DNA of 64,000 bases from Candidatus Omnitrophota bacterium. GTDB taxonomy: Bacteria; Omnitrophota; Gorgyraeia; Zapsychrales; Fredricksoniimonadaceae. The position numbers were made by a program, and so were the translations under genes. The notes below the pieces were generated by a model that was not told the origin of the DNA, made no database searches, and worked only from the letters and a program-made list of their open reading frames with translations. Location of the stretch: NCBI GenBank assembly GCA_013285735.1, contig JABDGZ010000004.1, positions 999-64,998 of the forward strand. The letters run 5' to 3'. Within the stretch, counting starts at the first letter, position 1. The number at the start of each line of letters is the position of its first letter. Shown here in pieces: positions 1 to 64,000 of the stretch.

Positions 1-718
1 TGGCGTAAAATAAACCGCCTACGTCCAATGTAGTTTCAACATTGGTGAGGGCATTTTTAATTTTTAAGCCAGTGACACTTTTATCCCCCAAAACTTCCAG
101 AGGGATGGTATTAAACATAATTTCAATCTTAAGATTATTTTTAGCACGTTCTTGCATGACCTTGGAAGCCCGCAACACATCACGGCGTACAATCATCAAG
201 ACCTTGGAGGCAAATTTAGTGAGAAAAGTTGCCTCTTCTACAGCTGAATCACCGCCCCCAACGACTGCCAAAACCTTATTGCGAAAAAACGGCAAAGCAC
301 CGTCACAAACAGCACAGGCAGAAATACCCTTCTGCCATAAATTTTCTTCGCCGGGCAGATGCATGCGTTTGGCAGTGGCCCCTGTAGAAACAATCAAGGC
401 ATTCGCCTGATACTCCTGCCCTCCAGCCCAGACTTTAAAAGGCCTTTGGGATAAATTTACTTTTTCGACAGTTTCAGTGACGATGCGTGTACCGCAATGT
501 AGCGATTGTGCCCGCATTTTATCCATTAAAGCAGGACCAGAAATCTCTAAATATCCGGGATAATTTTCTACGTCAGTCGTGGTCGTCAACTGACCGCCTG
601 CGGCGACACCTGCCGCGAACATCCCTTCAAACATCAAAGGATTTAATCTAGCACGTGCAGCATAAATAGCTGCAGTATGACCTGCAGGGCCGGAGCCAAT
701 AATAATTAAATTTTCCAT
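1..718 (-). CDS. trxB: thioredoxin-disulfide reductase. The N-terminal part is in the window and the C-terminus runs off the window start
   Basis: The minus-strand translation starting at 718 reads MENLIIIGSGPAGHTAAIYAARARLNPLMFEGMFAAGVAAGGQLTTTT..., an FAD-binding GxGxxG fold. Further in is ISACAVCDGALPFF, the redox-active CxxC of TrxB. The ORF track missed it because it has no in-window stop. The + ORF 42..410 is antisense to it. Confidence 0.8.
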   Translation of the reverse strand, partial: MENLIIIGSGPAGHTAAIYAARARLNPLMFEGMFAAGVAAGGQLTTTTDVENYPGYLEISGPALMDKMRAQSLHCGTRIVTETVEKVNLSQRPFKVWAGGQEYQANALIVSTGATAKRMHLPGEENLWQKGISACAVCDGALPFFRNKVLAVVGGGDSAVEEATFLTKFASKVLMIVRRDVLRASKVMQERAKNNLKIEIMFNTIPLEVLGDKSVTGLKIKNALTNVETTLDVGGLFYA

Positions 719-727
719 AGATTAGAA

Positions 728-772
728 AAATAGGGACGTCTCCCATTTATTAATTGGGAGACGTCCCTATTT
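728..772 (-). terminator. perfect 18-bp-stem hairpin with U-tracts on both sides (bidirectional intrinsic terminator) between korB and trxB
   Basis: AAATAGGGACGTCTCCCA-tttattaat-TGGGAGACGTCCCTATTT, followed by TTTTTT on the plus strand and UUUUUCU on the minus strand. It sits 3 nt after the korB stop. Confidence 0.55.
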
Positions 773-774
773 TT

Positions 775-1695
775 TTATACTAAAAAACTATCCAGAATTT
801 TTGATGGATCTTTTTTAACAGCTTTGTCTACCAGGTTATGCAGGATAACATCATAACGGGGTTTTTCTTTATTTTGAAAAAACAACCCAAAATACCGACG
901 CTCTGCTGCCCCGTACTGAAACGCTTGGGCCAAATTCGAAGGGTCATGTTCAAGGACCTCTGTCTTATCTGCCAGACGGCGGTCAGGCTCAATACCATTG
1001 GGATGTTTTAAGAATGAAAACCAATTTGAATTCTTATGGTCAAAATTATTCGGATCAAAATGCGGACAACGTTGAGAAATATGCACAAAAGCAAAACCCG
1101 GATGATCAAAAGCTGTTTTCATCGTATTAGTCAAATGATCTGGAATCCAGTCTGCAGTTGACGCCACGAAAGACGCGCCCAATCCCAAAGCTACTGTAAT
1201 AGGATTTAAAGGATTCAAATACGAACCCTGCGGCTGAGTGTTGGTTGGATGGTTTTGACGTGTCGTGGGTGACGTTTGATTTTTGGTCAACGCGTACATT
1301 TCATTGTCATACATCAAAAACACACATTTAAAATTCTTGTTGATGCCATGGATCAAATGATTACCCCCGATGCTCATCGCATCACCATCTCCGGCATGCA
1401 CAAATAAATTCAAATCCGGACGGGCCAAGGCCACGCCTAAAGCGATCGGTATCGGACGGCCATGGATGGAATGCACGCCATAGGTATTAAAATAATTCGG
1501 TGCGCGTCCTGAGCAGCCAATCCCTGAAACATTCACTGTTTGGGAAGGTATTAACTGGCGGTCAACGATAAAACGTTTTAAACCCATGATAATACCAAAA
1601 TCGCCACAACCGGCGCACCAGCGTGGATTTTCGGTATTCAACTCTTTAATAGTAATCGGCACTGGGGCCGGTTTAGATAATGTATCGGTCGTCAT
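775..1695 (-). CDS. korB: 2-oxoacid:ferredoxin oxidoreductase, beta (TPP-binding) subunit
   Basis: 306 aa with the WCAGCGDFG thiamine-diphosphate motif typical of KorB/PorB. The 4-bp start/stop overlap (ATGA) with the alpha subunit indicates an operon. Confidence 0.85.
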   Translation of the reverse strand: MTTDTLSKPAPVPITIKELNTENPRWCAGCGDFGIIMGLKRFIVDRQLIPSQTVNVSGIGCSGRAPNYFNTYGVHSIHGRPIPIALGVALARPDLNLFVHAGDGDAMSIGGNHLIHGINKNFKCVFLMYDNEMYALTKNQTSPTTRQNHPTNTQPQGSYLNPLNPITVALGLGASFVASTADWIPDHLTNTMKTAFDHPGFAFVHISQRCPHFDPNNFDHKNSNWFSFLKHPNGIEPDRRLADKTEVLEHDPSNLAQAFQYGAAERRYFGLFFQNKEKPRYDVILHNLVDKAVKKDPSKILDSFLV

Positions 1696-3500
1696 TTGAG
1701 GACCTCCTGAATTTTTTTCATAATGATTCTTGGACGCAAGGGCCGGCCGGTTGCTTCGGCAATCAGCGGATGAATGTCCTTTAGAGTTTCTGATCTTAAT
1801 AATAAAGCTAATGGTGATGGCTTAAGCGCATCTCCATAAGCAACCTCCACCGTCATTACTTTTTTATATTTAGCAAAAATTTCCTTAAGCATCAATGGAA
1901 AAGGATACACCACGCGCAAATTCATGCCTGATGCCGGCACACCGTTCTTTTCGCACATATAAATAGCTTCTTCAATAGCCCCACGGCTTGAACCCCAACC
2001 TACGATCAAAACTTCATTCGAATCTTTACCGAACATTTCCGGAGTTGTCAGGGCACGGCGGACATGATGGATCTTTTCATTACGCACCGCGTGAGAACGC
2101 TGATGATTATCAGAGAAATAACTAATTTTGCCATTCTCATCCGTATTAAGTCCTGTGATACGGCGCATACCCCCCTCAGCACCTGGTGTGGTTTGCTGGG
2201 TTTTGACCATTTCAATAGGGCCAGTTAAACGCTTCATATGAAAACGATCAAAGACAAAATCTGGAATATCATCCACATTTTTCATCTGCACCAAAGGAAA
2301 CTTGGCTAACACTTTATAACTGTTAGCTGTCTGGAAATCACTTAAGATAAAAACCGGTACGCGCAATTTTTCCGTCAGGTAACGGGCTAAATGTGGCGCA
2401 TAAAAACAATCAATGATATTGGCAACACCGATGATGATCTTGGTATAATCGCCATGACTTCCACAAAGGGCTGCCAATACATCTGACTGTTCGGTTTTTG
2501 TCGGCATACCCGTCGATGGACCTGAACGCTGCACATCGATAACTATCAAAGGAATTTCAGCGGCTGTCGCAAAACCAATAAATTCTTGCTTCAAGGACAA
2601 GCCCGGACCTGAAGTTGCAGTCACTGCAGGCTGGCCAGCATAATAAGAACCAATCGCCGTACCGATAGCTGCAATCTCATCTTCAGCCTGATGTACAACC
2701 CCGCCATAAGCTGGAAAATTTTTAGCCAAGGTATGCATAATGGAAGACGCTGGTGTTATAGGATATCCTGAATACAATTTAATCCCGGCATCAATAATCC
2801 CCATGCTCATTGACGTATTACCGTCGATAAGTATCTGCTCACCATCTCGTTTATGGCTCTGCACCTCATAACGGAAGAATACCTTTTCCTTGGCCAATTG
2901 ATAACCGTTATGATAAAGGGTAACGTTTTTGGCCATGATATCTTCTTTGAGCTTTTTGCCGAAAGTTTTCACAATCTCTTTTTGGACCATTTCCTCGTCC
3001 ATATTATAGATATACGACAACATTCCTAAATAATGCAAATTTTGTCCCTTGCCACCTAATTCTTTGACAATGGTTTGGGATTCAGGATCAACATTAAAAG
3101 GAATAACACTAAGTCCCAATTTAGTACAGCGCTTGAGAACCATTTCATAAGAATCAGGGTTTGCTTCTTGATCCCCCATATCCAATAAAATCTTGGCATT
3201 GGCATTGAATTCATTATCATCAAGACGGCGATCCAAAACGATTTCATGTGCCGCTAAAATCAAATCCGTATCATTACCGATATTGGTGACGTCAAAATCC
3301 GCAAGACGGATAATAACACCTGAAAGGGCCGGACGGCTGCGGGCTGGCGGCGAAATTTCCGCAGGGATCATCGGCTCCACATAAACATACTGGCCCATGG
3401 CTACAAAAGCCCCCAGCAGGATATCCCCTGCTTTCTGGGCGCCTGTACCGGCATCCATGAGCAATTCAAATCTGGTTACTGGACGTTTTTCGAGTGACAT
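1692..3500 (-). CDS. korA: 2-oxoacid:ferredoxin oxidoreductase, alpha subunit with fused gamma domain (likely 2-oxoglutarate-specific KorA)
   Basis: 602 aa with a GYPITPAS motif. The two-subunit architecture of about 600 aa plus about 300 aa points to the KorAB type. Confidence 0.8.
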   Translation of the reverse strand: MSLEKRPVTRFELLMDAGTGAQKAGDILLGAFVAMGQYVYVEPMIPAEISPPARSRPALSGVIIRLADFDVTNIGNDTDLILAAHEIVLDRRLDDNEFNANAKILLDMGDQEANPDSYEMVLKRCTKLGLSVIPFNVDPESQTIVKELGGKGQNLHYLGMLSYIYNMDEEMVQKEIVKTFGKKLKEDIMAKNVTLYHNGYQLAKEKVFFRYEVQSHKRDGEQILIDGNTSMSMGIIDAGIKLYSGYPITPASSIMHTLAKNFPAYGGVVHQAEDEIAAIGTAIGSYYAGQPAVTATSGPGLSLKQEFIGFATAAEIPLIVIDVQRSGPSTGMPTKTEQSDVLAALCGSHGDYTKIIIGVANIIDCFYAPHLARYLTEKLRVPVFILSDFQTANSYKVLAKFPLVQMKNVDDIPDFVFDRFHMKRLTGPIEMVKTQQTTPGAEGGMRRITGLNTDENGKISYFSDNHQRSHAVRNEKIHHVRRALTTPEMFGKDSNEVLIVGWGSSRGAIEEAIYMCEKNGVPASGMNLRVVYPFPLMLKEIFAKYKKVMTVEVAYGDALKPSPLALLLRSETLKDIHPLIAEATGRPLRPRIIMKKIQEVLK

Positions 3501-3665
3501 AAATACCTCTTCCTTAATTTTACTTTTTTAAATGATACAAGATATGTGCCGTTTCCTTAAAATCCATATTAGAAAAACGGCCTATCTAAAGAAAATAATG
3601 GAGTTATATAAAAAATACCGTATTTTAATTACTATAGCACTGTGAATTGCTTTGGCAAGAAAAAA

Positions 3666-4766
3666 TCAACTACTTTTTATCGCAGGACGTAATTCTTTTA
3701 AACTTTTTAACAAAGCTTTACTTCCATCGGTCACAGCGTCTTCTTGCAGCGGTTGCTCTTTTAAAAGATCATCCAAATCAATTTCAGATTTTATGCTAAA
3801 ACCTGCATCCTGAATCATGCGCAAGGTGCGGGCATTGGTTGCCCCTTTAGCATTTAAATAGCCTTGCAAAAATAAAGAATTTGCCGGGTATAAAGCCATC
3901 ACTTCCATGGAACGTAAATGCAATTCCCGTCCAGCAGCCACCCGGATTTCTGCTGATGGATTTAAAAATCTAAACAGACACAATATCCTTAAAATAAAAT
4001 CAGGACTTAAATTTGATTCTGATGGTGACAAGAGATTGCCTTCAATCGGCACCAATAAATTAACCGGAATAGACTCTGCCTTCAAAGAACGCAGACGACG
4101 GGCCACGTCAATGATATCCGTATGCTCTTCCCCCATACCAACAATCATTCCGGAGCATACCTTAAGGCCTGCACTTTTGGCAGCCAAAAGGGTATTAAGC
4201 CGGTCAGCATAGGTATGCGTCGTACAAATCTGCGGGTAATGCGCTTCGGAAGTATTTAAATTATGGTTCAAACGGTCAAGCCCTGCTTGTTTTAATTGTA
4301 CCGCCCCATCATTAGATACAAAACCCGTAGAAACACAAATTTCTTTACCAGGGAATTCGGATTTGATTTGAGCTAAAACGCGTTTCAGGCGATCAATGCG
4401 CGATTGAGAAGCCTGACGCCCGGCAAAAACCATGCAATAGCAGGACGCCCCTTTGGCATACGCTGTGCGCGCCTCCGAAAGCATTTCCTCATCGGATTTC
4501 ATACCGTATTCTTCAATATCAGCCTTAGATGATTTAGCCTGGGCGCAATAATGGCAATCTTCAGGGCATGAGCCGTTTTGGGCATTGTTGAGGATATGCA
4601 CACGCACTTCCTGGCCAAAATAAGTTTTACGCACCTGATACGCAGCATCTAATAGTGGCAAAATCTCAAGCGATGTATCAGACAAAATCCGCACGCACGC
4701 AGCATTATCCAACTCCTGGCCTTCCAGACTTTGACGGACTAATTCTGTATAAAAAAAGCGATCCAT
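3666..4766 (-). CDS. bioB: biotin synthase (radical SAM) with a roughly 40-aa C-terminal extension
   Basis: GSCPEDCHYCAQ (CxxxCxxC) and LNHNLNTSEAHYPQICTTHTY, the YNHNLDT motif of BioB. Confidence 0.8.
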   Translation of the reverse strand: MDRFFYTELVRQSLEGQELDNAACVRILSDTSLEILPLLDAAYQVRKTYFGQEVRVHILNNAQNGSCPEDCHYCAQAKSSKADIEEYGMKSDEEMLSEARTAYAKGASCYCMVFAGRQASQSRIDRLKRVLAQIKSEFPGKEICVSTGFVSNDGAVQLKQAGLDRLNHNLNTSEAHYPQICTTHTYADRLNTLLAAKSAGLKVCSGMIVGMGEEHTDIIDVARRLRSLKAESIPVNLLVPIEGNLLSPSESNLSPDFILRILCLFRFLNPSAEIRVAAGRELHLRSMEVMALYPANSLFLQGYLNAKGATNARTLRMIQDAGFSIKSEIDLDDLLKEQPLQEDAVTDGSKALLKSLKELRPAIKSS

Positions 4767-4846
4767 AAGAAAATAATATCACAGAAAAATGAGCAATTGT
4801 CAACAGTTCTATTGTTCTTGGTTGACAATAGATTTAAATATAAAAT

Positions 4847-8846
<4,000 letters not shown>

Positions 8847-8857
8847 AGTTAGCCTTT

Positions 8858-10129
8858 TTAATCAACTGATGCTAAAGACCTCAGCTGCTTTTGCTGGGCA
8901 TCGCTCATAGGGCCGATGATGGCGAGGTTTAAGCTTTGAGGATTTAGAATTTCTTTGGCAACCCGTTTAATGTCAGCACGGGTTACTGCCTTGATTTTTT
9001 TGATAACATCGCTCATACTTTTGACCTTATCGTTGCTGATAACCCCGCTGCCCATCCAAAGCATCTGGTCCATGGTATCTTCCAAACCTAATAAAAACTG
9101 CCCCATATAATATTCCTGGGCGCGCTTAAATTCATCTTCTTGAACACCACCAGCTGAAATCTTGGCCAAAACTTTCAAAATTAAATCTAGTGCAGCAACG
9201 ATCTTGGAATTGTCGACACCAGCACGGATCATAAAAACACCGGTATCGTTCAAACTTTTGATACCGCTGGAAACCGAATACGCCAGCCCGCGCTTTTCAC
9301 GCACTTCATTAAATAAACGGCTGGACATATTGCCGCCCAGGATAATACTTAACAGTGCCAAAACATAATAATCTTTATGATTGGTCTCATAAGCCAGATA
9401 CCCAAGAGCCAAATGCATTTGCTCCGTCTGTTTGTGGTATAAATGTACTGTAGATTTCTCTTGAGTACGACGGGCAGGAATATAAGATGAATTTATAGAC
9501 CCACTCAATTTTCCTAACTTAGCTGTCACCAAAGCCACCAGCTCTTCATGTTTCATCGAACCACAGGCAGAGATAACAGTATTAGCAGGAAGATAATGAG
9601 TCCGTTTAAAATCTTTCAAATGAGCTGTGGACATTGTACCTACTGTCTTTGCTGTACCCGCAAGGCTTTGGCCCAAAGGATGATCAGGCCACAAAAGCTC
9701 CTCAAGAAGTTCCCCCACATAATATTGCGGCAGGTCATGGTACATTTTGATCTCTTCTAAAATGACTGCGCGTTCTTTTTCTAAATCTTTCGGGGTGATT
9801 TTAGGAAAAAATGTAATGTCGGCAAGGATATCAAAAGTCTTCTTCCAGTGAGATGCAGGCACCTTGGCATAATAACAGGTCTCTTCTTCTGCGGTAAAGG
9901 CATTGAGATTGCCGCCAACACCTTCGACCAGTTGTTTTATTTCATCACAGGTATATTTAGCAGAGCCCTTGAAAGCTATGTGTTCTAAAAAGTGGGCTAC
10001 ACCTTTATTATCCCCTGTTTCATAACGGCCGCCGGCCGCCACCCAAACACCAATGGAAGCGCTCTCGCGATCTTTAAATTCCTGGGTGACAATACGTATT
10101 TGATTAGAAAGTTGAGTTATATGACGCAT
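8858..10129 (-). CDS. M16 family zinc peptidase (pitrilysin-like)
   Basis: HFLEHIAFKGS inverted zinc-binding motif HxxEH. 423 aa. Confidence 0.8.
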   Translation of the reverse strand: MRHITQLSNQIRIVTQEFKDRESASIGVWVAAGGRYETGDNKGVAHFLEHIAFKGSAKYTCDEIKQLVEGVGGNLNAFTAEEETCYYAKVPASHWKKTFDILADITFFPKITPKDLEKERAVILEEIKMYHDLPQYYVGELLEELLWPDHPLGQSLAGTAKTVGTMSTAHLKDFKRTHYLPANTVISACGSMKHEELVALVTAKLGKLSGSINSSYIPARRTQEKSTVHLYHKQTEQMHLALGYLAYETNHKDYYVLALLSIILGGNMSSRLFNEVREKRGLAYSVSSGIKSLNDTGVFMIRAGVDNSKIVAALDLILKVLAKISAGGVQEDEFKRAQEYYMGQFLLGLEDTMDQMLWMGSGVISNDKVKSMSDVIKKIKAVTRADIKRVAKEILNPQSLNLAIIGPMSDAQQKQLRSLASVD

Positions 10130-10131
10130 AT

Positions 10132-10926
10132 TTATCTTAAGGCTTTGACCAACGAAGAAACGTAGTGGCTGACTGCAGGCACTAAATTCTTATTTCCTTT
10201 ATTTTGTTCGATAACTCTTACAATAGCACTACCCACGATAACCCCGTCTGCCGCACGTCCGATTACCTTGACTTGTTCAGGCGTTGAAATGCCAAAACCG
10301 ACACATACAGGTTTATCCGTAAACCGTTTAATATGATTAATTTTCTTAACTACCGTTTGGGCAACTGCTTTTTGAGTTCCTGTAATTCCAGTTAGAGAAA
10401 CATAATAGACAAAGCCACTGGAGGCCTTGGTATTTGATTTGATGCGTTCATCGGTGCTCGTGGGGGCAACAAAGAAAATTGTTGAGAGATCATACCCCTC
10501 GGCCAAACTGCATAAATTTTTAGCTTCTTCCGGCGGTAAATCAGGAACGATCAACCCATCTATCCCTACATCAACACAGGCTTTAAGGAATTTTTCTTCC
10601 CCAAAACGTAATATGGGATTATATGATGTCATGAACGCAATCGGTATAGATGACTTTAGACGAATACGTTTGACCGTCTCTAAAATTTTCTTGACCGTTG
10701 TCCCCTTGCTTAAAGCACGAAAGAAAGATGCCTGGATGGTAGGACCGTCAGCCAAAGGATCAGAAAAAGGAATACCTATTTCAATGATATCAACGCCAAC
10801 ACCTTCAAGAGAAACAACCAAATCTTCTGTTGTTTTTAAATCAGGATCACCTGCGGTGATGAAAGCAATAAAGGCTTTACGCTTCTTAGTTTTCAGTTCT
10901 TTAAATTTTTGATCTATACGGTTCAT
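10132..10926 (-). CDS. trpA: tryptophan synthase alpha chain
   Basis: GVDIIEIGIPFSDPLADGPTIQ motif. 264 aa, directly downstream of trpB. Confidence 0.9.
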   Translation of the reverse strand: MNRIDQKFKELKTKKRKAFIAFITAGDPDLKTTEDLVVSLEGVGVDIIEIGIPFSDPLADGPTIQASFFRALSKGTTVKKILETVKRIRLKSSIPIAFMTSYNPILRFGEEKFLKACVDVGIDGLIVPDLPPEEAKNLCSLAEGYDLSTIFFVAPTSTDERIKSNTKASSGFVYYVSLTGITGTQKAVAQTVVKKINHIKRFTDKPVCVGFGISTPEQVKVIGRAADGVIVGSAIVRVIEQNKGNKNLVPAVSHYVSSLVKALR

Positions 10927-10933
10927 AGAAACT

Positions 10934-10959
10934 GGATTCCCGCTTTCGCGGGAATGACA
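10934..10959. repeat. REP-like palindromic element copy 1 (GGATTCCCGCTTTCGCGGGAATGACA) in the trpB-trpA spacer
   Basis: 8-bp stem ATTCCCGC/GCGGGAAT around a TTTC loop. The same 26-mer recurs at 35725, 42544 and 44857, with a variant at 21459. Confidence 0.8.
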
Positions 10960-10965
10960 ATATTG

Positions 10966-12165
10966 TTAAATAAATTGTGAAATTTGGTTCATGTCTTTGT
11001 CACCGCGGCCGGAAAGGCAGACGATCACTGTTGAATTCTTTTTAGCACGGCTGGCTAATTTTTGTAAATAGGCAATGGCATGGGACGTCTCCAACGCCGG
11101 AATGATACCTTCCAGGCGAGCTAAAAGCTTAAGCCCTTCGATGGCTTCTTTGTCTGTAATGGTGACATACTCTGCTCGTTTGCTATCATGATAAAAAGCA
11201 TGCTCAGGACCAACGCCAGGGTAATCCAATCCCGCGGCAATAGAATGCGCAATTTGTATCTGACCGTCATTATCTTGCAGTAACATGCTTTTACTGCCAT
11301 GCAAAACACCAACAGCGCCTTTATTTAACGTCGCAGAATGTTCATGCGTATCAACCCCATGGCCAGCTGCTTCCACGCCGATCATCTTTACTGTCTTATC
11401 ATTATAAAATGCATGAAACAAACCCATGGCATTACTGCCGCCACCGACACAGGCCAAAAGATAATTAGGTAATTTATTTTCTTTGGCTAAAAATTGCTGA
11501 CGGGCCTCACGGCCTATCACTGACTGAAAATCACGCACCATGGCCGGATACGGATGAAAACCTGCCACCGAACCAATAATATAAAAAGTATCTGCCACAT
11601 TGGTCACCCAGTCCCGCACCGCCTCATTCATGGCATCTTTAAGCGTTTTAGAACCGCTTTCAACAGGGATAACTTGCGCACCCATTAATTTCATGCGATA
11701 CACATTAAGTGATTGGCGTTTAACATCTTCAGCACCCATGTACACGATGCACTTCAAACCAAACAAAGCTGCCGCCGTGGCTGTGGCAACACCATGCTGG
11801 CCAGCACCGGTCTCGGCAATAATACGGGTCTTGCCCATGCGACGGGCAACCAGGATCTGTCCTAAGGTATTATTGATTTTATGAGCGCCAGTATGCAGCA
11901 GGTCTTCGCGTTTTAAATACACCTTGAGTGTTTTTAAATGCGCGCTTAAACGGCGGGCAAAATATAAATTCGTAGGTCTTCCGGCATATTCCTTAAGATA
12001 AGATTCAAATTCTTTTTTGAAAGTCTTATCTTTCTTAATAGCCTGATACTGTTTTTCTAATTGGGCCAAAACCGCCATCAAGGTTTCAGGAGCAAAGCGC
12101 CCACCAAAAGAACCATAGTAACCATTTTTATCCGGCAGCAATTGTTTCATTACTTTATTTTTCAT
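10966..12165 (-). CDS. trpB: tryptophan synthase beta chain
   Basis: [12 protein letters not shown]-binding motif. 399 aa. Confidence 0.9.
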
Positions 12166-12826
12166 ACCCCGTCATCGTCATCACTGAATTCATAATCCCA
12201 ATCGTACCGGTAATGCGCAGCGGCCATTTATGCTTGGAGCTGTCAAACCAGATTTTGTACCGCGTCGGTTGGCTTTGCATATAATAACTATCATAAGATT
12301 TATCACCTATTTTGAGCACCTCACGCCTCACTAACTCAATCTTTAAATCCTTAGTCGGCAAGGTCATATTAAGGACATCTCCTATTTTAAATGACCCTTG
12401 ATTGCGATACCGGTAAATAAAGCCATAAATATTGTCAACGTCCCCTGCTTTGTTAATGATCTGCTGGGTAGTGCGCCCCCGTTCAGTCTTAGTAATGATG
12501 ATCTCTCCCTTAGAAGGAATATACTCTTCCAAGGTTTTCCCTTGCCCAAAAATGCTTAAACTAAAATTACGTTCCACAAACAATGGTTTATACGTCGATG
12601 GATCCACATAAATATCTTCTTCATCCGAAAAATTCTTGCCATTGGCCTTAAATACGATCAAAATTGTTTGAAGACCTTTATACTCTTTAGGGCCAACCAT
12701 CTTCAAGCGCGCCTCACCATCAAATCCCATTTGACGGATCGAATAATAAATAGTCTCTGCCCGCAATGGCAATGAAAAAACGCAGCAGAGAAAAAATACT
12801 GTTATGAAAGAAATTCTATTGAACAT
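12155..12826 (-). CDS. hypothetical secreted protein
   Basis: The N-terminal signal peptide [24 protein letters not shown] is followed by a beta-rich sequence. It overlaps trpB by 11 nt. Confidence 0.5.
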
Positions 12827-13958
12827 CGTAATCCTTAAGGAACGCCTCTAAAACCCTGGCTCCATTATGCAATGTTTTAATTTCCGCATATTCGTCATTA
12901 GCATGAATGACCCCATGACTGCCCCAACCAGTGGAGAAAGCAGGAATACCGTAATCTTGAAAAAAGGTGATCACCGTGGCTCCCTGACTGCCTTTCAAAT
13001 TCGCTTTAAATCCCATCTTCCGGCAGGTATCCACATAGGTTTTGACAAAAGGATGTTCAGGGTCAATCCCGTAAGGCTTTTGAGAATCATCAATGATGAC
13101 CTTAAAATCCTTAGTCTCTTGAGCAACAATACTTTTAACTTCTTTTAAAATCGCTTCAGCCTTCATGCCCGGCATAAAACGGATATCCAAGGCAAACTCG
13201 CAAAAATCCGCCACCATGTTAACCTTGTCCCCACCACGGATCGTACCGATATTCTTCGTCGGAGGAACAAGCAAAGGATGCTTTTTATATTTGAATTGAT
13301 GTTTCTTTAAGCGATTAATCACCCGTGCCGCAATTTCAATAGCATTAATGCCCAGCCAATTATATGCCCCATGCGCTTTTTTCCCAAAAATCTGCACCCG
13401 GCAATGAAAAAGGCCTTTTTGGGCAATAATCGCATCAAATTCTTCAGAATCCGTAATCAAGGCAACCTTGGGACGCAAAATACCTTTTTTCAACAAAGGA
13501 ATGATACCTAATTTGCTTCCAGTCTCCTCGTCAGCAGTGGCAGCAAATACAATATCTCGTTGAAGACGCACGCCATCTTCGACCAAACTATGCAAGGCCT
13601 CCATACCCACCGCGCAATTGCCCTTATCATCACTGGCTCCCCGGCCGTAAATACGGCCCTTATGTATCTGGGCGCCTAACGGATCGAATTTCCAGCCTTC
13701 ACCAAAAGGTACGGTATCATAATGCGGTGTTATTAAAAGCGCTTCACGAGCGGCCTTGGCACGAGGCCAAGTACCCTTAAACGTTGCTATCACATTTGGA
13801 CGATTTTTAGCGAATGAATGTATTTTAATATCCAACCCGATAGCTTTTAAATCACGGGCAACAAAATCAGCTACTGCCACTTCGTTACCAGGTGGATTAA
13901 CGGAATTAATTTGCAAAAGTTTGGTGGTAATCGCAATCAAACGTTCTTTATTGATCAT
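12816..13958 (-). CDS. M20 family metallopeptidase (ArgE/DapE-type deacylase)
   Basis: GRGASDDKG metal-binding motif. 380 aa. Confidence 0.8.
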   Translation of the reverse strand: MINKERLIAITTKLLQINSVNPPGNEVAVADFVARDLKAIGLDIKIHSFAKNRPNVIATFKGTWPRAKAAREALLITPHYDTVPFGEGWKFDPLGAQIHKGRIYGRGASDDKGNCAVGMEALHSLVEDGVRLQRDIVFAATADEETGSKLGIIPLLKKGILRPKVALITDSEEFDAIIAQKGLFHCRVQIFGKKAHGAYNWLGINAIEIAARVINRLKKHQFKYKKHPLLVPPTKNIGTIRGGDKVNMVADFCEFALDIRFMPGMKAEAILKEVKSIVAQETKDFKVIIDDSQKPYGIDPEHPFVKTYVDTCRKMGFKANLKGSQGATVITFFQDYGIPAFSTGWGSHGVIHANDEYAEIKTLHNGARVLEAFLKDYDVQ

Positions 13959-13964
13959 AATATT

Positions 13965-14324
13965 TTATCCTAATATTCCTTTTGCCTTTTCTTCACCTTC
14001 AATACGTTTAAAATCTTCATAATCCACAAAAACAATTTGGGGCTGCTCGTGGCTGATTTTAAGCATTTTGGGCATATGTTCTTTGATATTCTGAAAAGCG
14101 ATATATTTAAATTCTGTATTACATTCAGGACATTTTAAAGTGTCTATTTTTAAATCCATGTGTTTACAATTGGCACAGGTGCCTGATAAAGCACCATAGG
14201 TCATCAAATGAGTTTTAAGCTCATCAAGGTAAAATTTCTTATAAATTCGGAAATATCTATCCGGCATGGGGGATATTATAGCATCAATGGCAGGGTTGTC
14301 GACCCATAAAAAAACCGACATCAA
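13965..14324 (-). CDS. hypothetical Cys-rich small protein, zinc-ribbon-like
   Basis: 119 aa with CANCKH...CPECN paired-cysteine motifs. Confidence 0.4.
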   Translation of the reverse strand: MMSVFLWVDNPAIDAIISPMPDRYFRIYKKFYLDELKTHLMTYGALSGTCANCKHMDLKIDTLKCPECNTEFKYIAFQNIKEHMPKMLKISHEQPQIVFVDYEDFKRIEGEEKAKGILG

Positions 14325-14458
14325 TCATCTATTTTATTTTTTGTCTGGCGTGCCCCGGAAAAAATCCAGCGGGCCTTAGCACAACGGATGATTTCTGTCG
14401 GTTCTACTTTATTTATACCACCTAAATCGAATTTTAGCAAGGAGAAGTCTTAAATATT

Positions 14459-17023
14459 TTACTTTATTATTCCTAACAGCGCCGGGACATTCTGAGTTGT
14501 TACAGGTTTAATACTGCGGATGATTGAGGTTAATCCATTCAAATTCATCATGGCACGGTCCTGATATTGAGCCGCAAGAGGCATGCCCATACCATCAACC
14601 TTGATATTCATCGTCAAATTTTCATCGCTCAAGTTGATACCACCAAGATCTGCCTCATGATGAGCCACAGCCGTCGCAGCCCTGTCCCTAGGGCTTGAAA
14701 AAGCATCTGTGGCAGCCAATATCAAATCATTTAAATCACGAATTCTTTTTTCAAGATCTCTAATCTTATACTTTGACTCCTTCCAAGCAATCGCCGTATT
14801 GACATCTTCTAATGCTTTTTCAACATTCTTTTGATCTTGACGAATATCACTAGCACTCCTTGCGCTACTAAAGAACGCTCCTAAATTCTTCACGAAATTC
14901 ATATTCTTTGATTCACTTTCAAGCGCCTCTTGTCTTCTTTTTAATGACATCCTCTCTAACTCTAAATTTTTCTCAATATCAAGATTTCTTATGTTTGCTT
15001 TATAGCCTGCTTTATAATTATTCTTGAACATTTGTCTTCCGGTAGCATCTATTTTTACCTCCATTCTTCTATTCAGTTCTTTCTGAGCATCTAAATCCCT
15101 TTCTGCATCTAGTAGACTTGCATTCAACATATCAACCGCCCCCGTTGTAGCCGCAGCTGATGGTGGGGTAGGAGTTGAAGTAGGCGCAGCTGGAGGCGCA
15201 TCGGGAATCTTAGCTAATAATTCATCCACTTCGCTCTGAAAATGAAGGATTGATATTCCAAGCTGATCAATCTCTTCGTGAGCTATAACCTCTAGTGTTT
15301 GTAAAACCCTTTCACTCGCCTCAATCTGCCTGTTGCTCTCGTCTAGCAGGGTTTCAATATTTGCTAAATTCTTTTTCATCTGCTTTCGAGTCTTTACTCT
15401 TATAAAAAGCCCGGTTAATTCATCAAAATTAAAAGGAAAACCTTGACCCCATAACGAGATACCCATCGCATCAACATAAGATCTTCTTTCGTCTTCATCC
15501 GCTTTTCTTTTAGCTTTCAAATAATCAATTCTTTTAGCTTGGTCCTTTATCCTCTCTAACCTATCGTTTACTTTATAAATACCCACCTGAAAATCACTGA
15601 TTCGACCGGTAAGATTTTGAAATTGGCCTTTCAAAATACCATCCATATCATGACCCTGCGCTTCTCCCAGCCTTTCCTTCGCAGCTTTAAATGTTTCTTG
15701 GGCCTTTAAAAATTTTATGTCTACAGACTCGCCCGTGCCTTCCCGAGCTTCTGCCACTGCCGCGACATCAACCTTACCTGCTGCAGCAACTGCCCTCCCG
15801 CCCAAAACCTGCGCATCGGTAAGGTGAGCAAAGGCCGTATGACTGGCAAAAACCGTCAATAAAACAGTCGCTAATGCAAATCTATGCATATTATTTCTCA
15901 TATTTCCCAAAAAAACAGCCACTCTTGCCTTGAAAGGACTTGTATTAATCTGCTCTTCAACCACCTGTTTCATCCCACCTGAAAAATATTTCCTTGGTAT
16001 TGTTTGGCCATCGGGAATGGCATCTTCTTTAATATAATTGAACACACCTTTCTTGTACGCCCTTAAATATTGCTTATATATTTTTTCCATCGCTTGCGGG
16101 TCGCTAAGCTTCTGCCCCGCGATCCGGGACCTATTGGCGAAAACTTGCCCTAAAAGACTTTGTTTAAGTGTCTTTTTAAACCATGTTGCCATGATCTCAG
16201 CGTTATACACTTGACGGACCGCAGCAAAACTCTTGCCCTCATTAACTTCCTTTTCAATAGCAGGAATAATAATTTCACGGACAATTGCTAAAGCCATCTG
16301 GGTCTTGGCATCTTTACTGGTATCCGGGATAGTTGAAATATTACCGAATTGTTCTTTATTTTTATCAATGGCCATATAATCCTGCTCAAGCATGACCTTC
16401 AGATGACTGTCTACCAAAAATGCTGTGTCACCTTTTTGATAAATATCCGCTTTATCAGCAACGATCCATACTTTGTTAAAAGTATTAACGCTGATATTGG
16501 TAGTGCCAAAACGGGCTTGGGCCTGTTGGTAAACCTCACTCCAAAACTTCTTGCCTAATCCGCTTTCCGGATAAATTAAAGATGCTGTGAATTGTTTGAG
16601 GATATAATCTTGAGCCAAAAGATCACGGCCCATTTCAGTTTGTCCAAAAACTTTAGGAATGATACGCTTGGACTCATAAGGAGAAAGATTCACCCACATA
16701 TCCGAATTCGGCATGGTAAGTGCAACCAAAAAATATTTAATAATTTTATTAAATTCTTCTTTTTCAACGCTATCCGACATAGGGGTTTCGCCACGATCCA
16801 TAATGAAGTCAAAATTAAACGGATCTTTGAGATTGATCTTAAGCCCTACCATCTGTGGTGGTTCAAAATGACGGGTAATATGAATCATCTGGCCCGGAGC
16901 TGGCATGACAATGCTCACCTGAGCATAACTGGGCTGGGCTGGAAGCAAACCAATGAATGCGACCAAAACGACAGAGACAATAAAACGAAATAATGAGGTC
17001 TTTTTAAATGTAATAGTACTCAT
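14459..17023 (-). CDS. large protein of unknown function, 854 aa. It has a signal peptide, a roughly 370-aa N-domain paralogous to the 49263..52474 protein, an internal signal-peptide-like hydrophobic segment, a coiled-coil-rich region and the shared C-terminal module.
   Basis: N-terminus MSTITFKKTSLFRFIVSVVLVAFIGLLPAQPSYAQ. The N-domain aligns with the other paralog (VNLSPYE..RIIP..FG.TEMGRDLLA.DY.LKQ.TASLIYPE; IPRKYFSGG). The C-terminus GGINLSDENLTMNIKV...IIRSIKPVTTQNVPALLGIIK matches the family module. Confidence 0.7.
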   Translation of the reverse strand: MSTITFKKTSLFRFIVSVVLVAFIGLLPAQPSYAQVSIVMPAPGQMIHITRHFEPPQMVGLKINLKDPFNFDFIMDRGETPMSDSVEKEEFNKIIKYFLVALTMPNSDMWVNLSPYESKRIIPKVFGQTEMGRDLLAQDYILKQFTASLIYPESGLGKKFWSEVYQQAQARFGTTNISVNTFNKVWIVADKADIYQKGDTAFLVDSHLKVMLEQDYMAIDKNKEQFGNISTIPDTSKDAKTQMALAIVREIIIPAIEKEVNEGKSFAAVRQVYNAEIMATWFKKTLKQSLLGQVFANRSRIAGQKLSDPQAMEKIYKQYLRAYKKGVFNYIKEDAIPDGQTIPRKYFSGGMKQVVEEQINTSPFKARVAVFLGNMRNNMHRFALATVLLTVFASHTAFAHLTDAQVLGGRAVAAAGKVDVAAVAEAREGTGESVDIKFLKAQETFKAAKERLGEAQGHDMDGILKGQFQNLTGRISDFQVGIYKVNDRLERIKDQAKRIDYLKAKRKADEDERRSYVDAMGISLWGQGFPFNFDELTGLFIRVKTRKQMKKNLANIETLLDESNRQIEASERVLQTLEVIAHEEIDQLGISILHFQSEVDELLAKIPDAPPAAPTSTPTPPSAAATTGAVDMLNASLLDAERDLDAQKELNRRMEVKIDATGRQMFKNNYKAGYKANIRNLDIEKNLELERMSLKRRQEALESESKNMNFVKNLGAFFSSARSASDIRQDQKNVEKALEDVNTAIAWKESKYKIRDLEKRIRDLNDLILAATDAFSSPRDRAATAVAHHEADLGGINLSDENLTMNIKVDGMGMPLAAQYQDRAMMNLNGLTSIIRSIKPVTTQNVPALLGIIK

Positions 17024-17117
17024 TTTTGCTCTTAATATTATTAATAAAGTATTTAGGCAAAGTATAACATCTATTGTATAAGAATGCCAAAAAGTTAATG
17101 TTGGGATGTCTGCGAAA

Positions 17118-17972
17118 TTACTGCGGGATGCGCTTGCCTATTTTTGATAAAATTTGACTGTAGTTGCACTCGCTGGATATAAGATAGTATTCTTTCATAT
17201 GCCAGCTAACAGGTTCACGATTAAATAGATCAACTTCAACAGTATCTAAAACCTTACCATCTGAAATCCGGCGAAGATCAATCCCTGCCTTACGGATAAT
17301 AGGCCAGCTTCCGGCAAAATCCCATAAATGGCAGCGCAAAAAACAACCAATCCCCCGGCCAATGGTTGGCCAACAGAGATTAACCACTGCGCAAGCATGG
17401 ATCATGATATGAAAATCTCTATCATTCCAAAAAAACTTATCAAAAAATGTGTCATTGCAAAAGAATATGGATTGGGCAGACAATTCTTCATCTAAAGGAA
17501 CGATCTTAGTTTTAATTTCTTTAGGGCCAAAAGCATCTTGGACAAAATAGGCTTCAGTACCATCGCAATAAAAAAGTTCATTGAGCATAGGAAAATACAC
17601 AACGCCCAGCCACGGCTTTAAATCCTTAATTAACCCGATAGAAACGCCAAATAAAGGCATGTGATTAGCATACAGACGTGTCCCATCAATAGGGTCCACG
17701 GCCCAGATAAATGAAGTCTTATCAAGGCGCTTTTGCTCCAAGTATTCAGCAATACCTGGATCTTCCTCATCGATAAGAATATGCCCGGGGTCTTGCAAAA
17801 AATCACTGAGCCGCTCGCGGGCTAACTTTGAAATGGCCTTGTCAGCCAAGGTTATAATGGTGTGATCTTGCTTTAACCCTGGCTCGCTTTTACCCATCAA
17901 ATTCAAAGCAATGCCGCCTGCCTCGCGAGCCAAGAATAACATGCGTTCTAAATAAATATCGGAAGAAATCAT
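17118..17972 (-). CDS. inositol monophosphatase family protein (IMPase/CysQ-like)
   Basis: WAVDPIDGT motif. 284 aa. Confidence 0.75.
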   Translation of the reverse strand: MISSDIYLERMLFLAREAGGIALNLMGKSEPGLKQDHTIITLADKAISKLARERLSDFLQDPGHILIDEEDPGIAEYLEQKRLDKTSFIWAVDPIDGTRLYANHMPLFGVSIGLIKDLKPWLGVVYFPMLNELFYCDGTEAYFVQDAFGPKEIKTKIVPLDEELSAQSIFFCNDTFFDKFFWNDRDFHIMIHACAVVNLCWPTIGRGIGCFLRCHLWDFAGSWPIIRKAGIDLRRISDGKVLDTVEVDLFNREPVSWHMKEYYLISSECNYSQILSKIGKRIPQ

Positions 17973-19135
17973 GATGTTGGGTAAAATAAGGCCATGCTGT
18001 TGGTAAACCCGTGCAGAAAATTAATGCCCCCTACCGGGCCGATTTCCCCTGCACAAAAAAATCCCGCTGCCGGCACAGGGCCCAGGTGATGCTGGATGAT
18101 CTTGATATCATGGTCACGCTCTTTAAATAAATTAACACCGCGCCCATTGCATGAAAAAACAAAAGCCCCATGAGCAGCAACAGCTTGCTTTTTAGTTTTA
18201 TATTGTTTTAATAATTCATGCAAATCTTCTTGTGCTGTCTTGGCATCACGCACATGAAATTGGATGGTCTGCCCCACGTGCATATGATCCCCTACCGCAC
18301 CAGCACCGCTTTGAGGTTCAACCCCCATCACGCCGCGGATTAAAAAATCACCCCGTTTAAATTTATCTTTGTATTCATCCATGGCGATACCAATAAAAAT
18401 AGCTTCGTGGGCTAAATGACGATCATAGTCCGTGCCTTTATTCAATACTTCTTCTAAAACTTTATAAAAAGGCCGTCCGGCTAATTCATAAATAATGTTG
18501 CGTTCAGCGCGAGTCACAATGAATGTTTCTCCAATGGGCCGGCATCCTTGAGATACTACGGTTTCCACCCTCAGATTACCTGTAAGGCAAACACCGACAA
18601 GACCTTCCCGCATCACTTCCCCATCCAACATTAATATGTTTTCTCCAGGTTCGGAAGCTGCAGAAGCTAAACCTCCCACGATAGGCATTCCGGGGTACGC
18701 TTGATTTAAACCTGCCAAAAAAGCATTGCCATCAAATGCAAAAGGATCAGCAAATACGACAAAGTTAGGTTTTTCGTTCGGATATACTTCAAAAAAATTA
18801 TACCAATCCTCCTTGTTCTTTATGGCTTCCAACACAGGCTGAGTTAATGCAAAGGGTGTAATTTTTACCTGCGGCAGGCGCATCAGCATCAAAGATGCCG
18901 ACGGACGACCTTCAATCTCGCGCTCAGCACCGATGATACCGGCACAGGTACAGCAGATCAAATGACGCATCTTCCCCTGGGCCTTCAAGGCATGAAATAA
19001 TTCCAACGGGTCATAGGGCGGCCAGGGACAAACATATAAAATCCCTAAGTCAAAATCACCCTCAATTCCCATTAACAACTCGGAAATGATTTGAGGCACA
19101 TTATTTGCTTCAGTGATGCGATTGGTGAATTCCAT
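17969..19135 (-). CDS. conserved hypothetical protein, possibly a FIST-type sensor domain
   Basis: 388-aa soluble protein. The family assignment is uncertain. Confidence 0.35.
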   Translation of the reverse strand: MEFTNRITEANNVPQIISELLMGIEGDFDLGILYVCPWPPYDPLELFHALKAQGKMRHLICCTCAGIIGAEREIEGRPSASLMLMRLPQVKITPFALTQPVLEAIKNKEDWYNFFEVYPNEKPNFVVFADPFAFDGNAFLAGLNQAYPGMPIVGGLASAASEPGENILMLDGEVMREGLVGVCLTGNLRVETVVSQGCRPIGETFIVTRAERNIIYELAGRPFYKVLEEVLNKGTDYDRHLAHEAIFIGIAMDEYKDKFKRGDFLIRGVMGVEPQSGAGAVGDHMHVGQTIQFHVRDAKTAQEDLHELLKQYKTKKQAVAAHGAFVFSCNGRGVNLFKERDHDIKIIQHHLGPVPAAGFFCAGEIGPVGGINFLHGFTNSMALFYPTS

Positions 19136-19181
19136 AAGTCCATTATAAAATGTTGAGGAACAATTGCAATAAGGGTGGTAG

Positions 19182-19613
19182 TTATTTTGCAGAAGATCGA
19201 ATCATGAGAATGGGGATGTCGGTGTGGTGACGCAATTTGTCTGCTACCGACCCTAAAATCATATCTTCTATAAACTGATGCCCATGGGTGGCCATGGCAA
19301 TAAGATCACATCCTTCATCTTGAGCAACGGCTAAAATACCGTCTACAGGCTCTTTACCTTGCACTAAAATCGCTTGAACCTTAAAACCGTCCTTTTTCAA
19401 GCTGGCACCTACTTGGTCTAAATATGCTTGATCATTTTTAATTTCTTCAGAATCAGCCAAATTTAGCTGGTCTTGCAACTGTGCGGCAAAACCATCTGCC
19501 ACATGAACCAGGACCAACTTGGCATGAGTCAATGTGGCCAGTTTACGGATATGCAGCAGGATCGTTTCATCCGTCGCTGAATTATCCAAAGGGATGATTA
19601 TTTTTTTATACAC
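19182..19613 (-). CDS. universal stress protein UspA family
   Basis: 143 aa with C-terminal DLIAMATHGH...GSVADKLRHHTDIPILMIR (ATP-binding Usp motif). Confidence 0.8.
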   Translation of the reverse strand: MYKKIIIPLDNSATDETILLHIRKLATLTHAKLVLVHVADGFAAQLQDQLNLADSEEIKNDQAYLDQVGASLKKDGFKVQAILVQGKEPVDGILAVAQDEGCDLIAMATHGHQFIEDMILGSVADKLRHHTDIPILMIRSSAK

Positions 19614-20180
19614 TTAATTCTTCCACTTGATAGAACACCCCATGGAAGGGGTTTGCTTAGCAGCAATCGGACGACCAGCAGCCATATTGTTCATGGCTTC
19701 TTTTAATTCTTCACGGGTGACCGCCTCTTCGTCTTTCCAATTATCATCAATGCGTCCGTGATAGACGAGAGTTTTATTTTTATCAAACAAATAAATATCT
19801 GGTGTGCATTGGGCCCGAAAGCTATCTGCGACCTGCTGTGTTTCGTCAACAAGGTATGGAAAATCAATACCTAACTCCTTGATCTTCAGGATCATTTTAT
19901 CAGGAGCATCATCGGGAAAATCAGGATTGATATTAGGATTAATGGCAACACTGTTAACCCTCATCCCACGGCCATACTGGGCCAAACGAATAACTCTGGA
20001 CCAGACAGCCAAGGCATAGGGGCAGTGATTGCAGGTGAAGACCACCAATAAACCACGCTCGCCAAAAAGCCCCGCAGATGTATAAGATTTACCGAACGCG
20101 TCTTTTAATTCAAAATCCGGTATGATGGTGCCTAAAGGGATTTTGATAGATTCTAATAGAGCCATTTGATTAACCTCCAA
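19614..20180 (-). CDS. thioredoxin-fold (redoxin/AhpC-TSA-like) thiol-disulfide oxidoreductase
   Basis: FTCNHCPY CxxC active site. 188 aa. Confidence 0.65.
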   Translation of the reverse strand: MEVNQMALLESIKIPLGTIIPDFELKDAFGKSYTSAGLFGERGLLVVFTCNHCPYALAVWSRVIRLAQYGRGMRVNSVAINPNINPDFPDDAPDKMILKIKELGIDFPYLVDETQQVADSFRAQCTPDIYLFDKNKTLVYHGRIDDNWKDEEAVTREELKEAMNNMAAGRPIAAKQTPSMGCSIKWKN

Positions 20181-20248
20181 TTTTCATATAAACTAATCTG
20201 TCATTGCGAGGAGCCATGACATTAACCATTATAAGTTCGAGGTACTTT

Positions 20249-20890
20249 ATGTCAAGATTACTGATTCAGCAATATGAAATAGGCCCCCTCAATAATTTTC
20301 TTTATCTTTTAGGTGACCCTGAAACAAAGGAAATGGCCATCGTTGACCCTGCCTGGGATGTGGATTTTCTCTGCAAGGAGGCCAAACGCCTAGGTTACAA
20401 AATCACCAAGATTTTCCTAACACATGCTCACCCTGATCACGTCAACGGCCTTGATAAACTTTTATCCATACATCAAGTGCCCGTCTATATTTCAAAATAT
20501 GAATATTTAGCCCTACGGCCACGCGTGACAGGTCTTGTAGATGTTACAGAGAAAGATAAACTATCGGTCGGAAAAATCAGCTTCGATATCCTGCACACGC
20601 CGGGCCATACCCCAGGCTGTCAATGCTTCCTCGCCCAAGGGCAACTCATTAGCGGGGATACTCTTTTTATCGATGGATGCGGAAGATGCGATCTGCCAGG
20701 CAGTAATCCTACAGAGATGTACAACAGTTTATACAACATCGTCATGAAACTGCCTGATGAAACGATTGTTTATCCAGGACATAATTACGGCGAAACTACC
20801 ACCGACACCATAGGCCATCAGAAACAAACCAACCCTTATTTGCAATGTAATAATCTTAATGAATTCCTGGTTGAGCGGATGGGACTATAA
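20249..20890 (+). CDS. MBL-fold metallo-hydrolase (glyoxalase II / hydroxyacylglutathione hydrolase-like)
   Basis: THAHPDHVNG (HxHxDH) motif. A GAGG RBS lies 9 nt before the ATG at 20249, which I prefer over the 20204 start in the ORF track. Confidence 0.75.
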   Translation: MSRLLIQQYEIGPLNNFLYLLGDPETKEMAIVDPAWDVDFLCKEAKRLGYKITKIFLTHAHPDHVNGLDKLLSIHQVPVYISKYEYLALRPRVTGLVDVTEKDKLSVGKISFDILHTPGHTPGCQCFLAQGQLISGDTLFIDGCGRCDLPGSNPTEMYNSLYNIVMKLPDETIVYPGHNYGETTTDTIGHQKQTNPYLQCNNLNEFLVERMGL

Positions 20891-21451
20891 TTAATCCTGC
20901 AGTTGAAGCGAGCGGATCATTTCGTTAACATACAAACCATCCTCGGAGTATTTATTCATGTCTCCCAAAAAGGTCAGGATATAGACTTGAGTGCTGCGTA
21001 GTACCCAGGCATTGACCATTTTTAAATGGTCAGGCTTGGGCGCGTCTATGGCCATCTTATGGCCTTCACGCCAACCCCAGTGAAGATCTTTGTCCTCGAC
21101 AATTTTGATACTTTTTCCGAATACTGCTGTCATTTGCTTTTTAACGATGGTCGTGTACTGGGCCAAATTGAAAATACTGCCTGGCACCGGCTGAACAGTC
21201 ACGTTAAAATTTTCCTGCAACACATCAAAAGCTGTATCTTTGGGACGCATGAATACCACGGCCACATCTGCCCGTGGATGAATGATCACCTTCCAGGTCT
21301 TAGGATATTTGATGGAGAATTTATACTGGTCATCTTGGTAGACATTAAACTGAAAAATAAAATACACATAAAATCCCAACGCAGCTAAAAGAAGAAAGCC
21401 AGCTGTTGAGGCAATGCCGATAAGTATGTTCTTTTTGAAAGAAGCTTTCAT
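20891..21451 (-). CDS. hypothetical membrane-anchored protein
   Basis: N-terminal TM helix IGIASTAGFLLLAALGFYVYFIF. 186 aa. Confidence 0.45.
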   Translation of the reverse strand: MKASFKKNILIGIASTAGFLLLAALGFYVYFIFQFNVYQDDQYKFSIKYPKTWKVIIHPRADVAVVFMRPKDTAFDVLQENFNVTVQPVPGSIFNLAQYTTIVKKQMTAVFGKSIKIVEDKDLHWGWREGHKMAIDAPKPDHLKMVNAWVLRSTQVYILTFLGDMNKYSEDGLYVNEMIRSLQLQD

Positions 21452-21458
21452 TATATAA

Positions 21459-21483
21459 AGATTCCGGCTTACGCCGGAATGAC
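21459..21483. repeat. REP-like palindromic element, variant copy (GATTCCGGCTTACGCCGGAATGACA)
   Basis: ATTCCGGC/GCCGGAAT stem with the same flanks (GATTCC...GGAATGACA) as the main family. It lies immediately 5' of the fadB-like stop. Confidence 0.7.
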
Positions 21484-21487
21484 ATTA

Positions 21488-23602
21488 CTAATTATAGAAT
21501 TTCCTACCCTGATTTTTCAAATCCAAAATATACGCACATGGTTTAAAACGGCCATCTTTGAAACGTGCTTCCAATTTTTCCATTGCTTCCACTAACTTGT
21601 CTATACCCATCGAATCGGCATAACGTAAAAGACCACCCCTAAACGGCGGGAAGCCTGTCCCCATGATCATACCGATATCCACGGCATCAGGCCCATCAAC
21701 CACTTTCTCCTGTAAAATCATAGCAGCCTCATTGATCATGACAAACATCATCCGTTCGATCGATTCCTCTTCTGAGACACCGGCACCTGTTTTCACGAGG
21801 GCCTGTACTTCAGGATTGACCACGCGTTCTTTACCATGGATATAAAATCCTTTTCCGGATTTCTTACCAAGAAGTTTCTTAGGAAGCACCTCGTCAAATA
21901 TTCTTGACGGCTTAAAACGCGGGCCTAAGCCCGTCTCCAAAATATGAAGCACCTTGACCCCTACATCCAAACCAACCTCGTCGGATAAGGTAAAAGGCCC
22001 CATGGGCATGCCAAAGTTGGTAGCAAAACGGTCAATGCTTGTGATAGAGCCGCCTTCATCTAAAAGACGTCCTGCCTCATTGATATACCCTAATAAAATA
22101 CGATTAACTAAAAAGCCAGGCGCATCTTTGACAATCACCGGCGTCTTACCGAGTTTCTTGGCAAAATCTAAAGTTGTGACCAGGGTTTGCTGTGAGGTGT
22201 ATTCTGTCGTGATAATTTCAATCAATGGCATGCGGTGTACTGGATTAAAAAAGTGAAAACCAATCACCCTCGAGGGATCTTTAGAAACACGTGCCATCTC
22301 TGTCACTGATAACGATGAGGTATTCGATGCCAAAATAGCCTTATCAGATAACACATTGCTGACTTCTGCAAAAACCTTTTTCTTAACATCCATATTCTCA
22401 ACAACAGCCTCAATGGCAATATCAACGCTCGCAAAACCGCTATAATCTACTGTCCCTGAAATCATCGCCATTTTGGCAGCCACATCATAGGGCTTTGCTT
22501 TCTTTCTTTTCATGGCCTGCGCGTAAACATCGTAAGCAGCCTTAAGACCCTTGGCAATAGCGTCTTGATTGATATCTTTAAGCCGCGCCCAAACGCCGCG
22601 ATCACTAAATAACTGGGCAATCCCTCCACCCATAATTCCAGCCCCAATAACCGCACCCTTGGCAATGGGCATGGGCTTGACATTTTCAGCACCGGGAACA
22701 GTCAATTTCTTATATTTCTCTGTTAAATAAAATAAACTCACCAGATTTTTAGATATCGACGTGATAGCAAGGTCCGCAAACGCGCTGGATTCAATATCTA
22801 AGGCATGTTCACGAGGCAAATACAGGGTCTTTCTGATCACCTCTACTGCTTTGAGCGGAGCTGGATAAAAACCTTTGGTAGCTTTTTGGATAGACTTGAT
22901 TGTTTCTTTATAAACCACCATCTGCCCCAGAGGATTTTTTTCTAAAAACGCAGGGAGACCTTTTAAGGCCACTAGTTTGAAAATACGTTTATTCGGTTGA
23001 GAGGCAATTTCCTCGACAAACTCAGCCACACGTTCTGATAAGCCAACCGTTGGGTAAAGCCTGTCAGCCAAGCCGCATTTAAACGCAGCTGAAGAATTAA
23101 TAGGACTCGCAGAAACAATCATTTTTAATGCCTGTTGAAGCCCAACCAGACGCGGTAAACGATAGGTGCCGCCAAATCCCGGCACAAAACCTAAATTAAC
23201 TTCGGGAAGACCAATGCGGATACGATCATTGAAAGTCATAACCCTATATCGGCAAGCCAAAGCTAACTCACATCCGCCTCCTAATGCCACCCCATCAATC
23301 ACAGCTACCGTCGGATACGGCAAGTCTTCTATCTTATCCATGACCCGCTGACCAGCCTGGGCTTTTGATTTACCATCAGCATGTTCAGTGATATTTTCAA
23401 TTTCCTTGATATCAGCACCAGCAATAAAAATATCCTTCTTGGCGCTTTGGATGATTAAAACTTTAAGGCTTTTATTTTTTAGATCATCAAGCATTTTATC
23501 CAAAGTCAAAAGTGTAGCAGAATTTAAAACATTGACCTTGGAATCCGGCTGATCAAAGGTGATCGTACCAATATTATTTTCTTCTTTATAAAAAACGGAC
23601 AT
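21488..23602 (-). CDS. fadB: fatty-acid oxidation complex alpha subunit (enoyl-CoA hydratase / 3-hydroxyacyl-CoA dehydrogenase)
   Basis: 704 aa with an N-terminal crotonase fold and a C-terminal NAD-binding GAGIMGGGIA Rossmann motif. It is followed by the thiolase gene. Confidence 0.85.
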   Translation of the reverse strand: MSVFYKEENNIGTITFDQPDSKVNVLNSATLLTLDKMLDDLKNKSLKVLIIQSAKKDIFIAGADIKEIENITEHADGKSKAQAGQRVMDKIEDLPYPTVAVIDGVALGGGCELALACRYRVMTFNDRIRIGLPEVNLGFVPGFGGTYRLPRLVGLQQALKMIVSASPINSSAAFKCGLADRLYPTVGLSERVAEFVEEIASQPNKRIFKLVALKGLPAFLEKNPLGQMVVYKETIKSIQKATKGFYPAPLKAVEVIRKTLYLPREHALDIESSAFADLAITSISKNLVSLFYLTEKYKKLTVPGAENVKPMPIAKGAVIGAGIMGGGIAQLFSDRGVWARLKDINQDAIAKGLKAAYDVYAQAMKRKKAKPYDVAAKMAMISGTVDYSGFASVDIAIEAVVENMDVKKKVFAEVSNVLSDKAILASNTSSLSVTEMARVSKDPSRVIGFHFFNPVHRMPLIEIITTEYTSQQTLVTTLDFAKKLGKTPVIVKDAPGFLVNRILLGYINEAGRLLDEGGSITSIDRFATNFGMPMGPFTLSDEVGLDVGVKVLHILETGLGPRFKPSRIFDEVLPKKLLGKKSGKGFYIHGKERVVNPEVQALVKTGAGVSEEESIERMMFVMINEAAMILQEKVVDGPDAVDIGMIMGTGFPPFRGGLLRYADSMGIDKLVEAMEKLEARFKDGRFKPCAYILDLKNQGRKFYN

Positions 23603-23617
23603 AAATTATCTCCTGTT

Positions 23618-24895
23618 TTATCTTTCTAAAACCACTGCAGCACCCTGACCACCGCCGATACACAAAGACACGAGACCAGCATTGAGATTATTACGGTTTA
23701 AATGTTTGAGCATGGTTAAAATCAATCTGGCACCTGTCGTTCCCACCGGATGTCCTAAAGCAATAGCCCCGCCATGAACATTTAACTTGGCTGGATCAAT
23801 CTGGCCGGTATAACCTTCGTAGCCAAAATCTTTAGCGAATTTATCTGAGGCCAATGCACGCTCGCAGGCGATAATCTGAGCTGCAAAAGCTTCGTTGATT
23901 TCAATAGCTTGGCATTCAGAAAGCTTCATACCAGCCTTCTTCAAGGCTTTTGGTATGGCGTGTGCCGGTCCAATGCCCATGCGATTAGGCTCAACCCCGG
24001 CCATGGCAAAACTTCGGATATACCCTAATGGTTTCATACCAAGTTCTTTGGCGCGTGATTCGCTGACAACTAAAAGGGCACATGCACCGTCGGTAATCTG
24101 AGAAGAATTACCAGCCGTCACTGTTCCTGTACCCCGTTCGAAAAATGGTTTTAATTTGGCCAGCGCTTCTATGGTCTGTCCCTCACGTGGGCCGTTATCA
24201 TCGACTACTGCTTCTTTATATTTAGGTCCTGGAATTACAGGTACAATTTCTTCCCGTAAAATCGCCCGTGCGGCTATCGCTTTTTGATGAGAGGCCAAAG
24301 CAAATTCATCCTGTTCCCGGCGGGTAATACCAAACTCTTTGACTAATACCTCAGCTGTCTGCCCCATGTTCAGGCCGCATACCGGATCAGTCAGCCCTAA
24401 CTGCAGCCCTATTTTGGGTACTAAAAAATGATGCGGCCGTATTTTGGCAAAACCCTGCAATTTTTCCGGCAGGGTCTTGGCCCGTGAAATTCCGGTTAAA
24501 ATTTCCTGATACTCTTTAGATAAAAAAAATGGGATATTGCTCATGGACTCGGTGCCGCCGGTCATATAGCAAGAACCTTCCCCTGCCCTGATTTTAATGG
24601 CTGCATTAACAACCGCTTCAATACCAGAGGCACAATTGCGATGCACGGTAACCGCAGGTACGGTTTTTGGGATTCCGGCCAGCAAAGCAACCACACGGGC
24701 GATATTAGCTGCATCCGCAGGCTGCCCCACACATCCGATGATCACCTCATCAATCAAGTTAACATCCAAACCCATACGCTCAATCAATTCACGCACGGCA
24801 ATACGCCCTAATTCCTGGGCGCTCAGATAATTAAAATTCGCCCCCATTTTGGAAAACGGGGTACGTATACCATCGACGATCGCTATTCTTTCCAT
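23618..24895 (-). CDS. fadA: acetyl-CoA C-acyltransferase (thiolase)
   Basis: 425 aa with the active-site Cys region VHRNCASG and C-terminal GHPVGTTGARL / CIGGGQG motifs. Confidence 0.85.
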   Translation of the reverse strand: MERIAIVDGIRTPFSKMGANFNYLSAQELGRIAVRELIERMGLDVNLIDEVIIGCVGQPADAANIARVVALLAGIPKTVPAVTVHRNCASGIEAVVNAAIKIRAGEGSCYMTGGTESMSNIPFFLSKEYQEILTGISRAKTLPEKLQGFAKIRPHHFLVPKIGLQLGLTDPVCGLNMGQTAEVLVKEFGITRREQDEFALASHQKAIAARAILREEIVPVIPGPKYKEAVVDDNGPREGQTIEALAKLKPFFERGTGTVTAGNSSQITDGACALLVVSESRAKELGMKPLGYIRSFAMAGVEPNRMGIGPAHAIPKALKKAGMKLSECQAIEINEAFAAQIIACERALASDKFAKDFGYEGYTGQIDPAKLNVHGGAIALGHPVGTTGARLILTMLKHLNRNNLNAGLVSLCIGGGQGAAVVLER

Positions 24896-24907
24896 AATTT
24901 CCCCTCT

Positions 24908-26386
24908 CTATACCTTCGGTCTTATGTCTATTATACGCTTCTCTTTATTAGCCGTCTCCAATTCCAGACGCTTGACCATCTCATCCAAGGTAATAAACTT
25001 GATCTCATTGGGTGCAACTTCAGTCGCTCCGGTTAATTTGTCTTTGATTACTTGGCCAAGGGTGCTTTGATTGGCAGCTGCTTGGGCCGTCACATACACC
25101 ACCATCTCATCAACTTCATACGGATCGTTTTTGTGTTTACGTATCTCCAACTGCCATTCATCGACCTGCTGTATCTCATTGAGCACTTCGGCAAAATGAC
25201 TTAAATTAACCAAGGTCCCTTTGACCTTGGAAAGCTGAATATCCTTATTATCAGACAAACGCGTGATGTCCGAAGATAAACGCAGGGTATGGCGCCCGCA
25301 ATAAGGACAAGGCTCATGGGTAATGCCGCCTTTAACAAAATCCCCGGTACGATAACGCAAGACCACACTGGCACGTGAATCCAGACTCGTATAAACTAAT
25401 TCGCCGTCTTCACCCTCATTCTTGACCTCACCGGTCGCAGGATCAATGATTTCAAGAATTTCTTTGTCCGGATAAAGATGATAGCCGCTGGATAAATGAT
25501 TTTCCGCGGGACATTCAGCCCAAGCAGTCCGCGCCTCAGTAAAACCATAGGTACCAAAAATAGATACATTTTGAGCACCCTGAGCACTTAGCATATCTGA
25601 TAATTTTTGCTTATAAGCTGGTGTAACCTTGGCTGCACCCAGCACAATTTTCTTTATAAAAGACAAGTCATGCCCTTTTTCCTGGGCGAAACGTATCAAA
25701 TGATAAATGTAGCTTGGCACACCCAGAATGGCCGAAGGCTTGATCCTCATTAAAGCTGTTAAATTGCCCTCAGTACCCATGACTTTTCCACCACCGGTAG
25801 AAAGCGCAAAAACACCTGCCTCAATAGCACCAAAAAAAGTCTGCCAAAAAGCCAAATGCGGAGCAAAGGGAAAAAGATTCATGATCCGCTCATCCCCTTT
25901 GATGTCAAAAAGCTCAACCATGCGAGCACCGGATACATACAGATTATCCAGGTCATAGCGGCTGTACATAAAGGCAACCGGAGCATTGGTGGTGCCAGTG
26001 GTAAAGGTCATAAATATCGGACGGTATTCTTTAGCCAAGTCATCTTCCAGACGCTGACCCTGTAACATGGACTGGGCCGCACGTATCAACAGCTGTGATT
26101 TAGGCCAATGCCGGCCAATCTTTTCACGATCGGGCTGCAAGATAAAATCTTTAAATTTTTGCGGATTGTCTTTAGAAATTAAATCGGATTTACTAATAAA
26201 AGGGATGTGTTTTAAATCTTCCCTGGTACGGATTTTCCTGGGGTCAATTTTATTGTCATCAAAAAGCTTTTGGTAATAGGGGCTAAAAGGATAAACGTGG
26301 GTGTTAATAAAAGAATGCAGGTGCTGGTTCTGTAACTCCTTGATCTGACTATATGTTAACGATGTTATCTTCTCCCAAGAATCCAT
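24908..26386 (-). CDS. phenylacetate-CoA ligase family adenylate-forming enzyme (PaaK / F390 synthetase-like)
   Basis: 492 aa with an N-terminal PaaK-like region (SKSDL, YR..DL) and an adenylation core. Confidence 0.65.
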   Translation of the reverse strand: MDSWEKITSLTYSQIKELQNQHLHSFINTHVYPFSPYYQKLFDDNKIDPRKIRTREDLKHIPFISKSDLISKDNPQKFKDFILQPDREKIGRHWPKSQLLIRAAQSMLQGQRLEDDLAKEYRPIFMTFTTGTTNAPVAFMYSRYDLDNLYVSGARMVELFDIKGDERIMNLFPFAPHLAFWQTFFGAIEAGVFALSTGGGKVMGTEGNLTALMRIKPSAILGVPSYIYHLIRFAQEKGHDLSFIKKIVLGAAKVTPAYKQKLSDMLSAQGAQNVSIFGTYGFTEARTAWAECPAENHLSSGYHLYPDKEILEIIDPATGEVKNEGEDGELVYTSLDSRASVVLRYRTGDFVKGGITHEPCPYCGRHTLRLSSDITRLSDNKDIQLSKVKGTLVNLSHFAEVLNEIQQVDEWQLEIRKHKNDPYEVDEMVVYVTAQAAANQSTLGQVIKDKLTGATEVAPNEIKFITLDEMVKRLELETANKEKRIIDIRPKV

Positions 26387-26443
26387 TACTTAATAGTGTA
26401 ATATATCAGCTGACAGCTTGCCAGTGAAATCGATTAAAAAAAA

Positions 26444-26471
26444 GGGGACACTTTAAAGTGTCCCCTTTTTT
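26444..26471 (-). terminator. intrinsic terminator, copy A of a duplicated hairpin: GGGGACACTTTAAAGTGTCCCC plus a T-tract
   Basis: Perfect 9-bp stem with an A-tract 5' and a T-tract 3', so it is bidirectional. It lies directly downstream of the small peptide gene. An identical hairpin is at 40181. Confidence 0.75.
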
Positions 26472-26498
26472 AGATAATCAACACTCTCTCAAAGAGAA

Positions 26499-26666
26499 TT
26501 ATTGAGCTGCTGGAGCTGCTGAGTTATCGGCATTCATCGCTGAATTATCAGCGTTCATCGTGCTGTTGTCTGTAGCTGCATCTTGTGCTTTCACGGTTCC
26601 TTGGGCTAACATTAAACCTGCAGCACCAAAAACTAACGCAGCCGCTACTAATAATTTCTTGTTCAT
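26499..26666 (-). CDS. small secreted peptide (55 aa), unannotated in the ORF track
   Basis: MNKKLLVAAALVFGAAGLMLAQGTVKAQDAATDNSTMNADNSAMNADNSAAPAAQ. Strong AAGGAGGAG RBS 5 nt upstream, signal peptide, tandem MNADNSA repeat, and the terminator hairpin right after the stop. Confidence 0.7.
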   Translation of the reverse strand: MNKKLLVAAALVFGAAGLMLAQGTVKAQDAATDNSTMNADNSAMNADNSAAPAAQ

Positions 26667-26844
26667 GACTTCTCCTCCTTGATTGTGATAAGAATTAATT
26701 TCTTACCGTTGTTGAGAGTGTGTAAATCTTTTTACACATCTTGCTTAAAATTGATACCTTACATCAAAAAGCCAATAATCTTTTGTAGACCTTCATATAA
26801 TGTAGCAAATTATTAGAAAATTACCATTAAAATTTTCTAATTTT

Positions 26845-27939
26845 TCATTTTACCGATAAACGCGCCTGTTTCTCTTCAATGCTCGTCGTCAATTCTTCAA
26901 ATGATTTTTCAAATGCCGCTAATCCATCGCCGAGCAATTGATTACATACCATGCCAACATCAATATCCAAAAGACGTAATTGCTCAATTATTTTTTGAGC
27001 ATCTGCAACATCACCAGGTAGCGCTACCTTGACAATGCCATGATCTAGAACAGCTTCCAACGTTTTATCCGGCACCGTATTAACCGTGTTAGCCGCTATT
27101 AATTCAGCGATATATTTGATGTCGCTATATTGAGGATCCTTGGTGCCTGTCGAAGCCCATAGGACACGCTGCATATTGGCACCCTGTTTTTCCAAAGCTT
27201 TAAATTCACTGCCGCCAAAATTCTGCTGGAATTTATGATAAATGATCTCGCAGTTAGACACCGCAGCCCTGCCCTTTAAATCCACCCTTGCCTCTAATTT
27301 CTTGTCGATGCTGCTATCAAGGCGGCTGACAAAAACGGAAGCCACTGAATGCACCTTCTTAAGATCTCCACCACTTTGAGCTAAATGCTTCAAACCTTTA
27401 AGATAAGCCCAAACAACCTCGGAATACTGCTCTGCGGAAAAAATCAACGTGACATTAACATTAATACCCTGAGCGATCAAACCTTCGACCACGCCCAAAC
27501 CATTCTTGGTGGCAGGCACCTTGATCATCACATTAGGGCGATTAAGTTTTTGCCATAAACGCATGCCTTCTTTTAACTGGGACTCAAGTTCATTACCTAA
27601 TTTAGGATTGATTTCCAGACTGACATAACCATCCAGCCCTTTTGTACTCTCATAAACACCGCGGAATAAATCTGCCGCGTCCTGCACATCCTTGATGGTT
27701 AACTCATCATAAATTTCAAAAGTAGATCGACCTGCTTCTGCCAACTGCTGAATTTTAGCATCGTAATCACTGCTTTGAGATATGGCTTGTTTAAAAATAG
27801 TAGGATTGGATGTTTGCCCGCGTAAACCTCGATCAATCAGCGATTTAAGCTGGCCGCCAGCAATCATGGAACGACTGATATTGTCGATCCATAAACTCTG
27901 GCCAAGCTCTGCTATTTCATGCAATTTTGTTTTGGACAT
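26845..27939 (-). CDS. tal: transaldolase
   Basis: 364 aa. The N-terminus LWIDNISR...GQTSNPTIF is characteristic of transaldolase. Confidence 0.85.
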   Translation of the reverse strand: MSKTKLHEIAELGQSLWIDNISRSMIAGGQLKSLIDRGLRGQTSNPTIFKQAISQSSDYDAKIQQLAEAGRSTFEIYDELTIKDVQDAADLFRGVYESTKGLDGYVSLEINPKLGNELESQLKEGMRLWQKLNRPNVMIKVPATKNGLGVVEGLIAQGINVNVTLIFSAEQYSEVVWAYLKGLKHLAQSGGDLKKVHSVASVFVSRLDSSIDKKLEARVDLKGRAAVSNCEIIYHKFQQNFGGSEFKALEKQGANMQRVLWASTGTKDPQYSDIKYIAELIAANTVNTVPDKTLEAVLDHGIVKVALPGDVADAQKIIEQLRLLDIDVGMVCNQLLGDGLAAFEKSFEELTTSIEEKQARLSVK

Positions 27940-27963
27940 AGATGAAATCTCCCTGCGGATGAA

Positions 27964-28908
27964 TCATTTTTTACGTTGGATAACTTTCTTTACAGCGACC
28001 ACTATATCGACATCTTTCAATCCATAATGCGCTAAAAGCTGGGCTGGGGTGCCGCTTTCTCCGAAAGAATCTTTGACCCCAACCATTTCCACAGGACATG
28101 GATAATACTGTGCCAAAACCTCAGCCACTGCAGAACCCAAACCACCAATAATCTGATGCTCCTCAGCAGTCACGATGGCACCGGTTTCCTTGGCAGATTT
28201 TACGATCATATCAACATCAATAGGTTTGATGGTGTGCATATTCACCACTTTTAAATTAATGCCTTCGGCTTTTAACTTGTCAGCAGCTGATAAAGCTTCA
28301 GCAACCATGACCCCGCAGGCGATAACAGTGGCATCATGCCCGTCTCTCAAGACATTGGCACGGCCAATCACAAAAGCATCTTCTTCCTGAGTCAAGATAG
28401 GAAGCGGGGCCCTTGATGTACGCATATAAAATGGACCAAAGGTATTAGCGATGACACGAGTGGCTTTTTTAGCTTCTATATAATCAGCAGGACAAATAAC
28501 CTTCATATTAGGCAGGACACGCATAATGGCAAAATCTTCCAGACATTGGGCGCTGGCGCCATCTTCACCGACGGTCACACCACCATGAGAACAGACAACC
28601 TTCACATTGCAATTATTATAACAGACATCCAAACGGATCATGTCATAGGCGCGATTGGTTAGAAAAACTGCGAATGAAGTGGCAAAAGCCACATAGCCCT
28701 GGGTACTTAAGCCTGCAGCCGTACCAACCACATCCTGCTCCGTGATACCCAAATTAAAAAACCGGTCAGGAAATTCTTTTTTAAAATATTCAGCACGGGT
28801 AGCATCTTCTAGATCACCGGAAGTCACAACAATATTAGGGTTGATTTTGCCCAAAGCGACTAATTCTTCGCCGAAACCATCTCTGGTGGGGGTGGGTTTA
28901 AGTTCCAT
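27964..28908 (-). CDS. transketolase, C-terminal (pyrimidine-binding) subunit of a split transketolase
   Basis: 314 aa, directly downstream of the N-terminal subunit gene and adjacent to it (stop of one at 28909, start of the other at 28908). Confidence 0.85.
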   Translation of the reverse strand: MELKPTPTRDGFGEELVALGKINPNIVVTSGDLEDATRAEYFKKEFPDRFFNLGITEQDVVGTAAGLSTQGYVAFATSFAVFLTNRAYDMIRLDVCYNNCNVKVVCSHGGVTVGEDGASAQCLEDFAIMRVLPNMKVICPADYIEAKKATRVIANTFGPFYMRTSRAPLPILTQEEDAFVIGRANVLRDGHDATVIACGVMVAEALSAADKLKAEGINLKVVNMHTIKPIDVDMIVKSAKETGAIVTAEEHQIIGGLGSAVAEVLAQYYPCPVEMVGVKDSFGESGTPAQLLAHYGLKDVDIVVAVKKVIQRKK

Positions 28909-29730
28909 TTATTTTAACTCCGCCAACGCTTGGGCTAATTGTTCTTTGTTCGGTGCCTTACCGTGCCAGGCACTTTTGCCTTCCATAAAAGAAACACCTT
29001 TACCTTTAACAGTATTGGCAATAATTACCGTGGGCTTTCCCTTAGTGTTGTTAAATTCATCAAAGGCGAGTTTAAGGGCTTCGATATTATGCCCATCGAT
29101 ATCAAGAACTTGCCAACCAAAAGCAGCCCACTTCTGGGTTAATGGTTCTAAATTCTTAATTTCATTGGTGGGTCCGTTTTCCTGTACCTTATTATAATCC
29201 ACGATAGCACAAACATGATCTAATTTAAAATGAGCTGCGGTCATGGCTGCTTCCCACACGGAACCTTCCTGAAGTTCTCCATCACCCATAATACAGTAAA
29301 CTCTAAAATCTTTCCCGCGCATGCGAGCACCCAAGGCAATGCCATTCGCAAAAGACAAACCGTGTCCAAGAGAACCTGTATTAAGTTCTACACCAGGAAC
29401 CTTGGTATGCACATGCCCCTGCAACCGGCTCCCAAATTTTCTAAACGTTTTTAATTCTTCTTTGGGGAAATATCCAAAATTCGCCAGCGTCGTATAAACC
29501 ACCGGTGAAACATGGCCTTTGGAAACAATCACGCGATCGCGGTCTTCCCAGCGAGGATCATTGGGTTTAAGTTTAAGCTGATAACCGTAGAGGGTCAAGA
29601 AAATCTCAACAGCAGATAAGGAACCACCCGGATGACCGGAACCTGCAGCTTCTAAAGTCTCTAAAATATCACGACGAAAAACCACCGCTTGTTTTTTAAG
29701 AGATTCGATATCTATGGTTTTAGAAGACAT
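28909..29730 (-). CDS. transketolase, N-terminal (TPP-binding) subunit
   Basis: 273 aa with GHPGGSLS and GDGELQEG TPP-binding motifs. Confidence 0.85.
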   Translation of the reverse strand: MSSKTIDIESLKKQAVVFRRDILETLEAAGSGHPGGSLSAVEIFLTLYGYQLKLKPNDPRWEDRDRVIVSKGHVSPVVYTTLANFGYFPKEELKTFRKFGSRLQGHVHTKVPGVELNTGSLGHGLSFANGIALGARMRGKDFRVYCIMGDGELQEGSVWEAAMTAAHFKLDHVCAIVDYNKVQENGPTNEIKNLEPLTQKWAAFGWQVLDIDGHNIEALKLAFDEFNNTKGKPTVIIANTVKGKGVSFMEGKSAWHGKAPNKEQLAQALAELK

Positions 29731-29747
29731 ATCCTAATTCAATAATA

Positions 29748-29820
29748 TGGGCCTTGCTGGACTCGAACCAGCCACCCTCTGATTAAGAGTCAGATGCTCT
29801 ACCGGATGAGCTAAAGGCCC
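29748..29820 (-). tRNA. tRNA-Lys (anticodon CTT)
   Basis: The reverse complement GGGCCTTTAGCTCATCCGGTAGAGCATCTGACTCTTAATCAGAGGGTGGCTGGTTCGAGTCCAGCAAGGCCCA has the full cloverleaf: acceptor GGGCCTT/AAGGCCC, anticodon stem TCTGA/TCAGA, loop CTCTTAA, T-loop TTCGAGT. No CCA is encoded. Confidence 0.9.
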
Positions 29821-29968
29821 TGATAAATCACAAAAGCGAAAATCTTTTATACCAGATTTATCAGGGACTGTAAAGAAACTCTTTTTTGATTTCACCAACT
29901 AGAAACTTTAACAAGAACTTTATAGTTAATCTACAATTCCTTCATATTTATTAGGCATACTTAACAAC

Positions 29969-31081
29969 ATGAATACAACAAATTTTGACATGCCGCAGAT
30001 GGAACAAATGACAGAAATTCCCCCATTGACGAAACCTCTAGGGGTCCAGTATTATTTGGATTTGGCCATTAAGTTTCACTCCTCTGATATGCATCTGGTC
30101 GCCTGGCATGCGCCTGTTTACCGCATTAATGGGCAGCTGGTGACCCAGCCAATGCCAGCCCTTGGACCCGAGCAAATAGAAGAAATCGTTTTACCCCTCT
30201 TGTCTCCCAAGCAAGCAAAACAATTTGAGACTTCTTCAGAAATTGATCTGGCTTTTCAATTCGATGAAAATCATTCTTTCAGGGCTAATCTTTACCGGCA
30301 GAGAGGACATCTCTCAGCTTCCATCCGTATTATTCCCTGCGTTATCCGTTCTCTTTCAGAATTAGGAATCCCTCCCATCGCAGCTAAATTAACACGGCGA
30401 CATTCCGGTCTTATTCTGGTCGCCGGACGGGCAGGACACGGAAAAACAACGACCATGACTCACATGGTTGACCAGATCAACAGGGAAAGAGCAGCAAGGA
30501 TCATCACCATCGAAGACCCCATCGAATTCATCTATAAATCAAAATTAAGCCTCATTGTTCAACGGGAAGTAGGAAACGATACCTCTTCATTCGCTTCGGG
30601 ACTCAAACATGCCCTCCGGCAAGACCCGGATATTGTCGTCATCGGTGAAATGCGGGATTTGGATTCAATTTCCATGGCACTTACTACCGCTGATACCGGA
30701 CATCTGGTCATGGCAACCCTTCACGCTCCTGATGCAATCGAAGCCATTAACCGCATCATCGATGTTTTCCCAGGAGACAGGCAAAACCAAATCCGCGTTC
30801 AACTAGCAGAGCACCTGACAGCCATTATCAGCCAACAACTTTTACCCCGTAAGGATGGGGCTGGACGGGTTTTGGCCACTGAAATGTGCATTCCCAACAT
30901 GGCCATCCGTAATTTAATCCGCCGCAATTCCTTATCAGAAATCCGGGGCCAAATGGAAACCGGCCGCGACGACATGTACACCCTCGAACAAAACCTCAGC
31001 AGTCTTTTTCTCCAGGGGATCATCTCCAAAGAAACCGCCCAAAGCCACGCCAAATATCCCAATCTTCTAAAGCTGACCTGA
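29969..31081 (+). CDS. pilT: PilT-like type IV pilus retraction ATPase
   Basis: Walker A GRAGHGKTT, AIRNLIR and GHLVMATLH motifs, colinear with PilT. 370 aa. Confidence 0.75.
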   Translation: MNTTNFDMPQMEQMTEIPPLTKPLGVQYYLDLAIKFHSSDMHLVAWHAPVYRINGQLVTQPMPALGPEQIEEIVLPLLSPKQAKQFETSSEIDLAFQFDENHSFRANLYRQRGHLSASIRIIPCVIRSLSELGIPPIAAKLTRRHSGLILVAGRAGHGKTTTMTHMVDQINRERAARIITIEDPIEFIYKSKLSLIVQREVGNDTSSFASGLKHALRQDPDIVVIGEMRDLDSISMALTTADTGHLVMATLHAPDAIEAINRIIDVFPGDRQNQIRVQLAEHLTAIISQQLLPRKDGAGRVLATEMCIPNMAIRNLIRRNSLSEIRGQMETGRDDMYTLEQNLSSLFLQGIISKETAQSHAKYPNLLKLT

Positions 31082-31603
31082 CGCCTTCTTTAATACTTCA
31101 ATAAAATGAGGATCAACAAAACCTCCTATGGCCTCTACTGTACGCACATCAGCCCAGGCTTTAGCATATTCTTTCAACTGATAATAAACCACTTCCCGAT
31201 TATTATAAGCCTTTACGTAGAACGCATTATTTCTGATGGCCTGGGTATAGTCAGCAAGGGCTTGAGTAAAATTACCTGTGCTCGCATAAGCCTGCCCGCG
31301 GTTATTGAAAGCTTCTGCATCCTTAAAATTATTGGCAAGGGCCATGGTAAAATCAGCGATCGCTCGAGATAAACTGCCTTCATGGGCATAGGCAACCCCG
31401 CGATTGTTATAGGCTTTGGCAAGGTTAGGATTAATATCAAGCGCCCTGGTATATTGAATAATAGCCTCATCAAAATAACCCTCTCTTAAAAAGTCATTGC
31501 CATCTTGTAAACACTCCCCAGCTGTTTTTGCAAAAACAGAAGGAATATTGAAGAACAATATGCCTATAAAAACTAATGCCACTTTAAAGGTGTGCCACTT
31601 CAA
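31067..31603 (-). CDS. TPR-repeat protein with signal peptide
   Basis: MKWHTFKVALVFIGILFFNIPSVFA followed by repeated AYNNRGxAY TPR units. Confidence 0.7.
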   Translation of the reverse strand: MKWHTFKVALVFIGILFFNIPSVFAKTAGECLQDGNDFLREGYFDEAIIQYTRALDINPNLAKAYNNRGVAYAHEGSLSRAIADFTMALANNFKDAEAFNNRGQAYASTGNFTQALADYTQAIRNNAFYVKAYNNREVVYYQLKEYAKAWADVRTVEAIGGFVDPHFIEVLKKASGQL

Positions 31604-31621
31604 CTCTTATCTCCTAAATAA

Positions 31622-33430
31622 TTATTTATCAAAAACCCGATCGATGATGGCGGCATCCCAACCATGACGCTGGAGCTCTTTTTTTAAAACCATCAATTCT
31701 TCGGGAGTTTTAGAGGCACATAATTCCTGCAGTAAATTATAATTGAATTGCTGTTGGGTATTAAAACGTATGCTTAAGGGCTTCTCTGGAGTGCCTCTAT
31801 TAAAAATCAAAGCGATCAGCGCCAATATTAATGGTAACGCAACGACTGTTAAAGAAGAATAAAAATCAAAAGACGCGCGTGGATTTAATAAATAAGGCAT
31901 GCTGGACAAGAATGAATCAATCAAAAAGTGCGCGGCAATCACACATACAATGCCAAAACGCAAATAAAAGGTCCCCATGATAATCCCGATACAGGTAACT
32001 TCGATCCCCCTAAACCACATAGGATAAATTTCATATCCCGTATGGCCAAACCCCCACATTGCAGCACTTAAAAATACGGCGAAGATCGTCGGGAAACCAT
32101 ATTTCTTGAACAAATTAATGGCAAATAAACGAAACATGGATTCTTCTGAAAAAGAAGCCTGAAAACCGATCACCAACGCTGAAAGCGCCGGCACCAGGGT
32201 TGTTGAAGCCTGGGTCAACCACGATAGTTCATCCCAAACTCCGCAATACTTAAAGCCTAAATTAAAAATAAAGGCCTGTACTCCTAAAATCACGGCTGCC
32301 GCGATATAGCCAATAAAAATTTGACGCGCAATATTGACTGAACAAAAAGAAGATAAAAGCGCACTTAAAAAACCCCTGTTTTTCTTATCCGGAGAAACTT
32401 CGTAACGTAAGGACTCACCCGCCAACGCCGGTAAAACAAAACCAACAGCTATAAAAAACGGCCCAATGACGCCCTCAATAAATTGCCTGAGAATATAATC
32501 CCCTAATGACTGAGTGGTCGGATAACCAAACAGAACATCCTGATAACTGTTTAAAAGATCCAGCCCCATCAAAACAAACATCACGACCCCAACCCCGATA
32601 TAAAATCGCTTTACACTACGGGCAACCACCTGATGTTTACGGTTGACAACAACCACGATAGCAAAGGTCATCAGTGCCAGATAAAATATACGGAACACCA
32701 GGGTCAAATTTTGCCCGGTTTGCTTTAAATTATCCACATAGCGGTTAAATCCGTCGGGAATTTCAAAATACTGTTTATTAAAACTAAGAATTTCTTGACC
32801 GGACATGGTCACACTCGTCAAAAGCTTGGCATATCCCTTCTCACTGCTTTTATCCCAGGGGATATTCACATCCTTGTCTTGCCAGCTAAAAGCGTATTCC
32901 TGTCGATTATCATATTTATGGACATCCTCACCATGAGTAATGTATTGGGAAGAACTAAAACCATAAGTTGTCTTCAAGAAATTAAAAGCTGATAAACGGG
33001 ATTTTTCCTTATCCACTAAGGGTCTAAACGCGGTGTCTTCGATATAATGATTAAAACCGATGATCTCGCCAGTTGCAGAACTGATAATGACCTTGTATTC
33101 TTCCTTTTGTTTTTCTTTAAAGAAACGGACTACCCAGCAAAATAAATCATAATGCAAGCGATGGATAAAATGCTGGGAGCCGACAATTCCTAAAGTTTTT
33201 TGCAAATACCGGTCAGCCCCGTCATCCGCATTAAACAACACGGCTATTTTATACCCCTTAATATCAATCCCACGCTGAACCTGCAGAAATGTTTTGGAAA
33301 TTTCAACAGCTTTTGCCTGGCTGATGGATAGGTCAATGGATTGATAGCGTGGAAGTGCTAACCGGCACCATAAAAAAACACCGCCCGCTGCCAAAATAAT
33401 CAGGATGAGCCACTCTAAACGTTTATTCAT
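31622..33430 (-). CDS. CPBP-family (CAAX-protease-like) intramembrane metalloprotease with a large N-terminal extracytoplasmic domain
   Basis: The C-terminal part has EESMFRLF (motif 1, EExxxR), FGHTGYE (motif 2) and HFLID (motif 3, HxxxD), plus multiple TM helices. 602 aa. Confidence 0.65.
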   Translation of the reverse strand: MNKRLEWLILIILAAGGVFLWCRLALPRYQSIDLSISQAKAVEISKTFLQVQRGIDIKGYKIAVLFNADDGADRYLQKTLGIVGSQHFIHRLHYDLFCWVVRFFKEKQKEEYKVIISSATGEIIGFNHYIEDTAFRPLVDKEKSRLSAFNFLKTTYGFSSSQYITHGEDVHKYDNRQEYAFSWQDKDVNIPWDKSSEKGYAKLLTSVTMSGQEILSFNKQYFEIPDGFNRYVDNLKQTGQNLTLVFRIFYLALMTFAIVVVVNRKHQVVARSVKRFYIGVGVVMFVLMGLDLLNSYQDVLFGYPTTQSLGDYILRQFIEGVIGPFFIAVGFVLPALAGESLRYEVSPDKKNRGFLSALLSSFCSVNIARQIFIGYIAAAVILGVQAFIFNLGFKYCGVWDELSWLTQASTTLVPALSALVIGFQASFSEESMFRLFAINLFKKYGFPTIFAVFLSAAMWGFGHTGYEIYPMWFRGIEVTCIGIIMGTFYLRFGIVCVIAAHFLIDSFLSSMPYLLNPRASFDFYSSLTVVALPLILALIALIFNRGTPEKPLSIRFNTQQQFNYNLLQELCASKTPEELMVLKKELQRHGWDAAIIDRVFDK

Positions 33431-33717
33431 TTTACCAATGCTTCTTTCTCTTTTCTGGTAAGCCTTTTGATCAATCTTTCTTGGGCTTGCGCTTCTTGAA
33501 CGGTTAAGAATTTCTTTTTATACACCAACTTAACCGGCCCTTTGCCCCTCAGGTATTTGGCACCAGTACCGTTGTTGTGAGCGGTAATCCTCTTTTTTAT
33601 ATCATTGGTCCAACCAGCATAATAAGTACCATACTTACACTGTACCATATACGCCCAATACGTGCTACGTGAGACAATCTTAGTCATTCTCCAAATCCAA
33701 TTGTTTGGCATCTTCAA
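33427..33717 (-). CDS. GIY-YIG nuclease family protein (UPF0213)
   Basis: 96 aa with YMVQCKYGTYYAGWTNDIKKRITAHN, a GIY-YIG core. Confidence 0.7.
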   Translation of the reverse strand: MKMPNNWIWRMTKIVSRSTYWAYMVQCKYGTYYAGWTNDIKKRITAHNNGTGAKYLRGKGPVKLVYKKKFLTVQEAQAQERLIKRLTRKEKEALVK

Positions 33718-34426
33718 TCAGCATGGTCTGCGGATTTTGCACATAAACGATGACCGATGCCTGTGTGACGTCAACAATTTTGTGCAATGGAATTGTTACC
33801 TGAGAAACAGCTGATGTTAAAGGCATGGTCCGAAATTCTTTAACTACATTGTCATGGCGAAGCGTACGGCCGGCATTTTCACCCGCTGTTACCTCCGTGC
33901 TTAACCCGCGTTCTACCAAGGCAATATTAACGACATCGCCATTTGAAAATCCTTCCGCATCATATTTAACAGTGATTTGACCCTCTTGTTTTGTAAGGCT
34001 AATATGCAAAACAAGAGAGGCTGGTATGGACAGCTCCTGATTCAGGTCTTTTTGTAATTGCTCCTGATTAGAGCCAATGAAAGCATCACTGCCATTAACG
34101 ATCATCTGGGGCGTATACACACCCTGATCTTTAAAGATCTGAGCATAGGTGTTTTGCCTTTGCGTAAATTCTGCCCGGCTAAAAACATCCCGCCACCCTA
34201 AATTATTCCAATAATCCACATGAAAAACCAAGGGATAAACAGGCTCATTATTTTGTCTGGCCCAAGCTGTTAATTTCCTGATAAGAAGATCAGCAGAAGG
34301 ACAACTAGAGCATCCCTCTGAACTAAAGAGTTCGACAACAGCAAAGGGCTTATCCTGAGATGAGTCAGCTAATACCACTGACGAGAACCCTGCCAAAACC
34401 ACGACCATGAATAAAAAATATTTCAT
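33680..34426 (-). CDS. DUF1223 family secreted protein
   Basis: Signal peptide, then VELFSSEGCSSCPSAD, the hallmark motif of DUF1223. Confidence 0.7.
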   Translation of the reverse strand: MKYFLFMVVVLAGFSSVVLADSSQDKPFAVVELFSSEGCSSCPSADLLIRKLTAWARQNNEPVYPLVFHVDYWNNLGWRDVFSRAEFTQRQNTYAQIFKDQGVYTPQMIVNGSDAFIGSNQEQLQKDLNQELSIPASLVLHISLTKQEGQITVKYDAEGFSNGDVVNIALVERGLSTEVTAGENAGRTLRHDNVVKEFRTMPLTSAVSQVTIPLHKIVDVTQASVIVYVQNPQTMLIEDAKQLDLEND

Positions 34427-35712
34427 TAAGTTACCAATTCTCCTACCACCACCTGACCGTCAATACTCTTAAAACGTACAGGCAGGATTTCGTTAAATAA
34501 ATTCCGTGAATCTTTAATTTTAACACGCACATAATGATCCGTCAGGCCATTCTGCCATCCATCACCTTTAGGATTCTCAAATAAAACAGTTTGAATGGTC
34601 CCAAGCAATGATTCCTGAAATAGACGACGTTTACGCTGGCTTAAATCACGCAAAATTTGACTGCGCCATTGGATCATCTCTACAGGCAGGGTTTCCATCA
34701 AACGACTTTTGGCCATATGCCGCGGTGAATAACTAAACACATGAAAATAATGGATAGGTAATTCTCTTAGGAGTTCTGTAGTCCTCTCAAAATGCGCGTC
34801 AGTCTCACCGGGAAATCCAACGATCACATCAGTCCCAATGCATATTTGCGGCACCTGCACCTGGGCCTGACGGACAAAATCGCTGAATTCATCAACGGTA
34901 TATTTGCGCTTCATTTCTTGTAAAATTTCATCATCACCACTTTGTAAAGGAATATGCAGATAACGGCAAAGCTTATGCCCAGCACTCATGTAAGTAAATA
35001 TATCTCTCGCAATGGTCGTGGGTTCAATCGATGAAATACGCACCCGCTCCAATCCTTCCAGAGCATTCATGGCCTTGATAACATCCATGAGCGTTTTATC
35101 CTGATAAGAATAGGTGCCGATATTAATACCAGTTAATATCAACTCTTTATGACCAGCAGCGACAAGCGCTGTGGCTTCTTTAAAAATATCTTCAAACACC
35201 CGGCTGCGGGCCCGGCCGCGGGCATAAGGGATTTCACAAAATGAACAGAAAAAATCACAACCATCCTGGATTTTTATATTGGCCCGTGTATGGTCGTGAT
35301 CAATAGAAGCTATCTGCACACTAAATGGTTCACGTTCAATACTTGGCATCACCAGTTGCGCTGTCTCTGGCTTAGGGTATTCATTAAACACGGACACTAA
35401 ATCCATTTTGCGGCCATTACCAACGATCCAACGGACATTAGGCAGATTAGACAATTGCTCTTTTTGTATTTGCGCCTGACAACCAACTAAGGCAATACGC
35501 GCTGCAGGATTTTGCCGATTGACCTTATGCACCAAATGACGGGTATCTGCATCACCGCCTTCGGTCACGGTACAGGTATTGATGACCACTATATCCGAAG
35601 GCTGATCAAAACCCACTAGCTTGTAACCACTATGCTCGAAAGCATTCTGGATAGAAGCTGTTTCCGACTGGTTTAAGCGACAACCAAATGTATAAAAAGA
35701 TATTCGTTTCAT
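34426..35712 (-). CDS. radical-SAM methylthiotransferase (MtaB/RimO/MiaB family)
   Basis: UPF0004 N-domain (MKRISFYTFGCRLNQ) and radical SAM CDFFCSFC. I prefer the Met at 35712. The upstream ATG at 35730 lies inside the REP element. Confidence 0.8.
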   Translation of the reverse strand: MKRISFYTFGCRLNQSETASIQNAFEHSGYKLVGFDQPSDIVVINTCTVTEGGDADTRHLVHKVNRQNPAARIALVGCQAQIQKEQLSNLPNVRWIVGNGRKMDLVSVFNEYPKPETAQLVMPSIEREPFSVQIASIDHDHTRANIKIQDGCDFFCSFCEIPYARGRARSRVFEDIFKEATALVAAGHKELILTGINIGTYSYQDKTLMDVIKAMNALEGLERVRISSIEPTTIARDIFTYMSAGHKLCRYLHIPLQSGDDEILQEMKRKYTVDEFSDFVRQAQVQVPQICIGTDVIVGFPGETDAHFERTTELLRELPIHYFHVFSYSPRHMAKSRLMETLPVEMIQWRSQILRDLSQRKRRLFQESLLGTIQTVLFENPKGDGWQNGLTDHYVRVKIKDSRNLFNEILPVRFKSIDGQVVVGELVT

Positions 35713-35724
35713 AATTATGTGCTT

Positions 35725-35750
35725 TGTCATTCCCGCGAAAGCGGGAATCC
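35725..35750. repeat. REP-like palindromic element copy (inverted orientation) overlapping the 3' end of CDS 35727..37043
   Basis: TGTCATTCCCGCGAAAGCGGGAATCC. It encodes the last residues (..FPLSRE) and the TGA stop of the upstream ORF. Confidence 0.8.
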
Positions 35751-37043
35751 ATTATCTTTCAACCAAAGTATTGCTTGACCTATCCCTTTACAAGTCATTT
35801 TAACACGTAAATCAAAATGCTTACTCCCAGATGCACCTTTTTTAACATAACCTTCAATTAGACCAGCATTATCTGCAGCTTTAGGTTTATCAATCATTTC
35901 TTCCACATCAACAAGAAGAGCATTTTCAATGTTCATTTCATGCCGCTGAAAACTACCATCTTGTTGTCTGGCAGATAACAAAATCTTAACACCTCGCAAC
36001 AATGGAAAAGCGACTGTTCCTTCAATGCCATTACGCACAATGATAATCCCCTTAAAACCAACCCGCTCGGCAATGGTCATCATTTTTTCACCATAGGGCG
36101 GATGAAATGCAGAAGCGATCAAAATATCCGCTTTAAGCGGATTGATAAATCTTTCAAGGGTGGCTAAGAATGGACGCTTGATCGTTTGATGCCGCAGATC
36201 CACCCAGCGATCTAAAGATGAAGACATCACAGACTGATGAAAAAGCCAGCCAAAACCAGGCTTATCCGACGATAAATCTGCATTGCCCTTGGCAGCCTTC
36301 TGCCCTAAACCTTGAGCAATATCCCATAAATTCATATATGATTTAGGTCCACTGTTACGCCCCACCTGATGCACCACGCGATAACCCTGTGCCTGCAAAT
36401 TAGCCCCCAGCAAAGGTGTTATCATATAGGAATGATCCACCCCATCAAAAGGCTCGGCGATTTGGATAATGGGTTCACCTGGAGGAGTTGGTGTTTTAAA
36501 AGCGGCCCCAAGGGTATCCTCCATCGCCTGCAACAGACCTTCATATTCGTCGTCAGTTTCATAACGCACCCGCAAGAAACTTGCCATCCATCCTCGGGCC
36601 GCGTCACCCTTCTCATCAGAAAACAAAAATTTTCCCAAATCATACGCCGTAGGCTTATCAAGCGTGTGACCTGCTAATAGTTGTTGGCCTATCCATTGAA
36701 CAAATGGCGGTGCATCAGCGGTAATAGCATTGAGTAATTTAGAAGGTTCTTTCAAAATGCCTGGAGCAAAGGCCTGTTCCAGGATTTCTTCATCGGGTTC
36801 TATGCCTTTGGCACAAAGGCCTGCAAAAAAAGCTCCCTTGGCAGCATCGGAGACCTTTCCTGACTTTAAATCATTCACAATTTCTAATGCGAGTTGGGGC
36901 GTCAGCGATTTACTGCCTTTTTTTCCGATGCCGACAGTCTTGATGCCACGGTTAATGGCAGCTTCGTTGGGGTCTAAAACAATGGCCATAAGACCCTCAT
37001 CATAAAACAGCTTTGCCTGGCAAGCAAGGCAATAAAAAGGCAT
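35727..37043 (-). CDS. conserved hypothetical protein, 438 aa
   Basis: Long ORF. No family that I can confirm. Confidence 0.5.
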   Translation of the reverse strand: MPFYCLACQAKLFYDEGLMAIVLDPNEAAINRGIKTVGIGKKGSKSLTPQLALEIVNDLKSGKVSDAAKGAFFAGLCAKGIEPDEEILEQAFAPGILKEPSKLLNAITADAPPFVQWIGQQLLAGHTLDKPTAYDLGKFLFSDEKGDAARGWMASFLRVRYETDDEYEGLLQAMEDTLGAAFKTPTPPGEPIIQIAEPFDGVDHSYMITPLLGANLQAQGYRVVHQVGRNSGPKSYMNLWDIAQGLGQKAAKGNADLSSDKPGFGWLFHQSVMSSSLDRWVDLRHQTIKRPFLATLERFINPLKADILIASAFHPPYGEKMMTIAERVGFKGIIIVRNGIEGTVAFPLLRGVKILLSARQQDGSFQRHEMNIENALLVDVEEMIDKPKAADNAGLIEGYVKKGASGSKHFDLRVKMTCKGIGQAILWLKDNGFPLSRE

Positions 37044-37081
37044 ATTTGCATCTTGAAGTAATTCCGGTATAATGGGCGCTT

Positions 37082-38056
37082 ATGAAAATCGGATCGGTTG
37101 ATATAGAAAAGCCACTTTGCTTAGCACCCATGGAAGACGTCACGGAACTGCCTTTTCGTTTGATTTGTAAACGTCTAGGGGCTGATATCGTGTATACGGA
37201 ATTTACATCTTCCGAAGGTATTATCCGTGATATTCCACGTATCATGGAGAAAATCCAAATATCTGAGGATGAACGTCCTGTTTCTATCCAAATTTTTGGA
37301 GGCAGGCCCGAAGCCATGGCTGGTGCTGCTGAGGTTATTGAAAAATTAAAGCCAGACTTTATTGATGTCAATTGCGGCTGCTGGGTCAAAAATCATGTGG
37401 CCCGCAATGAAGGTGCCGGACTTTTACGCGACCTTCCCTTATTTGAAAAAATCGTCAAAGCGACCGTCAAAGGCACTAAATTACCTGTGACCGTCAAAAC
37501 CCGCCTGGGCTGGGATGATCAAAGCATTGTGATATTGGACGTTGCTAAAATGGTTGAAGCGGCCGGTGCCAAAGCCTTGACCCTACACTGCCGTACGCGT
37601 TCGCAAGCGCACAGCGGCTTTGCGGATTGGTCGTGGCTTGAAAAAATTAAAAAGACAATCAGCATACCTGTCATCGGCAATGGAGATATCACCTGCCCTG
37701 AAGATGTCAAAGCGATGTTAGAAACAGACTGCGACGGGGTCATGATCGGACGCGGCGCCATTGCCAATCCCTGGATATTTAGAGAAACCAAACATTATCT
37801 TAGGACTGGCGAGCATATGCCAGAACCAAGCATCGAAGAAAAAATCAACACTTGTATTGATCATTTAAATTTAAATGTGCAATATAAAGGCGAAGAATAC
37901 GGAGTAAAAACCTTCCGTAAACATTATGTCGGATATCTAAAAGGATTACCCAACATTGCTCCAGTCAGAAGTGAATTGATGCAGATGGTGATGATGGAAC
38001 CTGTGATTGAACGATTACAAAAATATTTGAATGAAAGTGTCTGTGAAAAAATTTGA
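37082..38056 (+). CDS. dus: tRNA-dihydrouridine synthase
   Basis: LAPMEDVTELPFR FMN-binding N-terminus. 324 aa. Confidence 0.85.
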   Translation: MKIGSVDIEKPLCLAPMEDVTELPFRLICKRLGADIVYTEFTSSEGIIRDIPRIMEKIQISEDERPVSIQIFGGRPEAMAGAAEVIEKLKPDFIDVNCGCWVKNHVARNEGAGLLRDLPLFEKIVKATVKGTKLPVTVKTRLGWDDQSIVILDVAKMVEAAGAKALTLHCRTRSQAHSGFADWSWLEKIKKTISIPVIGNGDITCPEDVKAMLETDCDGVMIGRGAIANPWIFRETKHYLRTGEHMPEPSIEEKINTCIDHLNLNVQYKGEEYGVKTFRKHYVGYLKGLPNIAPVRSELMQMVMMEPVIERLQKYLNESVCEKI

Positions 38057-39434
38057 TTGTATAACGATTGGTTCTGGCGGCGGAGCTAAAATCTCATCCC
38101 CTGCAGCTTCCATGGGGCTTAAGGTTGCTGTCATTGAAAAAGACAGCTTAGGGGGCACCTGTCTCAACCGTGGCTGTATCCCTTCCAAGATGCTCATTCA
38201 TCCAGCGGACGTGGCCATTGAAATCAAAGAAGCGCATCGTTTTGATATCCATAATAATCCTCAGTTCAGCGTCGATTTTAAAAAACTCGTTGAACGTATT
38301 TCTTCAACAGTTGATAGCGATTCAAATAAAATCGTAACAAGTTATAGCAATCATCCTAATATAACCCTTTATCGCGGTACTGCTAAATTTATCGAGAACA
38401 AGATTATTGAAATCAATGGCGAACAGATCACGGCGGATAAAATATTCATTGCTGTAGGTACACGTCCCACCATCCCTAATATTCCAGGGTTAGCCGGCAC
38501 ACCATACATGACATCCACCGAAGCTTTGCGTAATACCACCTTGCCCTCATCAATGATTATCATCGGTGGTGGATACATTGGTTGTGAATTGGGACATGCT
38601 TACGGAGCCTTAGGCACTAAAACCACCTTTTTAGTGCGCTCAAAACTCTTGCGCTCCCAAGACACAGAAATCGCAGAAGAATTTCAAAAAGTTTTTAGCC
38701 GTTATCATGACGTGCGTCTGGGCTCAGTCCCAACAAAGGTTGAATACAACAATAATACCTTTACCGTGCATTATACTCAGGATACAAAAAACTCTTCTGT
38801 TAGTGCAGAAACCCTGCTTATAGCCACCGGAATAAGCTCTAATGTGGATACGCTTGACCTGATCAATACGGACATTGAAATACAATCAGGCAACTTCATT
38901 AAAGTTAATGAATATTTAGAAACGAGCGTTGCTGACGTATATTCTTTAGGTGACTGTATCGGAAAATATTTCTTCCGTCACAGCGTTAATTTTGAAGGCG
39001 AATATCTTTTTGATTATGTGTTTGGTGGAAAAACCCAAACACCCATCCATTATCCCCCTATGCCCCACGCGGTTTTCACCCATCCGCAAGTAGCAGGTGT
39101 AGGCGCGAGTGAAGATGAATTAAAAAATCAAAAAATCGATTATGTCGTTGGACTTAACCCTTACAAAAGCTCAGCCATGGGCATGGCTTTACTGTCTGAT
39201 CATGGTTTCTGTAAAATTTTAGTTGATCGTAAAACCCGTAAAATATTAGGCGGCCATATCATAGGGCCTGAAGCTTCTGATATGATCCACATGATCATTG
39301 CCTACATGAACATGAACGCCACCCTTGATGATATGCTGCGAACGATTTATATTCACCCGGCTTTACCAGAAATTGTTCGTAACGCCGCCAGAAAAGCAAA
39401 AACTGCTTTAGATAAAAACCTTGTCAGGGTATAA
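38031..39434 (+). CDS. class I pyridine nucleotide-disulfide oxidoreductase (dihydrolipoyl dehydrogenase / glutathione reductase family)
   Basis: ITIGSGGGA FAD site, GGTCLNRGCIPSK redox disulfide and a C-terminal dimerisation His (IHPALPE). Confidence 0.75.
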   Translation: MKVSVKKFDCITIGSGGGAKISSPAASMGLKVAVIEKDSLGGTCLNRGCIPSKMLIHPADVAIEIKEAHRFDIHNNPQFSVDFKKLVERISSTVDSDSNKIVTSYSNHPNITLYRGTAKFIENKIIEINGEQITADKIFIAVGTRPTIPNIPGLAGTPYMTSTEALRNTTLPSSMIIIGGGYIGCELGHAYGALGTKTTFLVRSKLLRSQDTEIAEEFQKVFSRYHDVRLGSVPTKVEYNNNTFTVHYTQDTKNSSVSAETLLIATGISSNVDTLDLINTDIEIQSGNFIKVNEYLETSVADVYSLGDCIGKYFFRHSVNFEGEYLFDYVFGGKTQTPIHYPPMPHAVFTHPQVAGVGASEDELKNQKIDYVVGLNPYKSSAMGMALLSDHGFCKILVDRKTRKILGGHIIGPEASDMIHMIIAYMNMNATLDDMLRTIYIHPALPEIVRNAARKAKTALDKNLVRV

Positions 39435-39443
39435 TGACATCAT

Positions 39444-40172
39444 ATGCGCAATTCAGAACTCGCCATATCCATCAAAGGCCTCACCAAATTCTATAAAGAT
39501 TTTCAAGCATTGGATAAAATCTCATTCGAAATCAAACGCGGAGATTTTTTTGCTTTTTTAGGACCTAACGGAGCTGGAAAGACTACCACGATTAATGTCC
39601 TAACAGGACTTTCTAATTATCAAAGCGGTGATGTGCGGGTTTTTGGTCATGATGTCACTTCGGAATATCTCAGCAGCCGCCGGCTTATCGGCCTTTGCGC
39701 CCAAGAGTCTAACTTTGATCCCTTTCTGACCATCTATCAACTATTAGTTTATCAAGCAGAATATTTTGGCGTCACCCCTTGGGAAGCCAAACGCCGCGCT
39801 AATGAATTGCTTGAACGCTTTGGGCTCGCTGACAAGCGTAATTGCAAGCACCGCGCCCTTTCCGGCGGTATGAAAAAACGATTATTGCTCTGCCGCGCTC
39901 TTATCCACGACCCGGAAATTCTCATCCTGGATGAACCTACTTCCGGATGTGACCTGGAATTAAAATTCCTGATTTGGGATTACTTAACCCAGCTTAATAA
40001 AGAAGGTAAAACCATTTTTCTCACCACCCATTATATGGAAGAAGCAGAAAAACTCTGCAAGACCATCGGTATTATCAACAACGGCAAAATCGTCCGTATC
40101 GGCGATAAAAAACAAATTTTGCAGGATAAATCCTTACAAGACGTATTTCTTGAAATAACCGGAATTGAATAA
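39444..40172 (+). CDS. ABC transporter ATP-binding protein
   Basis: Walker A GPNGAGKTT, signature LSGGMKKR, Walker B ILILDEP. Confidence 0.9.
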   Translation: MRNSELAISIKGLTKFYKDFQALDKISFEIKRGDFFAFLGPNGAGKTTTINVLTGLSNYQSGDVRVFGHDVTSEYLSSRRLIGLCAQESNFDPFLTIYQLLVYQAEYFGVTPWEAKRRANELLERFGLADKRNCKHRALSGGMKKRLLLCRALIHDPEILILDEPTSGCDLELKFLIWDYLTQLNKEGKTIFLTTHYMEEAEKLCKTIGIINNGKIVRIGDKKQILQDKSLQDVFLEITGIE

Positions 40173-40180
40173 AAATCAAA

Positions 40181-40207
40181 GGGGACACTTTAAAGTGTCC
40201 CCTTTTT
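40181..40207 (+). terminator. intrinsic terminator, copy B of the duplicated hairpin: GGGGACACTTTAAAGTGTCCCC plus TTTTT
   Basis: Identical 22-bp palindrome to 26444..26465, 9 nt after the ABC ATPase stop. Confidence 0.75.
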
Positions 40208-40213
40208 CAGCAT

Positions 40214-40993
40214 ATGCTACATTTAGTCACTAACCCTATAGGTGTTCTCGCCCTTGCTAAACGGGAAATACACCGTTTCTTTTCGGTGGCTAATCAAACT
40301 ATTTTTCCGCCGCTAGTGTCTTCTGCTCTTTTTATGTATATTTTTGGTGTGGCGATCGGAAGCCGTGTGAATTTCTCTGCCACAGGATTGACCTATTTGC
40401 AATTCATCACACCTGGGCTTATGGCCATGCATTTGATTTCCAGTTCTTACGAAAACACTTCATCATCCCTGTTTATAGGCCGCTGGCACAATCATATCCA
40501 GGAAATCCTGTTAGCACCCCTTTCTTATATTGAAATGGTTTTAGGCCTGCTTGCCGGAGGCGTTGCCCGCGGTATTCTTGTCTGTATGGGGGTTTGGCTG
40601 ATCTCATTATTCTTTACCCCTAGTATCATTGCACACCCCATCGCCTTACTTTATTTTATGCTGATGGTCTCAGTAATATTTTCCTGTGCAGGGATGATGG
40701 GTGCTTTGTGGGCTGAAGATTTTGGCATGCTCTCGATGTGGAATACCTACGTCATCATACCTCTGGCTTTGCTGGGTGGAGTCTTTCACCCCTTGTTCAT
40801 GCTGCCGCCTGCTTTACAAATCATCTCCCATTTTAATCCTATCTATTATCTGGTTTCCGGCATTCGCTACAGCATGACCAATGTTACCGACACGCCGGCC
40901 ATGACCTGTGCCATCGTTGCTCTGGGGATGGCAGGGACTATTTTCCTGGCAACGGTTTATTTGTTTAAAATTGGATATAAACTTAGGACGTAA
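40214..40993 (+). CDS. ABC-2 type transporter permease
   Basis: 259 aa with six predicted TM helices. It follows the ATPase. Confidence 0.75.
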   Translation: MLHLVTNPIGVLALAKREIHRFFSVANQTIFPPLVSSALFMYIFGVAIGSRVNFSATGLTYLQFITPGLMAMHLISSSYENTSSSLFIGRWHNHIQEILLAPLSYIEMVLGLLAGGVARGILVCMGVWLISLFFTPSIIAHPIALLYFMLMVSVIFSCAGMMGALWAEDFGMLSMWNTYVIIPLALLGGVFHPLFMLPPALQIISHFNPIYYLVSGIRYSMTNVTDTPAMTCAIVALGMAGTIFLATVYLFKIGYKLRT

Positions 40994-40995
40994 CT

Positions 40996-41247
40996 CTAAA
41001 TTGAAGATTTAGTTGTTATGGCCAAAGCATGGATGAATGATTTAATAGACTCAAGGGCTTTATAAATCATACGATGGCTTTCTAATAATTTCTTGCCTTC
41101 AAAATCCTTTGACACAATCGTGACTCGATAATGCCCGCCTTGGGACGCTCCTGCATGCCCGGTGTGTTTATGACTCTCATCAATGACCTCAAGAAAATCT
41201 GGCGTAAAAACTTCAGTAAGGATATGTTCAATCTTTGCTTTAATCAT
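40996..41247 (-). CDS. BolA family protein
   Basis: 83 aa with HKHTGHAGASQGGHYRVTIVSKDFEGKKLLESHRMIY, a BolA fold signature. Confidence 0.75.
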   Translation of the reverse strand: MIKAKIEHILTEVFTPDFLEVIDESHKHTGHAGASQGGHYRVTIVSKDFEGKKLLESHRMIYKALESIKSFIHALAITTKSSI

Positions 41248-41263
41248 ATTTTAGTATTATACT

Positions 41264-42574
41264 ATGTTTTCTATGAAACTTACGGTTAATCAAAATTTCT
41301 CGCAAGCGATCTGTGTTCCCTGCATCCAGCGCCAGCAGGCTGAAATCAATCAATGGCTCTTATCCCATGAAAAGGTATATACTCCCTTTTATACATCGGT
41401 TGATATCCGTGATGCCGGCTTTAAAATCGCCGTCGTTGATACCAATCTTTTTCCCGCGGGTTTTAATAATCTTTGCGAACATGGTTTAGCTGATGCAGAG
41501 CTTTTCGTTAAAAAAGCTATTCTTTCACGCGTGCCTAATGCCTCCAATATTTTAATCGTTGCCGAAGAACATACACGCAACACCTGGTATCTGGAAAATG
41601 TCCGCATCCTGCAAGAAATTATCACCAAAGCCGGATTTAATAACAAAATTGCTACTTTTTTTTCCCACGACACAAGTTTGTGCGAATTAGGTTCCGGCGC
41701 TGTTGAATTAGAAACGGCTACCGGCCAAACAGTAAAAGTCTATTGCTTCAAACGCGTCCTGGAGAAAATTCGACAGAATGACGCGGATTTTGACCTTATC
41801 ATTATGAACAATGATCTCTCTGCTGGAATCCCGGAAGAATTAAAACAGATCCAAATCCCGATTGTTCCATCAATCCATGCAGGCTGGCATGCACGGCTTA
41901 AGTCTGAACACTTCCGCCACGCCAATGCCCTGATGAAAGAATTCGCCTATATCGTTGGTCTCGACCCCTGGCAATTTTCCTGCCTGTATGAAGTCGTTGA
42001 ACATGTGGATGTTAATAACGAATCTGATCAGCAACGCCTATATGCAGCAGCGGTCAAACTCTTTGAAGAGATCCAAAACAAATACCGTGAACATAATGTT
42101 GATAGTAAACCTTTCATTTTTATCAAATCTGATTCCGGAACCTACGGCATGGGTGTTGTTCCCATCGAAAGTCCAGAGCAAATCCTGGAATTAAACCGTA
42201 AAAAACGCAATGATCTTTTACGCGGCAAAGACGCGCAAACCATCACGCATTTTCTTCTACAGGAAGGTGTACCTACCATCCATCGTCTTGAGGAAAACCC
42301 CTGCGAGGTATGTTTGTATCAAATTGACAATAATTTCGTCGGTGGATTTTATCGGTATCACACCAACAAAAGTTCACGTGAAAATCTTAATTCTCCTGGA
42401 GGCATGACCTTCCAAAAAATGTGCCCGCATTTGGACAAATACGGTAAAGACTGCGGCACTGAACACAATTTGAATATTTTTTCTATTTACCGTATCCTGG
42501 GACGTATTGCGGGTGCAGCTGCTGGAAAAGAAATTATGGAATTGGATTCCCGCTTTCGCGGGAATGACAAGTAG
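41264..42574 (+). CDS. gshA: putative glutamate-cysteine ligase (proteobacterial GshA-type, PF08886-like). Its stop codon is supplied by a REP element.
   Basis: 436 aa directly upstream of gshB. I infer the family from gene context and size, not from a motif I can verify. Confidence 0.5.
   Translation: MFSMKLTVNQNFSQAICVPCIQRQQAEINQWLLSHEKVYTPFYTSVDIRDAGFKIAVVDTNLFPAGFNNLCEHGLADAELFVKKAILSRVPNASNILIVAEEHTRNTWYLENVRILQEIITKAGFNNKIATFFSHDTSLCELGSGAVELETATGQTVKVYCFKRVLEKIRQNDADFDLIIMNNDLSAGIPEELKQIQIPIVPSIHAGWHARLKSEHFRHANALMKEFAYIVGLDPWQFSCLYEVVEHVDVNNESDQQRLYAAAVKLFEEIQNKYREHNVDSKPFIFIKSDSGTYGMGVVPIESPEQILELNRKKRNDLLRGKDAQTITHFLLQEGVPTIHRLEENPCEVCLYQIDNNFVGGFYRYHTNKSSRENLNSPGGMTFQKMCPHLDKYGKDCGTEHNLNIFSIYRILGRIAGAAAGKEIMELDSRFRGNDK
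42544..42569. repeat. REP-like palindromic element copy overlapping the 3' end of the gshA-like CDS
   Basis: GGATTCCCGCTTTCGCGGGAATGACA encodes ..DSRFRGNDK plus TAG. Confidence 0.8.
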
Positions 42575-42593
42575 TAGAATATAAAGGACAACT

Positions 42594-43529
42594 ATGAAAT
42601 TCTTATTTTTGATGGATCCTCTGGAAACAGTCATTTACGAAAAAGACACCACCTTCATGTTGATGTTAGGGGCACATACCCGAGGGCATGAAGTCTATTT
42701 TCTTCCTGAAGACGGTATTAGCCTCATCGAAGGAAAAGTATATTTTCACGCCATCAAGGTCATTCCCCAAGCCATCGCTCATATGCCGTTTAAAGAAGAA
42801 AACACCGCGCATTTAAACCAGGATGATATTCACGCCGTCTTCGTCCGCCCTGACCCACCGGTGGATGAACAATATTTAATGAACACCTTACTTTTGGACC
42901 ATTTACCCAAACATATTGCAGTCATTAATAGCCCTTCAGGCATACGTACTGTTAATGAAAAAGTATGGGTCAACCAATTCAAAAATATCACGCCCCCTAC
43001 CATCATTTCTGCTAACAAAGGGGATTTATTAGATTTCATTGCCCGACATAAAAATGTTATCGCCAAGCCCACCAATGGGTTTGGGGGCAAAAGTGTATTC
43101 CATATTAAAAAAGAATGCACCAACACCAAGGTTATCCTGGAAACTCTAACCGAAAGTTATAACAGGGCCATTGTGGTCCAAAAATATATTCCTGAATCTA
43201 AAAATGGTGATAAACGCATCCTGCTTTTAAACGGGAACATCCTCGGAGCTGTGCTGCGCGTGCACGAAGAAGGTGAACATCGCAATAATTTCTATGCCGG
43301 CGGAAAACCCATGCCTACTATTATCACTACCAATGATAAAAAAATCATCGCTCTTCTCAAACCTCATCTGCAAAAGCTTGGCCTTTATTTCGTAGGGATC
43401 GATATCCTGGGAGATTATTTAATCGAAGTCAATGTTACCTCGCCAACCTGCCTTCAGGAAATGAACCGCTTGTACAATGTACAACTGGAAGAAAAAGTCA
43501 TTGCTTTTGTAGAAAAAATGATAAAATAA
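42594..43529 (+). CDS. gshB: glutathione synthetase (prokaryotic ATP-grasp GshB)
   Basis: Colinear with E. coli GshB: MDPLETV..., IAKPTNGFGG, ILETLTE, GDKRILLLNG and FVGIDILGDYLIEVNVTSPTC. Confidence 0.9.
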   Translation: MKFLFLMDPLETVIYEKDTTFMLMLGAHTRGHEVYFLPEDGISLIEGKVYFHAIKVIPQAIAHMPFKEENTAHLNQDDIHAVFVRPDPPVDEQYLMNTLLLDHLPKHIAVINSPSGIRTVNEKVWVNQFKNITPPTIISANKGDLLDFIARHKNVIAKPTNGFGGKSVFHIKKECTNTKVILETLTESYNRAIVVQKYIPESKNGDKRILLLNGNILGAVLRVHEEGEHRNNFYAGGKPMPTIITTNDKKIIALLKPHLQKLGLYFVGIDILGDYLIEVNVTSPTCLQEMNRLYNVQLEEKVIAFVEKMIK

Positions 43530-43627
43530 AACTGTTTACCCCCCTATCATTTTATTAATTCATCCGTTCTATCTACCGTAGTTCCCCCAACTACTTTCGC
43601 CAACGGAAAAACGCGAAAGGAATTTTT

Positions 43628-43831
43628 GTGTCAAACAAACCTAAAAAAGAAGTATGGGATTTTCTAGCAAAATACTTTGGAGATTTGAGCAAAGCTATCA
43701 TAACCGTAGGCATTGCCAGTTACTTTTTCAAAGAATTACCATTGCCGTTAAGGATTATATCTGGCGCTATGGCTCTTGTATTCTTCATTATAGCTGTTAT
43801 AATATTAAATAATTTAGAAGGAGATAAATAA
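43628..43831 (+). CDS. small hydrophobic protein (67 aa, GTG start)
   Basis: AAAGGA RBS 7 nt before the GTG. One TM helix. Confidence 0.35.
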   Translation: MSNKPKKEVWDFLAKYFGDLSKAIITVGIASYFFKELPLPLRIISGAMALVFFIIAVIILNNLEGDK

Positions 43832-43949
43832 CTATGGTTGAACTCATCACATGCCTCATATTAGCATCTTTCGGTATATATGCCATATGGCTTCAAAATC
43901 GCGACAAAAAACATAAACACTCGCATTAAATCCCCAATTTCTCATTGCT

Positions 43950-44189
43950 ATGCCAAACTTAACCTTATACCATTTTGAAGCTTGTCCTTACTGTGCCAGA
44001 GTCCGTGACTTCTTAAATAAGGAAGGAATTAGTGTGCCGATGAAGGACACTCATGTAAACCCGGCATATCAGGAAGAACTGATTAAAATTGGCGGCAAGC
44101 CTCAAGTCCCATGCCTTGTTATCGACGGTAAAGCGCTTTATGAATCTTTAGATATCATCGAATGGTTTAAAAAGAATTACAAAAAATGA
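43950..44189 (+). CDS. grx: glutaredoxin (dithiol, CPYC)
   Basis: 79 aa with a CPYC active site in a thioredoxin fold. Confidence 0.8.
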   Translation: MPNLTLYHFEACPYCARVRDFLNKEGISVPMKDTHVNPAYQEELIKIGGKPQVPCLVIDGKALYESLDIIEWFKKNYKK

Positions 44190-44443
44190 CGACTGACGAA
44201 ATTAAACAACGCATCGAAACAGCCATCCCCGGATCTAATGCCTACGTACTTGATCCCATGAACGATGGGGCGCATTTGCAGGCTTTTGTTATCTCGCCTG
44301 CTTTTGAGGGCATGCCCGTGTTCAAACAACAACGCATGGTCATGGATGCCATTAAAGATATTTTTCAAATAGTCCATGCCTTAGGTTTGAAAACTTTTAC
44401 TCCAGCTAAATGGAGTGAAGTCAAAATTCAATACGGTTTTTAA
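44186..44443 (+). CDS. BolA/IbaG (YrbA)-like protein
   Basis: 85 aa between two glutaredoxin genes (overlapping the dithiol one by 4 bp), with a BolA-like fold motif. Confidence 0.65.
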   Translation: MTTDEIKQRIETAIPGSNAYVLDPMNDGAHLQAFVISPAFEGMPVFKQQRMVMDAIKDIFQIVHALGLKTFTPAKWSEVKIQYGF

Positions 44444-44458
44444 AATAGGAGTGAAATA

Positions 44459-44770
44459 ATGTTAACTGATCAATTACGCCAGGAAATCGAAAAAGATATC
44501 AAAAACAACAAAGTAGTGATTTTTATGAAAGGCACCGTCGATCAACCCCAATGCGGATTTTCCGGACGGGCCGTACAAACCCTGCAGTCTTACGGTGTGG
44601 CTGTCAAAGGCCATAATGTCCTAGCTTCAGAAGAACTGCGCCAAGGCATTAAAGAATTCACCAACTGGCCTACCATCCCCCAAATTTTCATTAACGGGGA
44701 ATTCGTAGGCGGCGCTGATATCCTCGCCGAAATGCATGAAAACGGTGAGTTAGCCCAACTGCTCAAATGA
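44459..44770 (+). CDS. grxD: monothiol glutaredoxin (Grx4/GrxD family)
   Basis: CGFS active site (QCGFSGRAVQ). 103 aa. Confidence 0.9.
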   Translation: MLTDQLRQEIEKDIKNNKVVIFMKGTVDQPQCGFSGRAVQTLQSYGVAVKGHNVLASEELRQGIKEFTNWPTIPQIFINGEFVGGADILAEMHENGELAQLLK

Positions 44771-44779
44771 CATAAGGAC

Positions 44780-44882
44780 ATGAGTTACGGAACGTAACTC
44801 ATAAGTCCGCATGTCATCCCCGAATGCTTCTGTCGGGGATCCAGTCATGTATTTCTGGATTCCCGCTTTCGCGGGAATGACA
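44780..44882. repeat. cluster of three consecutive palindromic elements in the grxD-ilvB spacer
   Basis: The three are ATGAGTTACG-gaa-CGTAACTCAT at 44780..44802, ATCCCCGA-n9-TCGGGGAT at 44816..44840, and a REP-family copy GGATTCCCGCTTTCGCGGGAATGACA at 44857..44882. Confidence 0.75.
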
Positions 44883-44948
44883 TTGAATAAGAATAAGCTT
44901 TGTGCTATTATATCCGCTTTACTGCGAGCTATCGCATTTCAATAACTT

Positions 44949-46715
44949 ATGACAACAAAGGAACAGGGAATCTTGACTAAAGAATCTGCAAAAATACTCA
45001 CTAAAAAAACTATCAACGGAGCGGAAGCTCTGATCAAGTGTTTGGAGAACTTTGGTGTCGAATACATCTGGGGCTTATCCGGCGGTGCCGCTATCCCTAT
45101 TTTCGATGCCTTGGTCGGCTCCAAGATCAAACTCATTTTGACCCGCCACGAACAAGGTGCCACCCACATGGCTGATGGCTATGCCCGCGTGACCGGCAAA
45201 CCTGGTGTGGTATTAGTGACCTCAGGCCCAGGTGCCACCAATACCGTCACTGGTATTCTAACTGCCATGATGGATTCAGTACCCATGATTGTGCTCACGG
45301 GTCAGACCATCACCTCGATGTTAGGTAAAGACGCTTTTCAGGAAGCTGACATTTCGGGTATCACCATGCCTGTGGTCAAGCACAGCTACTTGGTCAAAAA
45401 TACCAACGATATCCCTCGTATTATTAAAGAAGCCTGGCATATTACCCAGACCGGCCGGCCTGGTCCTGTACTGATTGATTTACCTAAAGATATTACCTCT
45501 GCCCCTTTTAGCGGAGAGAGCCTTGATCCGGAGATGGATATTCCGGGTTATAAAAAAGACACTCCCTCACCCCATAAAGCAGATATTGTCAAAATGGCCA
45601 AGCTTTTTAAAGGCAGTAAAAAGCCATTGCTGCTGGTGGGACATGGCGCCGTGCTTTCCTGTGCAGGTGCCGCGATTAAAAAATTAGCCGAAAAATTAGG
45701 CGCCCCTGTGACCAACACCCTTTTGGGCAAAGGTGAATTTCCTGAAACCCATCCCCTGTCTTTAGGCATGTTGGGAATGCACGGCACCGCTTATGCCAAT
45801 AAAGCTTTGGTCAACTGCGATTTGATCCTTTCTATCGGCTCACGCTGGGATGACCGCATTAACGGCAACAATAATGAATTTTGCGTAGGCGCTAAAAAAC
45901 TTCATATCGATGTGGATTTTTCAGAGATCAATAAGATCGTCAAACCTGATGCTTGGGTCTTGGGTAATGCCAAGGAAGTGGTGGAAGCATTAGTCAAGCT
46001 AGTACAACCCCTGGATACCAAGGAATGGCTTAAAGAATTGGAATATTATAAAACACAATTTCCACTCAAATATAGCAAAACCAATGGTTTGACCGCCCAA
46101 CAGGTTATTGATACCTGTTATAAAGTCACCAAAGGTAAAGCTATTGTCAGCACTGACGTGGGCCAGCATCAAATGTGGGCGGCCCAGTTCTATCTTTCTG
46201 ACAAAGGCAATTACTGGTTATCTTCAGGTGGCGCCGGGACCATGGGTTATGGTTTCCCCGCAGCTATTGGGGCTCAATTTGCCGCTCCCAAGGACTTGGT
46301 CGTTGCCATAGTGGGCGACGGTGGATTTCAGATGACTGCCTATGAATTATCGACGATTTTTATTCATAAATTGCCGGTTAAAATCCTGATCATTGATAAT
46401 AAATATTTAGGTATGGTGCGCCAATGGCAGGAATTATTCTTCGATAATCGTCTCTCTGGTGTGGATTTAGAAGGAAATCCTGATTTCGTGAAATTAGCTG
46501 AAGCCTATAGTATCAAGGGTTTTCATATGGATAAACCTGAGAATTGCGAAAAGGTGATGAAAGAGGCCATGGCTTATAAAGGCCCTTGCCTGATCCACGC
46601 AGAAGTTATCAAGGAAGATAATGTGTTTCCTATGATACCTGCTGGTAAATCAGCCTTTCATATGATCATAGAAAAACCTACTACAAAAATGGAAAAACCG
46701 TCAGGATCGACATAA
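44949..46715 (+). CDS. ilvB: acetolactate synthase large subunit
   Basis: 588 aa with TPP and FAD domains (GGAAIPIFDAL, GDGGFQM). Followed by the small subunit. Confidence 0.9.
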   Translation: MTTKEQGILTKESAKILTKKTINGAEALIKCLENFGVEYIWGLSGGAAIPIFDALVGSKIKLILTRHEQGATHMADGYARVTGKPGVVLVTSGPGATNTVTGILTAMMDSVPMIVLTGQTITSMLGKDAFQEADISGITMPVVKHSYLVKNTNDIPRIIKEAWHITQTGRPGPVLIDLPKDITSAPFSGESLDPEMDIPGYKKDTPSPHKADIVKMAKLFKGSKKPLLLVGHGAVLSCAGAAIKKLAEKLGAPVTNTLLGKGEFPETHPLSLGMLGMHGTAYANKALVNCDLILSIGSRWDDRINGNNNEFCVGAKKLHIDVDFSEINKIVKPDAWVLGNAKEVVEALVKLVQPLDTKEWLKELEYYKTQFPLKYSKTNGLTAQQVIDTCYKVTKGKAIVSTDVGQHQMWAAQFYLSDKGNYWLSSGGAGTMGYGFPAAIGAQFAAPKDLVVAIVGDGGFQMTAYELSTIFIHKLPVKILIIDNKYLGMVRQWQELFFDNRLSGVDLEGNPDFVKLAEAYSIKGFHMDKPENCEKVMKEAMAYKGPCLIHAEVIKEDNVFPMIPAGKSAFHMIIEKPTTKMEKPSGST

Positions 46716-46716
46716 T

Positions 46717-47211
46717 ATGGATAAACTTCCTTTACATACAATCAGTGTTTTAGTGGCTAATAAACCAGGCGTGCTGGTGCGCATTGCATTAGTATTCGCC
46801 CGTCGCGGCTATAATATTAATTCGCTGGTGGTCTCACCCACCATCAATCCTAAATATTCACGCATGACCATCACCGCCAAAGGTGATCTGGAAACATTGG
46901 AACAGATCATTAAAAACGTCAATAAACTCATTGATGTCATTCATTGCGAAGAACATCCTGCTAACACGGTAGAAAAAGAATTAGCCCTGCTTAAAACCAA
47001 GGCTTCCCCTGCAGTCAAAGCGTTTGTCACCAAGAACGCCCATAAATTCCACGTCCGTATCGATGACGCCTCTGAAGGCTGCTATATCATCGAACAGACC
47101 GGCACCACCCTTGAACTCGACGAGTTCGAGAGCTTAATCAAAAAATACGGCGTCCTGGAAATGGTACGCACCGGAAAAGTGCTTATTACCCGCGGACGGG
47201 AAGAGACTTAA
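46717..47211 (+). CDS. ilvN: acetolactate synthase small (regulatory, ACT-domain) subunit
   Basis: 164 aa with an ACT-domain N-terminus (ISVLVANKPGVLVRIALVFARRGYNI). Confidence 0.85.
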   Translation: MDKLPLHTISVLVANKPGVLVRIALVFARRGYNINSLVVSPTINPKYSRMTITAKGDLETLEQIIKNVNKLIDVIHCEEHPANTVEKELALLKTKASPAVKAFVTKNAHKFHVRIDDASEGCYIIEQTGTTLELDEFESLIKKYGVLEMVRTGKVLITRGREET

Positions 47212-49211
47212 ACTGCAGTTGTTATCCCAAGAAATCCCTTAAGATCTGTCATCGGCTTTATACTAATAATCACCGGCACAAAGCCCGGGGCGTTTCGAAG
47301 TTGTGCAAGCATAGCGGGATCAATGTGGAATTTGATTTCGCCGCCGTTATTCTGCGTCTGCAAATGCATGTTGGCAGGGGTTAAGTCGATACCACCTGTG
47401 CTTGATTCCTCCATTTGATGCATAGGTATAGTAGTATGCATCGCTGTATCAAATTTTAACAACACAAACTTCTCATCCTCAATACTGTTATATTGATCCT
47501 CCCCAAACATAGCTGTAAATTTCCCCCAAGAATCCATATGTTGAGGATGAACTTTGACCTTTGTACCATTAACATAAACTGGAAGCTTTTTGACAGTCTT
47601 GTCATTGTCAAAATTAAAAGCTCCATCTAAATCCCGAGGTAAAACCACCCCCTCCAATCCTAAGTTTCCTGCTAACTCATTTAACCCTTTAAGAAGATTT
47701 GTCAACAATTCCTCTCCATCTAAAGAAGCAGATTGAATCGTATCTACTACTAATACTTTTTTACCATCCTTTGTCTCTCCTTTCATCAAACCAACATAGC
47801 CCTTTAATTCTTTACCCTTATAAACAAAATAATACATCGTATCTTCGTGCATGGCCCTGGTAAATGCATACCCCTTATCCCTATCCATATCAAAAGAACA
47901 ATCCATAATTCCAGCTCTCCCTCTGAATACACCCAAAAATCCTTGTGGAACCAGCGAATAACCCTCCCCACCTTTGACCTTGATCACTTTGACTTTAGCT
48001 ATCTCCTCATATACATCGGCTGATAATTGTTCGAAACTCTCCGTAAGACCTTTAATGCTCTCTACCTTTACCCCTATGGCAGCCATCGGAAGATGTCTTT
48101 TGTAATCTTCGTAAAAACTCTTAAACGCTTCAATTTTTTCATCTATCTGTTCTGACTGAAGCTGTCGCACCAACCCTTCGTCTAACAAACTTTCAGCAAT
48201 GATTAAATTTCTCATTAAGACCAAACATCTTTCTGAATGCTCTCCTATGTATTTATCATAGGTTATTTTAAAAACCGTATTGTAGAATTCTTTCTTTTTT
48301 GATAATAATTCCTCTCTCATTACCATTTCTGATGGAAATGGAATACTAAATCTGTCCTTATCCGTAATAATTCCTTCGCGAATAGCTTCGTTTCTTTTAA
48401 AATTCCAATAAATATTACTTAATTTTAATTTTTTATCCCCTTCAAAATTCTCTAATAACCAATTAAAGCTATCTACCTCTGCCTGAATGCCCAACAATTT
48501 ATAAAGATGAGCATCAAACACCTCCCCATCGACATCCTCGACGACTTTATTTTCATACTCTGTAGCGCTAACGTTTAATACTCCCAAGCCTTTGGTTTTA
48601 TTAAAAAGCATTTGCCAGTATCCGGGATTCTTTTTATCAAATTTAATTAACTCACCTATCCTTTCTTCAAATTCATCCCTTGTCAAAACTATCCCGCTAC
48701 TCCTGACAGCCACGTATGCAAACCATAATTTCTTGGGATCATTATAATCAAAACCATTCTCTATTACTTGATGTGCTTCTCTTTTTATTTGTTCAACAAA
48801 TCTAACAGGATCACTACTATCCCAAAAAGACTCAAAAATTTCTTCTTCATATGGAAAATTTTCTTTAATCCATAAAGAATATCTCATAAAACCCTCTGGC
48901 GAGAAATTCTTTTCCTCGATCATTCTGGGATATACAAAACTCAAAACATTAAGAATTGCATGCCTTGCATCTGTACCCCACTCTGAATTTAAACGCTTTT
49001 CTAGATCTTCTGATGTTAAATATCCCTGCTCGACCATTTTTAAATACAGGGGACCCAAAGCATCAACGATTTCATCTCTAACGGAACTATACTCTCTAGT
49101 ATCAAGGAGTTTTTCTAAGACTTCTATAGGCACCCTCTCTCCTCGCTCTGCCCTCCATAGGTATAACTTGCTAAGAGCTTTGATGATTGCTTTCTGTGAA
49201 TCAGAATACAT
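47208..49211 (-). CDS. large protein of unknown function, 667 aa. It has no signal peptide and carries the shared C-terminal module.
   Basis: C-terminus STGGIDLTPANMHLQTQNNGGEIKFHIDPAMLAQLRNAPGFVPVIISIKPMTDLKGFLGITTAV. The coding sequence is AT-rich. Confidence 0.7.
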   Translation of the reverse strand: MYSDSQKAIIKALSKLYLWRAERGERVPIEVLEKLLDTREYSSVRDEIVDALGPLYLKMVEQGYLTSEDLEKRLNSEWGTDARHAILNVLSFVYPRMIEEKNFSPEGFMRYSLWIKENFPYEEEIFESFWDSSDPVRFVEQIKREAHQVIENGFDYNDPKKLWFAYVAVRSSGIVLTRDEFEERIGELIKFDKKNPGYWQMLFNKTKGLGVLNVSATEYENKVVEDVDGEVFDAHLYKLLGIQAEVDSFNWLLENFEGDKKLKLSNIYWNFKRNEAIREGIITDKDRFSIPFPSEMVMREELLSKKKEFYNTVFKITYDKYIGEHSERCLVLMRNLIIAESLLDEGLVRQLQSEQIDEKIEAFKSFYEDYKRHLPMAAIGVKVESIKGLTESFEQLSADVYEEIAKVKVIKVKGGEGYSLVPQGFLGVFRGRAGIMDCSFDMDRDKGYAFTRAMHEDTMYYFVYKGKELKGYVGLMKGETKDGKKVLVVDTIQSASLDGEELLTNLLKGLNELAGNLGLEGVVLPRDLDGAFNFDNDKTVKKLPVYVNGTKVKVHPQHMDSWGKFTAMFGEDQYNSIEDEKFVLLKFDTAMHTTIPMHQMEESSTGGIDLTPANMHLQTQNNGGEIKFHIDPAMLAQLRNAPGFVPVIISIKPMTDLKGFLGITTAV

Positions 49212-49262
49212 GTATCCGTCAGATAAATACAGGTATAGGTAATCATTGGAATGATATAAAAT

Positions 49263-52200
49263 TTAATTATTGTGGAACTGTTGAGGAGATTTAGATGTCA
49301 ATCCCAAAAATATCCTAATGTTTCTCATTGGCTGAATATTAATAATAACTGGTATAAAACCATGGGCATTTTGTAATTGTTTAAGCAAGACAAGATTAAG
49401 ATGAAATTTAATTTCACCATTACTATATTGAATTTGAAGATTCATATTCTCAGGAGTTAAGTCAATACCACCATAATTTGGATTGTTTAATTGTGCAACA
49501 TAATTATTACCAACGTTTTGAGGTCGCTGTGACCATAAACTTAATTCTCTAATCATAGGTGGGGTTAAAGAATAATCCCACCTTCTGTCGTTCACACGAT
49601 CACGAACATCCACGCTTAAATATGTGAACTGCTCAACCTTAACTTGATTTTCATCAAGCAAATGGATAGTCTGTCTCAAAGTTGATTCTGCCCATTGGGG
49701 GGTAGCCCCATAAGGACCGCTGGATGGAATTCCAGCTTCTGGAAACACCCAAGGCTTACTAACATAGGTTTTTGATACGCGCTTAATATAATCAAATGTT
49801 TCATCTTTGTTTAAAGGAGTTAAATATAAATCAAAACCAAATGCATCAAAACTATTTAAATTCGGGCGATAGTTTTCTCCGTACTTATTCATCTGAGTGT
49901 AAACAATTCTAAAGTTTAAACCATTTTCTTGGCCCAAACGTCTTAAATATGCAGATGTATCCTCAAATCTTTTCTTATAGGCATTATATGCCACTTCAGT
50001 CCATCTCTTTCCATTAGGAGTTCCATCCTCAGTGCCATAAGACATATTATCTGGCTCCGATGCTACTCGGATATAAATAGTGTCATTTTTATCAAAACCT
50101 GCGTCTTTAAATTTTTGCACCATAAAATCAATTTCTTTTTGATCAATCGTTTCCAAGCCTATAAATGGTGCGACTCCCATACCTCTTAAACGGTTCAATT
50201 CATTAACATTCCAAACAGCAAAATTTGAAGCCCCGGTGCTTGAAGGAACATCATGATTCCAATAATACATAAGAGCTTGATGAGAAAAAACTCCTTTTTG
50301 CCTTCCATATGCAATGGTCTTAAAATATTGATCAACTGTAAAATTAGGAAGATAATCGGAGTACGCCCCAACCGGTTTATCAATCTTATTTTCTGGTTGA
50401 GGAGCAAAAGATACTGTTTCGGTACCTTCTTTACTATCAACTTGAAAAAACGAAACGCTCGGTGGTTTATTTTCAAATGTTGGAGCTACCTTATTATGTG
50501 CATATGCTTGAGGCATCATGAAAAGTGCACTAACCCCCAATGTTAAAGCTATGGCGGTTGCCAATGTTCTTTTAGGAGTGAATAATCTTTGTACCAAGGA
50601 TTGTACGAAAGGAACAGATGGGTTTCTTCTAGAAGGTTTTGAGGGGACCTTAATGGGAGACGCGGTACTCGTTTTAACAGCCATTGTAGGTTCAACCGCT
50701 ACAACCGGACTACTTGGTACTTGTATATTACTGCTAAGTGCAAAGATATTTTGAACTTCCTGAATTGTTTCCAACCTACCCGTATATGCCGCTGATATCA
50801 ATCTAATCTTTATTCCTAACGGAAGGCCTCCGGTCTTTTCATCCTTTTTTAAATCATCATCACTAATCCCAAGGCTATCCTGAATACCCTTGATCGTTTG
50901 ATCAAACATTTCTTCCTTCTGAGAAACCATTACTCCATTCCTGTTAACTTTTTTTGCTAAAGATACGTACAATGCTGCTGTTAATATTCTTTGTTTCTGT
51001 ACATAATCTAAATTTTGAATATTAATACCAAATCTATTTTCTACATCGCTGATAAACCTTCCCCAAGCTGCATATGTCGTCTCACCCGATATTTTGTCAA
51101 CAACAGTTAAAAGTTGTCTTTTAGCTGTAGGCCTAAGATTTTCAAAATCGATCCCATATTTAGTAGAAAAATCTCTTAGAATTTTTCCCATAACTCTTAT
51201 ACGCTCATCAGTCACCCTATCATTATGAACTTTTGAAGCAATGATGTTACCAACTTTTGCTTTTAATTTCCTATTCTTATTCCCTTTCAAAATTTCTGCT
51301 AAAGAATTTTCAACATCAGCTCTTTCAGTCTGCTCTGTGATCAACATTGCCCTATCTGGTGAAAGCATCGCCCCATCAGCACCATGCGAATCTGAAGTAA
51401 CTTCAAAATTAGGAATCTCTAAATTAGAATCCCCTTTTTGAAATAATGCCAAAAACGCTCCTCCTGAGAAATATTTCCTTGGTATAGTCTCTTGCGTTAC
51501 AGGATCAACATCTTCTTTGATGTAGTTATACACACCCTTCTTAAAAGCCTTAAGATATCGCTGATAAATTTCTTCTTTCTCCTGTGGGTTATCAATATTG
51601 ACTCCAGCGACCTTGTTCTTATCCGCGTATACCTGTGATAATATGCTTTCTTTGATTTTTTTCTTATACCATGTAGCTAAAATGAGCGAACTATATACCT
51701 GACGTAGTTGGGCGAAATTCTTATCTTCATTAACTTCTTTTTTTAATTCAGGAATAATTATCTCGCGTACGATCTGGCTGCCTAATTGGTTAGTATCTTT
51801 TGCTTGTGTCTGCCGAGATTGGATTCCTTCATGTTTGGTCAATGACAGATAATCTTGCTCTAACATTACTTTTAGTTTTGATTCGACTACATAAGCCGTG
51901 CCTGCTTTTGTATTCTCATAAACTACCGCTTTTTCAGGTACTATCCAAACCTTGTTAAAGGTATTCACCGGAACATTGGTTGTCCCAAATTTTTTAGCGG
52001 CTTCTTCGTAGATTCGCTTCCAGAATTTCTTTCCAATCGTATCTTCAGGGTAAATCAAGCTGGCTGTTATTTGCTTGAGCATATAATCTTCGGCCAACAG
52101 GTCTCGCCCCATCTCAGTAAGCCCAAAGCTATTAGGAATAATACGATCCTTTTCATACGGGGAAAGATTGACCCAAAGGTCTTTCTCAGGGATGGTCAAA

Positions 52201-52474
52201 GAGGCAAGGAAATATTTAATCAGTTTGCTAGATTCATCTTTAAGCTGGCCATTGCTTAATTCACCATCTCCTTTATCTAGAATAAAGTCAAATCTAAACG
52301 GGTTATCAGGATGAACCTTGATTCCTTTAAGAATCGGTGGATCAAATGGAGGACTTAAATGAACCATGACCCCAGGCGTAGGCAAATAATAATCTTGGGC
52401 TTGGGCTAAGGGCATGGGGCCAAAGGAATTAATCAAGAAGGCTACAAGAATAAGGATTAATAGGGATTTTCTCA
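49263..52474 (-). CDS. large protein of unknown function, about 1070 aa. It has a signal peptide, an N-domain paralogous to the 854-aa protein, an internal signal-peptide-like segment, a possible TIM-barrel hydrolase-like region and the shared C-terminal module.
   Basis: I chose the start at Met 52474 (MRKSLLILILVAFLINSFGPMPLAQAQ, a Sec signal). The ORF track starts 13 codons upstream. The C-terminus is YGGIDLTPENMNLQIQYSNGEIKFHLNLVLLKQLQNAHGFIPVIINIQPMRNIRIFLGL. Confidence 0.7.
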
Positions 52475-52667
52475 TCTTAATATAAATATACCATGCATTT
52501 GATAGTAAAAACAAGGGTTGGTGGGAAACTGGCTGGGAATGATACCATAGATCGTTACCCCCCTGCTTGTGAGAAAGTTGAGAAGATCTTATGTGTGAGC
52601 GAAAAAGTCTTTAAGAAGATTCAAAGGGATTTTGAGAGATTTGGTATCAAGGTGGGAAACTGGCCTT

Positions 52668-54224
52668 TTAGGCTTTTTGCCATCTGTCAGGAAGAAGTTC
52701 CTCTAGTCGTGAGATTGGATGGGACTGAATTCTTTGTAAAACGTCTTTCAAATAAGTCCACGTATTGATCTTATTTTTGCGGCAAGTGGCGGTAAAGGTC
52801 ATGAGTATCGCAGCTGTATGACCACCTTTTTCACTTCCAACAAAAAGCCAATTTTTGCGTCCTAAGGCTATTGGACGTATGGCATTTTCAGCAAGATTAT
52901 TGTCTATCGGTAATCGGCCATCTTGAAGATAAGCATTAAGTTCTTTCCAAAGGCCAAGCGTGTAATTAATGGCCAGACGCATGGGTGATTGTGGTAAATG
53001 TCCGGGAAGATGTTCTTCAAGTTTATTTTTAATTTTATCTAATAACACCCTAGATTCTTTTAACCGGAGAGCATGCCTATCTTTTGGGCTTAAGAATTTA
53101 GCATCAGATTCAACATGATACAATTTGGCGATTAGCACCAGTACTTCAGTTGCTGCGCGTGGTGATGTTTTTTCAGCGTCTAGAAAATACCGCCTTGCAT
53201 GCGCCCAACAGGCTAAATGGGTTACGATGTGAGCGGTGGTTTCCTCTGTGGTAGGAGGTTTTCCTAATCCGCTATAGCCAGCATAGGCATCGGACATAAA
53301 AAATCCTTTGTAATCTTTAAAGAATTCCAATGGACCTTCTTTACAGCGGTTTATTGTAAAATTGTACAGTGCATATTTGAAGTTTTCAGCTCCAACTGTT
53401 GCCCACATCCTTGCTGTCTGTATCCCTTTGTTCGGGCCATCTCGCATGTCCACCGGGGTGTCATCATTGCCTACAATGCCGTGTTCAAAGATTTTATTGC
53501 GCTTTAGATCATATAAAGGGGTAAGTGCTAAGGCGCATCCATACATCCAATCAGCCATGGTTTGGCGGCTGATATTTACACCTTCTCGTTTAAGTTTCTC
53601 TTCAATCCTGTACAAAGGGGTATGATATTCAAACTTCTCCGTGATCACATAGGCTAAAAGACCAGCATCTGCTTCACAGCGTTCAATAGGGCCTTCCGGT
53701 GTGGGATGCTGTTTAACACCACAGCCATCACAGCGACTATCCCCACAAGCATACTTGGGTCTCACATAGCTATTGACCAACAGGGATGAGGGGTGGTAAT
53801 CAAGGCGTTCGGTTATATCATCGCCGATATGAACAAGCTTCTTGCCGCAGCCACAGACTTTTTTCTCTTCATGGACATCTAAAACATGTTCAACACGCTT
53901 AAGATGCTCTGGTAATTTCTGACGGCCATGATGATTACGCACATGTGCTGTTACCGCCGTTGTTGTCTCAAGCAGGGGATCTTCTGCCTTTGGGGCAGTA
54001 TTCTTGTCTACTTCTAGGATAAGTTCTTGCATAAGCAGTTGATTGGGGTCAAGTTTTTCACTGCTTCGGCCATACAGACGTTTTATCAAGCCTTCTAATT
54101 GGTGCTGCTGTTTAAGGATTGTATTTTGGAGGGTTTCTACAAGTGCTTCGAGTTGTTGGTTTTGTTCTTTTAGGTATGTATTTTCTTCAGCAGGAGTTGA
54201 GAAAGTAAGCGTCGTCGATACCAT
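52668..54224 (-). CDS. tnpC: IS66 family transposase TnpC
   Basis: N-terminal leucine zipper, then a zinc-finger region CGCGKKLVHIGDDITERLDYHPSSLLVNSYVRPKYAC, and a DDE core. Confidence 0.85.
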   Translation of the reverse strand: MVSTTLTFSTPAEENTYLKEQNQQLEALVETLQNTILKQQHQLEGLIKRLYGRSSEKLDPNQLLMQELILEVDKNTAPKAEDPLLETTTAVTAHVRNHHGRQKLPEHLKRVEHVLDVHEEKKVCGCGKKLVHIGDDITERLDYHPSSLLVNSYVRPKYACGDSRCDGCGVKQHPTPEGPIERCEADAGLLAYVITEKFEYHTPLYRIEEKLKREGVNISRQTMADWMYGCALALTPLYDLKRNKIFEHGIVGNDDTPVDMRDGPNKGIQTARMWATVGAENFKYALYNFTINRCKEGPLEFFKDYKGFFMSDAYAGYSGLGKPPTTEETTAHIVTHLACWAHARRYFLDAEKTSPRAATEVLVLIAKLYHVESDAKFLSPKDRHALRLKESRVLLDKIKNKLEEHLPGHLPQSPMRLAINYTLGLWKELNAYLQDGRLPIDNNLAENAIRPIALGRKNWLFVGSEKGGHTAAILMTFTATCRKNKINTWTYLKDVLQRIQSHPISRLEELLPDRWQKA

Positions 54225-54277
54225 TAGATTTATATTAGCACTTATCGTCGGTGAATCAAGATATTTATTAGATATTT

Positions 54278-54637
54278 TTACATCATTTTAACATTATCAC
54301 GTCGGTATCGTGGTTGACGTTTGATCACTCTTGCTTCAATTCCTTCAAGTAAATTTGCCCATGATGCACGGTCAAGACAGCTACCATCATCAGAAGGGAT
54401 CACAAACCTACCTGCTTCAAGCCGTTTATACCACAACGCATAACCATCGTTATCCCAATAGAGAACTTTTAACTTGGTTTTATTTACATTTAGAAAAACA
54501 AACCAATCGCCATTTAAGGGGTCTTCATGCATTTCATCGGTCACCATCAATGACAAACGATCAAAACTTCTGCGCAAATCACAGCTGCCGCGATATAAAA
54601 ATATCCTGACATTGTTCAAATTAATTCCTGAGATCAT
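54278..54637 (-). CDS. tnpB: IS66 Orf2 accessory protein TnpB
   Basis: 119 aa with [23 protein letters not shown], the characteristic IS66 Orf2. Confidence 0.85.
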
Positions 54638-54936
54638 ATGGCTTTGACCAACCCAAGGATCTTTTGGAAAATCAATTCATCAAAACCATTGAGCTCGATC
54701 TTGTACCCATTGGGGGTTTCAATATGAAGATCCTTCAGGGTGGGGAATGAAGGTTTGATTAACCGAAGGAATCCTGGCTTGGGAGATTCATTACTGATTA
54801 ATCTTTTACGCCATGCATAAAAATTGCTTATGTTGATATTTTTATTCTTGCAGTATTGGGATATTGATAAACCGCTGGTAGGTTGGGCAAAAAGTATTTT
54901 TTGCCATTGCTTCTTTGATCGAAAAATTTTCTTCAT
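54634..54936 (-). CDS. tnpA: IS66 Orf1 (TnpA-like helix-turn-helix protein)
   Basis: 100 aa with a 4-bp overlap with orf2 and an AGGAGG RBS. Confidence 0.7.
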
Positions 54937-55026
54937 CGACGTTCCTCCTATGAATTGTTATAATAATGCAATATTTTACCGCACTATTAAAATGATTCAT
55001 AGATGGATTAGTCGGACGGATACATT

Positions 55027-58000
55027 TTGAGTGGAAATGAGAATTCAGAAAATAAATCTTCACGTTTACAATTCGTTGACATAGTGAATCCGACCCTTGT
55101 TACCCAAATATATCATGAGGCAAATAAAATAATTGGAAATGCCGCTAAATGGACTATTGCAAAACACAAGTTTTCTGAGTTCGATCCAAGAATATTAGAA
55201 GAATTAATGAAGCCAGAAAATGATATTTTGGAGAATATTTCTTCAACAGAGGTCCGTTTAAAGGCTAATTTAGACTGGAATAAACTTATTAGGATACAAG
55301 AAATTGCGGGAAGTGATTTTGAAAAAATTAGGGACATTTTGCAACAGTCCGAAGTGAGAACTGAATATAAATTTGAAATTAAAGATTTTGCTCCCAAAAC
55401 TCCTGATTATTCATCTTTTGAGGGTAAGACAATTGATAGTTTGAAAGAATTTGATGAATGGGCCCAAGTTTACGCACTTGCTTTTTTACCTGCAGCTTAT
55501 GGTGACCCGCAACTCATTGATAAATCGAGACAGGAAATTTTATCTGTAATTGATAAGGACCCAAGAAAGAGGGATCTTTGGTCAATGGTAAGAAATGGCT
55601 TCAATCAAATGACCTCTATTACTACTAAAGACACTGAGCGGAAATCACATTTGAAAACACATCTTGGCACTATTTTAGACGATAGAAAGGGTATTGAAGA
55701 AAAGCTTGAAGAATTGAATAATACTCGCACATTGCCGGAATTGGATGAAATGATAGCAGCAAATAATGTAATGTCATCGGTAGGGAATGGGGTGGTGACA
55801 AGCGGGGAAATAGGAAAAATTGCAGCGGGATTATTACCGGGATTGGCGTCTGGTTTAGGGGCTATTGATCAACCAATAGAATCTTTCGTTAATGCGGCGA
55901 TGAATGCAAGGGATCAGGCGATGACTGTGGTCGATCAAAGGGATCGATTGGTTCGAAATTTGAGAATCTTGTTAGAAAGGCCGGATGTTCAAATAGGATT
56001 AGGTAATCATGAGGCTGTTCGTTACATGTTAAATGGCGTAGCAAGTGCCGCAACAATAAATCCTGGTCCCGCTGCTGTTATTTCATTAGAAAGTTATATA
56101 AAAAAGATAGAAGATTTACTTATTCCAGTGAAACAAAAAATTGAGCTACTAAAGAAGCTTCACAACGAAAATCCTGAGGTTTTCAATGAAGTTGATCAAA
56201 TGGTGATGCTTGAGAATGAAGGATATTCTCCAAAAAAGAGATCGATTGTAAATAAATTAGATAAGGATGAAAATAGTTTTTTGTTTTCTAAGGTTACTAA
56301 GATTCTTGGAGCACGCATATATTATGTGGATCCAACTGTTAAAATACTTATGGCGCATTATGTTCAGGAAGAAGGTGCTAATAAAAGAATAACTTATCAA
56401 GAGCCAACTGCGCTTTTGTTTTCTACATCATCATCCGTCGCCAAGATACAGGCCCAAGCAGCGACACCGGCAGAATGGATTCAAAGGAATCATATGTATG
56501 TTATTGATGGTAGGGAGAAGTTTACAGATCTTGTGAGGTTTACAGAATATTTACTCAAGGCTTATCGAGCCAATCCACATATTCCAGTTGTAGGCTATTT
56601 AGATAAATGGTGTGTGCTTCCAACTCCTCTCGACTTAGTAAAGGAGCGTTTGATCGGTTCCAATGATGTTGTCCGTGCGCTTTCTGATGAAGCGGTAAGT
56701 CGTTCTAATAATATGCCGGTATCAAGTGACGGCATTTTCGATTTGTATTATTTTGCGTCTAAGCTTCTAGATGAAAGGCAAATAAGAGCAACACCTTTCG
56801 TTACGGGTGAATTTAAAGGCGTTACATTAACTGCAATTCGTGAATCGACAATAGAAAGCATTATCACTGAATATAATAAGGTGGTGGCCCGTCCGACAGA
56901 ACCCTATGCTCCTCAAGGCAGCATTGATGGTCAAGCAGCGACACCAAGAGAATGGATGGAAAGACATAATATTCAAATTTTAGAAGGCAGATCATTAAAC
57001 GGTATTAAAAGTGTTGAAGAATTGGCTATGATTTTAGTTCAGCAATTTCAAACCAGACAAAGGCCTGTTGCGGCTGAATGGGAAGGGACTTGGTTAATGA
57101 CAGATCCTTATTTATTCCTGGAGGCGGCTAATCTTGTTGACGTTGGTCAAAGAATGGTTTATGAATGGAGAGAGCGTAAAGCTCGTGCCACTGTTTTGGA
57201 TAGAGGCATTCCAGATTTGAATAATTTTGCGGCTACGTTATTGGATGAAAGGCAAATACGGGGCGATGTTGTGGTTAAAGGCGAATTTGGAGGGATTACT
57301 TTAGTAGCCAATGGACGCACAACGTTACGCAATATTATTCGTCAATATAATGTGGCGGTAAAAAGCATTCCTTCTGTTGGCCCTTTTGATAGTAGTCGCG
57401 AGGTAAAAAGCTTGGATGCATTGGTTAAACGGCATAATATATTATGGATTAACGGGAATGAAATTTTTAGAAAAAGAGGACGGCTGGGGAAGGCTGCTGA
57501 TATCATAGATTTCGCTTTGGATTTAATTGATTTTCAACGTCTAAATCCAATCCAGCCGCATGGCGGCACATGGAATGGGGTGAGCCTAATTTTAGATCCG
57601 TTTTACTTAATGGGGGTTAGCACAGTCGTTGCTAATAAAATTAAAACTCAATATGATCGTCGTTTTAGTAATGAGGAAGAGCCTAATAGACCTATGGAAA
57701 GCTTGTTAGATTTTGCCATCAGACTTTTAGAGGAGAGGGTAATAAGAAGAGATTCTTTCCCAAATGCAAAGCAATTTGAAGCTATCTATAAAGATCCGTC
57801 CGACCAATCTGATGATAAGGGCACCAGTTTAATAGTAACTCCACAATCAACAGTAAAAAGTATTATAGGTCAGTATAATAGAAAGAACCCGCTAAAGCCT
57901 TATACCCCTAACCATAACGAATTAAGAGTTTTTTATGAAGATAAAATGGGAACTGGCGGGATGGGTTTTATTAGGTTTTTACTTGAGGAATACCGATGGG

Positions 58001-58569
58001 ACCCAAGCAGGCCGGTTATTGGCCTAACGCATGGTAAATGGGTCACCCCAGAGCCTTCTGACTTGGTTGTCGATCCTTATTCCGCTGTTTCTAGAATTTC
58101 TAAGGAATTGGAAGATCGGATAAATAATAATCCTTTAGCAGATGACGGTATTGAAGACGTGAGGGATTATGCAGAGGAACTTCTTCATGAAAGAGATATG
58201 AGACAAACACAACAATCTGTTGATAAAGTTACATTTAAAGGCATACAATTAATAGTATCTCCACAATCAACAATAAATAGTATTGTCGAAGATTACAATC
58301 AACAAACTGCTCAATCTCCATCGGCGACAGATGATCAGGCGATGAAGGTCACTGAGAAAAGGTCTAATGGGCCAGGTGGTATCGATTTAAGCCCTGCTAA
58401 TAATGTTTTACAAACCCGAAATGCTGGCATAGGGATCAAATTTCACTTAGATGCTGCCCAGCTTGCCCAATGGCAAAAAGCCCCAGGTGTGATGATTGAG
58501 GATATTACTATCCAGCCGCTTAAAAGTCTTTCTGTCTTTCTTGGTCTACCTGACAGCCAACCTGTTTAA
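55027..58569 (+). CDS. large protein of unknown function, about 1180 aa, with four tandem repeat modules of about 170 aa and the shared C-terminal module. The 5' end is possibly truncated by the IS66 insertion.
   Basis: It starts at a TTG immediately after an in-frame stop, about 90 bp from the IS66 orf1 start, with no SD sequence. The repeats carry LL(D/E)ER.IR...GEF.G(I/V)TL......I..YN. The C-terminus is GPGGIDLSPANNVLQTRNAGIGIKFHLDAAQLAQWQKAPGVMIEDITIQPLKSLSVFLGL. Confidence 0.65.
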   Translation: MSGNENSENKSSRLQFVDIVNPTLVTQIYHEANKIIGNAAKWTIAKHKFSEFDPRILEELMKPENDILENISSTEVRLKANLDWNKLIRIQEIAGSDFEKIRDILQQSEVRTEYKFEIKDFAPKTPDYSSFEGKTIDSLKEFDEWAQVYALAFLPAAYGDPQLIDKSRQEILSVIDKDPRKRDLWSMVRNGFNQMTSITTKDTERKSHLKTHLGTILDDRKGIEEKLEELNNTRTLPELDEMIAANNVMSSVGNGVVTSGEIGKIAAGLLPGLASGLGAIDQPIESFVNAAMNARDQAMTVVDQRDRLVRNLRILLERPDVQIGLGNHEAVRYMLNGVASAATINPGPAAVISLESYIKKIEDLLIPVKQKIELLKKLHNENPEVFNEVDQMVMLENEGYSPKKRSIVNKLDKDENSFLFSKVTKILGARIYYVDPTVKILMAHYVQEEGANKRITYQEPTALLFSTSSSVAKIQAQAATPAEWIQRNHMYVIDGREKFTDLVRFTEYLLKAYRANPHIPVVGYLDKWCVLPTPLDLVKERLIGSNDVVRALSDEAVSRSNNMPVSSDGIFDLYYFASKLLDERQIRATPFVTGEFKGVTLTAIRESTIESIITEYNKVVARPTEPYAPQGSIDGQAATPREWMERHNIQILEGRSLNGIKSVEELAMILVQQFQTRQRPVAAEWEGTWLMTDPYLFLEAANLVDVGQRMVYEWRERKARATVLDRGIPDLNNFAATLLDERQIRGDVVVKGEFGGITLVANGRTTLRNIIRQYNVAVKSIPSVGPFDSSREVKSLDALVKRHNILWINGNEIFRKRGRLGKAADIIDFALDLIDFQRLNPIQPHGGTWNGVSLILDPFYLMGVSTVVANKIKTQYDRRFSNEEEPNRPMESLLDFAIRLLEERVIRRDSFPNAKQFEAIYKDPSDQSDDKGTSLIVTPQSTVKSIIGQYNRKNPLKPYTPNHNELRVFYEDKMGTGGMGFIRFLLEEYRWDPSRPVIGLTHGKWVTPEPSDLVVDPYSAVSRISKELEDRINNNPLADDGIEDVRDYAEELLHERDMRQTQQSVDKVTFKGIQLIVSPQSTINSIVEDYNQQTAQSPSATDDQAMKVTEKRSNGPGGIDLSPANNVLQTRNAGIGIKFHLDAAQLAQWQKAPGVMIEDITIQPLKSLSVFLGLPDSQPV

Positions 58570-60092
58570 AAGGTGGCCCTATCCAAACTCCTGTACCCAA
58601 CAGCTTCAGCAATATGCTCGGGCAAAATAATATCACTCCCCGACAAGTCACTTATAGTTCTGCTAACCTTGAGTATTTTATCGTGTGCCCTGGCTGAGAA
58701 TTTTAATTCTTCCATGGCCCTGATTAAAATTCCTTTAGCTTCTTTTGATAAAGAACAAAAATTACGTAGGTGTGAACTTTCCATGTGGGCATTGCACAAG
58801 ACGGGCAGGCCTTTAAAGCGTTGCCACTGTATTTGACGCGCCTGCGTGGTGCGTTCTTTGATCGTTGCGGAAGATTCTTCCGACGGAGCATCAACAAGTT
58901 CACGGGTTTTCAAGGGCAGGGCGTGCAGATGGATGTCGATGCGGTCTAGCAGCGGCCCGGAGATTTTATGCCGGTATTTTTCAACTTGAAGATTAGAACA
59001 GCGGCATGTTTTTCCAGGAACATCTTTGTATCCGCAGGGGCAAGGGTTCATGGCCGCGATGAGCATAAACCGGGTTGGAAAACGTAAACTCCCTCGAGAA
59101 CGTGCGATACTGACATAACCGTCTTCCAGGGGCTGGCGTAACACTTCCAGCACATGGCGATTGAATTCCAGGAATTCATCCAGGAACAAAACACCGTTAT
59201 GGGCGAGCGTCACCTCGCCGGGACGAGGTCCGCTGCCGCCACCGATAATAGCCACATCCGACGCTGTATGATGAGGCGCCCTAAAGGGGCGCTGGGTGAT
59301 AATGCCCTCAGCATTTTTTAGCAGGCCTGCGACCGAATGGATTTGGGTGGTTTGCAAGACTTCAGCAGGAGTCATATCTGGCAAGATCGTTGTCAGTCGT
59401 TTAGCTAACATGGTTTTACCGCTGCCAGGCGCACCGATCAAAAGCACATTATGCCCGCCGGCAGCTGCCACCTCGAGGCCCCGTTTAATATATTGCTGGG
59501 CTTTGACTTCGCTAAAGTCAAAATTACTGCGATGAGAATTTTTAAGCAGAACTTCAAAATTTGTCTCAACAGCACTGAGTATTTTGGAATCCATCAAAAA
59601 TGCCACAACCTCGTTGAGATGTTTGGCTGGAAAAACAGGACAGCCCGCCAGCGCTGCTTCTTTGGCGTTTTCAAAAGGAACAATAAGCCCCTGGCAATTG
59701 CTGCTGGCCGCGGCCAGGGCAACAGATAAAGCGCCCTGCACAGGTTGTATACGTCCATCTAAAGAAAGTTCACCTATAAAAGCGTAAGGATTTAAAGTCT
59801 CCGGGGGTATCAGGCCTTGGGCTGCCAGGACGCCCAGGGCAATGGCCAAATCATAACAGGGCCCTTGTTTTTTAGTATCGGCGGGTGCCAAATTGATGGT
59901 AATCCTTTGGGCGGGGAATTCAAAACCGCTATTTTTGATGGCCGCGCGAATGCGTTCACGGCTTTCTTTAACGGCATTATCAGGCAAGCCAACCACGGTT
60001 ATAGTGGGCAGCCCAGGACTTATATCTGTTTCAATACCAACAGGATAGGCTTCCAAGCCGCAAAGGCCAAACGAGGCAATTCGAGCTAACAT
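58566..60092 (-). CDS. yifB: YifB/ComM family Mg-chelatase-like AAA+ ATPase
   Basis: 508 aa with an N-terminal Lon-like domain and Walker A GAPGSGKTMLAKR. Confidence 0.85.
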   Translation of the reverse strand: MLARIASFGLCGLEAYPVGIETDISPGLPTITVVGLPDNAVKESRERIRAAIKNSGFEFPAQRITINLAPADTKKQGPCYDLAIALGVLAAQGLIPPETLNPYAFIGELSLDGRIQPVQGALSVALAAASSNCQGLIVPFENAKEAALAGCPVFPAKHLNEVVAFLMDSKILSAVETNFEVLLKNSHRSNFDFSEVKAQQYIKRGLEVAAAGGHNVLLIGAPGSGKTMLAKRLTTILPDMTPAEVLQTTQIHSVAGLLKNAEGIITQRPFRAPHHTASDVAIIGGGSGPRPGEVTLAHNGVLFLDEFLEFNRHVLEVLRQPLEDGYVSIARSRGSLRFPTRFMLIAAMNPCPCGYKDVPGKTCRCSNLQVEKYRHKISGPLLDRIDIHLHALPLKTRELVDAPSEESSATIKERTTQARQIQWQRFKGLPVLCNAHMESSHLRNFCSLSKEAKGILIRAMEELKFSARAHDKILKVSRTISDLSGSDIILPEHIAEAVGYRSLDRATF

Positions 60093-60273
60093 AATTGGTC
60101 CAATAGGATGCGGGGGAGTTAGTGGTTAAGAGGCGCTGCTTAGGGGGTAAGCAGCTAAAAGCTTCACTTGCTTTTTTGGAGAGCAAGAATATAATGGTAG
60201 CCTAACATAAACAGAAATACCCGTCAAGTATCTGTAATTATGGTACTTTACGGTAACGAAAGAATCGTGACAT

Positions 60274-60735
60274 TTGTTAGGTTTATATCCACATTCGTTT
60301 TTTCCCGAGATTTTTCAAAACAGGATTCTTTTAGTCACCTTGGCTGTTTGGTTTCAAGCCCAATTGATCAAGGTCATTTTAGGGGTATTTAAGGAAAAAC
60401 GGTTTAATTTTCGCTGGTTTATTGGTACTGGCGGCATGCCCTCCAGCCACGCGGCCGGAGCATCAGCGTTGGCCACTTCAGTGGGATTGGAATATGGTTT
60501 TAACAGTCCTCTTTTTGCCGTGTCAGCTGCCTTTGCCATGGTGACGATGTTCGATGCCCAGGGAGTGCGCCGGGCAACAGGTTACCAGGCGACCATCCTT
60601 AATAAAATGATGGACGATATTTACTGGAAAGGCCAGATTGAAGAACAAAAATTAAAAGAATTAGTAGGGCATACGCCTATCGAAGTGCTCGCAGGACTTA
60701 TTTTTGGTGTGACGTGTGCCATGGTTTTATATTAG
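60274..60735 (+). CDS. divergent PAP2 family (acid-phosphatase-like) membrane protein
   Basis: GMPSSHAAGASALATSVG motif. 153 aa. Confidence 0.7.
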   Translation: MLGLYPHSFFPEIFQNRILLVTLAVWFQAQLIKVILGVFKEKRFNFRWFIGTGGMPSSHAAGASALATSVGLEYGFNSPLFAVSAAFAMVTMFDAQGVRRATGYQATILNKMMDDIYWKGQIEEQKLKELVGHTPIEVLAGLIFGVTCAMVLY

Positions 60736-60752
60736 ATTAAGGAGAGTCAGCA

Positions 60753-61577
60753 ATGAATCAGAAAGTTTTAATTGGTATTATAGCAGCCATTATATTGGCC
60801 GTCGGTGCTGTTGTTATTCTTCAACATCATAAAGCAGCTGCTGCTTCCAAAGATTCCGAAGAAACGAACGTTCCTGTTAATCAGCTTCTGGCCGAAGCAG
60901 CCCAGTACGAAGCCAGCGGAGATAAGCTTAAAGCCAAGGAAGCCTACGATCAGATCATTAGTAATTATCCGGATTATGATAACATTGAAGATGTCCAAAA
61001 TAAGCTTGGCGAACTGAACATTGATCTTATTTTTTCTCCCGCTCAAATGCCTCAAACAATTTCTTATGAAATCGTCCCCGGAGATTCCTTAGGCAAGTTG
61101 GCCCGAAAATTTAAAACCACTCCACAATTGATCAAAAGGGCTAATGGATTAAAGAGTGATGTGATACGCACCGGGGAAACATTGCGTATATGGACGGCAC
61201 CGTTTAATATTTTGGTTAACAAATCTCAAAATGTGCTGTTTTTAAAGTCCGGCGAAGAGGTTTTTAAGATTTATCACGTGTCGACGGGAAAAGACAATAT
61301 TACACCGGTGGGGACCTTTAAGATCGCCACCAAAATAGAAAATCCGGTATGGTTTAGAAATGGGGGAGCACCGATTCCCTCGGAAAGCCCGGACAATCCA
61401 TTAGGCAGCCGCTGGATGGGTTTTGATACAGACACCCATTACGGCATTCACGGCACCATCCATCCTGAAAGCATCGGACAACAGGTGACAGAAGGATGCG
61501 TGCGCCTGAAGAATTCGGATGTGGAAGAACTTTTTGATATTGTCCCGGTCGGGACTGAAGTGGTTATCCAAAATTAA
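60753..61577 (+). CDS. L,D-transpeptidase (YkuD) with LysM domain
   Basis: TM anchor, a LysM domain (YEIVPGDSLGKLARKF...LKSDVIRTGETLRI) and the catalytic motif HGT...GCVRL. Confidence 0.8.
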   Translation: MNQKVLIGIIAAIILAVGAVVILQHHKAAAASKDSEETNVPVNQLLAEAAQYEASGDKLKAKEAYDQIISNYPDYDNIEDVQNKLGELNIDLIFSPAQMPQTISYEIVPGDSLGKLARKFKTTPQLIKRANGLKSDVIRTGETLRIWTAPFNILVNKSQNVLFLKSGEEVFKIYHVSTGKDNITPVGTFKIATKIENPVWFRNGGAPIPSESPDNPLGSRWMGFDTDTHYGIHGTIHPESIGQQVTEGCVRLKNSDVEELFDIVPVGTEVVIQN

Positions 61578-61592
61578 AAGGTAAGAATATTT

Positions 61593-62546
61593 ATGGCAAC
61601 ACTGGATTTTGAAAAGCCGATTATCGAGCTTGAAGATAAAATTGATGATTTACGCAAAATGGGCTCCAAAAGGGTGACTCTTGAGCCTGAGATCAAGCGC
61701 CTTGAGTCTAAGCTCGAGAAGCTTAAAAATGATATTTATAATAATATGACGTCCTGGCAGCGTGTGCAAATCGCGCGCCACCCCAAACGGCCGTATACCC
61801 TAGATTATATCCGGTTGATGACGGATGAATTCTTGGAATTGCATGGCGACAGGCTTTTTGCCGACGATAATGCTATGATCGGTGGTTTTGCCAAGATTGA
61901 CGGGCAGAAAGTCATGATCATCGGCCATCAAAAGGGCCGTGACGTTAAAGAAAATGTTTTGCGTAATTTCGGCTGCGCCCACCCGGAAGGTTACCGCAAG
62001 GCGATAAGGCTGATGCGCCTGGCAGCTAAATTTGGAGTGCCGGTCATCTGCCTTATTGATACACCAGGTGCGTATCCTGGCATTGGAGCAGAAGAACGCG
62101 GCCAAGCCCAGGCCATTGCTGAAAATTTGAGGGACATGGCTGGCATCAAAACACCTATCGTGGCCGTGATCATTGGCGAAGGGGGCAGCGGCGGGGCCCT
62201 AGGGATCGGCGTTGCTGACCATATTTTTATTTTGCAGCACGCCTATTATTCCGTTATCTCGCCCGAGGGTTGTGCGTCCATCCTGTGGCGCAGTTCTTTA
62301 AAAGCCCCTCTTGCCGCTGAAGCTTTGAAATTACATGGGGAAGATTTGATAAAATTTAATATTGTGGATGAGATCATCCCCGAACCTTTGGGCGGCGCTC
62401 ACCGGGATCCGCAAGAAGTCTCCCAACATTTAAAGGCAGCGCTCCTGAAATATTTTAAAAAAGCATCTGCGTTAAGTTCACAAGCGTTGTTAGACGCCCG
62501 CTACAAAAAATACCGGGACATCGGTGAATTCATCGAGAAAAAATGA
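61593..62546 (+). CDS. accA: acetyl-CoA carboxylase carboxyltransferase alpha subunit
   Basis: 317 aa with the N-terminal LDFEKPI..LE coil and GGALGIGVAD motif. Confidence 0.9.
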   Translation: MATLDFEKPIIELEDKIDDLRKMGSKRVTLEPEIKRLESKLEKLKNDIYNNMTSWQRVQIARHPKRPYTLDYIRLMTDEFLELHGDRLFADDNAMIGGFAKIDGQKVMIIGHQKGRDVKENVLRNFGCAHPEGYRKAIRLMRLAAKFGVPVICLIDTPGAYPGIGAEERGQAQAIAENLRDMAGIKTPIVAVIIGEGGSGGALGIGVADHIFILQHAYYSVISPEGCASILWRSSLKAPLAAEALKLHGEDLIKFNIVDEIIPEPLGGAHRDPQEVSQHLKAALLKYFKKASALSSQALLDARYKKYRDIGEFIEKK

Positions 62547-63589
62547 CCCTCCAGCCAGATATCCGTGATCTGTCTTTAGAAGAATTAACAGCCTATTTGA
62601 AATCCGTCGCTGCAGAGCCTTTTCGTGCCGAGCAAATTTTTCAATGGATCTATCAAAAGGGAGCCTGGGGTTTTGATGCGATGAGCAATATCCCTAAAGG
62701 GTTAAGGGACCGTTTGAAAAAAGATTTTGACCTCAAACCTAATGAAATTTCCCAAAAGTTAATTTCCGAGGACGGCACTACTAAATTTCTTTTTGATCTG
62801 CACGATCATGAAAAGATTGAAAGTGTCTTGATCCCCACCGCGACCAGGACAACAGCCTGTATTTCAACCCAGGCGGGATGTAAGTTTGGCTGTAAATTTT
62901 GTGCCAGTGGTATCGGCGGTTGGAAGCGTAATCTTAGCTGTGCGGAGATCGTGACCCAGGTTTTACACGTCAAAGAAGAAGCGTTAAAACATAAGAGACC
63001 GTTGACCAATATTGTGTTTATGGGAACGGGTGAACCTTTGGATAATTTTGTCAATTTGATGAAAGCGATCCGTATCATCAATTCAGGTAAGGGAATCAAT
63101 ATCGGGGCCCGCCATATTACTATCTCTACCGTCGGTGTTGTTCCCAAGATCAAAGAGTTGGCCCTTGAAGGCCTGCAGGTGGAATTGGCGATTTCTTTAC
63201 ATGGGTATGATAATCCCTCCCGTAATGTGCTTATGCCGGTCAATAAAAAATACCCCTTTGATGAGCTGATTGCGGCCTGCCGTGAATATGTCCGTTTGAC
63301 CAAACGTCAAATTACCTTTGAATATATCCTCATTAAGAATGTTACCTGTACGACTCACGCCGTGGCAAGTTTGAAGAAATCTTTTAAGGGAATCATCTGT
63401 AAGATGAATCTTATTCCTTATAATCCCGTTTCAGAATTTGGCCACCAAACACCGTCGAAAGAAGAAATGGTGGCCTTTCGCAATAGTCTTGAAGATAGTG
63501 GCGTTCATGCAACTATACGGACACCGCGCGGCAAAGATGTGAACGCTGCCTGCGGGCAGTTAAGGCATGCGGCAAATGCAATAGGCTAG
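62543..63589 (+). CDS. rlmN: 23S rRNA/tRNA (adenine-C2)-methyltransferase RlmN (radical SAM)
   Basis: GCKFGCKFCASG CxxxCxxC, plus C-terminal C...NLIPYNP motifs. Confidence 0.85.
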   Translation: MTLQPDIRDLSLEELTAYLKSVAAEPFRAEQIFQWIYQKGAWGFDAMSNIPKGLRDRLKKDFDLKPNEISQKLISEDGTTKFLFDLHDHEKIESVLIPTATRTTACISTQAGCKFGCKFCASGIGGWKRNLSCAEIVTQVLHVKEEALKHKRPLTNIVFMGTGEPLDNFVNLMKAIRIINSGKGINIGARHITISTVGVVPKIKELALEGLQVELAISLHGYDNPSRNVLMPVNKKYPFDELIAACREYVRLTKRQITFEYILIKNVTCTTHAVASLKKSFKGIICKMNLIPYNPVSEFGHQTPSKEEMVAFRNSLEDSGVHATIRTPRGKDVNAACGQLRHAANAIG

Positions 63590-63598
63590 ATCTTCTAA

Positions 63599-64000
63599 TG
63601 ACTCCGTATTATTTACTGCGATGGTTGATCCTCATCTTCTTAGGGCTTTTGGTTTACGCCCAGACCTTTCATTTCGATTTTGTTTTTGATGACTACATTT
63701 TCATTGTCAATAATCCTTTCATCAAGAATTTTAGCAATATCCACTTGATGTGGCAAACCTTTCCCAGGACCCGCTTTACAGGCATGTATTCCTTTGCGTT
63801 AAATTATTATTTCAATCAGCTGGCACCCCAGGGCTATCACATTTTTAATTTTATCGTGCATCTATGTGCAGCTTGGCTGGTATGGGCCTTGGCAGGTCTG
63901 CTTTTTAAAATTGTAAAAATTCCACAAGATTACGCAGCAAAAGAACTCCCATTTATCATTGCGGTGATTTTTTTAGTGCATCCCTGCCAAACTCAGGCCA
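63599..64000 (+). CDS. membrane protein, N-terminal fragment (PMT-like glycosyltransferase / DUF1736-TPR family). It continues beyond the window.
   Basis: LLRWLILIFLGLLVYAQTFHFDFVFDDYIFIVNNPFI...QGYHIFNFIVHLCAAWLV matches the conserved N-terminus of bacterial TPR-containing PMT-like proteins. Confidence 0.55.

Follow-up and report, generated by a model that had tools for sequence, protein, structure and literature searches.

The 854-aa protein encoded at 14459..17023 (W854) is a member of a very large, unannotated superfamily specific to Omnitrophota, in which a conserved N-terminal domain (N-domain) and a short C-terminal module (C-module) form a two-ended frame. The type of N-domain and the type of C-module stay paired through inheritance, whereas the intervening cargo is replaced. 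The explanation we favor, a lineage-specific export or surface-display system, stands about an even chance of being right. Throughout, "the window" is the whole stretch of 64,000 nucleotides that we analyzed. Its gene census revealed an ordinary housekeeping context, and a six-frame scan detected exactly four C-modules and two N-domains.

Two paralogs share both ends

W854 and its surroundings were divided as follows.

14459..17023, minus strand: W854 gene (P0001), 854-aa family member (ATG open reading frame)
17061..17090, minus strand: promoter-like site, TTGGCA-18-TATACT with extended TG (consensus match only, 10/12)
16922..17023, minus strand: Sec-type signal peptide, aa 1-34 (read from the sequence)
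15974..16921, minus strand: conserved N-domain, aa 35-350, with an invariant YFSGG at its end (alignment, AF2, HMM)
15827..15901, minus strand: internal signal-peptide-like hydrophobic segment, aa 375-399, MRNNMHR-FALATVLLTVFASHTAFA/HL (hydrophobicity)
14663..15826, minus strand: variable cargo, aa 400-787, coiled-coil-like, with a Pro/Ala/Thr linker near aa 605-625 (heptad score)
14462..14662, minus strand: C-module, aa 788-854, with GGINL at aa 794-798 (alignment, HMM)

The promoter-like site lies ~40 nt 5' of the ATG. The signal peptide has an n-region of KK..R, an h-region of FIVSVVLVAFIGLL (KD maximum 2.68), and a site between SYA and Q; the AF2 model has a helix over residues 10-26 and then a linker of low confidence at 30-36. 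A homolog search returned a database entry 100% identical to W854, and its closest relative (P0004) showed no synteny with it.

The other family members in the window were a paralog of W854 (W1070) and two proteins carrying the C-module only.

49263..52475, minus strand: W1070 gene, 1070-aa paralog of W854, starting MRKSL (open reading frame)
51459..52397, minus strand: W1070 N-domain, aa 27-339 (BLASTP; 558 bits against the family HMM)
50499..50573, minus strand: W1070 internal signal-peptide-like segment, aa 635-659, KR-TLATAIALTLGVSALFMMPQAYA/HN (KD 2.06)
49506..50498, minus strand: W1070 cargo, aa 660-990, weakly GH113 / clan GH-A-like (Pfam scan)
49266..49490, minus strand: W1070 C-module, subtype GEIKFH...GFIPVIINIQPM (alignment, HMM)
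47208..49211, minus strand: W667, 667-aa member, C-module only, without signal peptide (open reading frame, HMM)
47211..47414, minus strand: W667 C-module (HMM)
55027..58569, plus strand: 1180-aa member, C-module only, without signal peptide, with internal repeats (open reading frame, HMM)
58357..58566, plus strand: C-module of the 1180-aa member (HMM)

An earlier, sequence-only reading had proposed that W854 and W1070 are paralogous at the N-terminus, and the pairwise alignment bore this out. BLASTP aligned W854 aa 8-350 with W1070 aa 2-339 at 53% identity over 349 aa and 73% positives (E=2e-119), far above the compositional level, and every shared stretch quoted in that reading fell inside the alignment. 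The domain itself is shorter than the ~370 aa suggested, spanning ~315 aa after a signal peptide of 34 aa in W854 and 26 aa in W1070 (aa 1-26, site between AQA and Q). The W1070 locus runs to 52475; the coordinate 52474 of that reading stops one base early and yields no translation.

Beyond the N-domain, the two proteins were expected to be completely different until a common C-module, and the only further alignment between them was indeed in the C-terminal 75-82 aa (26% identity, E=0.006). Against an HMM of 31 C-modules, each <40% identical to that of W854 and thus without its near relatives, W854 scored 50.6 bits (E=3.2e-15), which confirms the C-terminal match as genuine. Its C-module had aptly been called distant, because it escapes an HMM made from just the three island members. 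The coiled-coil-rich nature proposed for the W854 cargo was backed by a crude heptad score in four stretches (aa 419-510, 547-607, 622-661, and 714-778). BLAST against 259 family proteins found no relative for this cargo, Pfam gave no match, and searches with it returned compositional matches to coiled-coil proteins only. The "hydrolase-like" label given to the W1070 cargo found weak support in a sub-threshold match to GH113 (E=0.0096, 15.8 bits, below the Pfam cutoff of 27), and no PDB relative of this cargo was found. We note that W1070 and W667 share a reading frame, interrupted by one TAA stop, which we judged to be chance; the stop-to-stop frame of W667 extends only 17 codons 5' of its start.

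Matched ends and replaced cargo across Omnitrophota

The dispersed, modular family that had been read from the window reaches well past it and proved to be a phylum-wide superfamily rather than a local one. In public data, we found at least 3,781 N-domain proteins, every named one from Omnitrophota, and 6,113 protein clusters with a C-module, always at the extreme C-terminus among the matches listed. At least ~80% of the best 120 homologs carried both ends, with YFSGG at about aa 340, GGIDL ~60 aa from the end, and unrelated cargo between. N-domain proteins nearly always carry the C-module, which is the more general of the two elements: about three-quarters of its carriers are without an N-domain, and a Sec signal peptide plus N-domain occurs in a quarter to a third. 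Most C-module carriers, and the C-module-only proteins among them, have no signal peptide.

Cargo was unrelated between members and included a coiled coil, a GH-like region, PFK, PGK, TIM, a PLP-enzyme, an M3-peptidase, and GAPDH, and the central-metabolism enzymes among these look intact. Members of 4.8-5.0 kaa also exist, combining the N-domain, several enzymes, and the C-module; one of 4,828 aa carries five central-metabolism enzymes. Scans of all four window members against Pfam, NCBIfam, PHROGs, and PADLOC returned no family, PDB sequence and profile searches gave coiled-coil noise only, and literature searches for the motif or a family description found nothing. A phage family was ruled out, with only 3 loci in 2.9 million viral contigs. 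Clustering of neighbors at 80 loci revealed no conserved non-family partner, the largest neighbor "families" being antisense open reading frames within the conserved N-domain coding region.

N-types and C-types co-vary although the cargo is unrelated, and cargo of very different length has been swapped into matched frames. Such swapping, together with the tandem arrays and IS66 transposase in the AT-rich island, would suit a polymorphic-cassette system in which arms-race selection drives the diversification of a surface or effector protein, with the conserved ends serving mainly as recombination handles and the C-only neighbors as orphan cassettes comparable to Rhs/CDI orphan modules. However, conservation is seen in the protein sequences and spans many diverged subtypes (amino acid identity among the island C-modules is ~60% by our own reading of the alignment, made with no tool), the C-only genes are complete open reading frames with their own starts and no 5' homology to N-domain genes, and the function of the modules would be left unexplained. 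We consider this explanation very unlikely.

Sequence and predicted structure of the modules

The N-domain has 39 invariant alignment columns and a signature of WVNLSPxE, TxxGxxxLxxDYxLK, NKxW, and terminal YFSGG that both W854 (572 bits against the family HMM) and W1070 carry. Structure prediction, as the earlier reading had advised, gave a confident AF2 model for W854 (pLDDT 82, pTM 0.78) with a predicted alpha+beta fold of long helices and two hairpins, for which no solved-structure relative was found. Model confidence was low in the WVNLSPxE loop and at the YFSGG end.

The C-module spans ~55 aa (GGI[D/N]L...IKRDGxGxPLP...GLxPxIxxIxP), with GGI invariant and several further positions near-invariant. 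We recognized it by GGI[D/N][L/F/M] plus a profile match of ~50 aa, a few to ~100 residues from the C-terminus. This holds for W854, whose subtype reads DGxGMPL...NLNGLTSIIRSIKP. The alignment is too degenerate for a DNA pattern scan. Predicted alone, the module showed no structure and no beta structure, and the modeling indicates that it cannot fold on its own; it also lacks a hydrophobic helix (KD maximum ~1.1-1.2). Double-glycine (C39 peptidase) cleavage at the GG was set aside, as conservation lies after the GG and not before. A "D.AM" motif was weakly enriched 5' of GGIDL and after YFSGG.

These properties bear on head-to-tail docking, in which the C-module, as an extended peptide, would bind or complete the N-domain of the same or another family protein. 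Proteins with both ends would then polymerize or capture C-only proteins, building surface or periplasmic assemblies with mixed cargo, which could coexist with export. A C-module without an autonomous fold, present on almost every N-domain protein and co-varying with the N-type despite unrelated cargo, speaks for docking; C-only genes also lie directly beside N-domain genes (e.g., W1070/W667), and the low-confidence loop and YFSGG end resemble binding sites, which are often modeled poorly. Yet C-only proteins have no signal peptide and N-domain proteins are Sec-exported, so that the partners would start in different compartments, and the co-variation is explained equally well if whole frames were duplicated and their cargo was later replaced. 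Overall, we regard docking as unlikely.

Cysteine depletion and topology

Family proteins are slightly acidic and 13-20-fold depleted in cysteine, C-module-only proteins included; the products of neighboring genes have 1.2-1.3% Cys. P0233, which combines TIM with a C-module, has no Cys. Segments comparable to the hydrophobic aa 375-399 of W854 were present in roughly 25 of ~32 close relatives (counted by eye), and in about one-third of N-domain proteins, strong hydrophobic segments follow the N-domain. The charge distributions of the internal signal-peptide-like segments conflict with a simple topology in which everything lies outside.

Such segments could act as stop-transfer helices in a cytoplasmic or membrane-tethered scaffold, with the N-domain as a periplasmic anchor and the cargo and C-module in the cytoplasm. 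The C-module would then assemble or localize enzymes into a membrane-tethered metabolon in very small cells, which fits both the intact-looking central-metabolism cargo and the missing signal peptides of C-only proteins. By contrast, no transmembrane segment follows the signal peptide in over half of N-domain proteins, among them those with PFK, PGK, PLP-enzyme, and M3-peptidase cargo, and near-total loss of cysteine from cargo and C-only proteins would be unexpected for cytoplasmic enzymes. A scaffold of this kind seems quite improbable to us.

Comparison with known systems

The family resembles several known systems without joining any of them. Like the CTD cargo of the Bacteroidota type IX secretion system (T9SS), it has many paralogs per genome, variable cargo, and a conserved C-terminal module that would serve as an address tag rather than a cargo fold. 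However, the C-module is only ~55 aa and predicted without a beta-sandwich, the Sec signal peptide on which T9SS depends is missing from most of its carriers, the family occurs in Omnitrophota only, and there was no match to the NCBIfam CTD models (type A/B) or Pfam. RTX-type type I secretion, with its uncleaved C-terminal signal of ~50-60 aa, shares a terminal-only element, mostly signal-peptide-less carriers, and cysteine-poor, slightly acidic proteins. Its signals are not conserved in sequence, in contrast to the invariant GGI, and a quarter to a third of C-module carriers have a Sec signal and N-domain, W854 and W1070 among them. We detected no HemolysinCabind match or RTX repeats, and no ABC/MFP partner or transporter in the window census or the flanks of family loci.

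Conserved C-terminal domains also mark unrelated type IV secretion effectors that have no signal peptides and act in contact-dependent antagonism, namely XVIPCD in Xanthomonas X-Tfes and BID in Bartonella Beps; XVIPCD alone is partly disordered. The C-module is shorter, some of its carriers are Sec-dependent, no homology to XVIPCD or BID was detected, and our analysis tied no T4SS or coupling protein to it. At the other end, the N-domain recalls the TPS domain of TpsA proteins, a conserved ~300-aa domain right after the signal peptide of large, variable exoproteins, but it is predicted to be alpha+beta and not a beta-helix, with no Pfam match and no TpsB-like neighbor in the loci examined. Exosortase, sortase, and rhombosortase signals (PEP-CTERM, LPXTG, GlyGly-CTERM) combine a short motif with a C-terminal transmembrane helix and a basic tail; the C-module had no NCBIfam match and is without a hydrophobic helix. 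Two further candidates were rejected: ClyA-type alpha pore-forming toxins (NheA, MakE, SmhA), for which a long helical bundle with a beta-tongue and a significant structural match would be required, and Rhs/CDI-type polymorphic toxins, which pair a conserved N-terminal bulk and a variable C-terminal tip with an adjacent immunity gene, as here the C-terminal tip is conserved and the middle varies.

"Archaeovorins" are giant multi-enzyme proteins of Omnitrophota, with N-terminal regions reported to be without identifiable domains (bioRxiv 10.1101/2023.11.21.568195, 10.64898/2026.06.07.730766). Neither these two preprints nor the Seymour 2023 paper describes our modules. Archaeovorins share with the family the phylum, a signal peptide and/or scattered transmembrane helices, and cargo (PF08241, PF02518, PF00583, PF00072, and sugar and central-metabolism enzymes). 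W854 and W1070 differ in having ~1 kaa and a single cargo each, and W854, with 854 aa and one cargo, was not assigned to this class of ≥10 kaa proteins with many enzyme domains, HEAT repeats, and many transmembrane helices.

Possible export or display and its implications

The frame runs from a cleavable Sec signal peptide through the ~315-aa N-domain and interchangeable cargo to the ~55-aa C-module, which is also present on thousands of proteins without an N-domain or signal peptide. Under the export or display explanation, the N-domain, as a Sec-exported module, may handle or anchor a subset of the cargo, and the C-module may be an extended recognition tag for sorting or docking, read by putative lineage-specific machinery. 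The cargo of W854 would be a long coiled-coil stalk, that of W1070 a glycosidase-like domain, and elsewhere glycolytic and other enzymes, with the family grading into the multi-enzyme large proteins of the phylum. Several observations count against this explanation. No export machinery was found and no non-family neighbor gene was conserved in the 80 loci; no clean precedent exists for a single tag on both Sec-dependent and signal-peptide-less proteins; classic cytoplasmic enzymes (PFK, PGK, TIM, GAPDH) make up much of the cargo; the charges of the signal-like segments oppose a simple outside topology; the depletion of cysteine is indirect evidence; and co-inheritance alone could account for the N-C co-variation.

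Bacteria of the phylum Omnitrophota are widespread and uncultured, most are ultra-small, and they are suspected of predation or parasitism; to our knowledge, their large and giant multi-enzyme proteins still lack an explanation. The N-domain and C-module HMMs provide two searchable handles on thousands of proteins with one architecture and almost no cysteine, and the N-domain adds a confidently modeled fold without a solved-structure relative. Should the C-module be a sorting signal, it would define the exported proteome (secretome/effectome) of a whole phylum, and the matching machinery would become a tractable problem for comparative genomics. More speculatively, and in our judgment improbably, the C-module may be the address tag of a new Omnitrophota-specific delivery route for hundreds of cysteine-free proteins, possibly into prey or host. 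Among the proteins delivered would be glycolytic and glyoxylate-cycle enzymes that are catalytically intact, with the N-domain as an envelope-side handling or anchoring component and the Archaeovorin giants as concatenated frames. If true, an energy parasite shipping metabolic enzymes into its host would represent a new strategy.

A modular family in the window

The ORF at 14459..17023(-) codes for a protein of 854 aa (W854), and its 1070-aa paralogue (W1070, start MRKSL) is encoded at 49263..52475(-). The sequence-only reading had identified this partner gene correctly, although its end coordinate of 52474 was one base short. As it had proposed, the two proteins are paralogous at the N-terminus: BLASTP aligned W854 aa 8-350 with W1070 aa 2-339 at 53% identity and 73% positives (E=2e-119), and every conserved stretch quoted earlier lies inside this alignment. 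Beyond it the proteins are indeed dissimilar, the sole other alignment covering the last 75-82 residues (26% identity, E=0.006). The short C-terminal module (C-module) of W854 is genuine, scoring 50.6 bits (E=3e-15) against a profile built from 31 C-modules, none of which reaches 40% identity with it. Because this broad profile finds the module and a profile from the three copies in the island (W667, W1070, and W1180) misses it, the description of W854 as a distant fourth member was accurate. In total, the window holds exactly four C-modules and two N-domains, the latter being the conserved head domain after the signal peptide. W1070 follows the same plan as W854.

Features of the family members in the window
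W854, aa 1-34: canonical Sec signal peptide (basic n-region, FIVSVVLVAFIGLL, SYA followed by Q)
W854, aa 35-350: conserved N-domain, its last residues the invariant YFSGG
W854, aa 375-399 (15827..15901): second signal-peptide-like segment, MRNNMHR-FALATVLLTVFASHTAFA followed by HL
W854, aa 400-787: cargo, heptad-type coiled-coil segments and a Pro/Ala/Thr linker
W854, aa 788-854 (14462..14662): C-module
W1070, aa 1-26: signal peptide, with the N-domain running to aa 339
W1070, after the N-domain: 290-aa unique region
W1070, aa 635-659 (50499..50573): internal signal-like segment
W1070, next: 330-aa cargo, GH113 match below threshold only (E=0.0096)
W1070, end (49266..49490): C-module
W667, 47211..47414: C-module
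W1180, 58357..58566: C-module
52668..54224(-): IS66-family transposase gene between the island family genes

Internal signal-peptide-like segments with a basic n-region, hydrophobic core, and AxA site follow the N-domain in W854, W1070, the homologue P0010, and other homologues; that of P0010 is Tat-like (QTRRELLARVGLFAGAGAAAVAFSNNAEA).

W854 has a promoter-like site of its own and lies among ordinary housekeeping genes. The other three members are found together 30 kb away, where the DNA is richer in AT and includes the IS66 transposase (GC of 0.35-0.39 across 47208..58569 vs. 0.42 across the window). W667 begins 52 nt after W1070. The two genes share a reading frame, with 17 sense codons separating the W1070 stop (TAA, 49263-49265) from the W667 start (49212..49265); we judged this spacing to be chance (about 0.15), and no signs of readthrough were seen. 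W1180, a C-only protein of 1180 aa encoded at 55027..58569(+), contains internal repeats (aa 472-979 vs. aa 631-1119, 25% identity, E=2e-31), with several ~170-aa units and recurring ATP.EW...R motifs. Directly downstream of W854 is a 119-aa ORF (13965..14324(-)) with a zinc-ribbon-like CxxC...CxxC motif (CANCKHMDLKIDTLKCPEC). A long antisense ORF sits inside the N-domain coding region (16592..16993(+)), and eight related loci (L010 at 3073..3648(-) and seven others) also have an antisense ORF there; we rejected these ORFs as genes and read them as a by-product of strong coding-strand conservation.

Spread across the phylum

At least 3,781 proteins matched W854 significantly in a database search, and all those that bear a name were Candidatus Omnitrophica or Omnitrophota. 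Matches spanned ~40% of the query, equal to the N-domain, in proteins of 480 to 1,470 aa. At least 584 loci were found in species-representative genomes, with several to a genome. Every one belongs to an Omnitrophota MAG; some of these MAGs bear the wrong label "uncultured Planctomycetales." Among the 120 best matches, ~80% or more have YFSGG at about aa 340 together with GGIDL ~60 aa before the end. Loosely conserved [DN]x[AS]M sequences (such as DKAM, DSAM, and NAAM) are frequent 5-10 residues before GGIDL and within ~60 residues downstream of YFSGG; their enrichment is weak, and they may mark a linker or boundary.

The C-module profile, run against 1.84 billion cluster representatives, matched 6,113 proteins at E<=1e-3 and 3,374 at E<=1e-10, always at the extreme C-terminus of carriers of 72 to 4,969 aa. 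The N-domain was present in 35 of 139 newly found carriers, including most above ~770 aa. The other 104 were C-only; 89 of these start with Met, and ~95% of the 89 have no N-terminal hydrophobic signal. The stop-to-stop frames of W667 and W1180, the two C-only proteins of the window, leave no space for a hidden signal peptide. Family genes cluster: of 80 loci, 10 have a C-only gene immediately upstream in the same orientation. Very short ORFs of 72-130 aa (P0121, P0128, P0174, P0211, and others) have hardly anything beyond a start Met and a brief linker in front of an entire C-module, and may be free-standing tags or gene fragments.

Together, these results support the earlier observation and its interpretation and extend both considerably: the modular family is real, phylum-wide, and without annotation.

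Variable cargo between co-varying ends

Cargo, the variable part between the two ends, was unrelated in 7,248 of 7,260 protein pairs. Where Pfam recognised it, the assignments were well supported, all above curated cutoffs: full-length PFK (E=4e-43), the N-terminal half of PGK, a PLP-dependent Cys/Met enzyme (1.5e-50), peptidase M3 (5e-100), response-regulator receiver domain, LMW phosphatase, GNAT, and aldo-keto reductase. Among 62 C-only proteins, 59 had no Pfam domain and one was a complete TIM with catalytic motifs. P0186 (4,828 aa), with both N-domain and C-module, carries isocitrate lyase, TIM, class II aldolase, malate synthase, and GAPDH. Multi-enzyme large proteins of Omnitrophota have like kinds of Pfam domains, signal peptides, and scattered transmembrane helices (bioRxiv 10.1101/2023.11.21.568195, 10.64898/2026.06.07.730766). 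Since the cargo domains are of the same kinds and some members are large enzyme strings, the family grades into these proteins. P0186 and P0259 (4969 aa, also with both ends, and with UDP-glucose dehydrogenase and GHMP kinase domains) tie it to the giant Omnitrophota proteins.

Across 121 proteins with unrelated cargo, N-domain identity was correlated with C-module identity (Pearson 0.56, Mantel p=0.001). The closest N-domains to W854 (76-86% identity) came with its own C-subtype, and those closest to W1070 (81-88%) with the "IKFH" C-subtype, whether the cargo was PGK, GNAT, or other. Both types of frame, or N-domain and C-module pair, are present in the window's genome. The homologues P0004 (W854-type) and P0071 (W1070-type), each with a longest listed contig of 33,024 bp, may share a contig in another sample, although a follow-up check did not bear this out. 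Plainly described, this is a two-ended modular superfamily. An explanation by docking between C-module and N-domain, itself compatible with export, seems somewhat unlikely, and cassette exchange with the ends acting mainly as recombination handles seems very unlikely.

A possible export or display frame

Cysteine made up 0.09% of residues in N-domain proteins (n=155) and 0.05% in C-only proteins (n=64), 81% of which had none at all, compared to 1.2-1.34% in the rest of the window's ORFs and in those flanking the genes at the 80 loci (p about 4e-19 and 5e-22). Values for the window members were 0 in W854 and W1070, 0.3% in W667, and 0.08% in W1180. Only His was also noticeably low (~2-fold), with other residues near normal. 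S-layer and extracellular proteins typically show such depletion, as do substrates that are exported in an unfolded state (T1SS, T3SS, and autotransporters).

We consider it about an even prospect that the family is an export or display frame, in which the C-module would serve as a recognition tag at the very end of the protein, and the N-domain, exported through Sec, would handle or anchor part of the cargo. This reading is favored by the strictly terminal position of the C-module and its lack of an autonomous fold, by the very large and diverse carrier set with many members per genome, and by family-wide cysteine loss that includes carriers without a signal peptide. It is weakened because no export machinery was found and no neighbour gene was conserved among 80 loci, because one tag occurs on both Sec-dependent and signal-peptide-less proteins, and because the internal signal-like segments (one Tat-like, in P0010) have flanking charges that misfit a simple topology. 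Typical cytoplasmic enzymes also form much of the cargo, which weakens it further. A cytoplasmic, membrane-tethered scaffold appears quite unlikely.

Comparison with known systems

Pfam, NCBIfam, PHROGs, and PADLOC gave no match for W854, W1070, W667, or W1180, and PDB sequence and profile searches gave no relative. Modelled alone, the C-module reached a pTM of 0.27 with essentially no secondary structure; it therefore looks more like an extended peptide tag than like a domain. Neither module was found described in the literature, including two preprints on Omnitrophota giant proteins (bioRxiv 10.1101/2023.11.21.568195, 10.64898/2026.06.07.730766), one of which finds the N-terminal regions of such proteins generally without identifiable domains.

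In logic, the family is like T9SS CTD cargo, T1SS substrates, T4SS effectors with conserved C-terminal domains (XVIPCD, BID), and, through its conserved post-signal N-domain, TpsA proteins. Yet it matches none of the curated models, and the folds predicted for it are different. The C-module has no transmembrane helix with basic tail, the family proteins have no RTX repeats, and most C-module carriers lack a Sec signal. Because it fails the testable defining features of each known system, we read the family as a candidate further case of proteins that are modular, exported, and addressed by a tag at the end; an entirely novel route that delivers metabolic enzymes is less likely.

Follow-up and report, generated by a model that had tools for sequence, protein, structure and literature searches.

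Polymorphic toxins and effectors such as CdiA, Rhs and MafB are characterized by a conserved N-terminal trafficking region, a demarcation motif (VENN, PT-type or DPxGL), and swappable C-terminal modules; we know of no description of cargo modules that keep their own export signals in these systems. Viral polyproteins, those of the Flaviviridae among others, carry internal signal sequences at which cleavage by the host signal peptidase is demonstrated. The Omnitrophota are widespread, mostly uncultured and ultra-small bacteria, thought to be predators or parasites; they stand out for multi-domain proteins of extraordinary length, and how these proteins are made is not understood. The passages on signal peptides, termini, transmembrane segments, fusion and cleavage in two papers on these giant proteins (10.1101/2023.11.21.568195; 10.64898/2026.06.07.730766) describe many scattered membrane-helix and signal-peptide calls and leave the processing of the products open, and in the second paper internal 'S' calls are discarded as chunking artefacts.

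Four members of one large, Omnitrophota-specific protein family, A to D, are encoded in the 64-kb window, i.e. the whole stretch of Omnitrophota DNA analysed here. The family layout is a signal peptide, an N-domain of ∼315 aa ending in RKYFSGG, variable cargo, and a C-module of ∼65 aa (GGIDL...). The N-domain motifs WVNLSPYE, TFNKVWI and PRKYFSGG are present together with the signal peptide in A and B and absent from C and D, and the C-module pattern GG(I/V)(D/N)L ... (D)PAM ... P(V/I)I..I.P is canonical in B, C and D. Neither N-domain nor C-module matches Pfam or NCBIfam, and a very large family outside these collections is exposed: the N-domain has 1420 homologues, the family comprises >1400 clusters at 90% identity, and at least 587 family loci are present in GTDB species genomes, several per genome. 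The source-named N-domain homologues are all labelled Omnitrophota/Omnitrophica except for one Elusimicrobia-labelled MAG and unclassified vent-metagenome entries. A minimal member, P0111, consists of N-domain and C-module alone. Module boundaries are marked by a family-specific motif, D-x-A-M, that usually introduces modules and whose Met is flanked on either side by residues conserved at the protein level. Response-regulator receiver domains begin 9–12 aa past this Met, and each PP2C, HATPase or protein-kinase domain takes up one module delimited by the motif. Most members have no hydrophobic segment between N-domain and C-module, which implies that the two normally share a compartment.

This organization resembles CdiA, Rhs and MafB in its conserved leader (signal peptide and domain) followed by highly variable cargo, in a short protein-level boundary motif (here D-x-A-M), in massive expansion per genome, and in cargo of effector-typical kind (kinases, phosphatases, a hydrolase, and a deaminase match in a neighbouring split gene). 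It differs in that variable sequence is enclosed by a conserved N-domain and C-module and is not C-terminal, in that no immunity gene or dedicated secretion partner stands beside the Omnitrophota genes, and in that the N-domain shows no TPS, Rhs or other known fold. The adjacent cognate immunity gene and the secretion partner or known trafficking domain expected of a polymorphic toxin system (CDI, Rhs, Maf) are not seen: the neighbours are housekeeping genes, and the N-domain matches no known fold or family. As in viral polyproteins, segments with n-, h- and c-regions and AxA-type sites occur within a long ORF, where exported units begin. In the viral proteins, what comes before such a segment is either cytosolic or terminates in a stop-transfer helix, giving a coherent topology, whereas the Omnitrophota N-domain has its own export signal with no anchor in between, and cleavage is putative here. 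The giant proteins of the same phylum, as those passages describe them, are likewise long ORFs that string enzyme-like units with hydrophobic segments between them, whereas A and B are ordinary-sized (0.85–1.1 kaa), and the same passages contain no counterpart of the N-domain, C-module or D-x-A-M motif.

Protein B and its internal signal peptide

Protein B is encoded on the minus strand (49263..52514) as an ORF of 1083 aa when counted from a TTG; the ATG at 52475 is the likelier start and gives 1070 aa. P0122, from a public collection, is identical to it. Its modules, all on the minus strand and numbered here from the TTG, are a signal peptide, the N-domain, a double D-x-A-M, a first module, an internal signal peptide, a glycoside-hydrolase-like domain, and the C-module. 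The N-terminal Sec-type signal peptide MRKSLLILILVAFLINSFGPMPLAQA (residues 14–39, 52398..52475) ends LAQA/QD, the slash here and below marking the apparent cleavage site. It is followed by the N-domain (residues 40–352, 51459..52397) and the double junction motif DGAMLSPDRAM (residues 380–390, 51345..51377). The internal signal peptide RLFTPKRTLATAIALTLGVSALFMMPQAYA occupies residues 643–672 (50499..50588; residues 630–659 in the 1070-aa numbering) and is followed by HN, the putative hydrolase domain, assigned from motifs and predicted structure, extends over residues 673–1014 (49473..50498), and the C-module GGIDLTPENMNLQ...FIPVIINIQP (residues 1015–1083, 49266..49472) shares 55% identity with the C-terminus of C and 44% with that of D.

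A Sec signal has a basic n-region, a core of ∼7–15 residues less hydrophobic than a membrane helix, and small residues at −3/−1. The B segment shows an n-region RLFTPKR, with K648 and R649 as well as R643 and, further upstream, R629-R630; a core TLATAIALTLGVSALFMM; and a c-region giving PQAYA/HN. Basic residues are concentrated on the N side of the segment (flanks inspected by eye), the uncharged stretch is 23 residues long, and the segment forms a helix at residues 9–28 of the cargo structure model.

An exhaustive phmmer search with B residues 639–1011 retrieves standalone relatives of 353–491 aa that are collinear with the query from their own N-termini (e.g. query 33–360 with P0131 32–362, and query 65–361 with P0124 66–369). 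These relatives, one cluster of which includes an Elusimicrobia MAG protein, start with Sec or lipoprotein signals, such as MRSKFILFVLLLTLFSLAPVLFS and ...VFLVLLLGC, that sit opposite the internal segment of B in the alignment. The unit captured by B is thereby shown, at the level of sequence, to be a complete precursor, signal peptide plus GH-A-like hydrolase. Clan GH-A enzymes are typically secreted (β/α)8 barrels with two catalytic Glu residues at the ends of strands 4 and 7. No Pfam family reaches threshold for the B domain (GH113, E = 0.01, is below cut-off), all 10 sequences of alignment A4 have the EP and PE.G motifs unchanged, and the AlphaFold model of the cargo has a pLDDT of 74. Foldseek against the PDB matches this model to a GH26 xylanase (E = 5e-8), and also to GH113 mannanase, GH2 and GH1 structures, with probability 1.0 yet TM-scores of only 0.3–0.55. 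In the model, the domain resembles a glycoside hydrolase barrel of clan GH-A and would be a putative enzyme. Like secreted clan GH-A hydrolases (GH26, GH113-like), segment and domain together are collinear with standalone precursors, here of the same uncharacterised family; unlike them, the B unit begins 640 residues into a larger ORF and has a C-module after it.

The internal segment of protein A

Protein A (854 aa, minus strand, 14459..17023) was identified from its ORF and translation. From the N-terminus, it comprises a signal peptide and the N-domain, then a linker that leads to the internal signal-peptide-like segment, and finally a coiled-coil-rich cargo and the C-module (minus strand for all coordinates below). 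The N-terminal Sec-type signal peptide MSTITFKKTSLFRFIVSVVLVAFIGLLPAQPSYA (residues 1–34, 16922..17023; ...PSYA/QV) has a hydropathy peak of 2.79 and passes the signal-peptide rule described below; the AxA-Q at this site is kept in the family consensus. The N-domain, with its end PRKYFSGG, spans residues 35–350 (15974..16921). The internal segment MRNNMHRFALATVLLTVFASHTAFA (residues 375–399, 15827..15901), followed by HL, also passes the rule, with an n-region MRNNMHR (R376, H380, R381), a core FALATVLLTVFA, and a c-region SHTAFA that places small residues at −3/−1 (AFA/HL). Three K/R residues lie on its N side versus two on its C side, the C flank is net acidic, and the uncharged stretch is ∼20 residues. 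The cargo (residues 400–793, 14645..15826) reads in translation as coiled-coil-like sequence with a Pro/Thr/Ala-rich linker, and the C-module GGINLSDENL...QDRAMMNLNGLTSIIRSIKP (residues 794–854, 14462..14644) is of a variant subtype that matches the B C-terminus weakly (E = 0.005). This subtype is common to L004, L005, L010, L030 and L006, and its pattern is near-identical at the C-termini of these five and of P0001 and P0002.

The initial annotation described signal-peptide-like segments inside both A and B, and both are present as described. The span 15808..15880 that it gave in A covers core and AxA site, but the basic n-region runs to 15901. Its statement that the two segments occupy equivalent positions does not hold: the A segment starts 25 residues past the N-domain end (RKYFSGG, residue 350), whereas the B segment starts ∼290 residues past it, behind another module. 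A and B are each called as one gene on independent assemblies, and as the 854-aa gene recurs as a single call on an independent public assembly, the fusion in A is no artefact of the window.

Protein A matches no family in Pfam, NCBIfam, PADLOC or PHROGs, and its cargo has no relatives outside the C-module in a word-indexed search or in JGI metagenome contigs. As the cargo lacks detectable standalone relatives, a fusion origin of the A segment is inferred by analogy with B. An early hydrophobic or signal-peptide-like segment is kept in 10 of the 11 closest N-domain relatives of A (≥58% identity) versus 17 of 123 others. Among A's closest relatives with DNA in hand, the equivalent segment reads M-KANRFQR-FLMAGVGLLVFGVG-AQA/QP in L006 and M-AGKTAR-ILMVATLFATL-SGKVFA/G in L004. 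The layout of n-, h- and c-regions is kept despite complete sequence turnover, which suggests from sequence comparison that the segment is still functional in these relatives; it might associate transiently with the membrane, engage SecA anew, or come into use once the protein is processed. Since its presence tracks N-domain similarity in this clade, the segment could alternatively be an evolved feature of the subfamily leader and not a captured signal.

Segments across the family and the weighing of explanations

Internal segments were scored with a home-made rule (n/h/c regions plus AxA site) that gives ∼0.2 false matches per kaa. In 18.7 kaa of window ORFs the rule returns seven internal matches, namely the A and B segments, two in a multi-pass membrane protein, and three weak ones with 10–11-residue cores; with ∼0.26 matches expected and two observed in the two tails, this is by itself only modest evidence, and it is the homologues that are decisive. 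Of 134 non-redundant tails, about one-fifth have a hydrophobic segment soon after the N-domain, and 21 (∼16%) have a segment that passes the rule within 130 aa of it. The density of matches is 1.2 per kaa in this early region versus 0.2 per kaa farther downstream, a ∼6-fold difference (21 of 35 matches are early). Tat-like motifs occupy the internal-segment position in 4 of 120 homologues: P0112 (SRRKFLKTASLGGAAALPA), L014 (GRRQFLSKLGIAIAG) and P0019 (SRRRFLGML) combine S/T-R-R-x-F-L-K with a weakly hydrophobic core, and P0062 comes close; Pfam TAT_signal matches P0112 at E = 0.0066, below the curated cut-off. Lipobox-like segments are exemplified by L080 and L018, and A and B contain no twin-arginine motif.

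Polarity was assessed on hydrophobic segments picked without a charge criterion. In 26 early segments, K/R residues average 3.08 on the N side versus 1.96 on the C side (N>C in 19, N<C in 6), whereas late segments show no polarity bias (15 versus 13). The assertion that basic residues lie on the N side of the core is thus borne out for both A and B and for 19 of the 26 early segments. Summed free energies on the Hessa scale (an approximate version of that of Hessa et al. 2005, used with no position weighting) are +3.6 kcal/mol for the A segment and +2.2 kcal/mol for that of B. The B value is the same as that of its own N-terminal signal, and the N-terminal signal of A gives +0.03. Three other signals in the window lie at +1.6 to +2.1, so that window signal peptides range from ∼0.0 to +2.1 and membrane helices from −4.6 to +0.8. 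In both polarity and hydrophobicity, the segments match signal peptides and not membrane helices. They depart from Sec signals in position: each lies in the interior of a single ORF, at residue 375 in A and residue 643 in B, and not at a polypeptide N-terminus.

We favour, at a probability of roughly 0.6, that the internal segments are signal peptides by descent, derived from secreted precursors joined in-frame. The initial annotation had offered such a fusion, and also separate production of the C-terminal half, ahead of a membrane anchor, and this ranking is upheld by polarity, by hydrophobicity, and by Tat-type signals at the same place; the fusion itself is borne out for B by its standalone, collinear, secreted homologues. 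Family ORFs would be built from three kinds of cassette: a leader made up of the Sec signal peptide and the ∼315-aa N-domain, at least one variable cargo module, and the ∼65-aa C-module. Each cargo module would be a whole protein joined in-frame. A captured secreted precursor would bring its N-terminal Sec, Tat or lipoprotein signal into the ORF interior. The N-terminal signal would already export the full-length chain via Sec, and the weak internal segment would mostly pass the translocon and not anchor. This would place the hydrolase domain in the extracytoplasmic compartment in which its standalone relatives act. Internal signal peptides would then be direct evidence of how ORFs are assembled in which whole proteins, complete secretion precursors included, are strung in-frame with a conserved module at either end. 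A topology predictor will take relic signals of this kind for membrane helices, and pipelines that drop internal signal-peptide calls as artefacts may lose real information.

Descent from captured signals has to be set against mere chance resemblance of hydrophobic stretches to signal peptides with no common cause. The crude rule does give its three weak matches in ordinary cytoplasmic proteins of the window, but the cores of A and B are long (14–15 residues) with canonical AxA sites, the B segment is positionally homologous to real signals, and four independent Tat-like motifs compare with <0.1 expected in ∼88 kaa of tails by a rough, uncomputed estimate. Together, the ∼6-fold clustering just past the N-domain over 134 tails, the standalone B homologues and the alignment with their signals effectively refute this scarcely credible explanation. 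A stop-transfer anchor, by which the N-domain is exported and the segment halts translocation to leave the C-terminal half and C-module in the cytoplasm (type I-like), gains from uncharged stretches that are borderline adequate to span a bilayer (∼20 residues in A and 23 in B, against the ∼19 or more of a type I anchor), from many family cargo domains of cytoplasmic type (response regulators, PP2C, kinases), and from the C-modules of C and D, which lack a signal peptide. Fitting polarity is also found in L072, P0015, P0066 and the second segment of P0091, so that true membrane anchors do occur in the family. Such an anchor is nevertheless quite improbable for A and B: their C flanks are not the basic side, in agreement with the 19 to 6 bias across the family, and free energies of +2.2 to +3.6 are unfavourable for stop-transfer and far above those of membrane helices in the window. 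Furthermore, the standalone relatives of the B domain are secreted, making a cytoplasmic site non-native; N-domain and C-module normally lie in one compartment; and the signals of Tat or lipobox type that other members have at this place cannot act as anchors.

Another explanation, compatible with a fusion origin, adds a present-day use: the C-terminal part would be a product in its own right, arising from translation that initiates at the Met ahead of the internal segment or from a cut at, or close to, the D-x-A-M junction; its own signal would direct its export and then be removed by signal peptidase. The basic n-region comes immediately after a Met in A, as it does in five (L006, L004, P0001, P0003 and P0004) of the eight segment-bearing proteins most closely related to A, many internal signals directly follow the D-x-A-M Met (L014 DRAM-SSDMGRRQFL, P0112 NQAM-KRVVSRRKFLK, P0004, P0011 and P0083), and signal-like segments are 3-fold denser in the 30 aa after the AM Met. 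Tat motifs are sensible only at a free N-terminus with a passenger folded in the cytoplasm, the downstream ORF of disrupted (split) genes begins at the AM Met, and conservation of D-x-A-M at the protein level on both flanks of the Met is as for a recognition site. Translational start signals argue to the contrary. A Met within 14 aa upstream is present for 13 of 30 early segments versus 28% expected, a non-significant enrichment (p = 0.07), with late segments the same; near the B segment, ATG and GTG are both absent, the one candidate start being a TTG that lacks a Shine-Dalgarno sequence; and Shine-Dalgarno-like motifs precede junction Mets at 0.12 versus 0.15 in controls. Nor is any protease linked to the family, whose gene neighbourhoods are housekeeping. 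We regard a functional internal export signal as doubtful. West-Roberts et al. (10.1101/2023.11.21.568195), in the passages concerned, leave cleavage of giant proteins open, with no cleavage points known. Internal signals together with D-x-A-M give concrete positions for asking whether Omnitrophota multi-module proteins are cut and where the pieces go. On a more speculative extension, to which we give little credence, proteins of leader, cargo and C-module would be bacterial polyproteins in which D-x-A-M is a processing or junction signal that frees Met-started modules, and Sec, Tat and lipoprotein signals route these modules in the producer or, if delivered into prey, via the prey export machinery. 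If true, this would explain the persistence of intact Tat signals inside ORFs and would supply the cleavage-point information that is lacking for Omnitrophota multi-domain proteins in those passages (10.1101/2023.11.21.568195).

Leaderless and split genes

Protein C (667 aa, minus strand, 47208..49211) has no signal peptide or N-domain and carries a DTAM motif and a C-module (47211..47396); 51 nt separate its start from B, and the two share a reading frame. Protein D (1180 aa, plus strand, 55027..58569) likewise has no signal peptide or N-domain, and carries three [DN]xAM motifs and a C-module. The initial annotation pointed out that an anchor would put the C-module in the cytoplasm alongside the signal-less 667-aa protein; as evidence for a cytoplasmic C-module this protein is weak, given that 38 of 48 C-module ORFs carry signal peptide and N-domain. 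Four of six complete C-module ORFs without leader share the strand with an N-domain gene whose ORF ends without a C-module, so these four look like pieces of a broken longer ORF. Two-gene versions, which the initial annotation suggested looking for, do exist, but they are rare and look like secondary disruptions. A Pfam deaminase match was observed in a neighbouring split gene.

The four window proteins and their family

The four related large proteins are encoded at 14459..17023 (A, minus strand, 854 aa), 49263..52514 (B, minus strand, 1083 aa with a TTG start), 47208..49211 (C, minus strand, 667 aa) and 55027..58569 (D, plus strand, 1180 aa); for B, an ATG at 52475, giving 1070 aa, is a more likely start than the TTG. 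A and B have an N-terminal domain in common (52.7% identity, ~340 residues), and the N-terminus of each is an ordinary Sec-type signal peptide, in addition to the internal segment that each contains. B, C and D have in common a C-terminal module of ~65 residues (GGIDL...PVI..I.P). The C-terminus of A gives a weak BLAST match to this module (E=0.005) but is a clear variant of it, GGINLSDENL...QDRAMMNLNGLTSIIRSIKP, which recurs at the C-termini of the closest A relatives. No match above threshold was obtained for A, B, C or D against Pfam, NCBIfam, PADLOC or PHROGs, and self-BLAST of D detected no internal repeats at E<1e-3.

With residues 1-409 of A as the query, 1420 proteins were recovered at E<=1e-5, and those with a named source all bear an Omnitrophota/Omnitrophica label, the exceptions being unclassified entries from vent metagenomes and a single MAG labelled Elusimicrobia. 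When GTDB species genomes were scanned with a pattern, at least 587 loci emerged, and many genomes had several. The N-domain always ends in PRKYFSGG, beyond which ~90 to >2300 residues follow, and a signal peptide plus N-domain is present at the start of 38 of the 48 ORFs that carry a terminal C-module. Identifiable cargo domains between these end modules include response-regulator receivers, HAD, methyltransferase, shikimate dehydrogenase, protein kinase, PP2C and HATPase domains. The proteins thus represent a very large modular Omnitrophota family that is absent from Pfam and NCBIfam. A literature search combining Omnitrophota and polyprotein found no paper. Two preprints on Omnitrophota giant proteins describe, in their passages on signals, membrane helices, fusion and cleavage, many scattered membrane-helix and signal-peptide calls and leave product cleavage undecided (10.1101/2023.11.21.568195; 10.64898/2026.06.07.730766). 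In these passages, compared by content and not searched by motif name, the N-domain, C-module and D-x-A-M boundary motif have no counterpart; according to one, no cleavage points are known (10.1101/2023.11.21.568195), and in the other, signal-peptide calls inside the proteins are treated as artefacts of chunking and suppressed (10.64898/2026.06.07.730766).

C begins 51 nt past the B stop in the same frame, and the 17 sense codons in between are not interrupted by another stop (49212..49265); this adjacency could reflect a chance tandem or a formerly continuous ORF. At other loci, six complete C-module ORFs lack an N-domain, and four of these share a strand with an N-domain gene that ends without a C-module. 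Between the divergent B and D genes, 52668..54936 (minus strand) encodes ORFs of 518, 119 and 100 aa, which by size, order and sequence resemble an IS66-type insertion element (a transposase and two small accessory ORFs).

Export signals within the cargo

The initial annotation placed signal-peptide-like internal segments at equivalent positions in A and B. Such segments are indeed found at residues 375-399 of A (15827..15901; MRNNMHRFALATVLLTVFASHTAFA followed by HL) and residues 643-672 of B (50499..50588; RLFTPKRTLATAIALTLGVSALFMMPQAYA followed by HN), but the positions are not equivalent: the A segment begins 25 residues past the end of the N-domain and the B segment ~290. A home-made signal-peptide rule was run on every window ORF of >=150 aa; it asks for a flank of net positive charge, a 10-15-residue hydrophobic core free of charges, small residues at -3/-1 and then a non-hydrophobic continuation. 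Internal matches numbered 7 in 18.7 kaa, namely the A and B segments, two in a multi-pass membrane protein and three weak ones with 10-11-residue cores. The tails of A and B (the parts behind the N-domain) hold two matches versus ~0.26 expected. By itself this excess within the window is modest evidence, and the case rests on the homologues.

Among 134 non-redundant tails, 35 segments satisfy the rule, 21 of them beginning within 130 residues of the N-domain, and the density is 1.2/kaa within this distance versus 0.2/kaa beyond it. When hydrophobic segments were picked without a charge criterion, early segments (n=26) were richer in K/R on the N-side in 19 cases and on the C-side in 6, whereas the polarity of late segments was unbiased (15 versus 13). 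Tat-type signals lie soon after the N-domain in several independent members, as in the homologues P0112 (NQAM-KRVVSRRKFLKTASLGGAAALPA), P0019 (SRRRFLGML) and P0062 and at the genomic locus L014 (DRAM-SSDMGRRQFLSKLGIAIAG); in P0112 and L014 the Tat motif immediately follows the Met of D-x-A-M (DxAM). With a leader exported by Sec, a Tat passenger fused behind it has a coherent topology only when the cargo is set free or produced on its own. Lipoprotein-like signals are present at L080 and L018, among others. Canonical twin-arginine motifs (SRRKFLK, GRRQFLSK and SRRRFLG) were observed inside N-domain fusions in P0112, P0019, P0062, P0034 and L014 (tail ~42-75).

A reading of the internal segment as a stop-transfer type I membrane anchor is disfavoured. 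The charge polarity of the early segments opposes it, a Tat signal cannot be read in this way, the B domain is of secreted nature and most members have nothing hydrophobic between N-domain and C-module. A second, further-downstream hydrophobic segment with a basic C-terminal flank is found in the A-like relatives L004 (tail ~421) and L010 (tail ~567) and is absent in A; if all segments were membrane helices, it would put the C-module on different sides in close relatives, which also speaks against taking every one of them for a membrane helix. Ranking the anchor below fusion or separate production, as was originally done from the N-side charges, is thus upheld by the family-wide polarity and the secreted B domain. 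Summed free energies over 19 residues, which are approximate values on the Hessa biological scale (Hessa et al. 2005) with no position weighting, are +3.6 for the A segment and +2.2 for the B segment. The same sums are ~0.0 to +2.1 for N-terminal signal peptides in the window (+0.03 for that of A, +1.6 to +2.1 for three others) and -4.6 to +0.8 for its membrane helices.

The origin of the B cargo was revealed by exhaustive search, which was needed as a word-indexed search with the C-terminal part of B gave no matches; by sequence, comparison with the PDB yielded nothing useful. Exhaustive phmmer with B residues 639-1011 recovered 20 proteins. Those that are complete stand alone, measure 353-491 aa and run collinear with the query right from the N-terminus (e.g. 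P0131, 371 aa, query 33-360 versus protein 32-362; P0124, 391 aa, query 65-361 versus protein 66-369). These relatives open with Sec or lipoprotein signals, e.g. MRSKFILFVLLLTLFSLAPVLFS and ...VFLVLLLGC, which align opposite the internal segment of B. In the domain alignment, the EP and PE.G motifs are invariant, and one cluster of relatives includes an Elusimicrobia MAG protein. Foldseek matches the model of the B cargo (pLDDT 74) to barrels of GH26, GH113, GH2 and GH1 at a probability of 1.0, the lowest E-value being 5e-8. Together, the standalone, collinear, signal-bearing relatives and the barrel model show that B holds a complete precursor, a signal peptide plus predicted secreted hydrolase, embedded between leader and C-module. 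For B, the earlier proposal of an in-frame fusion of a separate secreted protein is therefore directly supported. Across the family, captured pre-proteins in the cargo would retain their own export signals.

For A, we infer the same kind of fusion. Its cargo is coiled-coil-like, a word-indexed search for relatives matched the C-module only, and none were found in a JGI metagenome scan. The nearest N-domain relatives of A all carry an equivalent segment of the same layout and unrelated sequence, as at L006 (81%; EKAM KANRFQR FLMAGVGLLVFGVG AQA, then QP), L004 (78%; GAM AGKTAR ILMVATLFATL SGKVFA, then G), P0001, P0003, P0004, P0006 and L005. An early hydrophobic or signal-like segment is present in 10 of the 11 closest A relatives (>=58% identity) versus 17 of 123 others, and the cargos of P0007 and L007 share 34% identity beginning exactly at the segment. 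This pattern indicates purifying selection on the physico-chemical layout of the segment, which in the A clade is not simply decaying.

The gene at L006 (7000..11500), the closest A orthologue (81% N-domain identity) in an apparently long-read metagenome assembly, contains two compensating frameshifts that are probably homopolymer errors; with the frame corrected, it displays a textbook internal signal, EKAM KANRFQRFLMAGVGLLVFGVGAQA, then QP. In A itself, a seven-T run (GCTGTTTTTTTGGGAAAT; 15884..15919, minus strand) with a U UUU UUG slippery-type heptamer lies just upstream of the internal Met, and ribosomes slipping by -1 at this run would terminate at a TAA ending 1 nt before the Met379 ATG (TAATATG). 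A programmed -1 frameshift was rejected because the run is missing from L006, and the run is thus probably coincidental.

The D-x-A-M motif and possible separate products

An AM dipeptide lies within 90 residues behind the N-domain in 73 of 98 homologues, often in two copies. The surrounding logo is (A/V/I)-D-x-A-M-(A/L/I/V)-(V/S/T), with Met at the M position in 45 of 111 cases versus a background Met frequency of 2.3%. In long members DxAM occurs at every module boundary, and also 10-25 residues ahead of the C-module and within it. Eight of the nine [DN]xAM occurrences in the window fall in A, B, C and D, with sites at 14549..14560 in A, 51345..51377 in B, 47439..47450 and within 47211..47396 in C, and three within 55027..58569 in D. 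D-x-A-M is a family-specific mark of module boundaries. The motif was also noted at many loci among L004-L083.

The codons of DxAM differ synonymously (GCC/GCG/GCT/GCA; GAT/GAC), Shine-Dalgarno-like motifs are not enriched before junction Mets (0.12 versus 0.15 in controls) and non-Met residues at the M position display no GTG/TTG preference, which rules out an in-frame ribosome-binding site and start codon. The synonymous variation and the lack of Shine-Dalgarno enrichment point to selection at the protein level. DxAM-delimited modules are of whole-protein size, receiver domains start 9-12 residues past the DxAM Met, and at L036 a PP2C domain and a HATPase domain each fill one module. DxAM may serve as a signal at junctions or for processing.

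The C-terminal part may be translated or processed separately. In agreement with a separate product, A and five of the eight segment-bearing relatives closest to it have a Met immediately before the n-region, signals often come directly behind DxAM, the residues of this motif on either side of its Met are conserved, and intact Tat motifs persist within fused ORFs. However, a nearby Met is not significantly enriched family-wide (13 of 30, p=0.07), and a conserved initiator Met before every internal signal is accordingly not supported; before the B segment there is neither ATG nor GTG, a Shine-Dalgarno signal was not found and the gene neighbourhoods examined contain no associated protease. Of ~51 complete loci examined, ~47 are single-ORF and three independent cases are split: by an in-frame TAG exactly at the first AM Met position in L002 (6250..6340; L003 is the same genome), by a +1 frameshift directly past the GG of RKYFSGG in L001 (7040..7216) and, in L050, by a stop codon that interrupts the linker in frame. 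The two-gene orthologues sought thus exist, but they are rare and all look like secondary disruptions, and a two-gene ancestral state was rejected. In L001 and L002/L003 the downstream ORF is called, and gene callers start it at the AM Met.

Follow-up and report, generated by a model that had tools for sequence, protein, structure and literature searches.

A probable NTS-type, Ssn-related hairpin motif at operon junctions of an Omnitrophota genome

The closest described system is that of Chenal et al. (Nat Commun 2025; PMC11893778), who reported a 28-nt Neisseria Transformation Sequence (NTS), CGTCATTCCCGCGMAVGCGGGAATCYRG, together with its protein partner SsnA, a 94-aa single-domain GIY-YIG protein of CDD family cd10448. 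SsnA binds the NTS solely as ssDNA and in one orientation, and it cleaves a few bases upstream; the authors assigned a role in cleavage to the three bases that precede the palindrome on its 5' side, and a role in binding to the C directly 3' of it. The NTS includes the classical dRS3 repeat, ATTCCC-N8-GGGAAT, which is mentioned in the Introduction of the same paper as the target of a phage recombinase in Neisseria. A degenerate form, the Ssn-related motif (SRM), was seen around ssnA homologs in many phyla, and an ssnA homolog was present in 81% of the genomes with more than 200 SRMs; the authors liken this combination of a single-copy enzyme and many hairpin sites to the REP/RAYT system (PMC11893778).

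We analysed a stretch of 64 kb from an Omnitrophota genome, hereafter the window, in which a first-pass annotation had recognised a family of short palindromes that it compared with REP/ERIC or Correia-like elements and regarded as recently active. Our follow-up bears out the family itself and the insertion of its members at gene ends, and it leads to a different identity and a different view of the age of the copies. A reading of the repeat as a Coxiella MITE was dropped, the homologs having pointed to Omnitrophota.

The repeat family and its match to the NTS

The window holds four exact copies of the 26-mer GGATTCCCGCTTTCGCGGGAATGACA, at 10934 (+), 35725 (-), 42544 (+) and 44857 (+), which the repeat finder aligned across 28-31 nt; one hundred dinucleotide-preserving shuffles of the window gave no match to the 26-mer, even with up to three mismatches. 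The looser pattern ATTCCSGC-N4-GCSGGAAT occurs at five sites, against 0.10 expected, and adds a variant at 21461-21480. The palindrome family, described as four identical copies and one variant, is therefore real; the variant string is also present as described, although it begins at 21460 and not at 21459, a trivial offset. Folded as ssDNA, the unit gives the proposed 8-bp stem and 4-nt loop, with a folding energy of -9 kcal/mol and z between -4.4 and -5.5. In the variant, one stem pair is swapped in a compensatory manner (C>G / G>C) and the loop reads GTAA, at -9 kcal/mol (z = -5.5).

A sixth member, absent from the first-pass annotation, has flanks as in the other copies, an 8-bp stem of different sequence and a loop of 9 nt; together with the canonical copy 10 nt away, it makes up a convergent (head-to-head) doublet (Table 1). 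The unit extends over 26-33 nt, and the surrounding sequence is unrelated from copy to copy. All six members are situated in short gaps between co-directional genes, namely at trpB/trpA, fadJ-like/186-aa ORF, trpD-like/mtaB, gshA/gshB and grx4/ilvB, the last with two members, and their orientation relative to transcription is 3:3. The density in this one window is 5-6 copies per 64 kb, against 0-0.1 expected. An Rfam scan of the window returned one tRNA and nothing else.

Read on the opposite strand, the repeat is TGTCATTCCCGCGAAAGCGGGAATCCAG, which differs from the NTS consensus CGTCATTCCCGCGMAVGCGGGAATCYRG at end positions only: position 1 is T instead of C in the copies at 10932 and 44855, and the copies at 35725 and 42542 have mismatches at positions 1 and 28. 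Chenal et al. allowed one mismatch to the consensus and searched for SRMs with the pattern HGTCWYN(0-2)YYVSBRHN(0-5)WNVSBRGN(0-2)RNCYNB (PMC11893778). This pattern matches four of the five copies, the 21457 variant included, with 0.08 matches expected per shuffled window; the 42542 copy misses it by the last base alone, and the long-loop member at 44812 falls outside it because its loop is 9 nt. All six members, the two whose stem differs among them, retain the arrangement GTC...stem-loop-stem...C, which comprises the bases reported to be critical. The dRS3 core, ATTCCC-N8-GGGAAT, is found in four copies, which read ATTCCCGC(TTTC/GAAA)GCGGGAAT; the corresponding bases are ATTCCG...CGGAAT at 21461 and ATCCCC...GGGGAT at 44812.

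We consider it probable, judging from these sequence features, that the window palindrome is an NTS-type SRM, that is, an oriented short DNA hairpin with a dRS3 core and asymmetric flanks. The Ssn/NTS-type motif now appears to extend to Omnitrophota, a phylum that is absent from the main text of PMC11893778.

Table 1. Members of the probable NTS-type hairpin family and neighbouring features in the 64-kb window
Feature	Position	Strand	Remarks
NTS-type hairpin TGTCATTCCCGCGAAAGCGGGAATCCAG	10932..10959	-	SRM regex match, 1 mismatch to NTS consensus; occupies nearly the whole 39-nt trpB/trpA spacer
Variant hairpin TGTCATTCCGGCGTAAGCCGGAATCTTT	21457..21484	-	fadJ-like/186-aa ORF gap; SRM regex match; compensatory stem change
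NTS-type hairpin	35725..35752	+	Between the final conserved codon of the trpD-like (YbiB-like) gene and mtaB
NTS-type hairpin	42542..42569	-	In frame within the gshA 3' end, read DSRFRGND
Long-loop member TGTCATCCCCGAATGCTTCTGTCGGGGATCCAG	44812..44844	+	Left half of the convergent doublet, grx4/ilvB spacer
Canonical NTS-type hairpin	44855..44882	-	Right half of the doublet, grx4/ilvB spacer
Probable true mtaB start codon (MKRISFY...)	35710..35712	-	MtaB starts in L127, L125
GIY-YIG gene, UPF0213 type, 86 aa, single-domain	33427..33684	-	Context only; 2 kb downstream of the 35725 copy

Operon junctions with and without the hairpin

At the trpD-like/mtaB junction, the 438-aa ORF (35727-37043, minus strand) ends in ...WLKDNGFPLSRE-TGA, as the first-pass annotation described; on this coding strand the copy reads GGA TTC CCG CTT TCG CGG GAA TGA, giving GFPLSRE and a stop codon that lies within the 26-mer. 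Contigs of the same species are JGI 3300020656 Ga0206839_1098 and two Logan contigs, and L121 is a same-species contig. The site is filled in the window and in L121, as ...GATAAT[GGATTCCCGCTTTCGCGGGAATGACAAAGC]ACATAATTATGAAACGA, and empty in the relative L127, where it reads AAAGAAAATACATGAAGAGA (context ...TGGTTGAAAGAAAATACATGAAGAGA...) and the stop and start codons share ATGA; the site in a further relative, L125, is likewise empty. Among 19 orthologs of the 438-aa protein, the GFPLSRE tail recurs in P0001 only, which is 99% identical, and the other 18 end in ...WLKEN plus one or two residues, or in a different short tail; the comparison of C-termini proposed in the first-pass annotation thus came out in favour of insertion for this protein. 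The ORF probably starts at MAIVLDP (420 aa), the start seen in P0001 and in the majority of orthologs. MtaB begins with MKRISFY in L127 and with MKKVSFY in L125, and the apparent upstream ATG of mtaB, which lies within the repeat (35728-35730, giving MTKHII-), is therefore an annotation artefact, in line with what had been suspected.

The copy at the gshA/gshB junction has a different relation to its gene. The gshA ORF (41264-42574) does end in ...ELDSRFRGNDK-TAG, and its TAG (42572-42574) is situated 2 nt past the 26-mer, outside the repeat; of the earlier statement that two copies supply the stop codon of their gene, the part on the 35725 copy stands, its TGA being inside the repeat, and the part on gshA does not. 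In L126, the gshA frame continues through the repeat and for 20 more codons to the ancestral stop after ...ELP, which means that the repeat is without a stop in this frame. The junction is empty in L127 (GAATTGGAGAGTAAACTGCCATGAAG), where GshA ends in ...ELESKLP followed by a stop and the two genes overlap by ATGA. The element is found at the same gshA codon in the window, in L126 (exact NTS), in L125 and in L124; the L125 copy, GTCATCCCCGCGAAAGCGGGGATCT, carries a compensatory T>C / A>G stem pair, and of the L124 copy only the left half remains, TGGATTCCCG, with a different hairpin after it. Many GshA orthologs (82-90% identity) end in derivatives of the element-encoded peptide, such as DSRVRGNDI, DSRLQGNDI, DPRFRGDDE and DSRIR. 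The filled alleles have the sequence beyond the repeat in common, ...AATATAAA(A)GGA..., which argues for one old gshA insertion. The gshA copy is old, being common to several species, decaying in some of them and bearing a compensatory change in one.

The first-pass annotation had reasoned that identical C-terminal residues in orthologs would make the likeness to the repeat coincidental. GshA orthologs do share the tail, which formally counts against the proposed insertion, yet the likeness is not a coincidence, because these orthologs carry the same insertion. Separately, we observed that the filled allele occurs in a GshA 82% identical to that of the window and the empty allele in a GshA 89% identical to it.

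The trpB/trpA junction was compared across 22 relatives recovered from metagenomes. It is empty in 11 of them, with stop and start codons that abut or overlap (e.g. TTTATTTAATGAAT). A canonical NTS in the orientation of the window copy occupies the junction in L131 (TrpA 80% identical) and L147 (64%), and L150 has a degenerate copy in reverse orientation; in L133, L140 and L145 the junction holds a different SRM-like hairpin, GTCATTGCGAGCGAAGCGAAGCAATCT, and in L143 yet another palindrome. The region around grx4 differs in a similar manner: an NTS is present between bolA and grx4 in L127 and none in the window, and the grx4/ilvB spacer of the window has approximately 95 extra nt of hairpins relative to L127. 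Three hairpins form a small mosaic in this spacer (44776-44808, 44812-44844 and 44855-44882).

Taken together, the filled and empty sites at trpD-like/mtaB (empty in L127 and L125), gshA/gshB (empty in L127) and trpB/trpA (empty in 11 relatives) prove insertion, as had been claimed for the gene ends. The empty sites are diverged, and no target-site duplication is definable from them. On these comparisons, the repeats have inserted repeatedly into operon junctions, and the copies are of widely different ages, with at least one copy old.

Translation of the unit in six frames gives DSRFRGND, GFPLSRE followed by a stop, WIPAFAGMT, VIPAKAGIQ, SFPRKRES and CHSRESGNP, and a stop codon thus occurs in one of the six frames only, the one that is used at 35725. 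This single stop-bearing frame explains the persistence of copies inside gene ends and the occurrence of DSRFRGND, WIPAFAGMT, SFPRKRES and GFPxSRE peptides in ORFs of unrelated loci; it also means that a copy at a gene end either extends the protein, as in gshA, or truncates it and replaces its tail, as in the trpD-like gene. The hairpins create false starts, as in mtaB, and element-derived tails that are liable to recur in protein databases, and recognition of the motif lets annotators trim such spurious starts and tails.

The placement of the copies also bears on an RNA-level role, in which intercistronic stem-loops terminate, attenuate or stabilise operon mRNAs and the spread of the repeat reflects selection for that function. 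We regard this explanation as unlikely, even though every one of the six copies is placed between co-directional genes, the stem can form whichever way a copy is oriented, and the copies at trpB/trpA and trpD-like/mtaB stand in place of tight stop/start overlaps, so that translational coupling must be affected there. The evenly divided orientation speaks against it, as does the lack of a T-run behind any copy on the coding strand; RNA function also leaves unexplained the asymmetric flanks and the exact 27-mer shared across 15 or more phyla (see below), and the genome has a separate classical family of terminator palindromes, GGGGACACTTTAAAGTGTCCCC followed by T-runs. Function as an intrinsic terminator, in the sense of a GC-rich hairpin with a T-run, was rejected: a lenient terminator scan flagged only 35729-35748, which is antisense to the genes and has a weak tail, and left the copies at 42546 and 44859 unflagged. 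Terminator-like sites in the window as a whole number 22 against 16.6 +/- 3.8 and are not enriched.

Distribution beyond the window and the partner enzyme

A collection of species-representative genomes served as an outside sample, in which the exact 27-mer was present in at least 120 stretches, taken as 8-kb loci. Among the matches listed, the hosts belong to 15 or more phyla and include Bacteroidota, Ignavibacteria, Alpha-, Beta- and Gammaproteobacteria, Desulfobacterota and many Patescibacteria lineages; Chloroflexota, Vampirovibrionales, Planctomycetota, Omnitrophota, Zixibacteria, Armatimonadota and Acidobacteriota; and Actinomycetes, Nitrospirota, Verrucomicrobiota, Atribacteria and Aminicenantes. 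Closed Rickettsia genomes and isolate genomes of Sphingomonas and Altererythrobacter are among these hosts as well. Megablast of the window against the 120 loci listed gave no match, and the genome from which the window comes is therefore not one of them. Because the 27-mer is constant across phyla, the identity of the copies reflects constraint and not recency, and this constancy points to a constraint imposed by a sequence-specific partner, combined with horizontal transfer. The claim of recent activity in the first-pass annotation is not upheld, given this conservation and given a gshA copy that is common to species with GshA proteins 82-90% identical and is decaying in some of them; more generally, recent activity does not necessarily follow from the identity of the copies of a short repeat.

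SsnA-like ORFs were detected by phmmer in 4 of the 120 loci among the matches listed (L014, L080, L096 and L111). They read YVYILASKRNGTLYIGVT...GFTxKY...REKQLK (YVYILAS..LYIGVT..GFTxKY), and the Tyr-Tyr-Glu spacing of P0241 (Y8/Y19/E66) is identical to that of Nm SsnA (Y6/Y17/E64). An SRM lies no more than about 60 nt from each of the four genes, and the gene of Sphingomonas cavernae (L080) is flanked by SRMs on both sides. By a rough estimate that assumes one such gene per few-Mb genome, approximately 0.3 SsnA-like genes are expected in 120 random 8-kb stretches; against this expectation, the four observed reproduce the published SRM/ssnA association in an outside sample. The SsnA-like family as a whole gave at least 7,980 matches at E <= 1e-10.

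Adjacent SRM pairs no more than 150 nt apart in the outside loci listed are convergent in 52 cases, divergent in 10 and tandem in 9. The Omnitrophota locus with an SsnA-like gene, L014, contains doublets composed of a canonical NTS and the long-loop variant TGTCATCCCCGCATGCTTTTAGCGGGGATCCAG, the same make-up as that of the window doublet. Both this bias toward convergent doublets and the filled and empty operon junctions are absent from the main text of PMC11893778, and both bear on how the motif spreads.

By analogy with the Neisseria system, an SsnA-type GIY-YIG nuclease is predicted to recognise the hairpin in ssDNA and to cut a few bases upstream of it. The motif in this Omnitrophota genome behaves as a non-autonomous miniature element, with single hairpins or convergent doublets inserted into tiny or overlapping junctions between co-directional genes of operons; the identity of the copies is probably upheld by the requirements of the hairpin and of its protein partner, not by recent spread. 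An SsnA-type (cd10448-like) gene was found neither in the 64-kb window nor in the 9.6 kb to its right (Logan contig), and those 9.6 kb contain no NTS and no GIY-YIG gene. We infer that an Ssn nuclease encoded elsewhere in the genome may recognise the window copies and drive their spread.

The window does encode one GIY-YIG protein (Table 1), which is annotated with PF01541 on the same-species contig L121, has a Pfam E of 1.5e-15 and is of the UPF0213 family, with matches to PDB entries 1zg2 and 1ywl at E about 1e-17. Its gene stands in the string trpD-like > mtaB > DUF1223 > GIY-YIG > Rce1-like, the same string as the 35725 copy 2 kb away, and it is the sole GIY-YIG ORF in 74 kb of the genome; like SsnA, the product is small and has a single domain. 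That this protein, and not a cd10448 SsnA, is the partner of the NTS has a small probability. Its match to the SsnA-like ORFs is weak (E about 1e-6), no SRM adjoins its gene, and the gene keeps its position in L125 and L127, where the neighbouring NTS site is empty, for which reasons we treat it as context only. UPF0213-type ORFs were present in none of the 120 outside loci among the matches listed, against four with the SsnA type. Proteins of the UPF0213 family are known in Bacillus halodurans (BH0048) and Enterococcus (EF2693); to our knowledge, these bacteria are without NTS repeats, which also counts against the family as a partner. We likewise think it rather improbable that either of two departures from the SsnA-type explanation applies, namely that the UPF0213 (YhbQ-like) protein services the NTS in place of a cd10448 SsnA, or that the hairpins at junctions and in protein tails (e.g. 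DSRFRGND of gshA) are kept for an acquired host function. If the UPF0213 protein were the partner, this would be the first site-specific ssDNA function for a large uncharacterised family.

Comparison with other repeats and with the Neisseria system

That the window repeat is a REP/REPIN family moved by a RAYT (Y1 HUH transposase, IS200/IS605 type) is very unlikely. The resemblance is one of architecture: both are short, oriented, multi-copy extragenic palindromes, the window contains one convergent doublet, and the excess of convergent pairs among the outside loci listed (52 vs 10 vs 9) resembles that of REPINs. REPs typically have a GTAG-type tetranucleotide as 5' flank, unlike the TGTC that precedes the window repeat. 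The sequence itself is that of the NTS/SRM, with which a GIY-YIG nuclease gene is associated both in the literature and in our outside sample, and no Y1_Tnp/RAYT was found by Pfam, NCBIfam or precomputed annotation among window ORFs of at least 80 aa. The likening of the repeat to REP/ERIC or Correia-like elements accordingly gives way to the NTS/SRM, and the RAYT that such a likening led one to expect did not turn up, the window containing neither a Y1/RAYT nor an IS110 ORF.

It is equally hard to credit that the copies are, in the first place, attachment or target sites of a site-specific recombinase, in the manner of dRS3 and the Nf phage and of the Piv/IS110-type integrase for which dRS3 is the site in Neisseria. 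Four copies do have the perfect core ATTCCC-N8-GGGAAT, and dRS3 is cited as the target of a Neisseria phage recombinase (PMC11893778); yet neither an IS110/Piv-type ORF nor a prophage lies beside any window copy, and the sole transposase of the window belongs to an IS66 element whose ends carry no NTS. A role as a recombinase target is compatible with the NTS/SRM nuclease-site explanation and does not exclude it.

We therefore retain the NTS-type SRM as the probable identity of the repeat and close by setting it beside the known systems. Like REP/REPIN elements, it consists of short oriented palindromes dispersed between genes, with convergent doublets, features that are shared and not exclusive to REPs; unlike them, it belongs to another sequence family, its associated enzyme is of the GIY-YIG and not of the HUH/Y1 type, and no RAYT is found in the window.

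Correia elements (CREE) are approximately 100-155 bp in length, end in terminal inverted repeats of 26 bp and are bordered by a TA target duplication; they lie between genes and can alter both gene ends and expression. The window unit is likewise a miniature intergenic repeat, but it is a single hairpin with an 8-bp stem; a Correia element was rejected, the unit being too short (26-33 nt) and the flanks unrelated between copies. Rickettsia palindromic elements (RPE), which are approximately 100-150 bp in length and internal to genes, insert in frame, add peptide segments and are inherited across species. The window repeat resembles them as a palindromic repeat that stands in frame in genes, and differs from them in that its unit of 26-33 nt is situated at extreme 3' ends or between genes.

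The dRS3 repeats and NIMEs (neisserial intergenic mosaic elements) of Neisseria are a further comparison. The exact dRS3 core is present in four copies, and the grx4/ilvB spacer is a mosaic of three hairpins; unlike the Neisseria arrangement, the window has no RS blocks of 50-150 bp bounded by dRS3 and no clustering at surface-antigen genes.

The NTS/SRM with its SsnA is the closest of all. Here the host is an Omnitrophota MAG, no ssnA lies within the available sequence (the window and 9.6 kb), and, in a further departure from the Neisseria system, window copies stand in frame in conserved housekeeping genes and are inherited across species. The likeness comprises near-identity over 28 nt, including the loop GAAA and the flanks GTC...C, and the form of a multi-copy ssDNA hairpin placed between genes; it extends to occurrence in distant phyla, where outside loci with the exact 27-mer have SsnA-like genes abutted or flanked by the motif.

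The gshA, trpD-like and UPF0213 genes

The state of the gshA 3' end, filled with or empty of a Neisseria Transformation Sequence-type (NTS) hairpin, was compared across orthologs (P0125, P0133, P0140 and P0156 versus P0154, P0127 and P0128) and proved to be out of step with overall GshA similarity. The tail of P0125 is empty, yet its GshA is 89% identical to that of the window, whereas P0154 has a filled tail and is 82% identical. The residue preceding the junction (EIM versus EIK) goes with the filled or empty state; together, these observations hint that the gshA 3' end has recombined between lineages.

For the trpD-like ORF, listed as 438 aa, the true start is most likely MAIVLDP, which gives 420 aa; the 99%-identical ortholog P0001 and nearly all other orthologs begin there. 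Its score falls far short of the threshold for TrpD, and the family it resembles is the YbiB-like glycosyl transferase family 3. The UPF0213 (YhbQ-like) gene lies in the gene order mtaB, GIY-YIG, Rce1-like, which relatives keep.

Features of the window and of compared loci
Feature	Location	Strand	Remarks
Palindrome, ...GGGACGTCTCCC...GGGAGACGTCCC...	window 718-782		near-perfect; 32-nt arms
Second palindrome family, AAAAGGGGACACTTTAAAGTGTCCCCTTTT	window 26436-26473, 40173-40210		A-runs and T-runs on flanks
Same family, weaker copy	window 14128-14151
UPF0213 gene	window 33427-33684	-	single-domain GIY-YIG; overlaps both neighbouring genes
trpD-like ORF	window 35727-37043	-
Hairpin GGACATGAGTTACG-GAA-CGTAACTCATAAGTCC	window 44776-44808		stem 13-14 bp; directly upstream of NTS doublet
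Low-GC island	window 47208-58569		GC 0.36-0.40 versus about 0.43
IS66 element inside island	window 52668-54224 (tnpC), 54278-54637 (tnpB), 54634-54936 (100-aa ORF)
Exact NTS copies (five)	L065 2520-3042 (Azospirillaceae MAG)		single orientation; regular spacing 124 nt
SRM-like hairpin family, GTCATTGCGAG(C/G)...CGAAGCAATCT	L124 11300-11345; upstream of trpA in L133, L140, L145

Low-GC island and GC skew

None of the three large ORFs of the low-GC island (667, 1083 and 1180 aa) had any Pfam match; repeats ~420-530 nt long lie within the 1180-aa ORF (56.4-58.3 kb). Near 52 kb (about 52000), the same place as the IS66 element and the island, a negative GC skew gives way to a positive one; this flip could reflect either a replication landmark or the edge of a rearrangement.

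Hairpin families

In the outside locus L065, the NTS copies form a tandem array in which each unit carries one NTS. In the window, the grx4|ilvB spacer is a three-hairpin mosaic, since a further hairpin adjoins the convergent NTS doublet there; this mosaic is missing from the related contig L127. The AAAAGGGGACACTTTAAAGTGTCCCCTTTT family appears to be a shared intrinsic terminator that works in both directions. The trpB|trpA junction of another relative, L143, is filled, upstream of trpA, by a hairpin of the GGGACGTCTCCC/GGGAGACGTCCC family, which suggests that this palindrome represents a third mobile hairpin family of this Omnitrophota lineage. Hairpins resembling the degenerate Ssn-related motif (SRM), GTCATTGCGAG/CGAAGCAATCT, occupy the same operon junctions in relatives; their flanks (GTCAT...ATC) are identical to those of the NTS, but the stem is different.

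Follow-up and report, generated by a model that had tools for sequence, protein, structure and literature searches.

The window analysed here, a 64,000-nucleotide stretch of a contig from a Candidatus Omnitrophota bacterium, holds three very large ORFs, A667, B1083 and C1180, between an ilvB/ilvN pair (44949-47211; Pfam TPP_enzyme, ACT_AHAS_ss/ALS_ss_C) and a yifB/comM-type Mg-chelatase gene (58566-60092), as an earlier note on this DNA had described (Table 1). The note had also called this island visibly AT-rich and had seen an IS66 element flanked by the large ORFs. Both points agree with our data. GC is 0.37-0.39 and GC3 0.29-0.34 in the island, compared with 0.45-0.49 and about 0.47 in the flanking genes, and the element lies between B1083 and C1180. 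Its identity follows from Pfam matches to DDE_Tnp_IS66 (5e-83), zf-IS66, LZ_Tnp_IS66, IS66_C and TnpB_IS66 (2e-29), and it has the three ORFs of an IS66 element. A simple inverted-repeat scan located no terminal inverted repeats. The true start of B1083 is likely the ATG at 52475, which gives a protein of 1070 aa. NCBI and JGI call A667 from a later start, as 641 aa.

Table 1. Family members and associated features in the window (aa, residues of the ORF).
Feature	Coordinates	Strand	Description	Basis
ORF A667	47208..49211	-	667 aa; 'headless' family member	ORF list, BLASTP, hydropathy
A667 C-terminal module	47226..47396	-	aa 606-662, GGIDLTPANMHLQ...FLG, then 5-aa tail	HMM 111 bits
A667 D-x-A-M motif (DTAM)	47439..47450	-	18 aa upstream of module	
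ORF B1083	49263..52514	-	1083 aa from TTG; complete member: signal peptide, N-domain, cargo, module	
B1083 C-terminal module	49302..49472	-	aa 1015-1071	HMM 90 bits
B1083 internal signal-peptide-like hydrophobic segment	50511..50567	-	aa 650-668, in cargo	Hydropathy
B1083 conserved N-terminal domain	51459..52385	-	aa 44-352, LPTPGVMVHLSPP...IPRKYFSGG	1429 relatives; 658 bits
B1083 Sec-type signal peptide	52398..52475	-	MRKSLLILILVAFLINSFGPMPLAQA/QD	Sequence, hydropathy
IS66-family element genes	52668..54936	-	100-aa ORF, TnpB_IS66, DDE_Tnp_IS66 transposase	Pfam
ORF C1180	55027..58569	+	1180 aa; 'headless': cargo and module	
C1180 D-x-A-M motif (DQAM)	58333..58344	+	14 aa upstream of module	
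C1180 C-terminal module	58375..58545	+	aa 1117-1173	HMM 69 bits
ORF D854	14459..17023	-	Complete family member, outside the island, amid housekeeping genes	
D854 divergent-subtype module	14471..14644	-	aa 794-851, GGINLSDENL...GMPL...NGLTSIIRSIKP...LLG	HMM 19.6 bits, E 4e-5
D854 N-terminal domain	15974..16906	-	aa 40-350, preceded by signal peptide aa 1-34	457 bits

The three island proteins end in one common block, and pairwise BLASTP (E 1e-11 to 3e-20) bears this out for a module of 57 residues with the consensus GGIDLxPxN..LQ...IKFH.D...L.QLQNAPGFVPVIINIQP...L..FLG. A profile HMM built only from 98 copies of other genomes recovered all three strongly. The score of the fourth proposed carrier, D854, was obtained with the same HMM against the six-frame translation of the window (BLASTP E 0.003); its block stands at the very end of the protein and belongs to a divergent subtype that is also present in relatives P0089 and P0091. 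The window holds no fifth copy. The tails after the module in the four window proteins are ITTAV, LTSKSPQQFHNN, LPDSQPV and IIK. The earlier observation is therefore upheld for the module, its terminal position, the island, its AT-richness and the IS66 element, but not for the claim that D854 is an unrelated protein, because its first ~350 residues are homologous to those of B1083 (53% identity, E 1e-118) and both proteins have a signal peptide.

Across 246 copies, 26/57 module positions are at least 85% conserved. The window copies use the same codon at only 42-62% of identical residues, with a nucleotide identity of 0.58-0.67 and no conservation at synonymous sites, and the module is therefore conserved at the amino-acid level. 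This bears on the idea that the DNA of the block serves as a homology arm in the shuffling of cargo cassettes, in the manner of orphan Rhs/CDI modules, and has no function as protein. Family members occur in tandem (at least two in 12/78 related loci), headless copies lie close to full-length genes, the fused proteins P0093 and P0094 keep partial module remnants internally, and integrase-like ORFs (11/78 loci) and IS elements are near, all of which would fit such a handle. However, the divergence at synonymous sites largely rules it out, module copies within a genome are no more alike than copies between genomes, and we regard this reading as highly improbable.

An exhaustive HMMER profile search returned 5,256 cluster representatives at E<=1e-3. 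The module envelope ended a median of 1 and a maximum of 19 residues from the protein end in the top 136 hits, and, in 28 species-representative genomes with 90 module ORFs in 78 loci, 0-21 residues from the ORF end. Where a source is named, it is nearly always a Candidatus Omnitrophota MAG, and a single genome can hold up to 13 loci. The module that the earlier note had picked out is real, strictly C-terminal, lineage-restricted and numerous. The note's phrase "no recognisable family" holds for curated libraries, since the module of the four proteins matched nothing in Pfam or NCBIfam at E<=1, but both conserved ends sit in very large uncurated families. In PADLOC and PHROGs the four window proteins matched nothing relevant, neither the three island proteins nor the family profile found a match among PDB sequences, and a scan of viral contigs found no relatives of the module. 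The module and the N-terminal domain are undescribed in the literature searched, including a full-text search for GGIDL, Seymour 2023, West-Roberts 2023 and a 2026 complete-genome preprint. The block forms the C-terminal end of a multi-copy protein family that is undescribed and, as far as sampled, confined to the phylum Omnitrophota.

The other conserved end is an N-terminal domain of about 310-340 aa, closing with ...RKYFSGG; it matches no Pfam entry and no PDB fold. hhalign of the segment after this domain against the module aligned only 5 residues, GGxDL, and so gave no sign of module duplication. The N-domain is encoded in the same ORF as the module in 60/90 cases and in the directly upstream ORF in 4/90; a contig edge cuts 19/90, and only 7/90 are complete ORFs without it. 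Hydropathy finds a hydrophobic Sec-type leader in 95/98 complete two-ended members. The earlier note had read the module as a free tag on otherwise unrelated proteins. It is terminal and absent from curated sorting-signal models, as proposed, but it is not independent, because 64 of the 71 assessable carriers (~90%; module ORFs of the species-representative genomes, excluding the contig-edge cases) also have a signal peptide and N-domain.

These counts weigh against the possibility that an undescribed export machine, either Sec-independent or in the outer membrane, recognises the module by itself, much as T9SS CTDs, the XVIPCD of the Xanthomonas T4SS or T1SS signals are recognised, so that any carrier would be a substrate. 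The strictly terminal position, the thousands of diverse carriers, the absence from known sorting-signal models and the existence of headless carriers without signal peptide, including A667 and C1180, speak for it. However, since nearly all complete members have a Sec-type leader, most of the family is unlikely to rely on a Sec-independent C-terminal signal like those of T1SS or T4SS, and many apparently headless metagenome proteins are contig-edge fragments. No secretion machinery or partner genes were found adjoining family members in the window or, by neighbour clustering, in the 78 related loci, where only integrase-like ORFs recur; there is no recurrent ABC/MFP pair, and the sole ABC-type neighbour, a generic ATPase, occurs at 7/78 loci. 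The proposal that the module marks the substrates of an undescribed export system finds no support here, though a secretion or localisation role is still plausible. By general knowledge, T1SS and T4SS signals are usually far less conserved in sequence than this module. AF2 predicted the module alone with low confidence, as two short helices (pLDDT 66, pTM 0.24), so that it may not fold by itself. We consider an autonomous signal unlikely.

Head and tail also co-vary, which likewise argues against an autonomous signal. N-domain identity and module identity correlate with a Spearman coefficient of 0.82 over 4,898 pairs without cargo similarity (0/500 permutations as high); for pairs within and between genomes the value is 0.74 and 0.70, respectively. 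In the minimal member P0317, a signal peptide and the N-domain are followed by a 16-aa linker and the module; within this protein AF2 modelled the module at pLDDT 60-89 as two short strands and one helix (overall pTM 0.72). Head and tail may act as a single frame, packing together or binding the same partner. The co-variation could instead come from shared ancestry of a frame that had its centre replaced, with no physical interaction. Complete headless genes (A667, C1180 and seven in other genomes) show that the tail can occur without the head.

The cargos between the two ends range from ~10 to more than 2,000 aa, are unrelated from member to member and often contain enzyme or toxin-like domains, including HATPase_c, Pkinase, Response_reg, Zeta_toxin, methyltransferases, GNAT, Bac_transf, HAD, HEAT, PPDK_N, GT5/GT1 and M48. 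Internal TM-like segments are found in 18/98 complete members (~18%), B1083 among them; that of D854 is weaker and below the threshold used. The segments resemble signal peptides, one of the twin-arginine type, and the presence of such Sec- or Tat-like signals inside cargos suggests capture of whole genes. An internal hydrophobic segment could hold cargo and tail in the cytoplasm. A receptor with the N-domain as periplasmic sensor, the internal helix across the membrane, and the cargo and an oligomerising or regulatory tail in the cytoplasm would account for the leader and internal segments of B1083 and D854 and for the HATPase_c, Response_reg and Pkinase cargos, and it would place all four window tails in the cytoplasm. 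This topology is nevertheless very unlikely, as only the minority of members counted above has such a segment, its rate at laxer thresholds is not above that of ordinary window ORFs, its charges are not on the side that an out-to-in helix requires, and the cargos are by far more diverse than a single signalling family would allow.

What is observed is the architecture, the strictly C-terminal place of the module, the presence of Sec-type leaders, the conservation of protein rather than DNA and the head-tail co-variation across unrelated cargos. The reading we favour, with somewhat better than even confidence, is a polymorphic exported-effector or display family in which head and tail together make a single frame, for delivery or docking, around captured cargo. 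A typical member begins with a cleavable Sec-type signal peptide, followed by the N-domain, the cargo and the 57-aa module, which lies only a few residues short of the stop codon. After export by Sec, the frame may target, dock or present the cargo, either at the envelope or on a cell of a host or prey, and the family may diversify by capturing and swapping cargos between its conserved ends. The genomic setting speaks for this reading too, with integrase-like ORFs at some loci, several members at others, and the AT-rich island with its IS66 around three of the window copies. Since such a frame would present whatever cargo lies between, the family would be a polymorphic effector or display repertoire. 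A bolder version, in which head and tail are halves of a split carrier, a phylum-specific vehicle that receives captured genes as inserts and takes arbitrary cytoplasm-type enzymes out of the cell into host or prey, with the invariant GG and the D-x-A-M motifs of the two junctions as release sites, seems to us unlikely; if true, it would be a delivery route without known homologue. The cargo enzymes need cytoplasmic cofactors, which fits delivery into another cell and is equally odd for simple surface display.

Anchoring in the manner of dockerins would give the tail a different task. The exported protein would dock onto a surface scaffold such as an S-layer, a sheath or a giant Omnitrophota surface protein, and the N-domain would have a separate role. 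A short, highly conserved module at the end of many exported enzymes agrees with this, as would the low-confidence model of the lone module if the peptide folds upon binding, and dockerin-type giant proteins have been reported in Omnitrophota (10.1101/2023.11.21.568195). Like the module, dockerins are terminal units of about 60-70 aa on many Sec-exported enzymes. However, the consensus of the 246 copies lacks the duplicated Ca-binding motif (D-x-N/D-x-D-G), there is no match to PF00404 or any other Pfam model, and no cohesin-like partner was identified. Anchoring by itself explains neither the coupling to a conserved N-domain nor the headless, leaderless members, and we rate it as quite improbable.

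The favoured frame can also be set beside known systems. T9SS CTD cargos of Bacteroidota similarly combine a signal peptide, a variable region and a strictly terminal conserved domain, are restricted to a phylum and are numerous per genome. The T9SS CTD is a compact Ig-like beta-sandwich of ~70-100 aa. The module is shorter, and AF2 models of a quality too low to argue firmly against a sandwich show it, rather than with seven strands, as two short helices when alone and as two short strands and one helix in P0317. The family has no match to TIGR04183 or PF18962-type models (Pfam, NCBIfam, E<=1), T9SS cargos have no common co-varying N-terminal domain, and no T9SS genes were found. The same scans agree with the earlier statement that the module is unlike GlyGly-CTERM, PEP-CTERM, LPXTG and T9SS CTD signals; sortase- and exosortase-type signals, MYXO-CTERM included, consist of a signature motif, a hydrophobic transmembrane helix and a basic tail, and they gave no NCBIfam match, nor does hydropathy place a TM segment in the module of any window protein. 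T1SS RTX substrates have GGxGxD nonapeptide repeats upstream of a C-terminal signal that is not cleaved; they lack a Sec leader and are encoded beside an ABC/MFP pair. The family has Sec-type leaders, no HemolysinCabind match and no such recurrent pair. Xanthomonas T4SS effectors likewise bear a conserved C-terminal recognition domain, the XVIPCD, on otherwise unrelated enzymes and toxins, but they have no Sec leader and bind VirD4, whereas most family members have leaders, no T4SS genes are near, and there is no sequence similarity in the libraries searched.

Polymorphic toxins (Rhs, CdiA), whose systems were reportedly classified by Zhang et al. in 2012, and MARTX toxins share with the family conserved trafficking parts, exchangeable enzyme or toxin domains, multiple copies, island location and orphan cassettes, and in MARTX both ends are also conserved with the effectors in the middle. 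The leader and N-domain of the family are conserved, and its cargos, among them Zeta_toxin, kinases and GNAT, are unrelated to one another. Polymorphic toxins mostly carry their variable part at the C-terminus, followed by a cognate immunity gene. In the family the variable part is central, the conserved module takes up the extreme C-terminus, and no homology exists to RTX repeats, CPD, Rhs, TPS or PT-domains.

The uncultured nanobacteria of the Omnitrophota are presumed predators or parasites with largely unknown weapons, and attention so far has gone to their giant genes. With thousands of members, many copies per genome, an exported head, a co-evolving tail and kinase, toxin-like or sugar-active middles, the family is therefore an obvious candidate effector repertoire. 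HMMs of the N-domain and the tail are handles for enumerating candidate effectors in any Omnitrophota genome and for seeking the machinery that recognises family proteins, and both domains, which are absent from Pfam and NCBIfam, could be added as new families.

In the island itself, the start of C1180, which has neither signal peptide nor N-domain, lies 90 nt from the IS66 genes. The best yifB relatives are only 56% identical, and none has family genes close by. An 11-mer common to the upstream regions of A667 and C1180 did not recur in other family loci, its sole match being an unrelated yifB locus. A667 and C1180, atypical headless genes of cargo and module in an AT-rich island that holds IS66, are most likely orphan or decaying cassettes. 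The last ~200 aa of A667 are similar to the region before the module in members P0094 and P0122.

The 57 residues from GGIDL to FLG at the C-termini of A667, B1083 and C1180, the three large ORFs of the island, aligned without gaps (BLASTP E 1e-11 to 3e-20). A module HMM made from 98 copies, all from other genomes, scored them at 111, 90 and 69 bits, still significant at a library size of 1.8 billion proteins. The same HMM gave the C-terminus of a fourth ORF, D854, 19.6 bits (E 4e-5 within the window) and found no further copy in the six-frame translation of the window. The common C-terminal block claimed in the earlier note was thus confirmed by BLASTP and by a profile independent of this genome. 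The island itself was also as described there. The ORF listing places three large ORFs between ilvBN and yifB, with an IS66 element between B1083 and C1180, and these ORFs have a lower GC (0.37-0.39) and GC3 (0.29-0.34) than the housekeeping genes on either side (GC 0.45-0.49, GC3 about 0.47), in agreement with an AT-rich region. D854 lies among housekeeping genes, namely trpA, a PLP enzyme (putative trpB), an M20 peptidase, inositol monophosphatase and FIST. A 14-nt direct repeat, GGTGGGAAACTGGC, occurs at 52519-52532 and 52652-52665 in the 150-nt gap between the start of B1083 and the IS66 transposase gene.

Coordinates of the module ORFs, their flanks and segments within family members
Feature	Position	Strand	Remark
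A667	47208-49211	minus	large ORF between ilvB/ilvN and the yifB/comM-type gene
B1083	49263-52514	minus	1070 aa if the start is the ATG at 52475
C1180	55027-58569	plus	large ORF in the same ilvB/ilvN-to-yifB interval
D854	14459-17023	minus	fourth module ORF
ilvB/ilvN	44949-47211		one flank of the three large ORFs
yifB/comM-type gene	58566-60092		other flank of the three large ORFs
IS66	52668-54936		between B1083 and C1180; domains TnpB_IS66, DDE_Tnp_IS66
Signal-peptide-like segment in D854	aa 383-401; window 15821-15877		internal; among the about 13 of 100 members
Signal-peptide-like segment in B1083	aa 650-668; window 50511-50567		internal; similar to the D854 type
Sec- or Tat-type signal-like segment	L009 (related locus), ORF 14966-20146		internal
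Module copies with loop insert	L059:8747-8983; L052:10001-10213		also in proteins P0040, P0048, P0050, P0072, P0073, P0075

The module is highly conserved and under selection at the protein level. The consensus, taken over 246 copies free of indels, is GGIDLTPANMNLQTQNAGGEIKFHLDPAMLQQLQNAPGFVPVIINIQPMTDLRQFLG, and 26 of its 57 positions are at least 85% conserved. Where residues are identical among the window copies, the codon is also the same in only 42-62% of cases, and therefore the constraint acts on protein rather than on DNA. The tail of D854 is a divergent subtype, GGINLSDE...GMPL...LNGLTSIIRSIKP...LLG, shared with the metagenome proteins P0089 and P0091. Neither the module nor the N-domain, the conserved region of about 310-340 residues that follows the leader, is present in curated libraries of the Pfam/NCBIfam type. 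In some module copies the LQTK-GIKFH loop is extended in frame by peptides such as VMDSRFRGND(..)G. This peptide looks like a translated copy of a short palindromic repeat element that is frequent among uncultured bacteria; should that be so, the loop tolerates insertion. Some long members contain partial module remnants at internal or N-terminal positions (P0093 aa 619-640, P0094 aa 20-30), a pattern that fits earlier fusions between family genes in tandem.

D854 had been described as unrelated to the island proteins. This description does not hold, as its first approximately 350 residues are 53% identical to those of B1083 (E 1e-118), and both proteins start with typical Sec signal peptides (...PLAQA|QD in B1083 and ...PSYA|QV in D854). 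At E<=1e-5, 1,429 relatives matched the N-terminal region of B1083, none of which has a Pfam domain covering it. The named relatives all belong to Omnitrophota/Omnitrophica except one labelled Minisyncoccia and an unclassified record from a hydrothermal-vent metagenome. Among 90 module ORFs in related loci of GTDB species representatives, the N-domain is in the same ORF in 60 and in the ORF directly upstream in 4, 19 are cut by a contig edge, and only 7 are complete without it, two of these being fragments of 93 and 154 aa. With the edge-cut ORFs set aside, about 90% of the assessable carriers are therefore two-ended. Many metagenome matches that seem to lack a leader probably stem from gene calls truncated at the 5' end. 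A hydrophobic leader was present in 95 of 98 non-redundant complete two-ended proteins, and an internal TM-like segment in 18.

The family is very large, restricted to one phylum and two-ended. It combines Sec-type leaders with a hypervariable centre and a strictly C-terminal tail. When 1.84 billion cluster representatives were searched exhaustively with the module profile, 5,256 proteins matched at E<=1e-3 and 1,879 at E<=1e-10. A scan of the GTDB species, each represented by one genome, gave 158 confirmed module copies; these counts are lower bounds because the module HMM missed a third tail subtype, GGVDLNQININRMGK...FDPAQLNEL...PLLG, on an N-domain protein (ORF 13552-17244 of locus L068). 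From the GTDB scan 78 loci in 28 assemblies were retained, with up to 13 loci in one assembly. Nearly all assemblies with the module are named Candidatus Omnitrophota, and the TPA bins labelled 'uncultured Planctomycetales' are probably, as we infer, the same lineage under a different label. No copy was found in the viral contigs scanned. The distance from the module to the C-terminus has a median of 1 residue and a maximum of 19 in 136 proteins among the top matches listed, and is 0-21 residues in all 90 module ORFs of the GTDB loci, which are up to 3,413 aa long (median near 1,200).

Pairwise comparison of 100 complete members (4,950 pairs) showed that 4,898 pairs have no BLAST similarity between the N-domain and the module. 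The identities of the two ends are strongly correlated (Spearman 0.82, reached by none of 500 label permutations), both within genomes (0.74) and between genomes (0.70). Copies from one genome are no more alike than copies from different genomes, which rules out simple concerted evolution. The co-variation points to matched pairs of head and tail, which could result from contact, from a shared partner or from inheritance of a frame in which the centre is replaced.

The middles of family members contain the Pfam domains HATPase_c, protein kinase, Zeta toxin, several methyltransferases, GNAT, bacterial sugar transferase, HAD, HEAT repeats, PPDK/glucan-water-dikinase modules, starch synthase/GT1, M48 peptidase, DndE, CoaE and receiver domains. 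The cargos of the four window proteins have no Pfam or PDB match; about 130 residues before the module of A667 are common to other members. In about 13 of 100 members a signal-peptide-like segment, one of the twin-arginine type, lies 15-130 aa past the N-domain. These segments are most simply read as a sign that whole genes for secreted proteins became inserted between the two conserved ends.

RKYFSGG closes the N-domain, and x-D-[LFM] often comes next; the module opens with an invariant GG and then I-D-L. In 106 of 220 proteins a D-x-A-[MQ] motif occurs in the 30 residues before the module (DTAM in A667, DQAM in C1180), against a background of 4.8% in comparable 30-residue segments elsewhere in the same proteins. 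The motif is found again just past the N-domain. These motifs may be sites of processing or may act as structural caps. Comparison of the two junction regions by hhalign detected no homology beyond GGxDL. The module modelled alone gave just two short helices (pLDDT 66, pTM 0.24). P0317, a minimal natural member with a signal peptide, N-domain, 16-aa linker and module, gave a pTM of 0.72 with a 49-sequence paired alignment. The pLDDT was 80-95 in the N-domain core and 60-89 in the module, which formed two strands (368-370, 378-382) and one helix (393-400). The model is compatible with packing of the tail on the head.

The earlier note suggested that the module may be an autonomous secretion tag on unrelated proteins. 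This keeps some probability, as headless carriers exist: A667 and C1180 have neither leader nor N-domain, and headless members are near full-length ones at L029, L046 and L066. The proposal is weakened because the module is coupled to the N-domain, most carriers have Sec-type leaders, and no recurrent secretion apparatus adjoins the family genes in the window or the 78 loci. We read the headless members as orphan or decaying cassettes, although an independent function is also possible. B1083 ends in a TAA stop, and A667 begins 51 nt further on in the same reading frame without an intervening stop (window 49211-49265), which could be chance; the start of C1180 is 90 nt away from the IS66 genes. 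The 11-mer GACGGATACAT lies directly upstream of both start codons (49210-49220, minus; 55015-55025, plus) and has no other exact match in the 64 kb. With a third site bearing one mismatch, 0.65 were expected, and as many occurred in 3 of 100 shuffles. The approximately 60 nt upstream of both genes are loosely alike; GACGGATACAT was not found beside family genes in related loci. The sole recurrent neighbour is an integrase-like ORF (11 of 78 loci), and 12 of 78 loci have two or more members. Family genes therefore occur as tandem copies and in regions that are mobile or variable, as the window island is.

Head and tail may act jointly as a delivery, docking or display frame, and the family would then be a polymorphic effector or surface repertoire. 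Cargos of exported proteins that use ATP, SAM, acetyl-CoA or nucleotide-sugar fit, as circumstantial evidence, action inside another cell. Such action would suit the predatory or parasitic way of life that has been proposed for Omnitrophota (PMC10066038; 10.1101/2023.11.21.568195). The papers on Omnitrophota that were searched mention neither the N-domain nor the module. T9SS cargos, MARTX and polymorphic toxins, and dockerins likewise have conserved trafficking parts around exchangeable cargo. The Omnitrophota family follows a similar logic and shares with polymorphic toxins a conserved leader and N-terminal region beside exchangeable cargos, but the comparisons made did not place it in any of these families; there is a modest chance that it represents a new delivery system.

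Two other ORFs of the window were recorded. A 622-aa ORF with a TTG start and no Pfam match (4847-6715, plus) lies between a radical-SAM/BATS gene and thiC. A 602-aa protein (31622-33430, minus) has an Rce1-like CPBP intramembrane protease domain; enzymes of the CPBP type process protein C-termini in other systems.
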